Both the position numbers and the translations under genes were made by a program. A stretch of DNA of 32,000 nucleotides. Source: Candidatus Electronema aureum. GTDB taxonomy: Bacteria; Desulfobacterota; Desulfobulbia; Desulfobulbales; Desulfobulbaceae. The stretch covers positions 60,001-92,000 of the forward strand of contig NQJD01000008.1 in NCBI GenBank assembly GCA_004284765.1, written 5' to 3'. Below are positions 1 through 32,000 of this stretch, in pieces. The number at the start of each line of letters is the position of its first letter. Positions within the stretch are counted from its first letter, which is position 1. Below the pieces are notes generated by a model. That model made no database searches. It was not told the DNA's origin and saw nothing but the letters and a program-made list of their open reading frames with translations.

Positions 1-124
1 GCTTGTGACCCGTGGACTCATTGCCAAAATGAGTGATCTCTTTCTCGATCTGACAGAGCAGACGCTTGCGCTTGTCAGTTATGCTGCCGCAGTCTTCGCT
101 GTCTTTACAGTCTTTCTTTTCCAT
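1..124 (-). CDS. Partial hypothetical protein; only the N-terminus lies in the window and the ORF runs off the left edge
   Basis: ATG at 124..122 is preceded by a GAGAGGGGG-like RBS. The frame stays open to position 1 (MEKKDCKDSEDCGSITDKRKRLLCQIEKEITHFGNESTGHK). It is missing from the ORF track because no stop lies in the window. I recognise no family. Confidence 0.25.
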   Translation of the reverse strand, partial: MEKKDCKDSEDCGSITDKRKRLLCQIEKEITHFGNESTGHK

Positions 125-253
125 GTCGTCGCCCCCTCTCGTTTCATTATCACTCAAGACCGGCTGTTGTCAAACTGAATCCTCAGCAGAGACGATGGTT
201 GCCCGACCTGAGCAGGCGGTTCTGTCCCCAGCAGCCCGCAGGCACCCTCTGCC

Positions 254-364
254 GGAGACACTACGGTGTCTCCAGTGGAGATACTAGGGTCACTCAGGGG
301 GAGACACTATAGTGTCTCGGTGGGAGATACCGTAGTGTCTCTGACGGAGATACCATAGTGTCTC
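254..364. repeat. Array of five contiguous palindromic units with an exact 23-bp period (GGAGAYAC-N3/4-GTGTCTC)
   Basis: Units start at 254, 277, 300, 323 and 346. Unit 1 is GGAGACAC-TACG-GTGTCTCC. Unit 3 contains the perfect 18-bp palindrome GAGACACTATAGTGTCTC (301..318). Unit 2 is degenerate. The leader CCGCAGGCACCCTCTGCC precedes the array, and a 12-bp palindrome CTCCAGCTGGAG follows at about 373..384. Confidence 0.9.
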
Positions 365-427
365 TTTTTGCGTCTCCAGCTGGAGAGGTTGGGGGACAGA
401 TCCACTCTCGCCAGCCCGTTTTTCCAG

Positions 428-456
428 TTGACAAAGACAGATATGCTGAGTAATAA
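428..456 (+). promoter_or_regulatory. Putative sigma70-type promoter for the 512..3977(5108) gene string
   Basis: TTGACA (428..433), a 17-nt spacer, then TAATAA (451..456), about 55 nt upstream of the ATG at 512. It lies immediately downstream of the palindromic array. The -35 reads TTGACAAAGAC, a one-base variant of the recurrent TTGACAAGAC. Confidence 0.45.
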
Positions 457-511
457 ATGTCTTTTCAGCTGTCATGCGCTGTATGTCATAATGAAAGATC
501 ACTGAGGCGTT

Positions 512-1201
512 ATGGATCATCTCGTAGTAGTGGGGTTTCTCGTCTATGCGGCACTGTTTCGCTTGGCGATTATCGCCACAGGCGTTGCAGCTATCGTCCT
601 CGGATACAAGCTGTTCTTGCGCGGCGTAATGGGCGAAGGCGGGACAAACGTCAACGCTGAGGCAGGGCCGATCAAGTTGACGCTTCATAACGCCGGGCCA
701 GGCGGAGTCTTTGCGCTGTTCGGCGCGGGTATTATCATAGTCATGCTTTCGCAGGGCAGCCCGGAACTCTTGATGAAGGATATGTCTCAGCTGACTGTAT
801 CTCCTCCTGATATGAACCAAAAGCCTGCGCATCAACAAGCATCTCAGCCTGAAAAAAGAGATGTGAGTACTGCTCTTCAAATACGCGGCGAAAATAACGA
901 TGACAAAGAGTGGAGCAAGCTAAATGAAAATGTAACCATGTCTGAAGCAGCAGAACCGTTGAGCAGCATTGCTCGTGTTTGGCTACAAGAAAAACGTACA
1001 GGTGAAGCTGTGGCAATGGCAAGATTGGCAGCATTTTATGGTTCGGAGAAGGATAAAGCAAACTATCATGCGCTGCTCGGTGAAGCGCTTTTTGAAAATG
1101 GCGATAAACAGAATGCTGTTAGTGCAATGCAAAAGGCGGCAGAGCGCGATCCACTTTATCGTGCGGCTTTAGCTCGAATGCAAGAACGTTTAGCAGAATG
1201 A
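512..1201 (+). CDS. Membrane protein with two predicted N-terminal TM helices and a TPR-like helical C-terminus
   Basis: Hydrophobic segments VVVGFLVYAALFRLAIIATGVAAIVLGY and GGVFALFGAGIIIVML. The C-terminus is helical and repeat-like (ALLGEALFENGDKQNAVSAMQKAAERDP). The stop overlaps the next start (ATGA at 1198..1201). Confidence 0.6.
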   Translation: MDHLVVVGFLVYAALFRLAIIATGVAAIVLGYKLFLRGVMGEGGTNVNAEAGPIKLTLHNAGPGGVFALFGAGIIIVMLSQGSPELLMKDMSQLTVSPPDMNQKPAHQQASQPEKRDVSTALQIRGENNDDKEWSKLNENVTMSEAAEPLSSIARVWLQEKRTGEAVAMARLAAFYGSEKDKANYHALLGEALFENGDKQNAVSAMQKAAERDPLYRAALARMQERLAE

Positions 1202-2517
1202 GAGGATTAGAGAAAATGGGTTGGTATAAGCAAAGGCAAGTCTTGTCGGTTCGGCTCGTGCTGCTTTTCGTTTTCCTTATGACAACAGCGGCAGTAAAAG
1301 AAGAGGCTGTCGCATCAAGTTTTGGTCGCTATCATGCTGTGGTGATTGGAAACCAAAACTATCAATATCTTGAGAAGTTGAACACACCTCTGAACGATGC
1401 ACGGGATATTGCACGGATATTGGAACAGCAGTACGATTTCAACGTGACGTTATTGCTGGATAAGAAGCGCGACGAGACAATGCGTTCCTTGTCAGAATTG
1501 CGTAGAACTATGGCCAAAGAAGATAATTTACTTATCTATTATGCTGGTCATGGAATTTTAGATGAAGATACTGATGTCGGCTACTGGCAGCCGATTGATG
1601 CTGACGATAGTGTTGTTAATTGGATTCCCTTTACTGATCTGATCACCTTGCTCAAAGGTCTTCAGGCGAACCATATTTTAGTAATTGCGGATTCCTGCTT
1701 CGCCGGTGCTCTTCAGATGACCAGAAACTCTGGGGCGGCTCTTGATTACGGCTCAGAGAGTTGGTTGCGTCGAATGCGTGAAAAGAAATCACGTACTGCT
1801 CTCACATCAGGCGGGATCGAAGATGTACTTGATGGAGGAGGTGGCAATCACTCGATTTTTGCAAAGGCTATCATTGATACATTACGAGAGAATAATACGA
1901 TATTGGATGGGCAAAGTCTATTTGATCAGGTCAAGCTGTTAGTTGTTAACAAGGCTGCTCAAACTCCAAACTATGATCCTATACGACTGACTGGCCACGA
2001 GTTTGGTGACTTTATTTTTATTCCAAAAGGACTCACTGAAACTTCTGTAGATAAGTCTCCAAAAGGTTCAATTCGCGATCTTACACGATCACCGAAGATC
2101 GATGAGGATAGGCGTGATTGGGAGATGCTCTCAAAGTTAGGTGAAGACGGATTAAAATCCTATCTCCTGCTGCACCAAGATGGCAAATGGGCCGGTGAGG
2201 CGCGTAAACGTATAGCTCGGTTGCAACCAAAATCGGAACCGCAGCGTCCAGTATCAGCGGCAAGAACGTTGACTCAGGCAGAAAAAGATCGGCTTGAGTC
2301 TGAGTGGCAGCGTGAGCAACATGCAAACAGTTCCTCTACGGCTCTGAATAGAACTGTGTCTAAGGAGGAGCAAGATCAGATTGATGATGAGTGGCAGAAG
2401 ATTCAAGGTGCTAGCACCTCCCATACCATCGAGGGGTTTCTTAGAATGTACCCTGTGGGCAGTCATGTGCCTGCTGTGCAGCAGAGGCTGGCAGAATTGC
2501 GTGCGCTCGGTCGATGA
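1198..2517 (+). CDS. Caspase-like peptidase (C14 family, orthocaspase/metacaspase-like) with an N-terminal signal or anchor and a C-terminal W-x-x-hQ repeat region
   Basis: Catalytic dyad context YYAGHG (His) and VIADSCFAG (Cys). The domain begins YHAVVIGNQNY. An N-terminal hydrophobic segment (LVLLFVFLMTTAAV) suggests export or membrane anchoring. The C-terminal half repeats DWEML / SEWQREQ / DEWQKIQ modules. The start could also be the M at 1216. Confidence 0.85.
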   Translation: MRGLEKMGWYKQRQVLSVRLVLLFVFLMTTAAVKEEAVASSFGRYHAVVIGNQNYQYLEKLNTPLNDARDIARILEQQYDFNVTLLLDKKRDETMRSLSELRRTMAKEDNLLIYYAGHGILDEDTDVGYWQPIDADDSVVNWIPFTDLITLLKGLQANHILVIADSCFAGALQMTRNSGAALDYGSESWLRRMREKKSRTALTSGGIEDVLDGGGGNHSIFAKAIIDTLRENNTILDGQSLFDQVKLLVVNKAAQTPNYDPIRLTGHEFGDFIFIPKGLTETSVDKSPKGSIRDLTRSPKIDEDRRDWEMLSKLGEDGLKSYLLLHQDGKWAGEARKRIARLQPKSEPQRPVSAARTLTQAEKDRLESEWQREQHANSSSTALNRTVSKEEQDQIDDEWQKIQGASTSHTIEGFLRMYPVGSHVPAVQQRLAELRALGR

Positions 2518-2548
2518 TTGTCTTGATGAATAATCATTGGTGGTTGAT

Positions 2549-3232
2549 ATGAAAACTGTACAATTCGGCATTGGAACGGCAGTATGTATTGCACTCAGCG
2601 GATGCACAGGCTTAGTAACCATGCCGAAGCTGGAAGGCTGCTATCCTGTGGATGCTCTTAGCGTATGGCAGCAGACTGCTCTTCATGTGGGGCGTGGCAA
2701 TCCGATACTTCTCATTGGTGGCAAGAAATTCGTGTGTACTTGCTATCAGGACAGCTCCTTGACCGGAATTGGTGAGAATGGCGGTGTGACCGGAATTGGC
2801 GAGAACGGCGGCGTGACCGGAATTGGCGAGAAAGGCGGTGTGACCGGCATTGGCGAGAAAGGCGGCGTGACCGGAATTGGTGAGAAAGGCGGCGTGACCG
2901 GAATTGGCGAGAAAGGCGGTGTGACCGGCATTGGTGAGAAAGGCGGCGTGACCGGTATTGGCGAGAAAGGCGGTGTGACCGGCATTGGCGAGAAAGGCGG
3001 CGTGACCGGCATTGGTGAGAAAGGCGGCGTGACCGGAATTGGTGAGAAAGGCGGCGTGACCGGAATTGGTGAGAAAGGCGGCGTGACCGGAATTGGTGAT
3101 TTTGCCGAATTCTCTTGCCGTATTGTGCCAGAGTGTCCGGGTTTTCAACTGATCGGCTATGGGCCGAAAGATGTCACGGTTCTTACTCCTGCCGGACAGA
3201 AGTCTGTCCCAGCAGGCTGCATCACTTGGTAA
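2549..3232 (+). CDS. Lipoprotein with 12.5 tandem nonapeptide repeats (T-GIGE[K/N]GGV)
   Basis: Signal peptide plus lipobox MKTVQFGIGTAVCIALSGC. The ORF track starts at TTG 2537, but ATG 2549 is more plausible. Twelve identical-length 9-aa repeats are flanked by Cys-containing N- and C-terminal segments. Confidence 0.75.
   Translation: MKTVQFGIGTAVCIALSGCTGLVTMPKLEGCYPVDALSVWQQTALHVGRGNPILLIGGKKFVCTCYQDSSLTGIGENGGVTGIGENGGVTGIGEKGGVTGIGEKGGVTGIGEKGGVTGIGEKGGVTGIGEKGGVTGIGEKGGVTGIGEKGGVTGIGEKGGVTGIGEKGGVTGIGEKGGVTGIGDFAEFSCRIVPECPGFQLIGYGPKDVTVLTPAGQKSVPAGCITW
2762..3099 (+). repeat. 27-bp tandem repeat, 12 full units plus a partial 13th, inside the lipoprotein CDS
   Basis: Units are ACCGGnATTGGyGAGAAnGGCGGyGTG starting at 2762 with an exact 27-bp period, so 3086-2762 = 324 = 12x27. 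Units differ only at unit positions 6, 12, 18 and 24, which are all third codon positions in the + frame. Confidence 0.95.
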
Positions 3233-3251
3233 ATTTCACTGAGAAGAGAGG

Positions 3252-3977
3252 ATGATAATGAAGAGATTTCCTGCTGTCTGTCTGCTTTCGCTGCCCATTC
3301 TGTCTGCCTGCGGCCCCTTGCCCCCTTTAGCAATAGATACGGGTGCGGGTGCGGCGCGGGCGTTGAACACCGTTGATTTGAGACAGCCTAATGTCACGCT
3401 CACATTTCTGTCCACCGGAAAAACGCACCGAACTGGCGATACGTTCCCTCCGCCGAAAACAATTGACTGTTCCCGTCTCAGGTTTGTCCCAGACGCATTC
3501 AAGGATGCCATTGAGGCTGGCGCACTCGTAGTACAGCTACAGACACCGCCAGAAGTCAAGAAGAAGGTCGTAGATAAAGATGGTAAAGAAACCATTGAGA
3601 TTGTGAAGATCAAACCAACTTACAGAGGCGTGCTAGCGTTGTGCAAAGTCTCCCCTCGTGCGACAGGGGCTGAGTCGCGAAGCTACCATATTCGCGATCT
3701 TGATGAATATCTTATTAAGGGTAAAGATAATCTGGTTTCTCTCGCCGTGGCACCACTGTCGCAGAGTAATCAGGCTGATCCATTCCAAGAATTGCTCAAT
3801 ATCAGTATGGGGCCTTCCTTTCAAGCCATCAGTGCAGGCAGGTCTTCCTACTCTTGGATGCTCTGGCTGACAGATAACCCGATAATCTTCACCGACTACG
3901 AGGCAGAGGTTGCCAGACGCAAAGCCTCAAAGCCCCGACCGACCACCCCAGCAGTGTCCACACCACGAACCCCGTAA
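3252..3977 (+). CDS. Lipoprotein of unknown function with a Pro/Thr-rich C-terminal tail
   Basis: RBS GAGAAGAGAGG. Signal peptide plus lipobox MIMKRFPAVCLLSLPILSAC. The C-terminus is KPRPTTPAVSTPRTP. I recognise no family. Confidence 0.6.
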   Translation: MIMKRFPAVCLLSLPILSACGPLPPLAIDTGAGAARALNTVDLRQPNVTLTFLSTGKTHRTGDTFPPPKTIDCSRLRFVPDAFKDAIEAGALVVQLQTPPEVKKKVVDKDGKETIEIVKIKPTYRGVLALCKVSPRATGAESRSYHIRDLDEYLIKGKDNLVSLAVAPLSQSNQADPFQELLNISMGPSFQAISAGRSSYSWMLWLTDNPIIFTDYEAEVARRKASKPRPTTPAVSTPRTP

Positions 3978-4040
3978 TCACGTTTTCTTTAACTCTCACT
4001 GTCTGAAGCTACCTCCCCACCCTCTCACCGGAGAACGATC

Positions 4041-5108
4041 ATGCTGACGATTCTATGGCGACCTGCACCAAATGCCCTGACCACGCCCAAGTCCTACCGC
4101 ATCCAAGCTGTACCGCGCAGCACTGACGGCTACGACGAGATGGCGGCGGACATCTCCGCAGAGCAGCCCATCTACAGCGCGGAGACGGTCAAAGGGCTTG
4201 CGCCGCTGATGATGGAGTGGATTCAGCGGCGGATGATCAACGGCAGCCAAGTCACCTTTCCAGAATCCTTCAGCTTCCATGTCTCTTTCACCGGCAAGCT
4301 GGACAGCCCGGATGCTCCGCTGCCAGAGGGCAACGACCTGCTTCAGGTCAATGTGCGCGTCTCACAGCCTTTTGTCAAAGAGATACGGCATAAGGCCAAG
4401 CTCGAACGCCTGCCCGCGACCGAGAAGGCACCGGTGATCATCTCCGCCGAGGACACCCTGCTCAAGCTCAACGCGGTGCTCAATCCGGCAGGCGTGCTGC
4501 TGCTCACCGGCAACGACCTTGCTGCTGATCCGCAGAGCGCAGGCAGCGTGGTGATTGAAGGCACCCGGAACGGCAGCGCAGTGCAGACACGCCTGCTGCG
4601 GGTCGGACCAAGCGAGATCATGCTGATGCCGGACATCCCGGCGCAGGATAATTCGTGGAATAACGAATACACAGTCACGGTCAACGCCCGCTACAGCGAG
4701 CATGGCACGCCGCGCACCGGCACATGCAGCCGCAAGCTGCGCACGCCGCTGCTGATCAACGGGCTGGCGTTTGAGACCGGCCCCGGCATCCTCAGCGGTG
4801 AGACAGACGCGCCTACTGCGCGGTTGAGCAGCGGCACGGCCAGCGCGTCCGAGCTACTGCGCATTCAGGCTCTGGTGGACAGCCGCACCGGTCAGCTCAC
4901 CTTGCGCCTCCTCGACATGCAGGAAGGCGGCAGGGCAGGCGCGGCGGTCGCAGTGACAGTGGATGGAGACTACGAGCTGCCCGGCTTCAGCGGCTCGGCG
5001 GTGCAGTCGCTCACCATTGCGGTTGAGAATCTCGCCGGACTGATCAGCCTGACACGGGACAACTACAGCGGCAGACTGGTGGATGTGTTGGATGTGAGGA
5101 TAGAGTAA
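4041..5108 (+). CDS. HU-like (HU-HIG type) DNA-binding domain protein with a DUF4469-like Ig-fold region and an extra C-terminal domain; paralog 1
   Basis: The N-terminal pattern W-R-P-x-x-N-A-L-T-x-P-x-S-Y-R..V-P-R..G-Y-D-x-M-A..I, then ..NGSQVTF..F.F..S.TGK, matches my memory of the Bacteroidota-type HU-HIG plus DUF4469 architecture (VLNPxGVLxLTGxNL ... MPDIPAQ ... YS.HGTPRTG..RKLRTP). RBS GGAGAAC. It is a paralog of 19159..20235. Confidence 0.6.
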   Translation: MLTILWRPAPNALTTPKSYRIQAVPRSTDGYDEMAADISAEQPIYSAETVKGLAPLMMEWIQRRMINGSQVTFPESFSFHVSFTGKLDSPDAPLPEGNDLLQVNVRVSQPFVKEIRHKAKLERLPATEKAPVIISAEDTLLKLNAVLNPAGVLLLTGNDLAADPQSAGSVVIEGTRNGSAVQTRLLRVGPSEIMLMPDIPAQDNSWNNEYTVTVNARYSEHGTPRTGTCSRKLRTPLLINGLAFETGPGILSGETDAPTARLSSGTASASELLRIQALVDSRTGQLTLRLLDMQEGGRAGAAVAVTVDGDYELPGFSGSAVQSLTIAVENLAGLISLTRDNYSGRLVDVLDVRIE

Positions 5109-5204
5109 GGTCATCGTCCCGGCGGTCGTCCTGTTTGAGATAGGGTAGCCGCTGCCACCTTCCTTCCTCGCTCGGTTCTTCTCAGTCCGCAAGCACCCTC
5201 TGCT

Positions 5205-5241
5205 GGAGACACCCTAGTGTCTCTGGCGGAGATACCGTAGT
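5205..5241. repeat. Second copy of the 23-bp-phased palindromic array: 1 full unit and 1 truncated unit
   Basis: The same leader CCGCAAGCACCCTCTGCT (about 5187..5204) is followed by GGAGACACCCTAGTGTCTC (5205..5223) and GGAGATACCGTAGT (5228..5241). The second unit breaks off exactly where the MITE-type TIR begins at 5242. Confidence 0.85.
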
Positions 5242-5259
5242 ACCTAATGTGCAACTCTT
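5242..5259. mobile_element. Solo copy of the MITE terminal inverted repeat (ACCTAATGTGCAACTCTT)
   Basis: 18/18 identity with the left TIR of the element at 8433. It replaces the expected GTCTC end of palindromic unit 2. The internal sequence that follows is unrelated to the 8433 element, and no convincing partner TIR was found. Confidence 0.55.
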
Positions 5260-5445
5260 GAAGAAAATGCCCAATCCATTGGGCGCATCCTGTAGAATAG
5301 CGGTGTCTAAGCCCTATTCACAAGGAGCGCGCCAATGGATCGAGACAGTTTTATTATCGCTGTCTTTCTGATTGGTTGCTCTATAGATCGACTCAAAAGA
5401 GTGTTTCTATTGTCCTGCCGTCTGTAACTCAACTTGTGATGAAGA

Positions 5446-6057
5446 ATGAAAAGAACGATAGGTCTGCCGGTAATAGCTGCATTGTTTTTGCTGACATTAT
5501 GGCCAGCTCCTACGCTGGGGCAGTGGAACATGGGCAAGACGATTAAAGACCTGCTTACCAAACGAGCCGAAGCAAAAGAAGAAAAGAAGAATGCGCAAGA
5601 CCCTAAAAAGACACCAGCTCGTTTCAAGGACACCGGCGATGGTACCTTGACTGACAGTGCCACTGGCTTAATCTGGCTGAAAAATGCCAACTGCCCCGTC
5701 TTTTTCAAGGAAGATACCGCTACCAAGAACAGCCGCAAGTGGACGGATGCACGGGTCGCGGCCAGCCGCTTGGCTCATGGTTTCTGCGGCCTGTCCGATA
5801 GCTCCAAGCAAGGTGACTGGCGACTGCCTGATCGCGAGGAGCTACTCACTGTTGCTAAAGATATCACAGGTAAAGACAAATGGTTGGCTGGCAAAGCCTT
5901 CACCGGCATCCAACCATTCTATTACTGGTCATCCACTGTGGGCGACCTTTACCCAGACTACGCCTTTTATGTCGGCCTTGTCTATGGCATGGATAGCCAT
6001 GCCTTTCAGCTCAACAGCTTCCACGTGCTGCCAGTGCGGGGTAAGAAGAAGCCGTAG
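5446..6057 (+). CDS. Secreted DUF1566 (Lcl C-terminal / C-type-lectin-like fold) domain protein
   Basis: Signal peptide MKRTIGLPVIAALFLLTLWPAPTLG. The family hallmarks I recognise are RFKDTGDGTLTDSATGLIWLKNAN, WRLPDREELL and YYWSST. Confidence 0.8.
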   Translation: MKRTIGLPVIAALFLLTLWPAPTLGQWNMGKTIKDLLTKRAEAKEEKKNAQDPKKTPARFKDTGDGTLTDSATGLIWLKNANCPVFFKEDTATKNSRKWTDARVAASRLAHGFCGLSDSSKQGDWRLPDREELLTVAKDITGKDKWLAGKAFTGIQPFYYWSSTVGDLYPDYAFYVGLVYGMDSHAFQLNSFHVLPVRGKKKP

Positions 6058-6063
6058 CTCGCA

Positions 6064-7440
6064 TCAGCAGGGTGCGCTGCCCGGTGTACGGGGAAAGGGA
6101 ATCACGTCGCGAATGTTGCTGATGCCGGTGACGAACTGCACCAGCCGCTCGAAGCCGAGACCAAAGCCCGCGTGCGGCACAGAGCCAAACCGCCGCAAGT
6201 CCAAGTACCAGCTGTACTCTTCCAGATCAAGCCCCGCCGCCCGCATTCGTCCTTCTAACAGCTCCAGCCGTTCCTCGCGCTGACTCCCGCCCACCAGCTC
6301 GCCAATGCCCGGCACGAGGATGTCCATCGCCGCCACGGTCGTGTCGTCGTCATTCAGGCGCATGTAGAACGGCTTGATCTGCTTGGGGTAATCCGTGACA
6401 ATCAGCGGCCTGCCTGCCAGCTCCTCGCACAAGAAGCGTTCGTGCTCAGACTGGAGATCGCTGCCCCACTGCACCGGAAACTCAAACTGCTTGCCTGAGG
6501 TGCGCAGAGCCTCCACGGCCTCGGTGTAGCTCATTCGGGCAAAGGGCTGCGCCTGCACCGCCTCCAGCTTTTGCAGTAATCCCTTGCTGACAAAGCGTTC
6601 AAACAACTCCAGTTCGTCAGCGCAATTGGCCTGCACGACAGCAACCAAGTCCTTGATCAGGGCTTCGGCAACGGCCATGTCGCCAGCAAGGTCGCAGAAG
6701 GCCATTTCCGGCTCCAGCATCCAGAATTCAGCCAAGTGCCGCGCCGTGTTGGAGTTCTCCGCTCTGAAGGTGGGGCCAAAGGTATAGACGCGGCCATGCG
6801 AGAGGGCGAATATCTCGGCTTGCAGCTGGCCGCTCACGGTGAGACCAGCCCTTCGGCCAAAGAAGTCCTGCTGGAACGGCTCTGGTTGGCGCAGCTGCTT
6901 GCCCGTCAGGGCGGTGACAGTGAACATCTCGCCTGCGCCCTCGCAATCCGAGGTGGTGATGATGGGCGTGTGCACCTGAACAAAGCCCTGCTCGCGGAAG
7001 AAGCGGTGAATGGCAAAGTTCAGCTCAGAGCGGATGCGCGCCACGGCCCCGAAGGAGTTGGTGCGTGGGCGCAGGTGGCTGATCGAACGCAGAAACTCGA
7101 CGCTGTGCCTCTTCTTTTGGAGAGGGTAGATCTCCGGGTCTGCCAAGCCGATCACAGTCAGGCGTTCCGCCCGCACCTCCACTGCTTGGCCTTTGGCGGG
7201 CGAGGCAGTCAGTCTGCCGCAGACCCTGACAGCGCAGCCCGTGCTCAGGCGGCGCACTTCGCTTTCGTAATTCGTCAGATTCGGCTCGGCCACCACTTGC
7301 AGCCCAGCCAAGCAGGAGCCGTCTGTCACCTCGATGAAGCAAAGACTGCCGGAGTCGCGGCATGTTCTCACCCAGCCCTGCACCTCCACGGTCTGCTCTG
7401 CTGGGGCGGTATGAAGAAGCTCTTTGATGCGTGGAAGCAT
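6064..7440 (-). CDS. asnS: Asparaginyl-tRNA synthetase (class IIb)
   Basis: Class II motifs [38 protein letters not shown] and [28 protein letters not shown] place the start at the internal ATG 7440 (MLPRIKELL), preceded by AGGAGAG, rather than the ORF-track start at 7533. Confidence 0.95.
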
Positions 7441-7526
7441 GGTTTCTCTCTCCTGTGTTGTTATATGATCCAATCTCATGCTATGAAGCAGCGGGTAACG
7501 GCGCAGGCATTCAGCGAAGAAACCGT

Positions 7527-7555
7527 TTGACAAGACTGCGGCAGCACGTTACGCT
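7527..7555 (+). promoter_or_regulatory. Putative sigma70-type promoter with the extended -35 TTGACAAGAC
   Basis: TTGACA (7527..7532), a 17-nt spacer, then TACGCT (7550..7555), about 80 nt upstream of the ATG at 7637. The promoter plus leader resembles the one upstream of 19159 by eye (TTGACAAGACyGC..GCAGCAC.GTT ... GCATC..CCCTCCTT..CCACCT). Confidence 0.45.
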
Positions 7556-7636
7556 GACTGCATCTGCCCTCCTTTTCTCCACCTGAACTGTCTGAAACCC
7601 TCATTACCCCGCTTCTCTATCTAAAGGATAACCCAG

Positions 7637-7891
7637 ATGGTCACCACAACGCTTGACATCCGCACCCTGCGCCTGAGCCTTGACGACGTGCTCGCCTTGG
7701 TGCGCAAAGGGGCCGCAGTCCTGCTCACGGAAGGCAGCGTACCGTTGGCCCGCTTGGTTCCCCTTGCACCGCCGGAGGCAGGCCGCATCCCTGGGCTGCA
7801 CAACGGCAGCATGGAGGCAGCGGATGACTTTGATGCCTCGCTGCCCGATGACTTCTGGCGCAATCAAAGGCGGAGCAGGCCGCGCTCCTGA
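7637..7891 (+). CDS. Phd/YefM-like type II antitoxin-like protein with no adjacent toxin gene
   Basis: The N-terminus resembles prevent-host-death antitoxins (LDDVLALVRKGAAVLLTEGSVPLARLVPL). The C-terminus carries the common motif RIPGLHNGSMEAADDFDASLPDDFW. No toxin ORF follows before the convergent gene end at 7963. Confidence 0.55.
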   Translation: MVTTTLDIRTLRLSLDDVLALVRKGAAVLLTEGSVPLARLVPLAPPEAGRIPGLHNGSMEAADDFDASLPDDFWRNQRRSRPRS

Positions 7892-7962
7892 GAGCTGTGA
7901 TGCTGTCTTCCAGGAGTACCAAGCAGATGTGATATGGTGAGTGCGAAGCCCCGCGCGCCCCC

Positions 7963-9282
7963 TTATTCAATATTCCCGCTCCGCTGCACCCGTGCTGTGC
8001 TCTCTGGGGCAATGTACCATGCTCCCCCAGTATTGCCACGAAGGTCATTATCCTCGAAGATGCCGCCTCCATCTAAAATCACCGCAATACCCACACTGCT
8101 GTTCTGCGTGATGCGGTTGCGGCGCAGGATCGGGTTGCTGTCTGTCCTAATAATTAAGTTGCCGCCTGTCGTAATTACGCCTGGCATGATCTCCACGCCA
8201 GGCCCCTCATTGGCGAATATCTCGTTGTCCTCCAGCGTCGCTTGGCTGTTCCTCATATAAATGCCGCCTCCGCTGTATATCGACGAAAGAAAACCAAAGC
8301 GGCCATTCATAAAGATACGGTTGCGGCGCAGGGTTGGGTTGCTGCCTGACATGATAATACCGTATAGTACGCCGTCAAATATCTCGTTGTCCTCCAGCGT
8401 CCCTTGACCATTCTCCATAAAGATACAGTAACACCTAATGTGCAACTCTTTTTAGCTTACAAGTTACACGAAATATCCTCTTGAAAATACAGGAATTGTA
8501 CTGAACAGCCGATATTGAAAACACCAGAGATCGTATGCGCAATGGGTTTGCTTTAAAACATTTCAGCAAATGAGAGCCTACTGTTTCCCGGCAAACTTCC
8601 TGATTATGTGCAGACGGCGAGATGCCCAAGTTGGGATCACAATCAAATTAAAATTGCAGTAAGACTGTCTTCAGCGACACACTATCCCAAAAAGAGTTGC
8701 ACATTAGGTACAGTAACTATTCCCGCCATGAATGCGACAGCGGCGGATGAGTGGAGTTGCGCCCTTGTGGATTCTCACGCAGTCATTACCGCTGCCTGAA
8801 ATGTCGCAATCCTCTAGTTCAAGCTTGCCCTTGGCAATCGCGACACAGCAATACAGAGTTAGGTTGGCGATCCGTCCATTCTCTGCGTCAAACCGAACGG
8901 CATTGCTGCCATCACCTGCAATCATAATGTCGCTTCGCTCCCCTTCTCCTATGATCTCGACTGGTTTGTCAATCACTATGCTTTCTTTGTACAAACCAGG
9001 CCGAACAAAGATTCGGGTGCCTGCTTTTACGGCCTTTAGCGCATTAGTGATTGTTGCATAGTCGTCGTGATTGGACGAATCCACCACCACGGTTGGTGGC
9101 CCGTTCGCATACTTATCATCCTTATTCACATAGCTCAGAAAGGCAAGTGGTGTCCGGCTCAATTCGGGTTCCTCCGCAGCGGTGTTGGTTGCTTGTTCCT
9201 GCATCAGCCGCATAATAACTGCGTTTCTGCCGCGCTGCAAGCGGTTCAGACTGCGGCGCGGCTGGTGACGGCACGGCATCAC
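7963..9282 (-). pseudogene. Right-handed parallel beta-helix repeat protein, interrupted by a MITE-like insertion
   Basis: The N-terminal part (8704..9282) contains TRIFVRPGLYKESIVIDKPVEIIGEG and beta-helix turns. The C-terminal part (7963..8445) contains repeated ATLEDNEIF / NPxLRRNRI turns. Removing 8433..8709 plus one copy of the 8-bp duplication rejoins them in frame as ...IHGGNSYC-IFMENGQGTLEDNEIF..., about 344 aa. Confidence 0.85.
8433..8709. mobile_element. 277-bp non-autonomous MITE-like element with 21-bp perfect TIRs and an 8-bp target-site duplication
   Basis: The left TIR ACCTAATGTGCAACTCTTTTT (8433..8453) is the exact reverse complement of 8689..8709. The direct repeat ACAGTAAC flanks it at 8425..8432 and 8710..8717. 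It has no transposase-sized ORF. The host frame terminates at a TAA inside the TIR. Confidence 0.88.
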
Positions 9283-9604
9283 TGCCAGCGACGGCCTGCT
9301 ATCATCCTCAGTGATGCTACGCTGCCACCCTAAGCAACACTATGCTGTCACTGCACGCGCCAGTGTAGGGGGAAAAATCTTTTACCCTTGTTGGCAATAC
9401 CGGGCCGGTGCAGGAACATCACGCCCAACTCCCCAAGGCAACGCGGCAGCGGAGGGCTTGCAAAGCGTCTCCACTCTGCAAGCCGGACACAAAAAAGGCT
9501 TGCCTGTAGCGCCCATCTTCATTAATGTTCGGGCTATTTCTTTTCTGCGCAGACCCGTACTTTTTGCCCAAGGCCAAGCCGCTGAATCCTGCCGAGACTC
9601 CATC

Positions 9605-10411
9605 ATGACTCTGCCCCGCATGACGACAGAAATTCTTCCCGACATTCAGAAGATGGGGGATTCGAGAGGTATTGCCATCAATAAGGTTGGCATCAAGAAC
9701 TTTCGTTTACCAGTCTATGTGCAAGATCGGCTGAATAAAGGCCAGCATACTATTGCAGACTGTAGCATGTATGTGAATCTTCCCTGCGATTTCAAGGGAA
9801 CGCACATGTCGCGCTTTGCAGAAATCCTCCATGCGGAAGAATTTGCAGTCACGCTGCATTCTGTGAAAGATACCCTGCTGAAAATGACCCAGTTGCTTGA
9901 TGCCAGAGACGCATATCTGGAGTTAGCCTTCTGCTATTTCATCAAGAAGAACGCACCGGTCTCCGGCATTGCCAGCATGATGGATTACAAAGTAACCCTG
10001 ATGGGCGAGCTTGTTGACGGGAAGTATGCAATCTTCATCAAGGCCGTGGTGCCGATCACCAGTCTCTGTCCCTGCTCAAAGGAAATTTCGCAGTACGGTG
10101 CGCATAATCAGCGTTCTTATGTTACCGTAACGGTAGAGCTGAAGAAGTTTGTTTGGATCGAGGAAATCATCAGAATCATCGAAGACTCTGGTTCTTGTGA
10201 GGTCTATGGCATCCTCAAGCGGCCTGATGAGAAGTATGTGACCGAGAAAGCCTACGATAATCCCAAGTTTGTCGAGGATATCGTCCGAGATATTGCTGTG
10301 CGTCTGAATCAAGACGACCGCATTGTCGCTTATGTAGTAAAATCAGAGAACGTTGAATCGATTCATAATCATTCCGCCATCGCGGTGATCACCCGTGATA
10401 AGCGGCAATGA
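9605..10411 (+). CDS. folE2: GTP cyclohydrolase IB (FolE2/MptA family, DUF198)
   Basis: LPDIQ...RGIAINKVGIKNFRLPV, GTHMSRF, ITSLCPCSKEIS..GAHNQRS and ENVESIHNHSA are hallmarks I recognise for FolE2. I place the start at ATG 9605 (MTLPRMTTEILPDIQ). The 98-codon upstream extension in the ORF track is unlikely to be translated. Confidence 0.9.
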   Translation: MTLPRMTTEILPDIQKMGDSRGIAINKVGIKNFRLPVYVQDRLNKGQHTIADCSMYVNLPCDFKGTHMSRFAEILHAEEFAVTLHSVKDTLLKMTQLLDARDAYLELAFCYFIKKNAPVSGIASMMDYKVTLMGELVDGKYAIFIKAVVPITSLCPCSKEISQYGAHNQRSYVTVTVELKKFVWIEEIIRIIEDSGSCEVYGILKRPDEKYVTEKAYDNPKFVEDIVRDIAVRLNQDDRIVAYVVKSENVESIHNHSAIAVITRDKRQ

Positions 10412-10417
10412 ATCGTG

Positions 10418-11695
10418 CTAACGCCTTTTTTTGCTTTTCTTCTTAACCATCACCCGCTTGACTGACTTTCGCACCACGTTCTCCACGCCGCCGTTTTGCA
10501 GTAATGCCAGCACATCGTTGCGCCGATTAGCGGCTTGGTTGAGCAGAATCACATAGGCTTTGCCATCAACAAGATAGCCCGCGTAATTCCAAACTCCTTT
10601 CATACTGCCGGACTTGCTCGGCGTGCCAAGATGCTTGCGCAGCAACCAAGCGTGAGGTCGGAACGCTCGCAGCACTTCCAGCATCGCCCGCGCTGTCACC
10701 CGGTCGCCACGATATAGGCCGGAGCCATCCTTGTGAATAAGAGCAGCAGCGGTTTGCTGGCCGAGCTGTCGCTCCAACTCCTGATGTACAGCCCGATCTG
10801 CCTTGCTCCACGTTGCGGGCCAGCCGAATTCTTCCGCACCAACTGCCAGATAAACCAGATTAGAGATAAAATTGGAGGAGTATTTGAGGAAGGAGGAAGT
10901 CAGTTCCTGCAAGTTCTTGCTGCTGCGGTGCTCGTAGAACAGTTTGACATCAGGCGGCACTTGCTTTAGGCTCAAATGACCTTGGCCGGGAATGCCTGCT
11001 TCCTGCTGGAGAGCACGGAAAAGTTGGGCCGTGTAGCGGGCCATTTCCCGGTTAGCATTGCAGCGGCCCCGGCAGATGTTGATCCGCGTCCACGTGCTAG
11101 GCGGCAGACCCGCCGCCAGCTCTGTCATCAGCGGCAGCAGCGGAGTATGCTCTTCGCCGGACGATACAAAGCCTTCTCGCGTCACCCGCACTGGCACGCT
11201 ATTGAAGTTGACCGCTGTCGGGCCGACCGGCGCGTCATAGGGATTGTCGCTAAACTCGCTGCCCGGCGACTGGTATTCAAGAGCGAAATTAGAGGGATCA
11301 ATGTAGATGGCATTAACCTGCCGCAGGCCGCGCTGCTTGAGTTCGGCGAAAATGAGGCGGATTTCCTCCGAGGTCAGCATGGGGTCGCCGAAACCTTGGA
11401 TATAGAGACCGTCCTCCGCATCTGTGTAGAAACGGGTCTTGAAGCGGTATTCCGGCCCCAGAATGGCCAGCGCGGCCAGCGCGGTCGGCACCTTGAGGAT
11501 GCTGGCCGGGATGTAGGGCGTGTCAATATTGCAGCTCTCGACGATGTTGCCTTGCAGATCGGCGACCGCATACGCGCCGTTCTGAATCAGTCCGGCATAG
11601 GGCGGCGGGCAGTCGGCGGCAAGGGCGTTTTGGCCGACGGCAAGCAGCAGGGTTAAAAAAAGAGGAACTATATTGGAACACATGGTCTTCCGCAT
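10418..11695 (-). CDS. dacB: D-alanyl-D-alanine carboxypeptidase/endopeptidase (PBP4, peptidase S13)
   Basis: Signal peptide, then SxxK (PASILKVPTA), SxN (YSSNFISN) and a KTG-like motif (KSGSMKG). The size is typical for PBP4. The likely start is ATG 11695 (MRKTMCSNIVPLFL). Confidence 0.85.
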   Translation of the reverse strand: MRKTMCSNIVPLFLTLLLAVGQNALAADCPPPYAGLIQNGAYAVADLQGNIVESCNIDTPYIPASILKVPTALAALAILGPEYRFKTRFYTDAEDGLYIQGFGDPMLTSEEIRLIFAELKQRGLRQVNAIYIDPSNFALEYQSPGSEFSDNPYDAPVGPTAVNFNSVPVRVTREGFVSSGEEHTPLLPLMTELAAGLPPSTWTRINICRGRCNANREMARYTAQLFRALQQEAGIPGQGHLSLKQVPPDVKLFYEHRSSKNLQELTSSFLKYSSNFISNLVYLAVGAEEFGWPATWSKADRAVHQELERQLGQQTAAALIHKDGSGLYRGDRVTARAMLEVLRAFRPHAWLLRKHLGTPSKSGSMKGVWNYAGYLVDGKAYVILLNQAANRRNDVLALLQNGGVENVVRKSVKRVMVKKKSKKRR

Positions 11696-11728
11696 GTTCA
11701 ATCACTTGGGCTGAGAACTGCCCTCACG

Positions 11729-12019
11729 TCAGCTGTCAAATCTTTTGAGAGCCATCTTGTACACTTGGCTTTTATCCCGCTTGCCCACAGCGATGACTGC
11801 CACAACCAGCTCTTTGTCGCGCAACTGATAAACAAGACGATATCCGGCTCTGAGAAGTTTGATCTTGTAACAATCCTTCATGCCACTGAGCTGCGCACTT
11901 TGCACCCTCGGTTGCTCAAGCCGTTCTTTGAGTTTCTTGGCAAAGAGCGAACGGACGGTTTCATCCAAGCTGTCCCATTCTTTCTTAGCCTCCTGCTTGA
12001 AGACTAGCTTAAAGGTCAT
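11729..12019 (-). CDS. relE: RelE/StbE-family type II toxin
   Basis: MTFKLVFKQEAKKEWDSLD...FAKKLKERLEQPRV...YKIKLLRAGYRLVYQLRDKELVVAVIAVGKRDKSQVY is a typical RelE/ParE-fold pattern. The ATG at 12019 overlaps the 3' end of the upstream antitoxin gene. Confidence 0.85.
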   Translation of the reverse strand: MTFKLVFKQEAKKEWDSLDETVRSLFAKKLKERLEQPRVQSAQLSGMKDCYKIKLLRAGYRLVYQLRDKELVVAVIAVGKRDKSQVYKMALKRFDS

Positions 12020-12263
12020 CAAGCTTTACCTCAATCTCAGGTTGGCTTTCCCGCCTCCTGACAAGTTCGGCCAGCTCGACATCTTCCAGTCTGTCCAACA
12101 GCATTTCGTAAAGCTCTGCCGGGACTGCATAGAATGCCGGTTCGTCATGATGAAGAATAACAACCGGAGCACCATGTCCCTGCTGAAGCACGGCTAAAGG
12201 ATTTTTCTGTAGTTCGCTTATTCCGGCACTGACATCGGCCAAGATTGAACGTGTGCGAGCCAT
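12009..12263 (-). CDS. Phd/YefM (StbD/RelB-like) type II antitoxin
   Basis: Strong RBS AAGGAGGA. The pattern ISELQKNPLAVLQQGHGAPVVILHHDEPAFYAVPAELYEML is followed by an acidic C-terminus. It overlaps the relE-like gene. Confidence 0.8.
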   Translation of the reverse strand: MARTRSILADVSAGISELQKNPLAVLQQGHGAPVVILHHDEPAFYAVPAELYEMLLDRLEDVELAELVRRRESQPEIEVKLDDL

Positions 12264-12418
12264 GATGAGTTCCTCCTTCGCATCAGATGCGGCATGTTTT
12301 CAAATTGCTGTGGCTACAAGATACAGCGCGGAAGGAAAGGATGCAATCCGGCCAGTCGCTTGCGTTTGAGCAAGCACTTGGAAAAAATAGCAGGATAGTT
12401 ATTTATAAAATATAAAAT

Positions 12419-13525
12419 TTACCATCCTAATAAATTAAACACACATTCGTTTGCACTTACAGCATCTGCCAAGTTGGTTTGAAATTTAAAAAAAGATGAA
12501 AATATGCTACCCCATCCTGCTTCATATGAAATATTTATTTGTTTTCCGCAGAATTGGTATGTCGCAAATGTATTTGCTGCACCTATAAAATTATTAATTA
12601 AAATTACATTTCCTATAAAAGGGAGTCTTGAGAGAGGAAACTTTGTTGAAAAAACAGAAACGGCATCAGAAATACAAGTTATAACTGAGGACATGTCGCA
12701 GTATGCTTCTTTATAGCTCTTTCCAAGATTTCTTTCTCCGCATATTTTATTTAAATATTCGTCAACAACAGGAAATTCTTGAGTAGATGCATTGTATTCT
12801 GTTCCAGAATTTAGCCTGTCTTGGCATTTTTTAAAAAAATCACTACTGTCATCTTGATATATTTCAGAATAATGTATCATTTTAGATAAAACCCCTAACC
12901 ATCCACTCCATTTATACCACGCTTCAGAACATTCTCTATACCATTCTCTATAGCATTGACTGTTTTCGTCAACATGATCACAAAATCTACTTGCGCTTGC
13001 AAGTGAATACAGGTAACTGCCATTGCCTGTATCATATCTGTTAACCTCGCACGCATAAAGCATATCTATATCATGCGTTGTTGTTACGCTGCAATTATTA
13101 ATGAATAATTGCATTATTTCGAAATAATCATCACTCTGTCTTATTAATTTTTCAAAATAGCTTGACATATAATGAGACTCGCAGAAAGAAGTAAGTCTTT
13201 CGATAGATTCGTAATTTTCTTTGTAATTTTGTATGAAAAATTCTTTATTATAATTTAGAACAACTGGAATTCCAGCTACGCGTTTTGATAATGGAAATAT
13301 CAAACAAAAAGAAAGACTTTCTATTTTATTTCTTATTTCTTCTTCTTTTCTTCTTCTCATCTCTTTATCCTTATCGTCAAAAAATGCTGCACCCGCAGAA
13401 GAGACTAATAGGACAAACAGGAAGGCAAGAAAAAATGAGCAGCGGGACAGGAAAGATATAGACCGCAAAGACATGATCATTCTCCAAAAAAGAGTGTTAC
13501 GGAGCGGACAAGCAGGACTTTTCAT
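12419..13525 (-). CDS. Orphan Cys-rich protein with an N-terminal signal or anchor, encoded in a strongly AT-rich island
   Basis: A long ORF lies in a segment (about 12360..13530) whose base composition is far more AT-rich than its flanks. The N-terminal hydrophobic segment is FFLAFLFVLLVSSAGA. The protein has many Cys, Tyr and Asn. I recognise no family. The start is uncertain (M at 13525, or MSLRS about 18 codons in). Confidence 0.6.
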   Translation of the reverse strand: MKSPACPLRNTLFWRMIMSLRSISFLSRCSFFLAFLFVLLVSSAGAAFFDDKDKEMRRRKEEEIRNKIESLSFCLIFPLSKRVAGIPVVLNYNKEFFIQNYKENYESIERLTSFCESHYMSSYFEKLIRQSDDYFEIMQLFINNCSVTTTHDIDMLYACEVNRYDTGNGSYLYSLASASRFCDHVDENSQCYREWYRECSEAWYKWSGWLGVLSKMIHYSEIYQDDSSDFFKKCQDRLNSGTEYNASTQEFPVVDEYLNKICGERNLGKSYKEAYCDMSSVITCISDAVSVFSTKFPLSRLPFIGNVILINNFIGAANTFATYQFCGKQINISYEAGWGSIFSSFFKFQTNLADAVSANECVFNLLGW

Positions 13526-13550
13526 ATCACATTGGCGCGGTTAGGGCAAT

Positions 13551-13587
13551 AAAAAAGGTGCGGCCTTTGCGAGCCTGTACCTTTTTT
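13551..13587 (-). terminator. Possible intrinsic terminator after the radical-SAM gene
   Basis: AAAAAAGGTGCGGC-ctttgcga-GCCTGTACCTTTTTT is an imperfect hairpin flanked by A and T runs, 27 nt downstream of the stop at 13614. Confidence 0.35.
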
Positions 13588-13613
13588 CAGCACGGTAACA
13601 TGGCGTGGGATCC

Positions 13614-16139
13614 CTACGCCTCCCTCACCCCCGCCTTCACAATCCTTACCAACTCCGCCTGCTCGTCCTTCAAGCCAAAGACCGCTGCCAGCACATCCCT
13701 TGGCCCGACACCCGCTTCAGCGCAGGGATGATAGAGATCAAGCAGCAGCCTGCCGCCTTCGCCCAGCTTTAGCTTCCTGACGAACTCCTTCAGATCAAAC
13801 TCACGGCTTTTGCCCTTGCGGCGGCGTGCCAGCAAGAAGCGTTCCGCGACCTGAAAGGCGGCGATGCTGTCTCTTGCCTGCTCGGCATCCACGCCGTCCG
13901 GCAGCAGGCAGTCATAGCTGATGATCTCGTTGACCGGGGCCTTTTTCTTGGCAAAAGCAAGGGCAGTGATGGCCATGAAGCTCGGCAGCTGGCGGTTCAG
14001 CTCGGCCAGCATCTCTGCCGGGCGGCGGATGGGTTCAGCGAGATCAACCTCGAAGAACTCGATCTCGCTTTCCACTCCAACCGGCAAGGCCGGGCTGAAG
14101 GAGACCTTGGGCGTGGGATTGAAGCCCTGCGAGAAGAGCACCGGCAGCCCGGCTCGCTGCAAGGCGCGGAAGACGAGGTTGAGCAGCTCCAGATGACCAA
14201 TGAAGCGGCCATCGCCAAGGCGGGAGTAATCGGCGCGATAGCGGAAAATGGTCGGCTGACTGTTCTTGTCGCGCTCTTGCTTATGAACCGCAGGCGCGGC
14301 GCTTGCTGCTGCCTCCTTTGGCGGATTGACCAACGGCCTGATGCTCTTGAAATCACAGAGGCCGCAGTTCTGGCAACCTTGGTTGCGGCAGTCCGGGGTA
14401 TAGGCGCGCTCTATGGCCCGCTCGTATTCGCGCTCCAAGAAACCGCGGTCAACACCGCTGCTGAGGTGATCCCAGGGCAGGACTTCGCTGCGGTCGCGCT
14501 GGCGCAGGTAGAATTCGAGGTCAATGCCCGCCCGTTCCGCCGCCTGCTGCCAGCGGGCCAGCGAGAAATGCTCGTTCCAGCCGTCGAGCCGCGCTCCGTC
14601 CCGCCATGCCTCTTCCAATAAACGCGAGAGCCTGCGGTCGCCGCGCGAGAACACGCCTTCGAGCAGGCATTGCTCCGGGTCATGCCACTTCAGTTTGTAG
14701 CCCTTGGGCGGCAGCTTCTTCATCAGCCGCTGGATGCGCTCTTTCGACTCATCGAGCGAAATCTGGCCGCACCACTGGAACGGCGTGTGCGGCTTTGGCA
14801 CAAATGTGGAGACGGCCACATTGATGTCCGCCTTCTTGCCGCTCGCCTCACGCCGCGCCCGCGCCGCCAAGTCAACTATCGCGTCCACATCCTCCAGCGT
14901 CTCGGTGGGCAGGCCGATCATGAAATAAAACTTGAGCACGCTCCAGCCTGCATTGAAGGCATCACGGCAGCCAGCGAGCAAGTCGGCCTCGGTGATGCCC
15001 TTGTTGATCACCTCGCGCAGCCGATCAGTGCCTGCTTCCGGCGCGACCGTGAAGCCGGTCTTGCGCACACGCCTGATCTGGGCGATGACCTCCGGCGTGA
15101 GCGTGCCAACGCGCATCGAGGGAAGGGAGATAGAAACGCGCTCCTCGGCAAAGCGGTCCATCAGCTTGGTCAGCAGCTCCGGCAGGCAGGAGTAGTCGCC
15201 AGTGGAGAGCGAGAGCAGGGCCAGCTCGCCAAAGCCGGAGTTCTGAATGCCCTGCTCGGCCAGCTGCATCACCTGCTCGACCGTGCGTTCGCGCACCGGG
15301 CGGTAGATCATCCCGGCCTGGCAGAAGCGGCAGCCGCGTGTGCAGCCCCGCGCAATCTCCACGCCGAGGCGGTCATGCACCGGCTTGACCATCGGCACGA
15401 GTGGGCGTTCGAGCAGCTCGGTCGGCGGCAGTTGGGAAACAATGCGGCGGCGGATTGTTGCATAGCCCGGCTTGAGCGGGAGGACAGCCTTGAGCTGCTG
15501 GCCTTCATACTGTGGCGTAAAGAACGCAGGCACGTACACGCCCTCGATCGCCGCCAGCCGATGCAGCTTTGCGCTGCGGGACAAGCCTTCCTGCTTGGCA
15601 GCACGCAAGGCAGCGGCGATCTCCAGAATCACCTCCTCGCCGTCGCCCAAGACAATGGCATCGAAGAAGTCGGCCAGCGGCTCCGGGTTCATCGAGCAGG
15701 AGCCGCCGCCGATGACCAAGGGCGCGTCCTCGCCGCGCTCTGCCGCCCGCAGCGGAATTTGCGCCAGATCAAGCACGGTGAGGATGTTGCTGAAGCACAG
15801 CTCATAGGGCAGCGTGAAGCCGATGACATCGAAGGCCGCCAAGGGCCGCCGCGACTCCAGCGAGAAGAGCGGCAGCTTGTGGCGGCGGAGCTGCTCCTCC
15901 ATGTCCGTGTCCGGGCAAAAGCAGCGTTCAGCAGCCAAGCCAGGCTCGCGGTTGAGGATATGATAGAGTATCTGCAAGCCTTGGTGCGACGTGCCGATCT
16001 CGTACAAGTCCGGGAAGATGAGCGCGAAGGCGAGATCAACCGCCGCGTAATCAGGCCGCGCCGCGTGCAGCTCGCCGCCGATGTAGCGGCCCGGCTTGCG
16101 CACCAAGGGAAGGATGGAGTCGAGGGAGAGTGTATTCAT
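13614..16139 (-). CDS. B12-binding-domain-type radical SAM protein fused to a DUF2344-like C-terminal domain (TIGR03960/TIGR03936-like)
   Basis: Radical-SAM cluster motif GCTRGCRFCQAG. The N-terminus LPLVRKPGRYIGGELH is typical of this family. At 841 aa it is consistent with the fused form. Confidence 0.88.
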   Translation of the reverse strand: MNTLSLDSILPLVRKPGRYIGGELHAARPDYAAVDLAFALIFPDLYEIGTSHQGLQILYHILNREPGLAAERCFCPDTDMEEQLRRHKLPLFSLESRRPLAAFDVIGFTLPYELCFSNILTVLDLAQIPLRAAERGEDAPLVIGGGSCSMNPEPLADFFDAIVLGDGEEVILEIAAALRAAKQEGLSRSAKLHRLAAIEGVYVPAFFTPQYEGQQLKAVLPLKPGYATIRRRIVSQLPPTELLERPLVPMVKPVHDRLGVEIARGCTRGCRFCQAGMIYRPVRERTVEQVMQLAEQGIQNSGFGELALLSLSTGDYSCLPELLTKLMDRFAEERVSISLPSMRVGTLTPEVIAQIRRVRKTGFTVAPEAGTDRLREVINKGITEADLLAGCRDAFNAGWSVLKFYFMIGLPTETLEDVDAIVDLAARARREASGKKADINVAVSTFVPKPHTPFQWCGQISLDESKERIQRLMKKLPPKGYKLKWHDPEQCLLEGVFSRGDRRLSRLLEEAWRDGARLDGWNEHFSLARWQQAAERAGIDLEFYLRQRDRSEVLPWDHLSSGVDRGFLEREYERAIERAYTPDCRNQGCQNCGLCDFKSIRPLVNPPKEAAASAAPAVHKQERDKNSQPTIFRYRADYSRLGDGRFIGHLELLNLVFRALQRAGLPVLFSQGFNPTPKVSFSPALPVGVESEIEFFEVDLAEPIRRPAEMLAELNRQLPSFMAITALAFAKKKAPVNEIISYDCLLPDGVDAEQARDSIAAFQVAERFLLARRRKGKSREFDLKEFVRKLKLGEGGRLLLDLYHPCAEAGVGPRDVLAAVFGLKDEQAELVRIVKAGVREA

Positions 16140-16201
16140 GTCGTGTTATGTGAAAGCAGCCTGTGACCTTTTCTGGTTCTCCAGATAAAAGGCCGATAAG
16201 A

Positions 16202-16762
16202 TTAAGGCAAGGTGTTCGCAGGATGCTTGACGTGGATCAGCTTGGTGGTGTCAAAGCCGCGCTGCCGCGCCTGCTCAATGAAACGGGCCAGCAGCTCCGG
16301 CTCCACGGTCGGCGTGCGCGCGAGCAGCCAGAGATAGGAGTGATCCGGGCCGGAGACAAAGGCGTATTGATAGTTCTCCTTGTCCAGCTCGAAGATGACG
16401 TAGGAGCCGTAGAACGGGCCGAAGAAGGAGACCTTCAGATAGCCGGTGCCCGGCTCATCGACAAAGAACGCCTTGCCTTCCGCCTCCTTCCATTCCCCTT
16501 TGGCCGTGAGGAAGCCGCGATTCCTGACCGCCACGCCGCCGCCGTCGCGTAACGAGTATTCAGCGGTAACGCGCTCCATGCCCCGCTCAAACGAGTGATC
16601 CAGCCGGGCGATCTCGTACCATTTGCCCAAGTAGCGGCTGAGTTCAAAGCCGCTCACCGGGCTGACATTCTTCGGCATCCCAAGGCAGCCGCCGAGCGTC
16701 AGGGCGGCAAGCAGGGAAAGGCATCTGCGCAGGTTCATTGGTTTCATCGGTGCTTGTCTCAT
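16202..16762 (-). CDS. blc: Bacterial outer-membrane lipocalin Blc
   Basis: Lipobox LTLGGC. The lipocalin motif GKWYEIARLDHSFERG is followed by YLWLLARTP. The start could be an internal M (MKPMNLRR). Confidence 0.9.
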   Translation of the reverse strand: MRQAPMKPMNLRRCLSLLAALTLGGCLGMPKNVSPVSGFELSRYLGKWYEIARLDHSFERGMERVTAEYSLRDGGGVAVRNRGFLTAKGEWKEAEGKAFFVDEPGTGYLKVSFFGPFYGSYVIFELDKENYQYAFVSGPDHSYLWLLARTPTVEPELLARFIEQARQRGFDTTKLIHVKHPANTLP

Positions 16763-16849
16763 TGTTTGCCAGTTATAATGTCTGCCTGACCCGAATGCGC
16801 CTTCACTTCCTTGTCAAAGGGTGCTGCAACTTCTCCATCTGATAAAGAA

Positions 16850-17021
16850 TCTGCAAGCCTTGGTGCGATATGCCGATTTCGTACAAATCCGGGAAGATGA
16901 GCGCGAAGGCGAGATCAACTGTCGCGTAGTCAGGACGCGCCGCGTGCAGCTCGCCGCCGATGTAGCGGCCCGGCTTGCGCACCAAGGGGAGGATGGAGTC
17001 TAAGGAAAGGGCGGTGTTCAT
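16850..17021 (-). pseudogene. Duplicated 5' fragment (about 57 codons) of the radical-SAM gene
   Basis: Nucleotide similarity to 15971..16139 is roughly 90-95% by eye. The fragment translates as MNTALSLDSILPLVRKPGRYIGGELHAARPDYATVDLAFALIFPDLYEIGISHQGLQILY, against MNTLSLDSILPLVRKPGRYIGGELHAARPDYAAVDLAFALIFPDLYEIGTSHQGLQILY in the intact gene. Homology is lost after that. Confidence 0.88.
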
Positions 17022-17133
17022 CAAGTGTCCTTGACAGTGGGAGCGGCGGAACGCGCCATGCGGCCTGCCTGTTGAGAGATGTCACCTCTCCTATACGGTG
17101 GAGAAAAGCAAGCAGAACAGCAGGGAAAATTGG

Positions 17134-18615
17134 CTACTCGTAACGGGCGGCCCAAATATCGTACTCGCTGATATCACGACCAAACATATTGGGGCGGAAA
17201 TCGTCAGTTTGGAGCCAGATGGCAAGAGCATTGCCCGCCGCATCAATCGCGATCTGAGGAACTTCCGCATTGTCTGCGTCGGTCGTGATGGACTGGGCCT
17301 TCTCCCAGCCGCTGCCAAGGACATATCGACTGGCCCGGATATTGCAACCATTAACGACAATACCAGTTGGCTTGCTGCTGCACTGGCTCCAAACAGCAAG
17401 GGCATTGCCTGCTCTGTCGAAAGCGATCTTGGGATGATACGCATGGTTCATGGCAGCACCGGTTTCGATGCGCTGGGCCTTCTGCCAGCCGACATCTGCT
17501 GTGTAACGGTTGAACCAGAGGTTGGTCCGGTCGGCATCACGCTGACACTCGGACCAGACAGCAAGGCCATTGCCCGCTCCATCGAAGGCGACCTCAGGAG
17601 GTTCCGCACAGCCTGGTGCGCCGTTATTGATGCGCTGGGCTTTCTGCCAGCCGTTGCCTGCCACATAACGGTTGCTCCAGATATTATCCTCATGCCCGTT
17701 GTCGCGTTGCTGCCAAACAACAAGGGCGTTGCCAGCTTCATCCACAGCAATCTCGTGATTCGGACTTGCATTCTTCTTGATGATCTGTGCCTTCTGCCAG
17801 CCCTTGCCGACCTCATAGCGGTTAGACCAGAGATTTGTACACGTGGGATCTTCATCTTTCCCCCAGACGGCAATGGCGTTGCCTTTTTTGTCCATTGCAA
17901 CTTTGAGAAGTTTTGGATGGACATTGACACCTATAACATCAGTGCCCCCAGCATCGGTCGCTATAAATTGGATATCACCCCAGCTTTTGCCTGACATGTA
18001 GTATTTAGCTATAATATTTCCTTCTAAAGTCCAAGCAACAACAACATTGCCTGCTTTATTCATTGCAATCCTGAGATCGGATACAGAATTAGCATTTTTA
18101 GAATTGAATAAACCGTTAAAGAGGCTGGTCTCCTTGATTACCTGTGCCTCCTGCCAGTCTTTACCAGACTCGTAGCGATCAGTCCATATTTTGCCACTCC
18201 GACTCGAAGCAACAATGGCATTTCCACGTCCATCAATTGCAACATTGGAATGGTATATGTCGTTGATTTGAATTGACCGAGCTGTTCCCCAGCCTCTGCC
18301 GGCCTTGTAACTATTGATCCACATATTTCTGCGGTCGTTGTCACTCTTCCACATATTTCCGCTGTTGTTGTCACTCTGATTCCAGAAAACAATGACATCA
18401 CCAGCCTCGTTGAACGAAACTTCGAGACTGTACTTTTCGGCATCATCACCAGCTTTGATATGTTTAGGAGCATGCCATGTCTTTTTATTCGCCGGTGCTG
18501 CCGGGGTGGTGCGGTCGAGCACATCAGCGGCACCGCCTGCTGGAACAGCAAGGCAGAGAGACGCAAGGATGGCCTTGCTGACAACGGTTCGGGCAAAGAA
18601 GGAGTTACGTCTCAT
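17134..18615 (-). CDS. Secreted protein with about 8 tandem 45-50-aa repeats, likely a beta-propeller-like fold
   Basis: Signal peptide MRRNSFFARTVVSKAILASLCLAVPAGGAA. The repeat signature hxhAhDxxGNAhxVW...NhWxNRYxxGxGWQKAQxI recurs 8 times. I recognise no family name. Confidence 0.75.
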   Translation of the reverse strand: MRRNSFFARTVVSKAILASLCLAVPAGGAADVLDRTTPAAPANKKTWHAPKHIKAGDDAEKYSLEVSFNEAGDVIVFWNQSDNNSGNMWKSDNDRRNMWINSYKAGRGWGTARSIQINDIYHSNVAIDGRGNAIVASSRSGKIWTDRYESGKDWQEAQVIKETSLFNGLFNSKNANSVSDLRIAMNKAGNVVVAWTLEGNIIAKYYMSGKSWGDIQFIATDAGGTDVIGVNVHPKLLKVAMDKKGNAIAVWGKDEDPTCTNLWSNRYEVGKGWQKAQIIKKNASPNHEIAVDEAGNALVVWQQRDNGHEDNIWSNRYVAGNGWQKAQRINNGAPGCAEPPEVAFDGAGNGLAVWSECQRDADRTNLWFNRYTADVGWQKAQRIETGAAMNHAYHPKIAFDRAGNALAVWSQCSSKPTGIVVNGCNIRASRYVLGSGWEKAQSITTDADNAEVPQIAIDAAGNALAIWLQTDDFRPNMFGRDISEYDIWAARYE

Positions 18616-18754
18616 CGCGTCACCTCAGGTGATAATTTTCAGCGGCACCGCCTGCTGGAACAGCAAGGCAGAGAGACGCAAGGATGGCCTTGCTGACAAC
18701 GGTTCGGGCAAAGAAGGAGTTACGTCTCATCGCGTCACCTCAGGTGATAATTTT
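18525..18754. repeat. Perfect tandem duplication (2 x 115 bp) spanning the RBS, start codon and signal-peptide codons of the 17134..18615 gene
   Basis: 18525..18639 and 18640..18754 are identical by eye. The second copy gives a decoy ATG at 18730..18728 that opens a 36-codon ORF (MRRNSFFARTVVSKAILASLCLAVPAGGAAENYHLR). That ORF stops in the AGGTGA Shine-Dalgarno, 4 nt before the authentic ATG at 18615. Confidence 0.93.
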
Positions 18755-18778
18755 CAAGAAGAAGTAAAATATATTATC

Positions 18779-18808
18779 AGAATATTGGCTCGGTGCGTGT
18801 CTTGTCAA
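18779..18808 (-). promoter_or_regulatory. Putative sigma70-type promoter with the extended -35 TTGACAAGAC, on the minus strand
   Basis: The minus strand reads TTGACA (18808..18803), an 18-nt spacer, then TATTCT (18784..18779). It lies upstream of the duplicated 5' region of the repeat-protein gene. Confidence 0.4.
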
Positions 18809-18860
18809 GCATGTTATAGACGTTTATGGATGTGCGCTTCGCCTGTGCTCGCTCCAAAAC

Positions 18861-19008
18861 ACAGGTTAAGCTCCTGCTCTGGACAGGCTATGCACAGAGG
18901 GAGCATAACGTTATGCTCCTGCCGAGCTTAACCTGTCTACAGCACGAGCATAGGCTATGGTTTGCGCCTGCCATAGCCTATGCTCTTTAATCACCATAGC
19001 CTATGTTC
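18861..19008. repeat. Cluster of palindromes and inverted repeats of a second type (GAGCATA-N-TATGCTC / CCATAGCCTATGYTC)
   Basis: - Perfect 18-bp palindrome GAGCATAACGTTATGCTC at 18901..18918.
- It is nested in the 13-bp inverted repeat ACAGGTTAAGCTC (18861..18873) / GAGCTTAACCTGT (18924..18936).
- GAGCATAGGCTATGG (18946..18960) is the exact inverted repeat of CCATAGCCTATGCTC (18971..18985).
- A third copy, CCATAGCCTATGTTC, sits at 18994..19008, which is 23 bp after the second. Confidence 0.8.
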
Positions 19009-19072
19009 TGGCAAAGGCATGGGGCATCCTCTGGCAAAAATGCTCTGCGCTCCAGCATTGTTGACAATTCCA

Positions 19073-19101
19073 TTGACAAGACCGCAGCACCGTTTTAATC
19101 T
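19073..19101 (+). promoter_or_regulatory. Putative sigma70-type promoter with the extended -35 TTGACAAGAC
   Basis: TTGACA (19073..19078), a 17-nt spacer, then TAATCT (19096..19101), about 57 nt upstream of the ATG at 19159. A second TTGACA lies at 19061. Confidence 0.45.
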
Positions 19102-19158
19102 GCGGGAAAGCGGCAGCATCCTCCCTCCTTATCCCACCTTTCTTACAGGAGAACCAGC

Positions 19159-20235
19159 ATGACAACCATTCAATGGCGGCCCCAAGTCAATGCCCTCACC
19201 AAGCCCCAATCCTACCGCCCGCAAGTGGTGCCGCGCGGCACATCCGGCTACGACAAGATGGCTGTCGACATCTCGACTGCTCATCCGGTGTATAACGCTG
19301 ACCTGATTCGCTCGGTCGCGCCGCTGATCATGGACTGGATACAGCAGGAGCTGATCAGCGGCTTGCAGGTGACGCTGGAGGATGCCTTCACCTTTCATCC
19401 CTCGATGACTGGAAAAATGGCCGGGCCGGATGACCCGCTGCCGAATGCCAATGAGCTGCTGCAAGTCAATGTGTACGCCGCCCGCGCCTTTGTCCAAGCT
19501 GTCCGCCAAAAGGCCAAGCTGGAGCGGCTGCCGATGAATGAGAAGCTGCCGCAGGTCACGTCAAGCGAAGACACCAAGCTCAAGCTGGCCGATGTCCTCA
19601 ACCCGAACGGCGTGCTGCGCCTGACCGGCAGCAATCTCTGGTTTGATGAGAACGACCCGGACAGCGGCTGCACCATCAGCGGCACCCAGAGCGGCGTGAA
19701 AAAGCAGAGCACCTTCGCCTCAGTCTCCAACAGCGAGATACTGCTGGTGCCGGACATCCCGGCTCAGGCCCATCCGTGGAACAACGAATGCGCCTTGAGC
19801 CTCACCACCCAATATACCGCGCACGGCACACCGCGCACCGGCATCTACCGCAGGCGGCTGCGCAGCCCGCTCACTGCGACGAAGATGGGCCACCCTAATC
19901 CGCCGGAGACCGGTATTCTTAGTGGCAATGGAGCCAGCCCCTTGGTCAGCATCAAGGGAGGGACGGTCTCGACAGACGAGCGGCTGCGCATTCAGGCGGT
20001 TCTTGACGTGCAGGCAGACCGGCTGCTCTTCAGCTTGCTGGATATGAAGGAAAATGGCGCGGCAGGAGCAGAGGTGCCTGTGGCTGCGAACGGGAGCTTC
20101 ACCCTGCAAGGCTTCAGCGGCTCGGCAGTCAGCAGTTTGACGATCAGCGTGAATGACTATGCCAGCCTGAAGAAGCTGGTTCACGATCAGTACAGCGGCA
20201 GGCTGGTTGATATACTGGATGTGAAGGTGGCGTGA
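19159..20235 (+). CDS. HU-like (HU-HIG type) DNA-binding domain protein with a DUF4469-like region; paralog 2
   Basis: It is collinear with 4041..5108 (MTTIQWRPQVNALTKPQSYRPQVVPRGTSGYDKMAVDIS... against MLTILWRPAPNALTTPKSYRIQAVPRSTDGYDEMAADIS...). It shares VLNPNGVLRLTGSNL, VPDIPAQ, YTAHGTPRTG and the C-terminal YSGRLVDxLDVxx. Identity is roughly 45-50% by eye. Confidence 0.6.
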   Translation: MTTIQWRPQVNALTKPQSYRPQVVPRGTSGYDKMAVDISTAHPVYNADLIRSVAPLIMDWIQQELISGLQVTLEDAFTFHPSMTGKMAGPDDPLPNANELLQVNVYAARAFVQAVRQKAKLERLPMNEKLPQVTSSEDTKLKLADVLNPNGVLRLTGSNLWFDENDPDSGCTISGTQSGVKKQSTFASVSNSEILLVPDIPAQAHPWNNECALSLTTQYTAHGTPRTGIYRRRLRSPLTATKMGHPNPPETGILSGNGASPLVSIKGGTVSTDERLRIQAVLDVQADRLLFSLLDMKENGAAGAEVPVAANGSFTLQGFSGSAVSSLTISVNDYASLKKLVHDQYSGRLVDILDVKVA

Positions 20236-20240
20236 AGGAT

Positions 20241-20293
20241 GCCGCGACTCCAGCGGGAAGAGCGGCCTGGCTTGCGCACCAAAGGCAGGGCGA
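20241..20293. other. Second, internally deleted remnant of the radical-SAM gene 5' region
   Basis: GCCGCGACTCCAGCGGGAAGAGCGGC matches 15846..15871 with 1 mismatch. It is joined directly to GGCTTGCGCACCAAAGGCAGG, which matches 16093..16113 with 2 mismatches. The remnant lies immediately after the stop of 19159..20235. Confidence 0.6.
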
Positions 20294-20418
20294 ACACAGG
20301 GTATCGCGGCTGCGCTCCTGCGGAGGATAACACTATCTTCCGGCAACGTGATGGTTAAACACGACAAGTCGTATCCCTATCCCTGCCCTAAGCCTGTCAG
20401 GTTGAAAGGGTGTCAAGG

Positions 20419-21195
20419 TCATGTTTGTTTGAACTGAGCCAAGGCCGCCTTGAGCATCTCCGCTGTGCCTTCATGTCCTGCGCTGGCAGCAATAAATCCG
20501 CCACGCTGTTGCACTAACTCTATCACCAGCTGCGATGCGCTTCGTAGCGTTAAAGGAAACACGGCATTTCGCAGCAAGGTCAAGTCATCATCTGTATCAC
20601 CTGCGGCGCATCGAATGTAATGGGTTTGCCCAAATGCTGCTTGAAAGGCTGCGTATTTATCCCCAAGTTTAGGGATAAGAGCTATCTTGCGCCTTCCAGC
20701 AATGATCCTGAACTGTTTACCTATAATAGTTGGCAGTTCTGCAATAAAAGCTGCTGCAAACTGTTGTTCTTTGACAGAGTAGAGTAGAACAGACTGATGG
20801 CTTCCTTGATAATATTCTGTGTCAATCGCCAAATTGTGCTGTCGAACTATTTCTTTGATCTGAGCATGAGCAGAAGCAAGATTAACTTCGGATAATACTC
20901 TTTCATTCCAAGCAGGACAGCCGTCAATACGTGTTCCGTGTTCCAATATCCAGCCAGTAATCCGTAAACCAGCAGTAGCAAAATGCGCTCGAAAATCAGC
21001 AGTTGTTGTCATAGACCTGCCTGTTGCAACATAGAGATCGGTTAATTCTGCCAATTCAAGCAGTAGTTCAATGACACGGTAGTCTATGACCGAATCAGTT
21101 GTCCGACCCCGGATAGGTAAACCATCTGGCAGCGGACTATTATGATTTAGAGTTCCATCAAGATCAAAGACAAAAGCTGCTTTTCTTCTTTCCAT
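20419..21195 (-). CDS. HAD-superfamily phosphatase/hydrolase
   Basis: Motif I is FVFDLDGTLNH. A later GD(T)DDD-type motif is CAAGDTDDDLTLL. The gene lies 3 nt downstream of the preceding HAD gene. Confidence 0.8.
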   Translation of the reverse strand: MERRKAAFVFDLDGTLNHNSPLPDGLPIRGRTTDSVIDYRVIELLLELAELTDLYVATGRSMTTTADFRAHFATAGLRITGWILEHGTRIDGCPAWNERVLSEVNLASAHAQIKEIVRQHNLAIDTEYYQGSHQSVLLYSVKEQQFAAAFIAELPTIIGKQFRIIAGRRKIALIPKLGDKYAAFQAAFGQTHYIRCAAGDTDDDLTLLRNAVFPLTLRSASQLVIELVQQRGGFIAASAGHEGTAEMLKAALAQFKQT

Positions 21196-21198
21196 CTT

Positions 21199-21936
21199 TT
21201 AGCTATGATGATCTGCTAATTTGGCATAAGCCCAGCGCAACATATCCTCTGCTGCTGCATGAGCAGTGAAAGGTGAGCAGTAACCGTTTTTTCCTTTTAC
21301 AATCTCTTGTATTTCAGGACAGGCCGTACTCAGCGTAACTGAATGCGTGCTTTTCTGTAGCAGCTGCATATCGTTGAGATCGTTTCCTAAGGAAATGTAT
21401 GGCTCGACATTGAACTGGGCAAGACCAAGCATCTTGTCAGGCATCTGAGGATAGATAAAAATCTTCGGGTGCTGATGACAAACATAACCGTTCTCTTGCG
21501 TTTCCTTTAACAGTTGCTGAACAAGAGCTGCTGGATTTTCATATCTGTTTGGTAGGATAAACCCTACAGAGCTTTCATACCCCAGAATTGGTTCCCAATC
21601 GACAGGAACCTTGTCTGCAAATCGCCATTTTCTTTTGTGTTGGTTTGTACTGCTTATATCAGTTTTGACAATGAAACCATTCTCAAGTACAAACCCGGCA
21701 AAGTGTACTTTTGTAAGCTGATTGGTTATTTTTTCAACGCTAAAGGCATTTCTCCCGGTTGCAATAAAAGTCGGTAGTCGCTGACTGATTTCAGCCAGCA
21801 GCTCAACAGTTTTACCAGAAAGATAGCAATCCCTTGAACGCCCTTTGATGATGTAGGATTCCGGCTCATAATGCAGAAGCGTTCCATCAAGGTCAACAAC
21901 AACTGCTTTGTCGGGATGGCCTTTGCGTATGTCCAT
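21199..21936 (-). CDS. HAD-superfamily phosphatase/hydrolase
   Basis: Motif I is VVVDLDGTLLH, with a conserved ATGRN and a C-terminal GNDLNDMQLL. Its start abuts the stop of the upstream gene (21936/21937). Confidence 0.8.
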   Translation of the reverse strand: MDIRKGHPDKAVVVDLDGTLLHYEPESYIIKGRSRDCYLSGKTVELLAEISQRLPTFIATGRNAFSVEKITNQLTKVHFAGFVLENGFIVKTDISSTNQHKRKWRFADKVPVDWEPILGYESSVGFILPNRYENPAALVQQLLKETQENGYVCHQHPKIFIYPQMPDKMLGLAQFNVEPYISLGNDLNDMQLLQKSTHSVTLSTACPEIQEIVKGKNGYCSPFTAHAAAEDMLRWAYAKLADHHS

Positions 21937-22929
21937 TTATCCGGCAATATGTAAAGAACAGGCAGCACGAGTGCGGTAATTTCGTAAAAATTGCTGATTG
22001 TATTGCACTGGCACCTTGCGCTGATCAGCCAAAGTCAGCAGCAGTGAAAAATGCTCGCGCACATACTGGGCATCATCAACAAAAAACAAAGTGCTGGGCA
22101 AGGCGTTGATCAATGCCCTGCAAACTTCGTTACTGTGCAGACGCAGCTCAGTTTTTTGATAGAATTTTTCGCCGCCACCAAGCGGGAACGCAGCAGGCCG
22201 GGAAGGGCCTGATTGGTACCAAGTGGCAACTAAGTCCTTGCGGACATAGCGTTCTGGAAATGTATAAGCCGCAAAAAAACTTTGCTCATCAATAAAAAAA
22301 GTCCTTGAAAAGCCAAGCGTTGCCAGCCCTGTGAAACAGGCAGAAGGACAGAAAATGTCTTCTTGGCAGCCTGAAAAATCAGCCCAGCCCCAAGGATCAT
22401 TGAGGACAGCCAAAGGCCCTGCACCAAGCCGAGCAAGTTCTCTGGCTACCCCGCCGCGCCCTGTCCAGCCGTCCACGAAAATAATTTTTCGTTCTGGAAA
22501 ATCAGCCTGTAGGCGGGATAAGGCCACGCGGTCGATACCGATACCGACAAAAAGCGACAGAGCCGCTGCAACTGATCCGGGTAGCATTGTGCAGAGCCAT
22601 TGAGCAATCGGAACGCCAGCCCTGAGAATCGCGGCAAAAAGCAGACGCTCTGGCTGCGGCTCCCATTGTATAATCGCCGCTGCGAGCCGTTGCGCCGCTT
22701 CCCGAATCTGCTCATTGTCAATTTCTACTGCCACGGTGTGCCAGAAATCATCATCAAGATCAGGTTCAGGTGAGGGAGCTGACCAAAAGGTATTTTCACC
22801 AGAGTATGCTTGATTCAAGCTGCGAAAACGATGTGGCTCGTCAAAAGGATGAACTTCTTCAAGAAGATTGACGTAGAGATGCTGCTGCCAGATATTTCCT
22901 TCCGCAGAAGGAAGAATCGCCTTGTGCAT
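21937..22929 (-). CDS. Phosphoribosyltransferase-like protein (ComF-like/StiP-N-type PRTase of Ter-associated clusters)
   Basis: KIIFVDGWTGRGGVARELARL resembles the DGWTGKG signature I associate with the PRTase_3/StiP N-terminal family. The operon context with a PRTase_2-like gene and two HAD genes supports the call. The assignment is from memory only. Confidence 0.5.
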   Translation of the reverse strand: MHKAILPSAEGNIWQQHLYVNLLEEVHPFDEPHRFRSLNQAYSGENTFWSAPSPEPDLDDDFWHTVAVEIDNEQIREAAQRLAAAIIQWEPQPERLLFAAILRAGVPIAQWLCTMLPGSVAAALSLFVGIGIDRVALSRLQADFPERKIIFVDGWTGRGGVARELARLGAGPLAVLNDPWGWADFSGCQEDIFCPSACFTGLATLGFSRTFFIDEQSFFAAYTFPERYVRKDLVATWYQSGPSRPAAFPLGGGEKFYQKTELRLHSNEVCRALINALPSTLFFVDDAQYVREHFSLLLTLADQRKVPVQYNQQFLRNYRTRAACSLHIAG

Positions 22930-22949
22930 ATCAAATCGCCACGCAGAGG

Positions 22950-23870
22950 TTATGAAAGCGAAAACTCTTCAACAGTCATCCCCGTTGTTTCTAAATGATC
23001 TTTTACCTTATTGCCGATCTCGTGATCAGCTGGATCGTACAATAGATGTATTGGACTTTTTATACGTTGATAATTGTATAGAAAATAATTGCAAAAATTC
23101 ACCCTGCTTTTGATGTGAATTGTATCCACAGTCCAAGGGCTGAGTGTGATGTGCTGAAATGACCTGAAGACACGGGCAGCAACGAGAAAAACTGCTGTAC
23201 TTACAGCTTCGCCAATCACGAAAAGATGCTCTCCGTAATGTCTCTTGATCAGGTGCTGTTTACCGAGTTCAGCTGCCACGTTTTCTATCATATTTTCAGG
23301 ATAAGATGCTATTATCGTGTTGCTATTTTCTATTTTGTTGCAATATTCAGCTGCGGAACCGTGAATGCCTGCCAAAGAGGCAGCAGAATGAAAAAGATAC
23401 GTTTTTTCTGAGCAGCCAACTAGACGAAAAAAATCATCTTTTTGCAGTTGAGAACGAGAATCAGCAAAGGAAAAAATTCGGAAGATTTTTGCGGAAACAT
23501 GTTTCTGTATCTGGTTGAGTAAATTTTTCACTGTAGTGCCGGAAGTTATTTCATCTTCAACTATCCAAATTTCTTCATAATGACCTTCTGGCAGCGGCAA
23601 AATGTGATGCGGCCCGTGTGAATGAATTTCCTGAAAAGGGATACCTGATACGCCGACGCGGCGGGTGGAACATGTCCAGTTGCACGAAATCTTTCGACGA
23701 AGTGCCTCCATATACATCAAAAATGACGGAACAATACCTGATTCCGTTAGCCCTATCAGTAACACTTCTCCTAAAACTGGCACGTAGTTCGCTGATTCTT
23801 CAAGCAATTGAGCCAAATAGCCGCTTCCCCGCTGAAGATGTGAACAGTCGGCAGGATGCAGTTTTCCCAA
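22950..23870 (-). CDS. Phosphoribosyltransferase (PRTase_2-like) with a C-terminal TRSP-like domain
   Basis: The PRPP-binding loop is EIWIVEDEITSGTTVKNLL. The upstream STRRVGVSGIPFQEIHSHGPHHILPL resembles the F-x-E-x-HSH motif of Ter-associated PRTases. The ORF starts at TTG 23870, so the start is uncertain. Confidence 0.62.
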   Translation of the reverse strand: MGKLHPADCSHLQRGSGYLAQLLEESANYVPVLGEVLLIGLTESGIVPSFLMYMEALRRKISCNWTCSTRRVGVSGIPFQEIHSHGPHHILPLPEGHYEEIWIVEDEITSGTTVKNLLNQIQKHVSAKIFRIFSFADSRSQLQKDDFFRLVGCSEKTYLFHSAASLAGIHGSAAEYCNKIENSNTIIASYPENMIENVAAELGKQHLIKRHYGEHLFVIGEAVSTAVFLVAARVFRSFQHITLSPWTVDTIHIKSRVNFCNYFLYNYQRIKSPIHLLYDPADHEIGNKVKDHLETTGMTVEEFSLS

Positions 23871-23967
23871 GAAAGAAGCGGTGAAGGCTTCTTTTCTTAA
23901 AGGATTGTTGTCTCGCTGAATAAAAAAAAATCACGCATAATTCACCTCAATTGTGTGCGCATTCATC

Positions 23968-24660
23968 TTAGGGTTGCCAGCGATAGCCCATGCCGTATTC
24001 GGAGCGAATGGCGTTAAAAGTTGAATCTACTTCTTGAAATTTATCCCTGATTCTACGAATATGAGCGGCAATAGCATTGTTCGTAACAATTACGCTGGCC
24101 GCTTCCATTAGCTGGTCATGATTTTTGACATGACCGGGTCGCCGGGCTAAACAGAGTAAAATCCAAAATTCAGTCAAGGTTAAGCTGACCGGCAGACTCC
24201 GCCAATGCACTTCCTTGCGGTCTTCATCAATGCGCAGGTTTTGATGCTCGATGATTCGGTTGTTTGTACTGTTGCTACGCAGTGCCTCAACCGTGCGGAA
24301 CAGGGCAGAAATACGGGCCGGCAGAAAGTCTAAGGTAGTAGTGTCTTTGGTCAGATAATCCCAAGCACCAAGCCGCAAGCCAGAGACCCGGTCCACGTCC
24401 GAGTTACGGGCAGTAAGAAAAATGATTGGAATTACCGGCGAAAGAGAGCGCAGATGCTGGCAGAGGTCAAATCCTCCCTCCATTTCCTCGCCGAGCATAA
24501 TGTCTAATACGGCAAGGTCGGGCAGGGAGCGGTCAAAAGCAGCCACAGCTTCCTTGCGGCTGCTGTAGGAGCTGACCTCGTAACCTTCCCGATGCAAAGC
24601 CTGAGCATAATTGGCCTGCAATCTGAGATCGTCTTCGACGAGAGCAATACGGTAGGTCAT
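23968..24660 (-). CDS. OmpR/PhoB-family response regulator (receiver plus winged helix) with no adjacent histidine kinase
   Basis: Receiver motifs are IALVEDD, LAVLDIMLG, IIFLTAR and W.DYLTKD. The C-terminal wHTH reads LTLTEFWILLCLARRPGHV...YGMGYRW. I place the start at ATG 24660 (MTYRIALVEDD). Confidence 0.9.
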   Translation of the reverse strand: MTYRIALVEDDLRLQANYAQALHREGYEVSSYSSRKEAVAAFDRSLPDLAVLDIMLGEEMEGGFDLCQHLRSLSPVIPIIFLTARNSDVDRVSGLRLGAWDYLTKDTTTLDFLPARISALFRTVEALRSNSTNNRIIEHQNLRIDEDRKEVHWRSLPVSLTLTEFWILLCLARRPGHVKNHDQLMEAASVIVTNNAIAAHIRRIRDKFQEVDSTFNAIRSEYGMGYRWQP

Positions 24661-24868
24661 GGCGGCAGTGTGGGTAATGGTCTTTTTCAGCTGAAAATAT
24701 CTGAAACTGTACCAGATATTTTTTTTTTTCACCACTCTGCTTTTTTCTTGTCATAATTCGTCACACTTTTTCTTTAGCAAGTCATGATTCAGCGGCAAAG
24801 CAGTCATGGTCATTACCCAAAATACTCATAGGTAGAAACATGAGATGAAGAACAGATGGAGAACAATC

Positions 24869-25066
24869 ATGATCACAGAAAAAATCAGCGGCAAACAGCC
24901 CTTGACTATAGACCCTGGCTCTCTGATGCTGGCAATGTATGTCCTTGCTGTGACCGCGTTGGTACTGTTTGGCTGGTTTGGTGCAGCTGGAGCAGGCGGT
25001 GAGACAAAGGTAGCGGAAACAGCGGTTGTAGCGGTTGTCCAGAACGTCACAGCTCAAGCTCAGTAG
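24869..25066 (+). CDS. Possible small single-pass membrane protein (65 aa)
   Basis: ATG 24869 is preceded by GGAGAAC. One hydrophobic helix is LMLAMYVLAVTALVLFGWFGA. The gene ends 9 nt before the next gene. Antisense ORFs overlap it, so the coding call is tentative. Confidence 0.35.
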   Translation: MITEKISGKQPLTIDPGSLMLAMYVLAVTALVLFGWFGAAGAGGETKVAETAVVAVVQNVTAQAQ

Positions 25067-25075
25067 GCAACCATA

Positions 25076-25603
25076 ATGAACCGAACAGTTGAACTTGATT
25101 TAAAATATTGTCCCAAATGCGGCGATGAATATCGGGCTGATATTACTGTTTGTGCCACTTGCGCGATGAGCCTCCTCACCGGTAAGGCCGTGTTGGAGTT
25201 ACGTCAGCAGGAAGAACAAAAGAAGGCTAACCGTCGTCGGCCTTTAAGCCCAGATGATGAGCTGATCAGTATTCGCAAGGGGCCGATCTTGCAGATGCAA
25301 ATGCTTCAGACAGCCTTAAAACAAGAAGGTATTCCTTCGTTAGCGACAAGTGAGGACAGCGGTTGTGGCCAAGGTTGTGGTGGCCCTAGCTTAGTGATCC
25401 AAGTCCGAGCGTCTGATCTTGAGGATGTACAGGCTGTTCTCGTCCAAGACTATGTTCGCACCACCGGCCTGCACGAACATGGTATTTCTATTGCAGGCAC
25501 GGTCTTCGACACCGCCGCTGAATCGGCTGTTTGCCCGGCCTGTGGCTGCTGTTTTTCCACCTCACAAACCGCCTGCCCTGAGTGCGGTCTCTGCTTCGCT
25601 TGA
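25076..25603 (+). CDS. Protein with zinc-ribbon motifs at both termini and a central DUF2007-like region
   Basis: The N-terminus has CPKCG...CATC. The C-terminus has CPACG...CPECG. The central segment ISIRKGPILQMQMLQTALKQEGIPS resembles the putative signal-transducing DUF2007 fold, but that resemblance is weak. Confidence 0.6.
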   Translation: MNRTVELDLKYCPKCGDEYRADITVCATCAMSLLTGKAVLELRQQEEQKKANRRRPLSPDDELISIRKGPILQMQMLQTALKQEGIPSLATSEDSGCGQGCGGPSLVIQVRASDLEDVQAVLVQDYVRTTGLHEHGISIAGTVFDTAAESAVCPACGCCFSTSQTACPECGLCFA

Positions 25604-25851
25604 CGTTCCCTCTCTCTCTTTTTCGCAGCTACCTCCCCTTTAGCTGTGAAAAAAAGAGAAAAGGGCGGCAGACGCGAAAAGTTATTTTTTTTTTCAGACC
25701 ACATAAGGTACAATCTCCTTATTTCAAATGTCGCCTCGGTACGGGGCATGGATTAAATTACTGATAGGCAAAATTTTTGCTGCGGATTCAGCTTTTCTGC
25801 TGCATCTACGCGATTTGTTTTGCCAGAACGATGAACATTCAAGGAGAATCT

Positions 25852-26613
25852 ATGAAGAAGTTAGCTGCATATGCGGTGTTGGGCCTGATGCTTGCTGGTG
25901 GATCAGCGGTAGCAGCGGTTGATAAGTTGGAGACCGAAGGACAGCGGTTCAGCTATGCACTGGGTATGGATTTCGGTTCCTACCTGAAAGGGCTGGGTGA
26001 AAACTTTGATCTCACCATCATTGAACAGGGCTTGAAGGACGCTTATACCCCTGGCTCTAAGCCCTTGATGACGGTTGAAGAAGCGGCCAAGGCCCAGCAA
26101 AATTTTGGCAAACGGCAGCAGGAAAAGTTTATGTCCATGCTGAAGGCGAATAAAGAGGCGGCTAAAAAATTTCTGGAAGAGAACAAAAGCAAGGAAGGAA
26201 TCAAAACCACCGCTTCTGGTCTCCAGTACAAGGTTGTCAAAGAAGGCAGCGGCCCCAAGCCAAGCAATTCCGATACAGTCAAAGTACATTACCGGGGCAC
26301 TTTGCTGGACGGCAAGGAGTTTGACAGCTCGCACAAGCGCGGCGAGCCAGTTCGCTTCCGGGTTGACCAAGTTATTCCCGGCTGGACTGAAGGTCTCCAG
26401 CTGATGAATGCAGGCAGCGTGTTCGAGCTGTACCTGTCGCCTGAGTTGGCCTATGGCGATAGGGGCGCGGCTCCGGTGATTCAGCCCGGCTCTTTGCTCA
26501 AATTTGAGGTAGAGCTGCTGGAGATCGTTAAGGAAGAGCCAAAAAAGGTGGAAGAAGAGAAGGCAGAGGAGAAGCCCGTAGAGGCGCAAGAGCCAAAGGT
26601 GGAAAAACAGTAA
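25852..26613 (+). CDS. fkpA: FKBP-type peptidyl-prolyl cis-trans isomerase, FkpA/Mip-like, with signal peptide
   Basis: RBS AAGGAGAA with ATG at 25852 (MKKLAAYAVLGLMLAGGSAVAA). An N-terminal helical FKBP_N-like region is followed by the FKBP core: GLQYKVVKEGSG...VKVHYRGTLLDGKEFDSS...VIPGWTEGLQLM..G...ELYLSPELAYG. Confidence 0.9.
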   Translation: MKKLAAYAVLGLMLAGGSAVAAVDKLETEGQRFSYALGMDFGSYLKGLGENFDLTIIEQGLKDAYTPGSKPLMTVEEAAKAQQNFGKRQQEKFMSMLKANKEAAKKFLEENKSKEGIKTTASGLQYKVVKEGSGPKPSNSDTVKVHYRGTLLDGKEFDSSHKRGEPVRFRVDQVIPGWTEGLQLMNAGSVFELYLSPELAYGDRGAAPVIQPGSLLKFEVELLEIVKEEPKKVEEEKAEEKPVEAQEPKVEKQ

Positions 26614-26640
26614 TCCTGTTCGCCTAATACTGCGCTATTA

Positions 26641-26673
26641 AAGCCTGATCCTCCAAAGGATCAGGCTTTTTTT
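26641..26673 (+). terminator. Rho-independent terminator of the FKBP gene
   Basis: AAGCCTGATCC-tccaaa-GGATCAGGCTT is followed by TTTTTTAT, 28 nt after the stop codon. Confidence 0.85.
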
Positions 26674-26968
26674 ATTTCTAATGATGACTATAAAATTTCA
26701 ATCTATTCTGTAAAATCGAAAAGATAGCTTTGCCTGTAATTACGGTGCTGGTAGGAATATAAAAATGGGGGAAAACTATTATTTATAAAATACAAAATAT
26801 TTCACTCGTTATAATAATTACATTTTAAAACGGAATGTTACATGAGAAATATATAACGTGAGTACTAATCAATAGTATATCTTTTAAGAAGATAGATGAT
26901 ATATAATACAATGAAATTTAATAGTTTTATATAAATTTTAGCTAAATAATAATCATTATCATTTATTC

Positions 26969-26997
26969 TTGACAAGACCAATTTTTTGGCCTATCCT
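26969..26997 (+). promoter_or_regulatory. Putative sigma70-type promoter with the extended -35 TTGACAAGAC
   Basis: TTGACA (26969..26974), a 17-nt spacer, then TATCCT (26992..26997), at the right edge of a roughly 300-bp extremely AT-rich tract. It would give a leader of about 180 nt before the ATG at 27183. Confidence 0.5.
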
Positions 26998-27182
26998 GAA
27001 AATAAGGGATGCTGCTTATTAACTGAGCGGGGTGCCGAACTTTCTGGTTGGTGCGGGTAGATTTATCCCGCGCCGGAAAGTTGAGAAAAGCCACAGCCGT
27101 CGCGAGGCGGTGTCGGAAAGCCACGGGTCTCCATTTTGGAGACAGCCGGGTTGCCTGCTTCACATATACCAGGGAGGGTATC

Positions 27183-27875
27183 ATGAAAACAACTCAAACA
27201 ACATTAGGAGGAAAATCAAGTTTACAGAAAAGAATGACTGCGCTGGCCGGAATTCTGTTGGCCGCCGCCCTCGGTGCCTGCCAAGCCAAGCCGGAGTCTG
27301 CTCTTTCTGTCCCTCATGCCGACACAGTCAGCAATGCTGATCAAAGCGGCTGGATTTCATTAAGCAATGTGGTGTCGGAAGCTGAAGCGGCCACAGCTGC
27401 TCCTGCCGCCGGTTACGGAGGCAAAGGAACAGTTGATCCGGCAGCAATGGTGGCAGCGCATAATCGTTGGCGGACAAAAGTCGGTGTATCATCCGGACTC
27501 AGGTGGTCGGACAAGCTGGCTGGCGTGGCTCAAGGCTGGGCGAATCAGCTGAAAAACGAAGGCTGCGCTATGTACCACAGCGGCAATGGCTACGGTGAGA
27601 ACATTTACAAAGCCAGCGCACTGATGTGGTCGGATGGTCGTCGCGATTTACAGAAGAAAACACCGCAGCAGGTCACGGACAGCTGGGGCAGCGAAATCAA
27701 ATTCTACGATTACGAGAGCAACAGCTGTAGCGGAGTCTGTGGTCATTACACCCAAGTAGTGTGGAAAAACACCCAAGAAGTCGGCTGCGCCATGTCGGTC
27801 TGTGGCGACAATTCGCAAATTTGGGTATGCAGTTACTATCCCGCAGGCAACGTAGTTGGTCGCAAACCGTACTGA
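27183..27875 (+). CDS. CAP/SCP/PR-1 superfamily lipoprotein, paralog 1
   Basis: RBS GGGAGGG. The lipobox is LAAALGAC. CAP motifs are AAHNRWRTKVGV, GYGENIY, HYTQVVWKNTQEVGCA and VCSYYPAGNVVG. Confidence 0.85.
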   Translation: MKTTQTTLGGKSSLQKRMTALAGILLAAALGACQAKPESALSVPHADTVSNADQSGWISLSNVVSEAEAATAAPAAGYGGKGTVDPAAMVAAHNRWRTKVGVSSGLRWSDKLAGVAQGWANQLKNEGCAMYHSGNGYGENIYKASALMWSDGRRDLQKKTPQQVTDSWGSEIKFYDYESNSCSGVCGHYTQVVWKNTQEVGCAMSVCGDNSQIWVCSYYPAGNVVGRKPY

Positions 27876-28045
27876 CCTGTTCAGCCCGGTAACTTATACA
27901 GCCGCTTCCGGTGTCCTTCCGGGAGCGGCTCTTTTTTATCCTTTTTCACGTAAATACATGCGACGGGCTTGCTCAATTGCTTTTCTGCTGGTATAAAAGA
28001 TTGTCCACTTTTTTATAACTACCACAACATGTCTGCTCTGCGCAC

Positions 28046-28672
28046 ATGATCACAAAGAAAACATTGAGCATTCTCCCTTCATCTTTTTTTCTCTCTATCT
28101 TCTGTCTTGCTGCCTGCGGCCAAACCCAGACCATCCGCGTGGATGTGTCTGCCGATCATCCTGACGGCGTTGTGCTGTTAGATGGGTATTATGAAGAAAC
28201 TGATACCTTTGCCGAAGGAGTAGGCACGGTTGATTCGACCGTGATGCTGGCCACCCACAACCGCTGGCGTTCTGAAGTCGGCGTTCCTGATCTCGTTTGG
28301 TCGGAATCTTTAGCCCAAGCTGCACAAAGTTGGGCTGATCATCTGAGCAACAACGGCTGCTGCGCTATGTCTCACAGCGACAGCGGCTATGGCGAAAATA
28401 TTTACAAAGTCAGTGCCGTGGTTTGGTCGAACGGTCGCCGGGAAATTCAGAGCAGAAGTCCGCAGCAGATCGTTGACGGCTGGGCCAGTGAAGCCAAGGA
28501 CTATGATTACGAAAACAACACCTGCAACGGCATTTGCGGTCATTACACTCAAATAGTCTGGCGTGACACCACAGAAATAGGTTGTGCAGTTGCCGTTTGC
28601 CCGGATAAATCGCAGATGTTGGTCTGCAATTACGCGCCGACTGGCAATGTTGAAGGGCAAAAACCGTATTGA
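28046..28672 (+). CDS. CAP/SCP/PR-1 superfamily lipoprotein, paralog 2
   Basis: The lipobox is SIFCLAAC. CAP motifs are ATHNRWRSEVGV, GYGENIY, HYTQIVWRDTTEIGCA and VCNYAPTGNVEG. It is collinear with 27183..27875. Confidence 0.85.
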   Translation: MITKKTLSILPSSFFLSIFCLAACGQTQTIRVDVSADHPDGVVLLDGYYEETDTFAEGVGTVDSTVMLATHNRWRSEVGVPDLVWSESLAQAAQSWADHLSNNGCCAMSHSDSGYGENIYKVSAVVWSNGRREIQSRSPQQIVDGWASEAKDYDYENNTCNGICGHYTQIVWRDTTEIGCAVAVCPDKSQMLVCNYAPTGNVEGQKPY

Positions 28673-28868
28673 ACCTTCTTCCTTTTCTCTTTTCTCCATC
28701 TTTCAGCAAGACAAGCCATTTTTGTTGAAGTGGCTTGTCCCATTCTCTCCTGTTTTCATATTTCCTTGGCGATGTCACCAAGGGAGCCGAGATTGTTATT
28801 TTTTTGCCGCATATCTCCCTGTCAATCCGAAAACCTGCTGATAATAAAAGTTTTTCTCGGTCTTTCCT

Positions 28869-28897
28869 TTGATAAACTTGCCGCTTCGTGCTACAAT
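28869..28897 (+). promoter_or_regulatory. Putative sigma70-type promoter of the AAA+/FGE-domain operon
   Basis: TTGATA (28869..28874), a 17-nt spacer, then TACAAT (28892..28897), about 90 nt upstream of the ATG at 28988, which has the RBS AAGGTGGA. Confidence 0.5.
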
Positions 28898-28987
28898 CTT
28901 TGTTCAGGCGGCTGCCACAAATCTGCGAGCCGCGCAAAACAAAACGTAATGTTTTCAATAAGAAAGCCGCCGAAAGGTGGATGAGAT

Positions 28988-30247
28988 ATGAACAGCAGTC
29001 ATCATATACCCAAAAAAATCCGCGTAGCTCATCGGATCAAACTCGAGCGCTGCCAATCATGGGAGGAAGGCTTCCATGTTTTTGATGAGGAATCTGCCTT
29101 GGCTGTTGAAATGGCCTTGGCCACAGGTAGGCCCTTGTTGGTGCGTGGCGAGCCGGGCAGTGGCAAAAGCCAGCTGGCCCGCGCTGCGGCCCAAGAACTG
29201 AACCGCCGTTTCATCAGCGAGGTAATCACCTCTACCACTGAAGGCCAAAACCTGCTCTGGCACTACGATCCGGTGGCCCGCTTTCATGAGGCACAGATGT
29301 TGGCAGCAGAAGCAGCAGCCACGGCTCTTCGGCAGGAGAATTGGGAAGAGGATAACCAGGCTGATTCTGAAGAGATACCATCTGTTCCGCCGCAGCCAGA
29401 GGCTTTGAGTCGGAAAAAATCTATCCGCTATAAAAAGAAAAAAATCCTTCCGCAAAAACGGCAGCATCTGTTTCAAGCAATCAGTGCTGGTGCAGGCCGA
29501 GGCTTTTTGCCGGATCGAGGTAGTGCAGACCTGCATCCGGGCAACAGCATAAGTCCCGGCCCTTTCTGGTGGGCGATTGACTGCGTTTCCGCTCGGCAGC
29601 AGATCGGGCGATGCCGTTGGCCCTTGTATCAGCCGGGCTTTGATCTTGGCTTTTCGCTCGAAGAAGCGGCAGCGCAAGCTCAACGGGGCTTTGTTTTTCT
29701 GATCGACGAGATCGACAAGGCTGATTCTTCTCTCCCTAATGCTCTGCTGGAAGTGTTGGGCAACGGTGGCTTCCACGTGCCGTTGCTCAATCAGACGGTG
29801 CGAGTGCCGCCCGGCTTTGCTTCACCGTTGGTGATTATCACCACGAACGAAGAGCGCGAGCTACCGCCCGCCTTTGTCCGCCGCTGTTTGGTGCTGCATC
29901 TCCGCTTTGATGATGAACATTATTTACGTACGTGGTGGAATCGGCAAGTAACGCAGCGGGCCGATCAGTTTCATCCTGACCGGGCCTTAGTCAAGTGGTT
30001 AGCCGAGCGCGGCGAACTGCATTTTGAACACGTTTTTTCCGTCAGAGTCCGAGAAAAAGCAGCCGAGCTGCTGGTGCGTGATCGGCGTGAGGCGCAACAG
30101 GCTGGGTTGATCAAACCGGGCCAAGCGGAATATTTAGATTTGCTTCGGGCGTTGCGGAATATGGCGGCGGCGAGCAGCGAGCAGCAACAGCTCGCCTTGC
30201 TGGAGCAAATCAGTCCCTACGTTTTCATCAAAGAAGCGCAGGAATGA
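28988..30247 (+). CDS. MoxR-like AAA+ ATPase (AAA_5/dynein-related type) with an unusually long Walker A to Walker B linker
   Basis: Walker A is GEPGSGKS (aa 54-61). Walker B is FVFLIDEIDKAD (about aa 235-246). Sensor/arginine-finger context is PLVIITTNEERELPPAFVRRCLVLHL. WHYDPVARF and PGPFWWAID resemble MoxR proteins of vWA-MoxR-type conflict systems as I remember them. The roughly 175-aa linker contains acidic and Lys-rich low-complexity segments. Confidence 0.8.
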   Translation: MNSSHHIPKKIRVAHRIKLERCQSWEEGFHVFDEESALAVEMALATGRPLLVRGEPGSGKSQLARAAAQELNRRFISEVITSTTEGQNLLWHYDPVARFHEAQMLAAEAAATALRQENWEEDNQADSEEIPSVPPQPEALSRKKSIRYKKKKILPQKRQHLFQAISAGAGRGFLPDRGSADLHPGNSISPGPFWWAIDCVSARQQIGRCRWPLYQPGFDLGFSLEEAAAQAQRGFVFLIDEIDKADSSLPNALLEVLGNGGFHVPLLNQTVRVPPGFASPLVIITTNEERELPPAFVRRCLVLHLRFDDEHYLRTWWNRQVTQRADQFHPDRALVKWLAERGELHFEHVFSVRVREKAAELLVRDRREAQQAGLIKPGQAEYLDLLRALRNMAAASSEQQQLALLEQISPYVFIKEAQE

Positions 30248-32000
30248 GCAGACCGCAGACCGTTAGCCGAGCTGATCTGCTTCGTCTGCTTGCTGCACAG
30301 CCGGACGTATCGCTACCCGCAGCCGCTCGACTGGCTGGGTATCAGCCAGCAAGAGAGCCGTCGGGTACGTTGCAAGCGCAAGAAAAAACAGCAGACCAAG
30401 AAGCAAGCTACGAAACCGAACCTGCGGCAAGAAAGGAACTTTTTCCTGCTGAACACTTCTGGCATTTACAGAGACGCGAGCAGCTTCAGTCTGCGCAGAA
30501 CCGTAGAAAAGGCAGTGAATTGCCTGCCAACCTGCGCCAGTTTCGTCCTTTGAGGGCAAAGGAATTGCAGTGTTCTGCTTCATCAACAAACCACCCTACC
30601 CTGCTGCCCCTGCCCGTTCGCAAAAAAACAACTGTATCTGAGTTAGTTACTGCTGCTGCGCAATTTCGGCCTTTACCACGCAATTTCGAGAATACGCCTA
30701 TCCAGCCTGTGCAAAAATCTGCTGCCGCTTTTGCGCTGGATATGCTGCGAGCCGGTCAGAATTCCGTTTGGTTAGAACAATTTTTGCTCCGCCTTGTCCG
30801 CACTTGGTTTGATCGTCGGAAAGATGCTACGTTGCTCGCTTACATTAAGCACGTGCTGGAGTTTCTGCCAGAAACAGTCTATCGGCAGCATGATATTGCC
30901 AGCTTGCTTTACGGTATCGCTCACCGAGATATGCTGCGGCAGGGCGCAGTCATTCCGCCGCAATTTCGGCCTGAAGCAGTGTTGCAGATCGCGCAAGAAC
31001 CGCTGCCGTCTTTGCCTTGGCTGCTGATTCAAGAAGGCGAAGAGATTTTTCTTATCAACAGCCCGGAAACAGGCATTTGTCTGCTGAAAGGCAGCCGCAT
31101 AGCCGCGTTAGAATTAAGTGCGGACATTCTCCTGCTGCATCGTGACGGACAGACAGAAACTGTGCCGGTGCAAACGTGGCAAGCTCTCTGCGCTTTGAAT
31201 GATGCAGAAAACTTTTACCTTCAGACCTTGACCGAAAAGCTGCACATTCACACTTGCGCCCGACCGACGTGGGCAACGATGATCGGGAGAAATAGCCGCG
31301 AACTCTTTGCCGAAATTCTCTGGTTGGGCCGCAGCTATCGTCTGTACTGGCAGACACCGAGTGCCGATGCTGACGACATCGGGCAGTGGAAAAACTGCCA
31401 CGGCCCGGTCGATACCGACCGCTTTGGCCTTGCCGCCTATATTGGCTTTTACGGCAAAGTGATGCAGCGGTTCCGCTGGTTAGAGCCAAGCCGCTTTCTC
31501 ATGGGTTCACCAGAAGATGAGCCAGAGCGGGAGGCTTGGGGGAAGGAGACGCTGCACGAGGTGCGATTGAGTAAGGGCTTCTGGTTCGCTGACACCGTTG
31601 TCACCCAAGAGCTGTGGCAATTCGTGATGCGTAGCGATAATCCGGCGAAATTTCAAGGTCACGAGCTACCGGTTGAGAATGTAAGCTGGTTGGAGGTGCA
31701 GCATTTTCTTCAGCGGCTTAATGCGATGGTGCCGGGCCTCAACGCCCGTCTGCCCACCGAAGCAGAATGGGAGTATGCCTGTCGGACAGGTACAACCACG
31801 CCCTTTTCTTTTGGCAGTCAAATCACGCCAGAGCAGGTCAATTATCACGGCGCATTTCCTTATTGTTCCGGACAGAAGGGGATAAATCGCAGGCAGACAG
31901 TGCCGGTGAAAAGTCTGCCTGCCAATGCTTGGGGCTTGTATGAAATGCACGGCAATCTCTGGGAATGGTGCCAAGATTGGTGGTTAGACGATTTAGGCCA
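30244..32000 (+). CDS. Large protein (over 585 aa, 3' end outside the window) ending in an FGE-sulfatase (SUMF1/EgtB/PvdO-type, C-type-lectin fold) domain
   Basis: I translated this by hand because it is absent from the ORF track; there is no in-window stop. ATG 30244 overlaps the upstream stop (ATGA). The frame is open to 32000. The C-terminal part reads FLMGSPEDEPEREAWGKETLHEVRLSKGFWFADTVVTQELWQFVM...PVENVSWLEVQHFLQRLN...RLPTEAEWEYACRTGTTTPFSFG...NAWGLYEMHGNLWEWCQDWW, a clear FGE-sulfatase signature. I do not recognise the N-terminal 430 aa or so; it has no vWA MIDAS motif. Confidence 0.82.
   Translation, partial: MSRPQTVSRADLLRLLAAQPDVSLPAAARLAGYQPAREPSGTLQAQEKTADQEASYETEPAARKELFPAEHFWHLQRREQLQSAQNRRKGSELPANLRQFRPLRAKELQCSASSTNHPTLLPLPVRKKTTVSELVTAAAQFRPLPRNFENTPIQPVQKSAAAFALDMLRAGQNSVWLEQFLLRLVRTWFDRRKDATLLAYIKHVLEFLPETVYRQHDIASLLYGIAHRDMLRQGAVIPPQFRPEAVLQIAQEPLPSLPWLLIQEGEEIFLINSPETGICLLKGSRIAALELSADILLLHRDGQTETVPVQTWQALCALNDAENFYLQTLTEKLHIHTCARPTWATMIGRNSRELFAEILWLGRSYRLYWQTPSADADDIGQWKNCHGPVDTDRFGLAAYIGFYGKVMQRFRWLEPSRFLMGSPEDEPEREAWGKETLHEVRLSKGFWFADTVVTQELWQFVMRSDNPAKFQGHELPVENVSWLEVQHFLQRLNAMVPGLNARLPTEAEWEYACRTGTTTPFSFGSQITPEQVNYHGAFPYCSGQKGINRRQTVPVKSLPANAWGLYEMHGNLWEWCQDWWLDDLG

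Follow-up and report, generated by a model that had tools for sequence, protein, structure and literature searches.

The stretch of DNA analysed here (the window, 32,000 nucleotides from Candidatus Electronema aureum) carries a phased array of short near-palindromic units, and judging from sequence comparison such 23-bp arrays near the promoters of HU-like genes are most likely protein-binding control sites. We propose, with about even confidence, that the array may be a cooperative protein-binding lattice, operator-like or parC-like, cognate to the HU-Ig protein encoded by the last gene of the block behind it. This appears to be an undescribed pattern of cable bacteria, where most of the HU-Ig genes examined, which belong to an expanded family, have their own, differently spelled 23-bp array near the promoter.

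The preliminary description of this DNA had reported a 23-bp repeat run, and this was borne out: five units start at 254, 277, 300, 323 and 346, in a strict 23-bp register, and fill 254..364 (Tandem Repeats Finder: period 23, 4.8 copies, 76% matches). Both the sequence and the repeat finder delimit five 19/20-bp quasi-palindromes, GGAG[A/T][C/T]AC-YAYR-GT[G/A/C][T/A]CTC, with no strand assigned. Searching for GGAGAYAC-N4-GTGTCTC with at most 3 mismatches gave 12 strand-hits, every one inside 254..364 or its downstream copy, versus 0.90 +/- 1.14 in shuffled sequences (largest 4; 0/100 shuffles reached 12). The units are contiguous, which excludes a CRISPR, as had been said before. On the left lies a conserved leader, GGTTCTGTCCCCAGCAGCCCGCAGGCACCCTCTGCC (219..253, unstranded), found on this side in the majority of the 19 arrays examined and, as a type, also directly 5' of HU-Ig promoters that have no array (L026 and L030); the leader sequence CCGCARGCACCCTCTGCY occurs exactly twice in the window, at 236 and 5187, versus 0.15 times expected. 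On the right, a conserved unstranded trailer (365..427) consists of TTTTTGC, then GCTGGAGAG, then CTCTCGCC, and is common to most arrays of the promoter-preceding type. The predicted promoter was found where it had been placed, as a plus-strand TTGACA-17-TAATAA read from the sequence at 428..456, 64 bp past the last unit; it is kept in the orthologous contig L019, has TTGACAAA in common with HU-Ig gene promoters, and was not listed by the simple scanner because the scanner's rule demands a T at position 6 of the -10 hexamer. The order of array before promoter also held, as the 64-174 bp upstream spacing recurs in related loci. A divergent minus-strand promoter of sigma-70 type, TTGACA-16-GATAAT (146..173; scanner, 11/12 matches), lies 81 bp from the array and serves a gene on that strand, which begins at 124 and continues beyond the window edge.

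We also compared 111 units from 19 independent arrays. The spacing was 23 bp throughout except for two cases of 24 bp, and 72 units could be oriented as forward and 27 as reverse (Fisher p = 1.4e-14). Unit positions G2, A7 and T14 are invariant, A3, G4, C8, C17, T18 and C19 are at least 96% conserved, and positions 5, 6, 15 and 16 vary independently. The units had been called palindromic; they are near-palindromes, but not true ones, as their centre is asymmetric (TAYGG or its complement CCRTA). No covariation preserving a hairpin was found at the variable stem positions. Pairing was 81.3% versus 81.0 +/- 0.7 in column shuffles, with 222/500 shuffles at or above the observed value. Mismatches are frequent: pair 5-16 is A.A in 39 cases, and pair 8-13 is C.C in 25. 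Hairpin pairing in the array units is thus under no selection, and the units show the pattern of symmetric GAGNNAC half-sites that are spaced 11 bp and read in duplex DNA.

Between the two copies of the motif, the five-gene module described earlier is present as 5 ORFs on the plus strand that occupy 512..5108. The first four are variable cargo: a small protein whose N-terminus is hydrophobic and whose TPR matches are weak and below threshold (512..1201); a caspase of the Peptidase_C14 family (1198..2517) that resembles the 'EACC1-associated type' of NCBIfam weakly (74.8 bits vs a cut-off of 140); a putative lipoprotein with 12.6 copies of a 27-bp coding repeat (GIGEKGGVT; 2537..3232); and a further putative lipoprotein (3252..3977), whose domain is also fused to a TIR-like N-terminal region in L023. 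In L019 the first gene is 94% identical and the caspase just 61%. The fifth gene, encoding the HU-Ig protein (4041..5108), is the constant last gene of array-headed blocks, and blocks headed by GGAGACAC take the form of array, promoter, variable conflict-type genes (TPR, caspase, RCC1) and HU-Ig gene. The cargo differs by locus, being TPR, caspase and putative lipoproteins in the window, TPR alone elsewhere and RCC1 elsewhere again. Further along, the minus-strand 7963..9282 is a split remnant of a TIR and beta-helix gene that has lost its TIR domain; in six other loci a homologue is intact, and its end lies 60-100 bp from a GGAGACAC array.

The window holds a second phased array at about 18855..19014 (unstranded), which had previously gone unnoticed. 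It has another spelling, with units GAGCATAG.CTATGCTC and a periodicity of about 23/45 bp, contains the perfect 20-bp palindrome GGAGCATAACGTTATGCTCC, and sits upstream of a second plus-strand HU-Ig paralogue (19159..20235; 52% identical to the 4041..5108 product). The promoter-like TTGACA-17-TAATCT of this second gene (19073..19101, plus strand) is homologous to those of other HU-Ig genes.

That the last gene of the module encodes an HU-like protein was supported by structure prediction. The AF2 model (pLDDT 76) had as its top Foldseek match PDB 4FMR, of the HU-HIG clade (E = 2.5e-8), followed by HU/IHF structures at probability 1.00, and the product is thus predicted to be an HU fold fused to an Ig-like domain, an architecture of HU-HIG clade, DUF4469 and a C-terminal beta domain. 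In an alignment of 22 sequences, made up of both window proteins and 20 homologues, Pfam HU-HIG was matched in 14/22 and DUF4469 in 17/22. The family is acidic, with a pI of about 5 and a neutral to acidic HU domain. The tip of the beta-arm (GKLDSPDDPLPxxDDL) has a net charge of -1 to -6 and, instead of varying, is conserved among paralogues, and so is unlike both the arms with which classical HU/IHF clasp DNA and a specificity determinant. The acidity is a caveat on binding of the array. The Ig domain of 4FMR occupies part of its DNA cleft, and HU-HIG proteins have been argued to be unlikely as sequence-specific transcription factors (Burroughs et al. 2017, PMC5499826).

We asked how regularly arrays and HU-Ig genes occur together. 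A phased array was upstream in 10/13 distinct HU-Ig loci examined (23 bp; about 24 bp in one). In 6/13 the array of about 23 bp is directly 5' of the conserved promoter (the window gene at 19159, L027 with a period of about 24, L031, L032, L035 and L036), and in 4/13 a GGAGACAC array lies 1-3.7 kb upstream, at the head of the block (window, L017, L028 and L030). One locus (L024) has its GGAGACAC array 14 bp downstream of the HU-Ig gene. The remaining 2/13 could not be scored: in L026 a fragment of an IS-type transposase abuts the upstream region, and in L034 the same transposase sequence fills the 220 bp before the HU-Ig gene, where the contig ends. The link between array and HU-like gene is therefore supported by conserved synteny in 10/13 loci.

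Repeat spelling varies between HU-Ig paralogues. Proteins at least 80% identical have GGAGACAC in common, a 62% identical paralogue has the nearest variant, GCAACACCATGCTGTCAC, P0094 and P0081 (84% identical) both have TTGNNCGRGAGARRTA, and the spelling of P0084 is unique. Array spelling thus tracks relatedness of the proteins, a similarity that can be explained by co-descent of gene and upstream region without co-evolution. Within the flanks fetched (8-kb loci or shorter contigs), GGAGACAC arrays with no HU-Ig gene were those of the TIR/gatB type, L005, L006 and L021, the last lying between two genes of an ABC transporter operon. The L006 array belongs to E. halotolerans; the HU-Ig proteins that this species has among the 120 top-scoring hits listed share only about 54% identity with the 4041 product. 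Both observations speak against the HU-Ig protein as the cognate binder.

In a scan of 185,579 species genomes with a two-unit pattern, the motif was confined to Electronema-type cable bacteria, with 7 loci, all from Electronema or Desulfobulbaceae, at 1-3 loci per genome; 7 metagenome contigs also carried it, and it was not found in viral contigs, phages or the 72,556 plasmids scanned. By the same pattern, the complete 3.2-Mb chromosome of E. halotolerans has one locus. The array is thus rare in the genome, and it is not a dispersed REP/BIME family. No further arrays were found in the 285 kb of fetched sequence, where an unbiased repeat scan (lags 15-39) gave lag-23 hits that were all non-coding and belonged to a GGAGACAC-type array, an array 5' of an HU-Ig gene or an unrelated repeat in L007; apart from these, the scan gave lag-27 repeats in coding sequence and a single hit at lag 24 (L003, 5280..5395).

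Taken together, we propose that the array may act in cis as an operator-like or centromere-like protein-binding lattice on double-stranded DNA, in which 5-8 contiguous sites follow each other every 23 bp and lie 60-175 bp 5' of a sigma-70-type promoter. The arrays would form one family, each tied to one paralogue of the HU-Ig (HU-HIG/DUF4469) proteins, a family expanded in cable bacteria. Since most paralogues examined come with an individually spelled array close to the promoter, we infer that the HU-Ig protein is the most likely binder. Its assembly would be cooperative, with one dimer on each unit, and the resulting higher-order complex would set how active the neighbouring promoter or promoters are; the outcome would be autoregulation together with control of the genes between array and HU-Ig gene. 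In the 4041..5108 subfamily, variable conflict-type cargo would have been inserted between array/promoter and HU-Ig gene, and additional arrays of the same type, after TIR genes and ahead of gatB, may be targets in trans. Array, promoter and genes with the binder last is also the layout of parC-parM-parR.

It is unlikely, though worth considering, that another factor binds the lattice and that HU-Ig genes are its regulated targets, or the proteins co-factors through protein or RNA contacts. This would fit the acidic proteins with their conserved acidic arm, the occluded 4FMR cleft and the opinion in the literature that HU-HIG proteins lack sequence specificity (PMC5499826), as well as the arrays with no HU-Ig gene nearby; GAG/GGAG recurs once per 23 bp in all array types and could be read by one common factor. 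Such a factor would not need the strong spelling differences between paralogues, and HU-Ig is the only constant neighbour of the arrays, those on the other side being all different. Rather improbable is that the array acts as RNA, whether as a tandem-hairpin sponge (CsrB-like), as a type III antitoxin-like or naRNA4-like RNA (the latter from REP325), or as a multi-hairpin terminator or insulator. Every unit can fold, most contain GGA, and forward units would give C(UAYG)G loops, UACG being a stable tetraloop. In the promoter-preceding type TTTTT follows the last unit, and the scanner called the resulting resemblance to an intrinsic terminator at 346..365, which counts against the lattice model; some arrays also lie at gene 3' ends or inside an operon (L021, L024, TIR type), and HU binding to REP325-derived RNA is a precedent (PMC4550694). 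Against this, there is no pairing covariation beyond column composition, and A.A, C.C or U.C mismatches in the middle of the 8-bp stem are conserved in homologous units across species. Neither a promoter 5' of the leader nor an Rfam hit was recognised, both unit orientations occur inside one array, and in L036 the paralogue arrays consist of direct repeats whose hairpin potential is low.

The proposal that the two copies bound a recombination cassette was not supported. The downstream copy is a second leader (5152..5204) with a decayed 1.6-unit array (5205..5246), unstranded, with one perfect unit and one degenerate unit of 3 mismatches (Tandem Repeats Finder, 5198..5241: period 23, 1.9 copies). 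Its 5152..5246 aligns with L003 (89% over 84 bp), where the matching part is the leader and the initial units of a 7-unit array, and it is preceded by a 37-bp plus-strand relic (5111..5147) of a PIN (VapC-like) toxin gene. L003, L018 and L020 retain the whole gene at this junction. The copy is therefore a decayed remnant of an independent array beside a deleted PIN gene; its counterpart in other genomes follows the HU-Ig gene or heads another block. Recombination sites around a mobile or exchangeable five-gene cassette (integron-like, shufflon-like or a direct-repeat deletion/insertion) are accordingly very improbable, even if the copies are in direct orientation with a leader in common, the cargo between array and HU-Ig gene varies by genome (TPR and caspase, TPR, RCC1), divergence is mosaic between the TPR and caspase genes, and toxin-antitoxin cassettes are inserted exactly at the junction of HU-Ig gene and array. 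Most arrays are single, the 8-4-8 palindrome is too short for a tyrosine-recombinase core, and no recombinase is consistently adjacent or dedicated: a XerC-like gene abuts one array only (L005) and is near-housekeeping XerC (317 bits vs a cut-off of 335). Units correspond by position from one locus to another, so the arrays are old and stable and not recombining. A selfish REP/BIME-like or MITE-like repeat is more doubtful still: palindromic units in both directions, an intergenic position, in some cases next to a gene's 3' end, and breaks of assembly unitigs within the array would suit it, but there are 1-3 loci per genome and none in about 100 kb of unselected flanking DNA, hairpins are not selected, and flanks and unit order are conserved across species. 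Least probable of all, we can hardly see the units as iterons of a plasmid, an ICE or a secondary replication origin, although 5-8 repeats at 22-23-bp phasing next to a promoter are classic iteron geometry; the neighbours are chromosomal housekeeping genes (asnS, gatB, gyrA, xerC, ilvD), genes for Rep, DnaA or partition are absent, one chromosome has several loci, and 72,556 plasmids gave no match.

Among known systems, the proposed protein-binding lattice resembles the parC-ParR centromere/operators, as in parMRC of plasmid R1 and parC of pSK41 with its 20-bp tandem repeats, and the heptad arrays of the pSM19035 omega protein. There, the product of the last gene binds the repeats cooperatively and autoregulates, in a higher-order, wrapped nucleoprotein complex. 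Contiguous short repeats, sometimes of mixed orientation, upstream of an operon promoter are common to both, whereas the system described here has no ParM/ParA-type NTPase partner and is chromosomal and multi-locus, with a period of 23 bp and a candidate binder predicted to have an HU fold instead of ribbon-helix-helix. Plasmid iterons (RK2, pPS10, P1, F) have 17-22-bp repeats at 22-23-bp phasing; unit number, phasing of about two helical turns and nearness to the promoter of the presumed binder's gene are alike, but the array has near-palindromic units, a housekeeping chromosomal context with no plasmid match, and no Rep gene or origin features. As in the repeat RNA of type III toxin-antitoxin systems (ToxI and relatives), tandem short repeats are followed by a terminator-like hairpin with a T-run and then conflict-system genes; here, however, the units of one array are no more than about 76% alike and their orientation is mixed, an endoribonuclease toxin gene is absent, and a separate promoter lies downstream of the array, with none recognised upstream. 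REP/BIME elements, REP325/naRNA4 included, are also intergenic clusters of palindromic units in alternating orientation, but REPs are hairpin-dependent and number hundreds per genome, in contrast to the 1-3 copies in exact 23-bp register and without hairpin covariation found here. In E. coli a functional link has been proposed between HU and the REP325 tandem palindrome cluster/naRNA4 (Qian et al. 2015, PMC4550694), and the chromosome-organising role of REP325 is disputed (bioRxiv 10.64898/2026.03.23.713779). Closest to the protein itself is the HU-HIG clade, described in Bacteroidetes and occasionally transferred to spirochaetes (Burroughs et al. 2017, PMC5499826), which likewise fuses a modified HU domain to an Ig-like domain (4FMR is Bacteroides vulgatus BVU_2165) and shows lineage-specific expansion, fast divergence and no conserved operon partners (PMC5499826). 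The HU-Ig family differs in its expansion in cable bacteria (Desulfobulbaceae) and its additional C-terminal domain, and while the clade has no reported cis-element, most of the cable-bacteria paralogues examined have a phased array.

The array at 254..364 consists of five near-palindromic units with an exact 23-bp period (starts at 254, 277, 300, 323 and 346), as the preliminary description had stated, and the second copy that it reported downstream is also real, with one perfect and one degenerate unit at 5205..5246. A motif search of the window gave 12 strand-hits against 0.9 expected, all within these two copies, and the 18-nt leader preceding the array has exactly two occurrences in the window. 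The promoter-like sequence TTGACA-17-TAATAA was confirmed at 428..456, with the last unit lying 64 bp before it, and a promoter scan added a strong divergent promoter, TTGACA-16-GATAAT, on the opposite side of the array (173..146). A sigma-54 promoter in the leader, or in the conserved trailer between array and promoter, was rejected by reading, as the GG/GC spacing does not fit. Assembly unitigs break inside the array, as expected of a sequence that is present a few times per genome.

The module 512..5108 is indeed filled by five ORFs. They encode a small protein whose N-terminus is hydrophobic and whose matches to TPR are weak and below threshold (512..1201), a caspase that weakly matches the EACC1-associated type of NCBIfam (1198..2517), two putative lipoproteins (2537..3232 and 3252..3977) and a protein of the HU-HIG plus DUF4469 type (4041..5108), hereafter HU-Ig. 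The first lipoprotein gene contains a 27-bp coding repeat (GIGEKGGVT, 12.6 copies, 2760..3099), whose copy number may vary, considering that short-read unitigs end in it. When 512..2517 was compared with L019 1945..3930, the same operon in another strain (L numbers denote loci from other genomes or metagenomes), the TPR protein was 94% identical and the adjacent caspase only 61%, a contrast that indicates, as read from these two sequences, a probable mosaic replacement or diversifying selection; the 5' UTR of L019 is about 300 bp longer than that of the window operon. The domain of the second putative lipoprotein is also found in L023 (693..1922, minus strand), fused to a TIR-like N-terminal region, and this gene shares its C-terminal tail (RGNKE*) and 3' flank with TIR + beta-helix genes, which suggests that domains may be swapped behind a constant 3' end.

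For the 4041..5108 product, no Pfam match of its own was found at E <= 0.01. We retrieved 599 relatives, the named ones being from cable bacteria, and among 22 aligned sequences (20 homologues and both HU-Ig proteins of the window) 14 matched HU-HIG (PF18291) and 17 matched DUF4469 (PF14734, C-terminal Ig-like). PDB sequence and profile searches with the HU-Ig protein returned nothing significant, and it was the fold search alone that led to 4FMR, an Ig-fused HU-HIG protein: the AF2 model of 4041..5108 (pLDDT 76) matched it in Foldseek with E = 2.5e-8, and the next matches were HU/IHF structures with probability 1.00. In the model, strands E3-5/E22-24 are followed by a pair of helices, strands and another helix; it has the HU/IHF fold with the extra N-terminal beta-hairpin that characterizes HU-HIG. 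These fold matches bear out the initial view of the last gene as HU-like.

Further arrays were collected by a pattern scan of one genome per species (seven), from metagenomes (seven) and by contig look-ups (three distinct ones). In the 111 units of 19 arrays, each unit is built of a 19-bp core and a 4-bp linker, with four to eight full units per array and a spacing of 23 bp everywhere except for two 24-bp steps. Positions G2, A7 and T14 are invariant, conservation reaches at least 96% at A3, G4, C8, C17, T18 and C19, and the variable positions are 5, 6, 15 and 16, so that the unit reads as two GAGNNAC half-sites with centres 11 bp apart; the following half-site comes 12 bp on, so that every 23 bp of the lattice contain two dyads. 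Units have an asymmetric centre (T9..G12 in 72 units, C9..A12 in 27 and other combinations in 12; p = 1.4e-14), and therefore a direction, which is mostly uniform, with reversed units tending toward the array ends. Units at the same position are recognisably homologous between loci and species, and so are the linkers (for example ...CTCCAGT). The arrays are thus of long standing, stable, held to a fixed register and not homogenised.

We then considered the genes beside the arrays. Orthologues of the 4041..5108 protein that are at least 80% identical to it close blocks headed by an array of the GGAGACAC type, the spelling of the 254..364 array and its relatives. The array is followed by TPR and HU-Ig genes in L017 and L030, by RCC1 and HU-Ig genes in L028, and in the window by TPR, caspase, two putative lipoprotein genes and HU-Ig; L019 carries the array and the first four genes of a window-type block, and its contig ends before the HU-Ig position. 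At L024, the array begins 14 bp past the HU-Ig stop codon. In more distant HU-Ig paralogues the gene has its own conserved promoter, ccaTTGACAAA-N17-TTTACT, and immediately upstream of this lies an array with a period of about 23 bp and another spelling: GCAACACCATGCTGTCAC in L031, CATCATTGATCGGGAGAGATACG in L036 (lag-23 identity 0.85), GAGCATAGTAGTATCCTC in L035 (0.72), TTGCACGGGAGAAGTAT in L032 (0.55) and GCACATCT/GCATGTAC in L027, where the period is about 24. The window holds such an array as well, in addition to the two copies first described, GAGCATAG.CTATGCTC at ~18855..19014, ahead of the HU-Ig paralogue 19159..20235, with a ~23/45-bp periodicity and a perfect 20-bp palindrome at 18899..18918. 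In total, an array lies upstream of the gene in 10 of the 13 HU-Ig loci examined and downstream of it in one. L026 and L034, in which no array was seen, allow no verdict: the upstream region of the HU-Ig gene in L026 is directly bordered by an IS-type transposase fragment, and the same transposase sequence fills the 220 bp before the gene in L034, where the contig also ends. By sequence reading, both are the same C-terminal fragment (L026 1..180 and L034 1..140).

The similarity of array spellings follows that of the HU-Ig proteins, and a search for a second constant neighbour gene as candidate binder found none, HU-Ig alone being constantly adjacent. The distance from the array end to the -35 hexamer is about 62-64 bp in four loci (the 254..364 array, L032, L035 and L036). 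A scan of lags 15-39 gave lag-23 matches that were all non-coding and belonged to GGAGACAC-type arrays, to arrays upstream of HU-Ig genes or to one unrelated repeat; the other matches were lag-27 coding repeats and one lag-24 match in L003. The unrelated repeat (GGAGACCCACCTGTGTCTC x5, L007 722..832, in a Bacteroidaceae MAG) has no adjacent HU-HIG gene. It was considered as a link to Bacteroidetes HU-HIG genes and dropped as a coincidence, since its neighbours are a pta-like gene (translation read) and a putative rarA-like ATPase gene (sequence look).

We propose that proteins would assemble cooperatively on the arrays into a lattice on duplex DNA, and that this lattice would act on one or more adjacent promoters. 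Such a lattice fits the symmetric half-sites one helical turn apart, the rigid register and the five to eight units, as well as the near-constant promoter offset, the paralogue-specific spelling and the constant HU-fold neighbour. The predicted candidate for the binder is the HU-Ig protein of the same locus, and we hold the chances about even that each array is a lattice bound by its own HU-Ig paralogue. The weak point of this assignment lies in the acidity of the protein: the family has a pI of about 5 and a neutral to acidic HU domain, the acidic arm tip is conserved and not variable, and Burroughs et al. 2017 (PMC5499826) reasoned that HU-HIG proteins fused to an Ig domain may no longer be centred on DNA binding. 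For this reason our estimate for HU-Ig goes no higher, and a lattice bound by something other than HU-Ig, although unlikely, keeps an appreciable share.

Other explanations concern the kind of repeat rather than its binder. The preliminary description had left room for a dispersed REP-like repeat, and the motif scan across genomes answered this with few loci in one lineage: the two-unit pattern matched only Ca. Electronema and related Desulfobulbaceae in the species-genome scan, at one to three loci per genome (three in one MAG, one in the complete 3.2-Mb E. halotolerans chromosome), and a relaxed core scan with a lag-independent periodicity scan found no further GGAGACAC-spelled arrays in the 285 kb examined. 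REP/BIME elements occur in tens to hundreds per genome regardless of neighbours and keep the stem of an imperfect palindrome that works as a hairpin, and the low copy number here, together with stem pairing no better than in shuffles, rules them out as a class, leaving a REP reading with little weight. The units are contiguous and without spacers, so that the array is not a CRISPR, as had been said. Plasmid iterons come closer, as direct repeats with ~22-bp phasing that resemble the exact 23-bp period and mostly single direction of the array; however, iterons adjoin a rep initiator gene in a mobile context, whereas the arrays are flanked by housekeeping genes, and no Pfam or NCBIfam match to Rep was found among the array neighbours. 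The iteron reading is thus given little weight too, and a phage or plasmid origin was ruled out, since neither blastn against plasmids and phages nor the array pattern in viral contigs gave a match. Recombination likewise deserves little credit. The two window copies had been mentioned as possible bounds of a recombination cassette, and this found no support: the 37 bp at 5111..5147 are 97% identical to the interior of a PIN (VapC-like) toxin gene, which in L018 (306..728) lies exactly between the HU-Ig stop codon and the array and is found on the same array side in L020 (1073..1489) and L003 (1538..1954). This relic and the junctions of the three loci point to the second copy as a decayed, independent array and not a cassette boundary, and neither a recombinase nor a target duplication was found. 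An integron or shufflon was rejected, as there is no integrase and a XerC-like gene occurs at one locus only, with a near-housekeeping score. L003 also has a HepT/MNT pair beside its array, and the HU-Ig/array junction may be an insertion hotspot for toxin-antitoxin genes (PIN; HepT/MNT).

We also asked whether the array could act as RNA. In 86 distinct units, 81.3% of cells of the 8-bp hairpin were paired, against 81.0 +/- 0.7 after shuffling of the 3' partners, with no excess of double changes; mismatches were kept at homologous units (A.A at pair 5-16 in 39 of 111 units, C.C at pair 8-13 in 25 of 111), and Rfam over 100..520 gave only sub-threshold miRNA noise and nothing at the array, which also ruled out a known RNA family. 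The symmetry is accordingly that of duplex DNA recognised by a symmetric protein, and not that of a hairpin under selection. A type III toxin-antitoxin system would have near-identical tandem repeats, its own promoter, a terminator and an endoribonuclease toxin, whereas here the units agree to 76% and face both ways, no promoter was found ahead of the array, and the genes downstream in the window are TPR and caspase. What keeps an RNA or terminator role alive is the TTTTTGC that always directly follows the last unit in the promoter-preceding type of array, and we regard action as RNA as improbable.

Arrays of the GGAGACAC type also occur in other places. At six loci the array lies 60-100 bp past the stop codon of a TIR-domain gene, which is a TIR + beta-helix gene in L001, L002, L004, L008 and L016 and, in L023, the fusion of a TIR-like region with the 3252..3977 domain. 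On the far side of TIR-type arrays, gatB starts close by (L002 and L008) or a PBP/OmpA gene ends (L004). Of the other arrays, that of L005 separates a XerC-like gene from a convergent TIR gene, that of L006 lies between two TPR genes and that of L021 between an ABC-2 permease gene and its following gene. The window itself carries, next to asnS, the TIR-less remnant of a TIR + right-handed beta-helix gene, broken up into two minus-strand ORFs (7963..8445 and 8704..9282); the gene is intact in L001, L005 and L031, the last with the order asnS, TIR + beta-helix, variant array, HU-Ig.

Elsewhere in the window, a perfect 115-bp tandem duplication (18524..18753, copies 100% identical) spans the 5' end and upstream region of 17134..18615 (minus strand), a gene without Pfam match, and looks very recent. 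Directly after the second HU-Ig paralogue, a tellurite-stress/conflict-type set (20419..23870, minus strand) comprises PRTase_2, a StiP-like cysteine protease and a weak HAD-like match. A c-di-GMP-I riboswitch of the UAU variant (27081..27159, plus strand), the only Rfam gathering-level match in the window, precedes two genes for CAP/SCP-domain secreted proteins (27180..27875 and 28046..28672).

Within the HU/IHF superfamily, the HU-HIG branch is large, evolves fast and is enigmatic in function. Burroughs et al. 2017 (PMC5499826) is the only in-depth analysis of it that we found; that study describes the clade as without conserved partners and argues against sequence-specific regulation. Searches on the motif, on cable-bacteria tandem repeats and on DUF4469 returned nothing else of relevance, and we came across no account of an array family with a fixed 23-bp period tied to the HU-HIG/DUF4469 clade, of the expansion of this clade in cable bacteria or of its physical association with genes for caspase, TIR, TPR and toxin-antitoxin proteins. 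The arrays give the family its first concrete, testable candidate DNA partner, in an expansion outside Bacteroidetes, and they are physically linked to genes of the kind proposed for conflict and programmed-death systems in multicellular bacteria. It is conceivable, if rather doubtful, that the radiating cable-bacteria HU-Ig proteins are sequence-specific, each polymerising on its private 23-bp-period array, with orthogonal lattices that would gate neighbouring sets of conflict/immunity genes (caspase, TIR, TPR, toxin-antitoxin) or shape chromosome organisation in a multicellular filament; such specificity would contradict the published expectation for the clade (Burroughs et al. 2017, PMC5499826). 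Should binding be confirmed, nature would have supplied in these arrays a set of cooperative operators that are orthogonal to one another; should it be refuted, the fixed 23-bp ruler shared by unrelated spellings would itself call for a new explanation.

Tandem operator and centromere arrays are of a known kind, and the arrangement of array and HU-Ig has its analogues in parC/ParR or in iteron/Rep autoregulation. The parC/ParR layout, in which the array heads the operon and the last gene encodes the binder, is found as far as genes are concerned, with HU-Ig as candidate binder, in the window, L017, L028 and L030. The operons differ in what they carry, as those of parC/ParR hold an NTPase (ParM/ParA/TubZ), whereas the cargo here consists of TPR, caspase, putative lipoprotein and RCC1 genes.

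Follow-up and report, generated by a model that had tools for sequence, protein, structure and literature searches.

What reads the phased palindromes associated with two related HU-like genes in Candidatus Electronema aureum, and could the reader be the very protein that each gene encodes? The question arises from a stretch of 32,000 nucleotides of contig NQJD01000008.1, referred to here as the window, for which a sequence-only reading had proposed that each of two paralogs recognises an operator array of its own. It concerns the HU-HIG/DUF4469 proteins at large, which form large, fast-evolving expansions without known function and for which the sole published analysis argues against sequence-specific regulation. 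In that analysis Burroughs et al. 2017 (PMC5499826) deduce from structure 4FMR that the Ig domain occludes the clasp, consider HU-HIG proteins unlikely to be sequence-specific transcription factors and propose a role in biological conflict.

The starting point is the intergenic region upstream of paralog 2 (Table 1), where a cluster built on GAGCATA and TATGCTC, with one perfect palindrome and three further copies, had been described and is indeed present. GAGCATAACGTTATGCTC is a perfect 18-bp palindrome at 18901-18918, and no second match turns up in the window when as many as 3 mismatches are allowed (expected 0.03). CCATAGCCTATGYTC recurs at 18946-18960 (minus strand), 18971-18985 and 18994-19008, with a 23-bp step from the second copy to the third, giving three matches against 0.10 expected, a number reached in 0 of 100 shuffles. 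Four of the seven TATGCTC heptamers of the 32-kb window fall within 18901-18985. Two degenerate units (18881-18895 and 18924-18941) and an outer half-site (18861-18873) also belong to the array, the slot centres of which, set out in 23-bp rows, lie at ~18864.5, 18887, 18909.5, 18932.5, 18954, 18977 and 19000. The array is irregular, consisting of a single perfect dyad together with half-sites, several units being half-sites only, and TRF makes no call on it. The perfect palindrome is also nested within a larger imperfect inverted repeat with 55-nt arms of 75% complementarity (flanking arms ACAGGTTAAGCTC and GAGCTTAACCTGT), and is placed exactly at -258 from the ATG, where the orthologs L001-L003 carry the same dyad. 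The predicted promoter of paralog 2 was missed by a generic promoter scan because half of its -10 element (3 of 6 positions) fails to match; a 5' UTR of ~50 nt is predicted, from a start near 19108, with a ribosome-binding site AGGAGA at 19147-19152. Since divergent promoters are predicted on both sides, array 2 would lie in an untranscribed spacer. The context of the window is chromosomal; a tRNA synthetase gene, folE2 and a radical-SAM gene lie nearby.

Table 1 Features of the window, with positions counted from its first letter
Feature	Position	Strand	Description
Array 1	255..364	.	Five 18-bp units, 23-bp period, class GAGACAC-TATA-GTGTCTC; units at 255, 278 (degenerate), 301 (perfect), 324 and 347
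Promoter-like site downstream of array 1	428..456	+	TTGACA 428-433, 17-nt spacer, TAATAA 451-456
Cargo genes, array 1 to paralog 1	512..3977	+	Four genes
TPR protein	512-1201	+	Cargo
Caspase-like peptidase C14	1198-2517	+	Cargo
Two unknown proteins	2537-3232, 3252-3977	+	Cargo
Paralog 1 gene	4041..5108	+	355 aa
Mini-array	5206..5246	.	Two array-1-type units, GAGACACCCTAGTGTCTC (5206) and GAGATACCGTAGTACCTA (5229)
Orphan array	9266..9352	.	Four units, 23-bp phase, GTGAC..GTCAC class
Divergent promoter-like site	18779..18808	-	TTGACA-16/18-AATATT/TATTCT; for gene 17134-18615 (minus strand)
Array 2	18861..19008	.	~7 slots, period 22-23 bp, half-site GAGCATA/TATGCTC
Predicted sigma-70-type promoter of paralog 2	19073..19101	+	Read from sequence; -35 TTGACA 19073-19078, spacer 17 nt, -10 TAATCT 19096-19101
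Paralog 2 gene	19159..20235	+	358 aa, downstream of array 2 and the predicted promoter

What kind of protein is encoded downstream of this array? Paralog 2 consists of an N-terminal beta-hairpin (residues 4-23), an HU-like core (30-120), an Ig-like DUF4469 domain (132-236) and an additional C-terminal beta-rich domain (238-358), the last of which, at ~120 aa, has no sequence match in the PDB. The proposal that its N-terminal domain is HU-like is supported from three sides, namely near-threshold Pfam matches (HU-HIG at 25.0 bits for a curated cut-off of 26.2, DUF4469 at 22.0 bits for one of 22.6), a match of the family profile to residues 38-223 of the 4FMR sequence (E 2e-4) and the predicted fold. 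The AlphaFold2 model has a pLDDT of 88, and with it Foldseek ranks 4FMR first (E 2e-10) and also matches HU/IHF chains, at a TM of 0.70-0.78 and a probability of 1.0; on this model an HU-type fold, made up of two helices, a beta-sheet with arm and a C-terminal helix, is followed by an Ig-like domain. Paralog 1 has a Pfam match at E 0.016 only, and many close homologs, together with a distant cable-bacterial subfamily, carry precomputed PF18291, PF14734 or PF14848 matches. The proteins share with the Bacteroidetes HU-HIG/DUF4469 family (BVU_2165, PDB 4FMR) the order of HU-like core and Ig-like DUF4469 domain, an N-terminal 'N.LT.P.SY..rv.P' extension and the occurrence of many fast-diverging paralogs per genome with no conserved operon partners. 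They differ in that they come from Desulfobulbaceae cable bacteria, are only 16-17% identical to 4FMR and carry the extra C-terminal domain.

Classical HU and IHF are basic proteins in which a basic, proline-tipped arm contacts the minor groove. The present paralogs, in contrast, are acidic, with a mean pI of 5.2 and a mean net charge of ~-1.8 in the N-domain, and their HU arm TGKMAGPDDPLPNANEL contains 'GPDDPLP' and has a net charge of -2, its tip PDDPLP being invariant across paralogs. As the arm is both acidic and conserved, it cannot be the specificity determinant in the manner of a classical HU/IHF arm, and the expectation that operators would co-vary with residues of the DNA-binding arm is not borne out, the variability lying elsewhere.

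Is the same arrangement found at paralog 1? The two proteins are about half identical, as had been noted (52% identity over 357 residues, E 3e-130), and the palindromes attributed to paralog 1 are 18 bp long with a 23-bp phasing. Their presumed place directly upstream has to be corrected, however, as array 1 lies 3.7 kb upstream of the gene, ahead of a promoter and four other genes. The 18-mers of GAGACACTATAGTGTCTC type occur at 255, 301, 324, 347 and 5206 (5 matches against 0.00 expected), and TRF reports a period of 23 in both places, namely at 254-364 (4.8 copies) and at 5198-5241 (1.9 copies). All eight GAGACAC heptamers of the window are confined to array 1 and to the mini-array at 5206-5246, which sits ~100 bp past the stop codon of paralog 1 and upstream of an Lcl_C gene at 5446. 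The promoter-like site downstream of array 1 heads the plus-strand gene run in which paralog 1 is the last gene, and a second, divergent promoter lies on the minus strand at 173-146. In a search for defence systems PADLOC gave a generic caspase match only, in the paralog 1 operon. Orthologous arrays are present in L050 (1740-1873), L057 (1768-1947) and L017 (797-906), and relatives of paralog 1 have their own family-type promoter without a proximal array, the GAGACAC-type array being found 1.1-3.7 kb off, past unrelated cargo genes. Paralog 1 is a member of a sub-type in which array and gene are parted by variable cargo genes. A 368-aa ORF at 12419-13525 was considered as a third paralog and proved unrelated, tblastn finding two genes only in the window.

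The cargo raises the possibility of a cassette-like unit that moves or rearranges. The arrays would be its ends or recombination sites, bound by a recombination machinery, with the HU-like protein as an accessory bending factor and the cargo inserted beside it. Array 1 and the mini-array are preceded by a common left-flank sequence, gcaNgcaccctctgc, and these direct repeats at the array-1 left boundary bracket a 5-kb segment holding the TPR, caspase and unknown genes and paralog 1. The cargo between array and gene is unrelated among the window, L050, L057 and L017, many loci lie at contig ends, and the homology of the orphan array, considered below, breaks exactly at the array edge. The ends of Tn7 or Mu, which carry 22-bp transposase sites, offer a precedent; the units here, however, are dyads, unlike transposon end sites, and most arrays keep one fixed register with a promoter instead of marking the termini of an element. 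No transposase or recombinase is consistently near the loci, and the paralog 2 locus retains synteny with the radical-SAM gene in L001 and L002. Recombination sites of this kind are very unlikely.

To what extent is the geometry of the window general? The survey comprised 59 related loci, all from cable bacteria, and Ca. Electronema, Ca. Electrothrix and Desulfobulbaceae MAGs account for every locus and every named homolog. A single genome has as many as 14 paralogs (one MAG contributes 14 loci). The shared geometry that had been read from the two paralogs, of 18-bp dyads on a 23-bp period, extends across this survey and includes a fixed register to the promoter. Most paralogs are preceded, just upstream of the promoter, by 4-9 units of an 18-bp dyad plus a 5-bp linker in a shared register, and 31 arrays with at least four units fall within ~3 bp of one frame relative to the ATG. 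Array slots across the related loci span -305 to -121 from the ATG, and where an array is well preserved, 15-20 bp separate the end of its last unit from the -35 element downstream. The family promoter follows the pattern TTGACA-17-TAnnnT; in 18 aligned paralog upstream regions TTGACA is present in 18/18 and the -10 TA..T is invariant or nearly so. Of 54 related loci, 24 have, no further than 400 bp upstream, an 18-bp palindrome in which one pair at most is mismatched; our own estimate of the chance expectation is ~0.04 per locus. Strong lag-23 periodicity, scanned for over 369 kb, picks out 48 regions, 35 of which fall between -420 and -60 relative to a family gene, the remainder being mostly N runs or distal arrays of the HU-like family. 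The distant subfamily (25-30% identity, Electrothrix) has 23-bp arrays upstream as well, and the perfect palindrome class GGCNNTTCNNGAANNGCC, which is absent from the window, occurs near several related loci.

Unlike the cable-bacterial genes with their phased dyad array, two inspected Bacteroidetes loci of the 4FMR family lack 23-bp arrays and show just one long GC hairpin. Distant relatives were also looked for in two metagenome scans, which found nothing; those that could be traced were again from cable bacteria, and a literature search returned no paper that links cable bacteria with DUF4469/HU-HIG or describes such arrays. Paralog 2 and array 2 more likely than not form one pair within an expansion of three-domain HU-HIG/DUF4469 proteins that is specific to cable bacteria.

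The regularity of the arrays is also relevant to a second explanation, in which the paralog binds its own array as a cis nucleation or architectural site, centromere-like or structuring the chromosome locally, and not as an operator. In such a scheme the HU-like bender would assemble a higher-order complex, and the gene would be close by only through co-inheritance and co-translational loading. The fold is of the architectural HU/IHF type, 4-9 phased sites go beyond typical operator need, some operator pairs are located 3' of units (5206-5246; L003 6393-6433) and the arrays of the window lie between divergent promoters. Set against this are the constant register that at least 31 loci keep to an invariant promoter, which points to a promoter-coupled role, and the lack of a ParA-like or other partner gene linked to the loci. 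An architectural site is unlikely.

If each paralog reads its own array, then the sites should differ from one paralog lineage to the next, and this is what is found. The unit sequences vary by lineage, for example ATTGCACTCCCGTGCAAT, ATCCCAAACGTTTAGGAT, CTCCATGCATGCATGGAG, GACTTACCTGCGTAAGTC and CAACACACTGGTATGTTG, and are common to orthologs across species, so that upstream palindrome arrays co-vary with paralog lineage over the 59 loci, as the sequence-only reading had led one to expect. More than 20 paralog lineages each have a different dyad-symmetric array in one register to one promoter type, and each consensus, scanned against 377 kb, matches essentially its own or orthologous arrays only. 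Operator arms have an identity of 0.81 where protein distance is <15%, and this drops to the random level of 0.32 once the distance exceeds 50%; in a Mantel test of arm identity against protein distance 0 of 2000 permutations reach the observed value. Such co-divergence of gene and array is, on its own, equally expected from shared ancestry, and the only features of the sequences that would argue for selection are the retained dyad symmetry and the contrast between arm and linker. Dyad symmetry of the consensus is kept across lineages at 5.9 of 9 pairs, and within arrays the per-position conservation is 0.70-0.90 in the 18-bp unit and 0.58 in the 5-bp linker; as the dyad is conserved and the linker drifts, selection therefore acts on the dyad, and the pattern is not just a by-product of tandem duplication.

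The same figures are pertinent to whether the palindromes act as hairpins, whether RNA stem-loops, terminators or cruciforms, or are products of chance or slippage without any reader. Each unit could fold as a hairpin (7-bp stem, 4-nt loop), and in array 1 the final unit together with a T-run resembles, and scores as, a terminator, an arrangement also present in L050 and L057. Some arrays, such as that of L022, contain exact 23-bp tandem copies of the sort that slippage typically produces. Deviations within arrays, however, are pairing-breaking in 184 cases and compensatory in 17, linkers drift where arms are conserved, there is no Rfam match at the arrays, and those of the window lie upstream of promoters in both directions and are probably untranscribed. 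Palindrome counts are, in addition, far above chance expectation. Hairpins or chance products are highly improbable.

A further test of the pairing between gene and array is provided by the orphan array of the window, the cognate gene of which is absent from the window, tblastn finding no remnant. Its ortholog is found in Ca. Electronema nielsenii (L043), where the array accompanies a paralog; the homology, at 79% identity, stops at the array edge. Perfect half-sites number 2 of 8 in the orphan array and 6 of 8 in the gene-bearing ortholog, and this greater degeneracy is counted in favour of pairing, as decay without the gene. The persistence of the orphan without its gene can also be taken the other way, as a sign that the arrays are bound by one or more factors encoded elsewhere, or are intrinsic DNA elements, and that the HU-HIG protein is not a sequence reader. 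The acidic proteins with their conserved, acidic arm tip, the published view that the Ig domain of 4FMR occludes the clasp and the paralog-1-type genes that lack proximal arrays all accord with this. More than 20 dyad sequences would nevertheless need an equally diversified second family, none of which is linked, and one global factor could not read them all; each lineage, moreover, retains its dyad symmetry. A reader encoded elsewhere is distinctly unlikely.

Among the related loci no further gene family accompanies the arrays with any consistency (TPR proteins are occasional) and no NTPase family is common to them, and it is because no other gene is consistently linked that we infer the paralog to be the reader. 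The explanation we favour, with modest confidence, is one of self-recognition, in which the dimer of a given paralog would bind that gene's array and so exert feedback on the promoter of the same gene, array 2 being cognate to paralog 2. A homodimer would occupy each 18-bp dyad, with its 7-bp arms and 4-bp centre, and the spacing of 4-9 dyads at 23 bp (~2.2 helical turns) would allow cooperative loading into a nucleoprotein array, which, from its position upstream of the gene's own sigma-70-type promoter, would feed back on transcription of the gene and possibly of its divergent neighbour. Array and protein would diverge jointly after each duplication, giving mutually insulated protein-site pairs. 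The analysis shows the arrays with their register, lineage specificity and conservation among orthologs, the promoter, the HU-like fold and the lack of another linked gene; what we infer in this scheme is the paralog as binder, dimeric and cooperative binding and the autoregulatory outcome. The position of the array upstream of the -35 element and off the core promoter mildly favours activation or upstream wrapping.

Arrays that differ from copy to copy suggest a set of self-recognising DNA-binding switches. It is possible, if only as a tentative extension, that in cable bacteria ~10-15 mutually orthogonal self-recognising HU-HIG regulators with private phased arrays together form heritable on/off switches, which, for instance via positive autoregulation, could encode cell states along the multicellular filament or could gate cargo operons such as the caspase/TPR genes; the HU-HIG/DUF4469 superfamily would then have its first evidence of reading DNA sequence. 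If the favoured scheme is correct, the family gains a function, and the paralogs become a natural system for the divergence of DNA specificity after duplication on an HU scaffold, as well as a set of potentially orthogonal protein-operator pairs. The arrays point to an unexplored regulatory layer in cable bacteria, for which, to our knowledge, there is as yet no pure culture and no genetic manipulation, and they supply a testable cognate-site prediction for every paralog, in effect a ready-made specificity table.

How does this arrangement compare with established systems? IHF and the sequence-preferring HU proteins are DNA-bending, sequence-reading proteins of dimeric HU fold that act as architectural co-regulators upstream of promoters. 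IHF is basic, with a proline-tipped basic arm and an asymmetric ~30-bp site that is usually single, whereas the present proteins are acidic, with an arm tip PDDPLP and symmetric 18-mer sites in arrays of 4-9. Small dimeric repressors that bind repeat-array operators or centromeres cooperatively, in autoregulated systems where protein and sites co-evolve, include omega of pSM19035 with its heptad arrays, ParR with the parC iterons and ribbon-helix-helix proteins of the ParG/CopG type, and the phased short repeats just upstream of the protein's own promoter resemble these as a functional analogy only. Omega, ParR and ParG have a ribbon-helix-helix fold and are plasmid-borne, often with ParA or ParM, in contrast to the HU plus Ig fold, the up to 14 chromosomal paralogs and the lack of a linked partition NTPase here. 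Lambdoid phage repressors and diversified TetR/LacI paralogs acquire private dyad operators after duplication, and these private dyads, each upstream of the paralog's own gene, again provide a functional analogy only, as repressor immunity pairs use helix-turn-helix proteins and 1-3 operators instead of an HU-like fold and fixed-register arrays phased at 23 bp. In common with autoregulators, the dyads adjoin the promoter of their own gene, co-vary with the paralogs and are conserved among orthologs.

Which part of the protein might then distinguish one dyad from another? The reading element might be other than the HU arm, with the basic N-terminal hairpin and the fast-evolving C-terminal domain as candidates. 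Comparison of close paralog groups with different operators allowed no specificity-determining residues to be assigned; the fixed differences are scattered over the protein, many of them C-terminal, and recur at positions 9, 17, 40-42, 96-97 and 112-118.

Array 2, upstream of paralog 2, contains the perfect 18-bp palindrome (dyad) GAGCATAACGTTATGCTC and three CCATAGCCTATGYTC-type copies, just as the sequence-only reading had described. The dyad occurs once in the window, even with up to 3 mismatches allowed, and a larger, imperfect inverted repeat is centred on it; the 3 CCATAGCCTATGYTC copies compare with 0.10 expected by chance (0 of 100 shuffles reached 3), and 4 of the window's 7 TATGCTC heptamers fall inside 85 bp at this array. 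Set out in 23-bp rows, the array shows roughly seven slots, of which several are no more than half-sites. An exact 115-bp tandem duplication (18524-18753) takes in the ribosome-binding site and start codon of a minus-strand gene (17134-18615) together with its signal-peptide-like N-terminus. Its upstream copy encodes a decoy ORF of 36 aa that is out of frame (MRRNSFFARTVVSKAILASLCLAVPAGGAAENYHLR*), and the duplication may be genuine or an artefact of assembly.

Palindromic units in the window and at related loci
Feature	Position	Remark
Perfect 18-bp palindrome GAGCATAACGTTATGCTC	18901-18918	upstream of 358-aa ORF 19159-20235
CCATAGCCTATGYTC copies (3)	18946-18960 (minus strand); 18971-18985; 18994-19008	upstream of the same ORF
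GAGACACTATAGTGTCTC-class units (5), array 1	255-364	23-bp period
GAGACACTATAGTGTCTC-class units (2 more), mini-array	5206-5246	
Orphan array, four GTGAC..GTCAC-type units	9266-9352	23-bp period
GGCNNTTCNNGAANNGCC-class sites	L004 2699; L007 1205; L010 5921; L021 813; L033 1559; L038 6389 and 6458; L046 2788	related loci

Are such arrays a general property of the family? One genome scan gave 59 loci, all from cable bacteria and with at most 14 per MAG, and the named homologs belong to Candidatus Electronema or Electrothrix, which places the window itself in a cable bacterium. In 24 of 54 loci the 400 bp upstream include an 18-bp palindrome with no more than one mismatched pair, and when anchored on the ATG most loci display 4-9 units (18-bp dyad plus 5-bp linker) that occupy slots between -305 and -121, the frame agreeing within about 3 bp in 31 arrays. 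Just downstream of the arrays an invariant TTGACA is separated by 17 nt from TAnnnT; the leader that follows measures about 50 nt, with a GGAGA ribosome-binding site. This arrangement places the arrays at roughly -60 to -250 from the predicted start. A blind scan for 23-bp periodicity matched almost exclusively these regions. Arrays of this period also precede the genes of a distant Electrothrix subfamily (L065 2242-2380; L066 2288-2380) with 25-30% identity to paralog 2, and the architecture is therefore old within the cable-bacterial clade. The L065 unit, GAnCATGCTCrGrrTyrAACGrT, is repeated six times and has a 10-bp palindrome inside. Another perfect 18-bp palindrome class, GGCNNTTCNNGAANNGCC (e.g. 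GGCAATTCATGAATTGCC), is found near several paralog loci of different genomes at variable positions, with no copy in the window; a further shared factor or a single 'master' paralog may bind there.

The proteins, estimated by the sequence-only reading to be about half identical, share 52% identity. The proposed link of paralog 1 (4041-5108) to 23-bp-phased palindromes holds for the units themselves, but array 1 is situated 3.7 kb upstream, separated from the gene by a TTGACA-17-TAATAA promoter and by four genes that encode a TPR protein, a caspase-like peptidase and two unknowns. An unknown ORF of this operon (2537-3232) contains a 27-bp tandem repeat (2760-3099; 12.6 copies, 93% identity) coding for a 9-aa repeat. 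The paralog 1 relatives L050 and L057 carry the family promoter and lack a proximal array; in these and in a separate paralog (L017) a GAGACAC-class array lies 1.1-2.2 kb upstream, past unrelated genes, and L023 and L026 have a similar distal arrangement with another dyad. Such distal positions would suit cassette or recombination sites, as would the recurrence of the array 1 left boundary at 5184-5223, which puts array-type sequence on both sides of the cargo genes and paralog 1; we give this explanation a low probability. In three genomes a T-run (GTGTCTCTTTTTGC) follows the last GAGACAC-type unit (window 346-375; L050 1857-1880; L057 1930-1955), scored as an intrinsic-terminator-like site, and this unit may have a dual role, also stopping transcription from upstream. 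At L003, two paralog-2-type dyads, GAGGACAACGTTATCCTC and GAGCATAACGTTGTCCTC, lie 23 bp apart (6393-6433), flanked by the 3' ends of two genes, one for a TPR protein that follows closely on the paralog 2 ortholog and the other for prephenate dehydratase; the mini-array past the paralog 1 gene in the window is their counterpart.

The explanation with the best support has a dimer of each paralog reading its own dyads and controlling its own promoter. Each dimer would bind cooperatively, and protein and array would diverge together after duplication to give insulated pairs. In paralog 2 orthologs (74-86% identity) GAGCATAACGTTATGCTC is kept at exactly -258, the dyads of other lineages being entirely different, and each array consensus has essentially no matches in 377 kb outside its own array and the orthologous ones. 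Operator-arm identity falls with protein distance down to random level, yet dyad symmetry is kept in every lineage, and within arrays conservation covers the 18-bp unit and not the linker, a sign of selection on the dyad. Deviations from consensus break pairing in 184 cases and preserve it in 17, an excess that fits protein half-sites and disfavours hairpins. No second gene family is consistently linked to the arrays among the surveyed loci. The orphan array has no paralog gene or remnant beside it in the window: the region 9099-9353 aligns at 79% identity with that upstream of a Ca. Electronema nielsenii paralog (L043), making the two arrays orthologous, and homology ends at the array edge, with folE2 next. 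The gene-linked ortholog is the less degenerate of the two arrays in this small sample, as would be expected if array upkeep depends on the cognate gene. Divergent promoters flank both array 1 and array 2, so regulation may extend to a neighbouring gene.

For HU-HIG and DUF4469, paralog 2 falls slightly short of the Pfam cut-off scores. Stronger evidence comes from its AlphaFold2 model (pLDDT 88; N-terminal hairpin, HU core, Ig domain and extra C-terminal beta-rich domain), for which the best Foldseek match is 4FMR (HU+Ig; E 2e-10), with HU and IHF chains next, and from the family profile, which reaches 4FMR by sequence (E 2e-4), so that the HU-like N-terminal domain on which an operator role depends is predicted by model and profile alike. 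Against this role, the proteins are acidic, and the sole HU-HIG literature argues on the basis of 4FMR for an occluded clasp and deems sequence-specific factors unlikely (Burroughs et al. 2017, PMC5499826). The suggested co-variation of palindrome and DNA-binding arm stands for the palindromes, which follow paralog lineage, but not for the HU arm tip, PDDPLP, which is conserved and negatively charged. Should the proteins recognise DNA, candidates for the contacting part are the basic N-terminal hairpin, helix 3 and the fast-diverging C-terminal domain. Unlike the cable-bacterial genes, the two Bacteroidetes 4FMR relatives inspected have no upstream arrays. Each has one long perfect GC-rich hairpin with 17-18-bp arms (L061 1849-1888; L063 1880-1925), some 75-115 bp before the start codon, the position of the arrays in cable bacteria. 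Sequence comparison, taken as far as it goes, supports a putative private operator for each paralog; pairs of a regulator and its private repeat-array operator are a known principle, proposed here in a family that had no previously suggested DNA site.

Elsewhere in the window, a c-di-GMP-I-UAU riboswitch (Rfam RF03168; 27081-27159, plus strand; 66.3 bits, gathering score 65.9) overlaps the predicted 5' end of a CAP-domain ORF (27048-27875), which is followed by a second CAP-domain gene (28046-28672).

Follow-up and report, generated by a model that had tools for sequence, protein, structure and literature searches.

iSTAND-type MoxR-vWA ternary conflict systems, described by Kaur, Burroughs, Iyer, and Aravind (2020, eLife, PMC7159879, section 20), are enriched in proteobacteria and multicellular forms, and include systems in which an FGS/CLec domain is fused to the C-terminus of the vWA component. 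An architecture combining a MoxR-like ATPase, a CLec protein whose N-terminal extension is long, and a short CLec-only protein has also been described (Doré et al., 2024, PNAS, PMC10907252). In the literature on MoxR-centred ternary systems we found comparative-genomics work only, and no paper that ties the cassette considered here to cable bacteria. We know of no experimental test of any MoxR-centred ternary system from multicellular bacteria.

We analyzed a 32,000-nt stretch of Candidatus Electronema aureum DNA (the window; contig NQJD01000008.1, positions 60,001 to 92,000), for which an original prediction, made from the letters alone, had proposed a two-gene, NTPase-dependent sensing or conflict system. 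As in the iSTAND-type ternary systems, the ATPase of the locus is MoxR-like and has no terminal extensions, and the protein encoded next ends in an FGS/CLec domain; the host is a multicellular cable bacterium. In contrast to those systems, it lacks a vWA domain, a third (effector) component, and TM segments, has an extra, separate short FGS-only gene, and carries a low-complexity insert in the ATPase. The gene architecture also agrees with that of diversity-generating retroelement (DGR) RT clade 5A (Thiohalocapsa PB-PSB1 DGR 8 type); however, typical members have an N-terminal extension longer by about 270-330 aa than that of Electronema, and no Trypco, TIR, or peptidase genes adjoin the Electronema cassette. 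The Electronema cassette is a new, reduced variant of a family of predicted bacterial immune systems known from comparative genomics.

A three-gene operon in Ca. Electronema aureum

The AAA+ ATPase gene (AAA_5/MoxR-like; 28988 to 30247, + strand; 419 aa, by ORF and Pfam) is preceded by the sigma-70-type promoter-like site that had been predicted (TTGATA-17-TACAAT; 28869 to 28897, + strand), with a TG-extended -10 and 10/12 matches. Promoter-like sites number five in the region vs. 2.2 expected. A block around this one, ...CTTTCCTTTGATAAAC-TGC-GC--CGTGCTAcAAT, is kept upstream of the ATPase gene in four Electronema-type loci (L001, L090, L004, and L005) and is conserved unlike its surroundings, the upstream genes of the four loci being unrelated. 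The ATPase TGA (30245-30247) overlaps the ATG (30244-30246) of the next, "long" gene as ATGA, bearing out the proposed translational coupling. The long gene (+ strand), which encodes a 670-aa FGE/CLec-fold protein, runs from 30244 to the window end at 32000, where 585 of its codons have been read, and the remaining 256 nt, recovered by extending the contig, bring it to window-equivalent position 32256. Only 2 nt past its stop, the extended contig (OW818638.1) showed the start of a "short" gene for a 255-aa, FGE-only paralog. The supposed two-gene core is therefore a three-gene cassette of ATPase (419 aa), long (670 aa), and short (255 aa) proteins.

The ATPase, whose sequence is 100% identical to a Ca. 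Electronema aureum protein, matched Pfam AAA_5 (1.7e-14; 54.5 bits vs. a cut-off of 22). Since its AAA_3 (14 bits) and bpMoxR (20.5 bits) scores fell below the gathering threshold of 27 in each case, "MoxR-like" is a loose label for it. It scored 70.7 against 475 for NCBIfam MadB_ATPase, the nearest solved sequences were midasin AAA modules (about 1e-6), and in PADLOC-DB the long protein had no match and the ATPase one at the P-loop level only (mad8, 8e-6, aa 36-124). Walker A (GEPGSGKS, aa 54-61; 29147 to 29170, + strand; G54, E55, P56, G57, G59, and K60 invariant), read from the sequence, and Walker B (FVFLIDE, aa 235-241; 29690 to 29710, + strand; D240 and E241 invariant) are both intact, as are the sensor-1 Asn and the arginine finger; across 22 homologs the two Walker motifs, N287, and R298/R299 are invariant. 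The noted spacing of ~175 aa between Walker A and Walker B, with its acidic and KKKK stretches, was confirmed. Alignment columns placed the low-complexity insert at about aa 104-185 (29297 to 29542, + strand), between Walker A and a PG-LWW block. This insert, of about 60-90 aa, occurs only in cable-bacterial orthologs, where its sequence is poorly kept among the three ATPases compared, and the columns are missing from relatives of 320-350 aa.

CbbQ-CbbO, NorQ-NorD, CoxD-CoxE, and RavA-ViaA likewise have an AAA_5/MoxR-like ATPase directly upstream of a presumed adaptor; however, the Electronema locus has neither an adaptor of the vWA/MIDAS kind nor an operon for a client enzyme. CoxD/CoxE-like loci (L040-L089) are distant relatives of the cassette, CoxD-like ATPases matching at about 1e-41 to 1e-47 vs. 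1e-80 to 1e-160 within the cassette clade. We rejected a housekeeping ATPase of the CbbQ/NorQ/CoxD type, of which the original prediction had named CbbQ/NorQ as one reading that would undo it: over 29 kb upstream and 10 kb downstream, no vWA ORF (CbbO, NorD, or CoxE) accompanies the gene, no client operon is conserved, and the flanks vary by genome.

For aa 1-414 of the long protein, Pfam found no family, DinB included, in agreement with the earlier remark that the first ~430 aa matched nothing recognisable. Its 17 orthologs, 50-89% identical, are without exception cable-bacterial or metagenomic. The N-terminus is otherwise poorly ordered, with predicted short helices (aa 9-30), a strand (aa 71-80), and low or moderate pLDDT, and holds conserved short motifs, VSRADLLRLLA...LAGY and then FWHL (30262 to 30480, + strand), that are common to long proteins of Gammaproteobacteria, Verrucomicrobia, Holophagae, and Planctomycetes. 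Next comes a family-specific pre-FGE domain (aa 161-415; 30724 to 31488, + strand; AF2 pLDDT 77.7), predicted to open with a helical bundle and to continue as a beta-rich part. This domain is homologous to the segment directly before FGE in Electrothrix (39% identity), in Oceanospirillum (3e-10), and in a gammaproteobacterial MAG (2e-5), and is found in 73 representative clusters among 1.84 billion; a structure search with it returned no significant structural neighbour.

The C-terminal FGE-sulfatase/C-type-lectin-fold domain (aa 416 to about 640, of which the window reaches aa 585; 31489 to 32000, + strand) was recognised correctly by the original prediction (Pfam, 5.9e-31, aa 415-580). Its best match among solved structures was human FGE (2e-25), and human SUMF1/FGE (1y1e) and bacterial FGE (2q17, 6muj) share the fold. 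In the alignment to human FGE, however, GGSYMCHRSYCYRYRC pairs with GGSWFLGGK---GVRS, so that Cys336 is replaced by Leu and the Cys341 segment is deleted. The short paralog retains only the first of the two catalytic Cys, alignment to solved structures identified no metal-binding or catalytic residues in the FGE domain, and the locus offers no sulfatase gene context. A catalytic FGE enzyme was rejected because the long protein, despite its fold, lacks both copper-binding Cys (human C336 and C341), and an EgtB/OvoA sulfoxide synthase because aa 1-414 hold no DinB domain and NCBIfam EgtB scored 31 bits vs. a cut-off of 360; neither enzyme that could have overturned the original prediction is thus encoded here. 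Treponema denticola TvpA (2y3c, 1e-21), a DGR target, has the same FGE-subtype C-type-lectin fold and is non-catalytic, and as in TvpA the ligand-binding surface is presumably built by the C-terminal segment. However, TvpA is a DGR-diversified lipoprotein, whereas the Electronema proteins are undiversified and coupled to an AAA+ ATPase; on reading the Electronema CLec protein sequences, we saw no signal peptide.

Effectors, vWA-like domains, and DGRs in the wider family

At least 13 additional loci, drawn from different phyla, have the order ATPase, long FGE, short FGE. In every further relative examined, a gene of about 460-770 aa lies upstream and borders the ATPase gene directly or almost directly, and in 10 of the 12 relatives scanned its product has a TIR, trypsin, PNP, TCAD9, or Metallophos head. 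A C-terminal domain of about 250 aa, only a putative counterpart of the published iSTAND domain, is common to eight of these upstream proteins; an HMM of it matched the eight relatives but no sequence of the window or of L001-L009, and Pfam searches of the called genes of L090 revealed no effector gene beside the cassette. At the E. aureum locus, neither an effector gene nor a vWA partner occurs over 29 kb upstream and 10 kb downstream. With this third component and a CoxE-type vWA-like domain, the relatives of the Electronema locus resemble the iSTAND-type ternary systems.

Within typical long proteins of the relatives, the vWA-like domain takes up about 330 aa in the middle. It aligned to CoxE-like vWA (hhalign probability 84%, E 7.5e-6, 155 columns), the comparison set being 28 CoxE-like vWA ORFs of other loci that had been retrieved, five of them Pfam-confirmed. 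Its MIDAS motif is degenerate, the assignment derives from one profile-profile alignment, and Pfam and PDB sequence profiles detected no vWA in the region. The original prediction had noted that no vWA was visible at the Electronema locus; indeed, a profile of the relatives' middle domain did not match the Electronema long protein, which has only a 75-aa linker there. On this comparison, the missing vWA in Electronema is best read as a derived loss and not as a family trait. The "N-terminal extension without predicted domains" of clade 5A, in turn, probably hides a divergent CoxE-type vWA together with the family-specific pre-FGE domain.

Two of the homologous loci, L010 and L027, have an RT between their two FGE genes. 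In L010, which served as the positive control, a template repeat is present, with 5/6 mismatches at adenines, and a shared 3' flank or IMH-like repeat was found in L007, L015, L016, L018, and L035.

Conservation of the cassette in cable bacteria

The trio was found in 5/5 distinct cable-bacterial loci examined, with different flanks each time, and in every one all three ORFs were intact and the coupling was retained. Wherever orthologs turned up in the gene-neighbourhood survey that had been suggested, the pair kept its synteny and its translational coupling. dN/dS was 0.106-0.135 for the three genes; dN/dS values are approximate throughout, as dS lies close to saturation (0.7-1.5). Within the long gene, conservation was highest in the C-terminal segment equivalent to the DGR variable repeat (VR), which is nearly invariant among the 17 orthologs (dN/dS 0.041 at a dS of about 1.6). 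These results show that all three genes are under purifying selection, which is strongest on the CLec surface that is hypermutated in relatives. No metabolic or structural neighbour of the cassette is conserved, the context differing in every cable-bacterial genome. nifEN/NifB-like genes lie downstream of it in E. aureum only.

Proposed action and alternative readings

We consider it reasonably probable that the Electronema operon descends, in reduced form, from the iSTAND-type MoxR-vWA ternary systems with an FGS-fused vWA component and acts as an ATPase-CLec machine that binds one fixed ligand. Sequence comparison supports the conflict-system ancestry of the cassette, through relatives with TIR/trypsin effectors and DGRs, and to this extent the original prediction stands. 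Since no effector is encoded in cis, however, "conflict system" describes that ancestry and not a demonstrated present function, which we infer only. An ATPase hexamer would engage the long protein, and because the vWA domain is gone, we place the contact, probably, at the N-terminal SRADLL/FWHL motifs or the pre-FGE domain. ATP would then be spent on remodelling either the long protein or the partner bound to it. Both CLec domains would bind one fixed ligand without enzymatic activity and would not be diversifying receptors, and the output may be sequestration of that ligand ("neutralising" binding) or signalling to a partner whose gene lies elsewhere. Loss of the effector, vWA, and DGR could mean that the module no longer works in conflict.

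MoxR ATPases elsewhere are maturation chaperones (CbbQ, NorQ, CoxD), and the trio, once its effector, vWA, and DGR were lost, might similarly have been taken up for a non-defence role, e.g., as a MoxR-type chaperone/adaptor on a conserved endogenous target or as a sensor of a fixed metabolite or envelope component. Such housekeeping would suit a cassette that occurs throughout Electronema and Electrothrix and whose lineage-specific ATPase insert suggests vertical descent; strong purifying selection, a frozen binding surface, and the absence of an effector in cis are also consistent with it. However, the differing flanks offer no conserved neighbour hinting at a client, the recognisable relatives all lie in conflict-type loci, and the want of identifiable metal-binding or catalytic residues also speaks against such a role, which we regard as plausible yet somewhat unlikely.

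More speculative, and in our estimation doubtful, is the idea of an immune ternary system domesticated into a minimal AAA+-lectin machine, in which the frozen CLec replaces vWA/MIDAS as the target-binding adaptor of the ATPase and the short paralog serves as co-receptor or regulator. Its lineage-specific function, exerted without a dedicated killing effector or hypermutation, would be surveillance for a conserved invader or for a filament-level self/damage signal, or the handling of a conserved endogenous client.

The original prediction had expected a DGR (RT, template repeat, and variable repeat) and supposed that the window cuts the gene before the variable repeat. The gene instead ends 256 nt on with a conserved C-terminus, and no RT or template repeat was found within 29 kb upstream and 10 kb downstream, i.e., 39 kb of the 2.94-Mb genome. 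Unlike clade 5A members, the locus also lacks the accessory gene, and its CLec C-termini are conserved rather than hypervariable; no third repeat copy was found, and a shared 3' flank or IMH-like repeat is absent from the long/short pair. Moreover, a single template does not serve both copies, long and short, since they differ at synonymous sites and by indels. Because the VR-equivalent is nearly invariant (17 orthologs; dN/dS 0.04), we conclude that no DGR diversification occurs here. It is highly improbable that both CLec genes are still diversified in trans, by an RT and template repeat from another part of the genome, although relatives are DGR targets (L010 and L027; Doré et al., 2024, PMC10907252), template repeats may sit elsewhere in a genome (Kaur et al., PMC7159879), and at several variable positions the codon has C or T as its last base. 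That the operon is a non-functional, decaying leftover of a degraded conflict system might be read from its missing vWA domain, effector gene, and DGR, but is very unlikely given three intact ORFs in every locus, conserved coupling and promoter, a dN/dS of about 0.1, and invariant ATPase catalytic residues.

For cable bacteria, these results define a conserved, lineage-wide cassette. For the family, they indicate that DGR-diversified receptors can turn fixed and then be held by strong purifying selection. As the simplest natural form that we found, the three-gene version offers a tractable entry to the action of the ATPase on its CLec protein and to the CLec ligand.

A coupled ATPase and FGE-domain cassette in cable bacteria

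The original prediction described a MoxR-like AAA+ ATPase gene with a sigma-70 promoter, an ATGA overlap with the next gene, an FGE-sulfatase-type C-terminus in the product of that gene, and widely spaced Walker motifs. ORF calling and Pfam searches found each of these features as stated, and the description is therefore correct. The ATPase ORF (28988-30247, + strand) encodes 419 aa and matches Pfam AAA_5 at 1.7e-14; its stop codon shares ATGA with the start of the "long" FGE-protein ORF at 30244 (+ strand), 585 codons of which lie inside the window before the frame runs off its end. At 28869-28897 is a sigma-70-like site (TTGATA-17-TACAAT) whose -10 is TG-extended. Since five promoter-like sites were observed in the region against 2.2 expected, this site taken alone is weak evidence. 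Four Electronema-type loci keep the promoter block 5' of their ATPase gene, and in these the upstream genes are unrelated and the adjoining DNA is not conserved.

The ATPase has relatives in the thousands, and residues G54-K60, D240/E241, N287, and R298/R299 are invariant among 22 homologs; the ATPase is intact and probably active. The Walker A and Walker B motifs are separated by ~175 aa that include an acidic/KKKK low-complexity stretch; since the ATPases of relatives (320-350 aa) have no such insert, it is confined to the cable-bacterial clade. The top NCBIfam match of the ATPase was "MadB family AAA-type ATPase" (NF047784, 1e-19), at 70.7 bits against a cut-off of 475; a PADLOC mad8 match was likewise sub-threshold, and both identities were rejected. 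Our literature search on MadB did not find the system to which it belongs.

The locus was continued past the window on the 2.94-Mb chromosome of the freshwater cable bacterium Ca. Electronema aureum (OW818638.1, GCA_942492785.1). In this continuation, which the original prediction proposed to search for genes of a diversity-generating retroelement (DGR), the long gene ends 256 nt past the window (670 aa when complete), and 2 nt after its stop codon comes a third gene of 255 aa encoding an FGE-sulfatase domain alone. The FGE domains of the long and short genes are paralogous and share 73-80% DNA identity.

With the long protein's N-terminal 404 aa as query, only 17 proteins were retrieved (50-89% identical); these are about 650-677 aa if complete, carry the FGE domain at the end, and, where named, belong to Ca. 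Electronema. The trio was found in the same order, overlapping or abutting, in Ca. Electronema sp. PJ, in two metagenomic loci (L005 and L090), and in Ca. Electrothrix communis, with flanking genes that differ from one locus to the next. Since the trio recurs in order within different flanks, the synteny of the ATPase/FGE pair, proposed as a test in the original prediction, is borne out. Comparison of the extended E. aureum locus (L001) with L090 gave dN/dS values of 0.135 (ATPase), 0.106 (long gene), and 0.119 (short gene), which are approximate because dS is 0.7-1.5. After the FGE domain, the cable-bacterial long proteins bear a tail of 35-50 aa (L001 13170-13266, equivalent to window 32157-32253; also in Ca. 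Electronema sp. PJ, L005, and Ca. E. communis) in which a Pro/Ala-rich linker varies and a basic-hydrophobic end (SFLRRIFGKN, SFLRWLFGRK, LLNWLWRWRK) is conserved; this could be a docking or membrane-binding peptide.

Directly 5' of the cassette lie two paralogous genes in tandem (27048-27875 and 28046-28672, + strand) for CAP-domain proteins of the cysteine-rich secretory protein family; they are not part of the cassette, since the other cable-bacterial loci lack them. On its 3' side are nifE/N-like (Oxidored_nitro) and NifB-like (Radical_SAM plus Nitro_FeMo-Co) genes (L001 14244-16894 and 17189-19757), and past these, IS630, IS200-Y1, and DDE transposase genes between 113-nt inverted repeats that are 89% complementary. 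A functional link with the nifEN/NifB-like genes was ruled out because the flanks differ in other genomes. Elsewhere in the window, two HAD-like hydrolases, StiP (PF11202), and PRTase_2 (PF15609) stand in a row beside a response regulator (20419-24735, - strand), forming a StiP/PRTase gene cluster. Another co-directional cassette (512-6057, + strand) opens with a TPR protein (512-1201), whose stop codon is overlapped by the start of a caspase-domain protein (1198-2517; Peptidase_C14, 9e-23), followed by three ORFs with no Pfam match (2537-3232, 3252-3977, and 4041-5108) and an Lcl_C-domain protein (5446-6057); this may be a separate caspase-centred conflict-type locus.

Non-catalytic FGE domains and the predicted retroelement

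Pfam FGE-sulfatase matched aa 415-580 of the long protein at 5.9e-31. Among solved structures, human FGE was the best match of the domain (2e-25), followed by TvpA of Treponema denticola, which is a DGR variable protein (1e-21), PvdO, and PorK. Catalytic Cys336 of human FGE aligns to Leu in the long protein and the segment bearing Cys341 is deleted, while the short paralog keeps the first catalytic Cys and lacks the second. Pfam found no DinB-type domain ahead of the FGE domain, and scores against the EgtB, OvoA, SenA, and PvdO equivalogs were all far under their cut-offs. Together, these results exclude a catalytic FGE or EgtB, and with it the bona fide sulfatase-maturating or ergothioneine-type enzyme that the original prediction named as its refutation; the FGE domain is therefore a non-catalytic module of the C-type-lectin fold. 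From its gene arrangement, the ATPase is predicted to be co-transcribed and translationally coupled with two non-catalytic C-type-lectin-fold proteins.

The segment mutagenised by DGRs in FGE-type targets reads RGGSWFLGGKGVRSAVRGRFAP-FRNDRIGFRIA in the Electronema long protein. Among the 17 orthologs this variable-repeat equivalent is nearly invariant, whereas their N-terminal part is only 50-60% identical, and its dN/dS of 0.041 is the minimum along the long gene. Indels separate the long copy from the short one, as do synonymous differences in constant codons. Neither sliding-window comparison nor blastn found a third, template-like copy in L001 or the Ca. E. communis locus, and no reverse transcriptase was found in 29 kb upstream and 10 kb downstream of the cassette. 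The Ca. Contendobacter locus (L010) served as a positive control: there, a reverse transcriptase sits between two FGE genes, and a 77-nt repeat is 92% identical to the C-terminal stretch of the long gene, with five of six mismatches at adenines in the non-coding copy. Given a frozen C-terminal segment and no template copy, the DGR expectation fails at the E. aureum locus; a DGR in cis was ruled out, the long and short genes being diverged paralogs rather than a template/variable repeat pair. Selection on all three genes is purifying, and the surface predicted to bind ligand is frozen.

Among the comparison loci, a reverse transcriptase is present in L010 and L027, and in L015, L016, L018, and L035 the long and short genes share 83-88% identity over their last 120 nt. 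In a gammaproteobacterial MAG (L007), a 94-nt repeat whose copies are 87% identical (11636-11729 and 12744-12837) lies at the 3' ends of the two FGE genes and extends past the stop codons, and some bases in the C-terminus of the long gene (about 11600-11701) are unresolved (X in translation); both features are as expected of a DGR-variable region in a metagenome assembly.

Effector genes and a vWA-like domain in the wider family

Relatives were collected by a scan of species-representative genomes and subsequent ORF and HMM analyses of our own. The genes for ATPase, long FGE, and short FGE follow one another in this order in Contendobacter, Thiothrix, Nitrosomonas, Accumulibacter, Lysobacterales, a Lamellibrachia symbiont, Algibacillus, Verrucomicrobia, Holophagae, Planctomycetaceae, Isosphaeraceae, Polyangiaceae, Oceanospirillum, and a gammaproteobacterial MAG. 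Every relative examined has a gene of about 460-770 aa upstream of the ATPase gene, abutting it or nearly so. The N-terminal head of this upstream product is TIR or SEFIR in L012, L013, L017, L021, and L035, trypsin-like in L008, L014, and L015, PNP_UDP in L010, TCAD9 in L016, and Metallophos in L007; a C-terminal domain of about 250 aa is common to eight of these proteins. An HMM of this shared domain had no match in the window or in cable-bacterial loci L001-L009, and Pfam searches of called genes found no effector gene beside the L090 cassette. In a Thiothrix MAG (L013, 10989-14222), the pre-FGE region of the 1077-aa long protein is separated from its FGE domain by a TIR-like segment (aa 660-767), additional to the TIR head on the upstream gene.

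Long proteins across the family share an N-terminal motif pair, (V/I)SRADLLRLL...LGY and, 30-60 residues on, F(W/Y)(H/R)(L/V), followed by a pre-FGE domain and the FGE domain. Pfam found no match in aa 1-414 of the Electronema protein. AF2 modelled the full 585-aa stretch poorly (pLDDT 52), and Foldseek of that model against the PDB returned nothing; the pre-FGE domain alone was modelled better (pLDDT 77.7), with no significant neighbour in the PDB (best E 0.39) or BFVD (3e-3) and TM below 0.25. A profile of this domain (Electronema aa 161-399) retrieved 73 representative clusters among 1.84 billion proteins, mostly proteins of 900-1000 aa in which the domain spans about aa 450-660. Assignment of the SRADLL region to the "4-helical CoxE N-domain" was not supported (hhalign probability 0.2%).

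The long proteins of relatives are typically 860-1080 aa and contain a middle region of ~330 aa in which nothing was detected by Pfam (nine aligned members) or by a profile of that alignment against the PDB. It is homologous (1e-20 to 1e-30) to stand-alone ~330-aa ORFs right after the ATPase gene in Streptomyces, Sorangium, and Anaerolineales loci. Against 28 CoxE-like vWA ORFs harvested from other fetched loci (5/28 Pfam-confirmed), hhalign aligned the middle region over 155 columns (probability 84%, E 7.5e-6), with the MIDAS DxSxS and GD columns in register and the MIDAS residues mostly degenerate; hhalign against these ORFs was the only method to detect it, direct sequence methods being negative. 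The analysis points to a cryptic vWA domain within the "domain-less" N-terminal extensions of clade-5A DGR targets. The original prediction saw no vWA at the Electronema locus, and the profile of the relatives' middle domain agrees, finding no trace in the long protein; Electrothrix retains its helical tail alone. In five loci of Streptomyces, Sorangium, Anaerolineales, and Actinomycetospora (L030, L033, L036, L022, and L028), the gene after the ATPase and stand-alone vWA-like ORF encodes a giant protein (1300-1950 aa) bearing CHAT or AAA_16/TPR/PNP/SLOG domains, and such loci presumably represent other types of ternary system.

A proposed reduced form of ternary conflict systems

In the iSTAND ternary systems, MoxR without terminal extensions is accompanied by a CoxE-type vWA protein with a variable C-terminus, most often an FGE-sulfatase-type (FGS) domain, and by a third protein, the head of which is of TIR, peptidase, or adaptor type (Kaur et al., 2020, PMC7159879, section 20). 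These systems are concentrated in proteobacteria, cyanobacteria, and bacteroidetes with multicellular habits, and "neutralising" binding was suggested for FGS domains (PMC7159879). Our comparison loci match both this description and that of clade-5A DGR loci by Doré et al. The Electronema cassette is of the same kind but has no vWA domain, third component, or DGR. It is a real, conserved feature of a kind already known from comparative genomics, and its reduced, non-diversifying, vWA-less, effector-less form is a new variant. We found no paper tying cable bacteria to DGRs, MoxR, or FGE-domain proteins.

By analogy with the family and with MoxR-adaptor pairs in general, the ATPase would act on the long protein and, since the vWA domain is gone, either the conserved N-terminal motifs or the pre-FGE domain would most likely provide the contact. 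The C-type-lectin-fold domains would have one fixed ligand. No effector is encoded in cis, so the output would be either sequestration, i.e., "neutralising" binding, or a signal to a partner encoded elsewhere. On balance, we slightly favor a reduced conflict module that senses or sequesters; exaptation of the trio to a non-defence role is a possible but rather unlikely explanation. To our knowledge, no member of the systems of this kind has been tested experimentally. The Electronema trio is the simplest natural version of these systems among the loci found.
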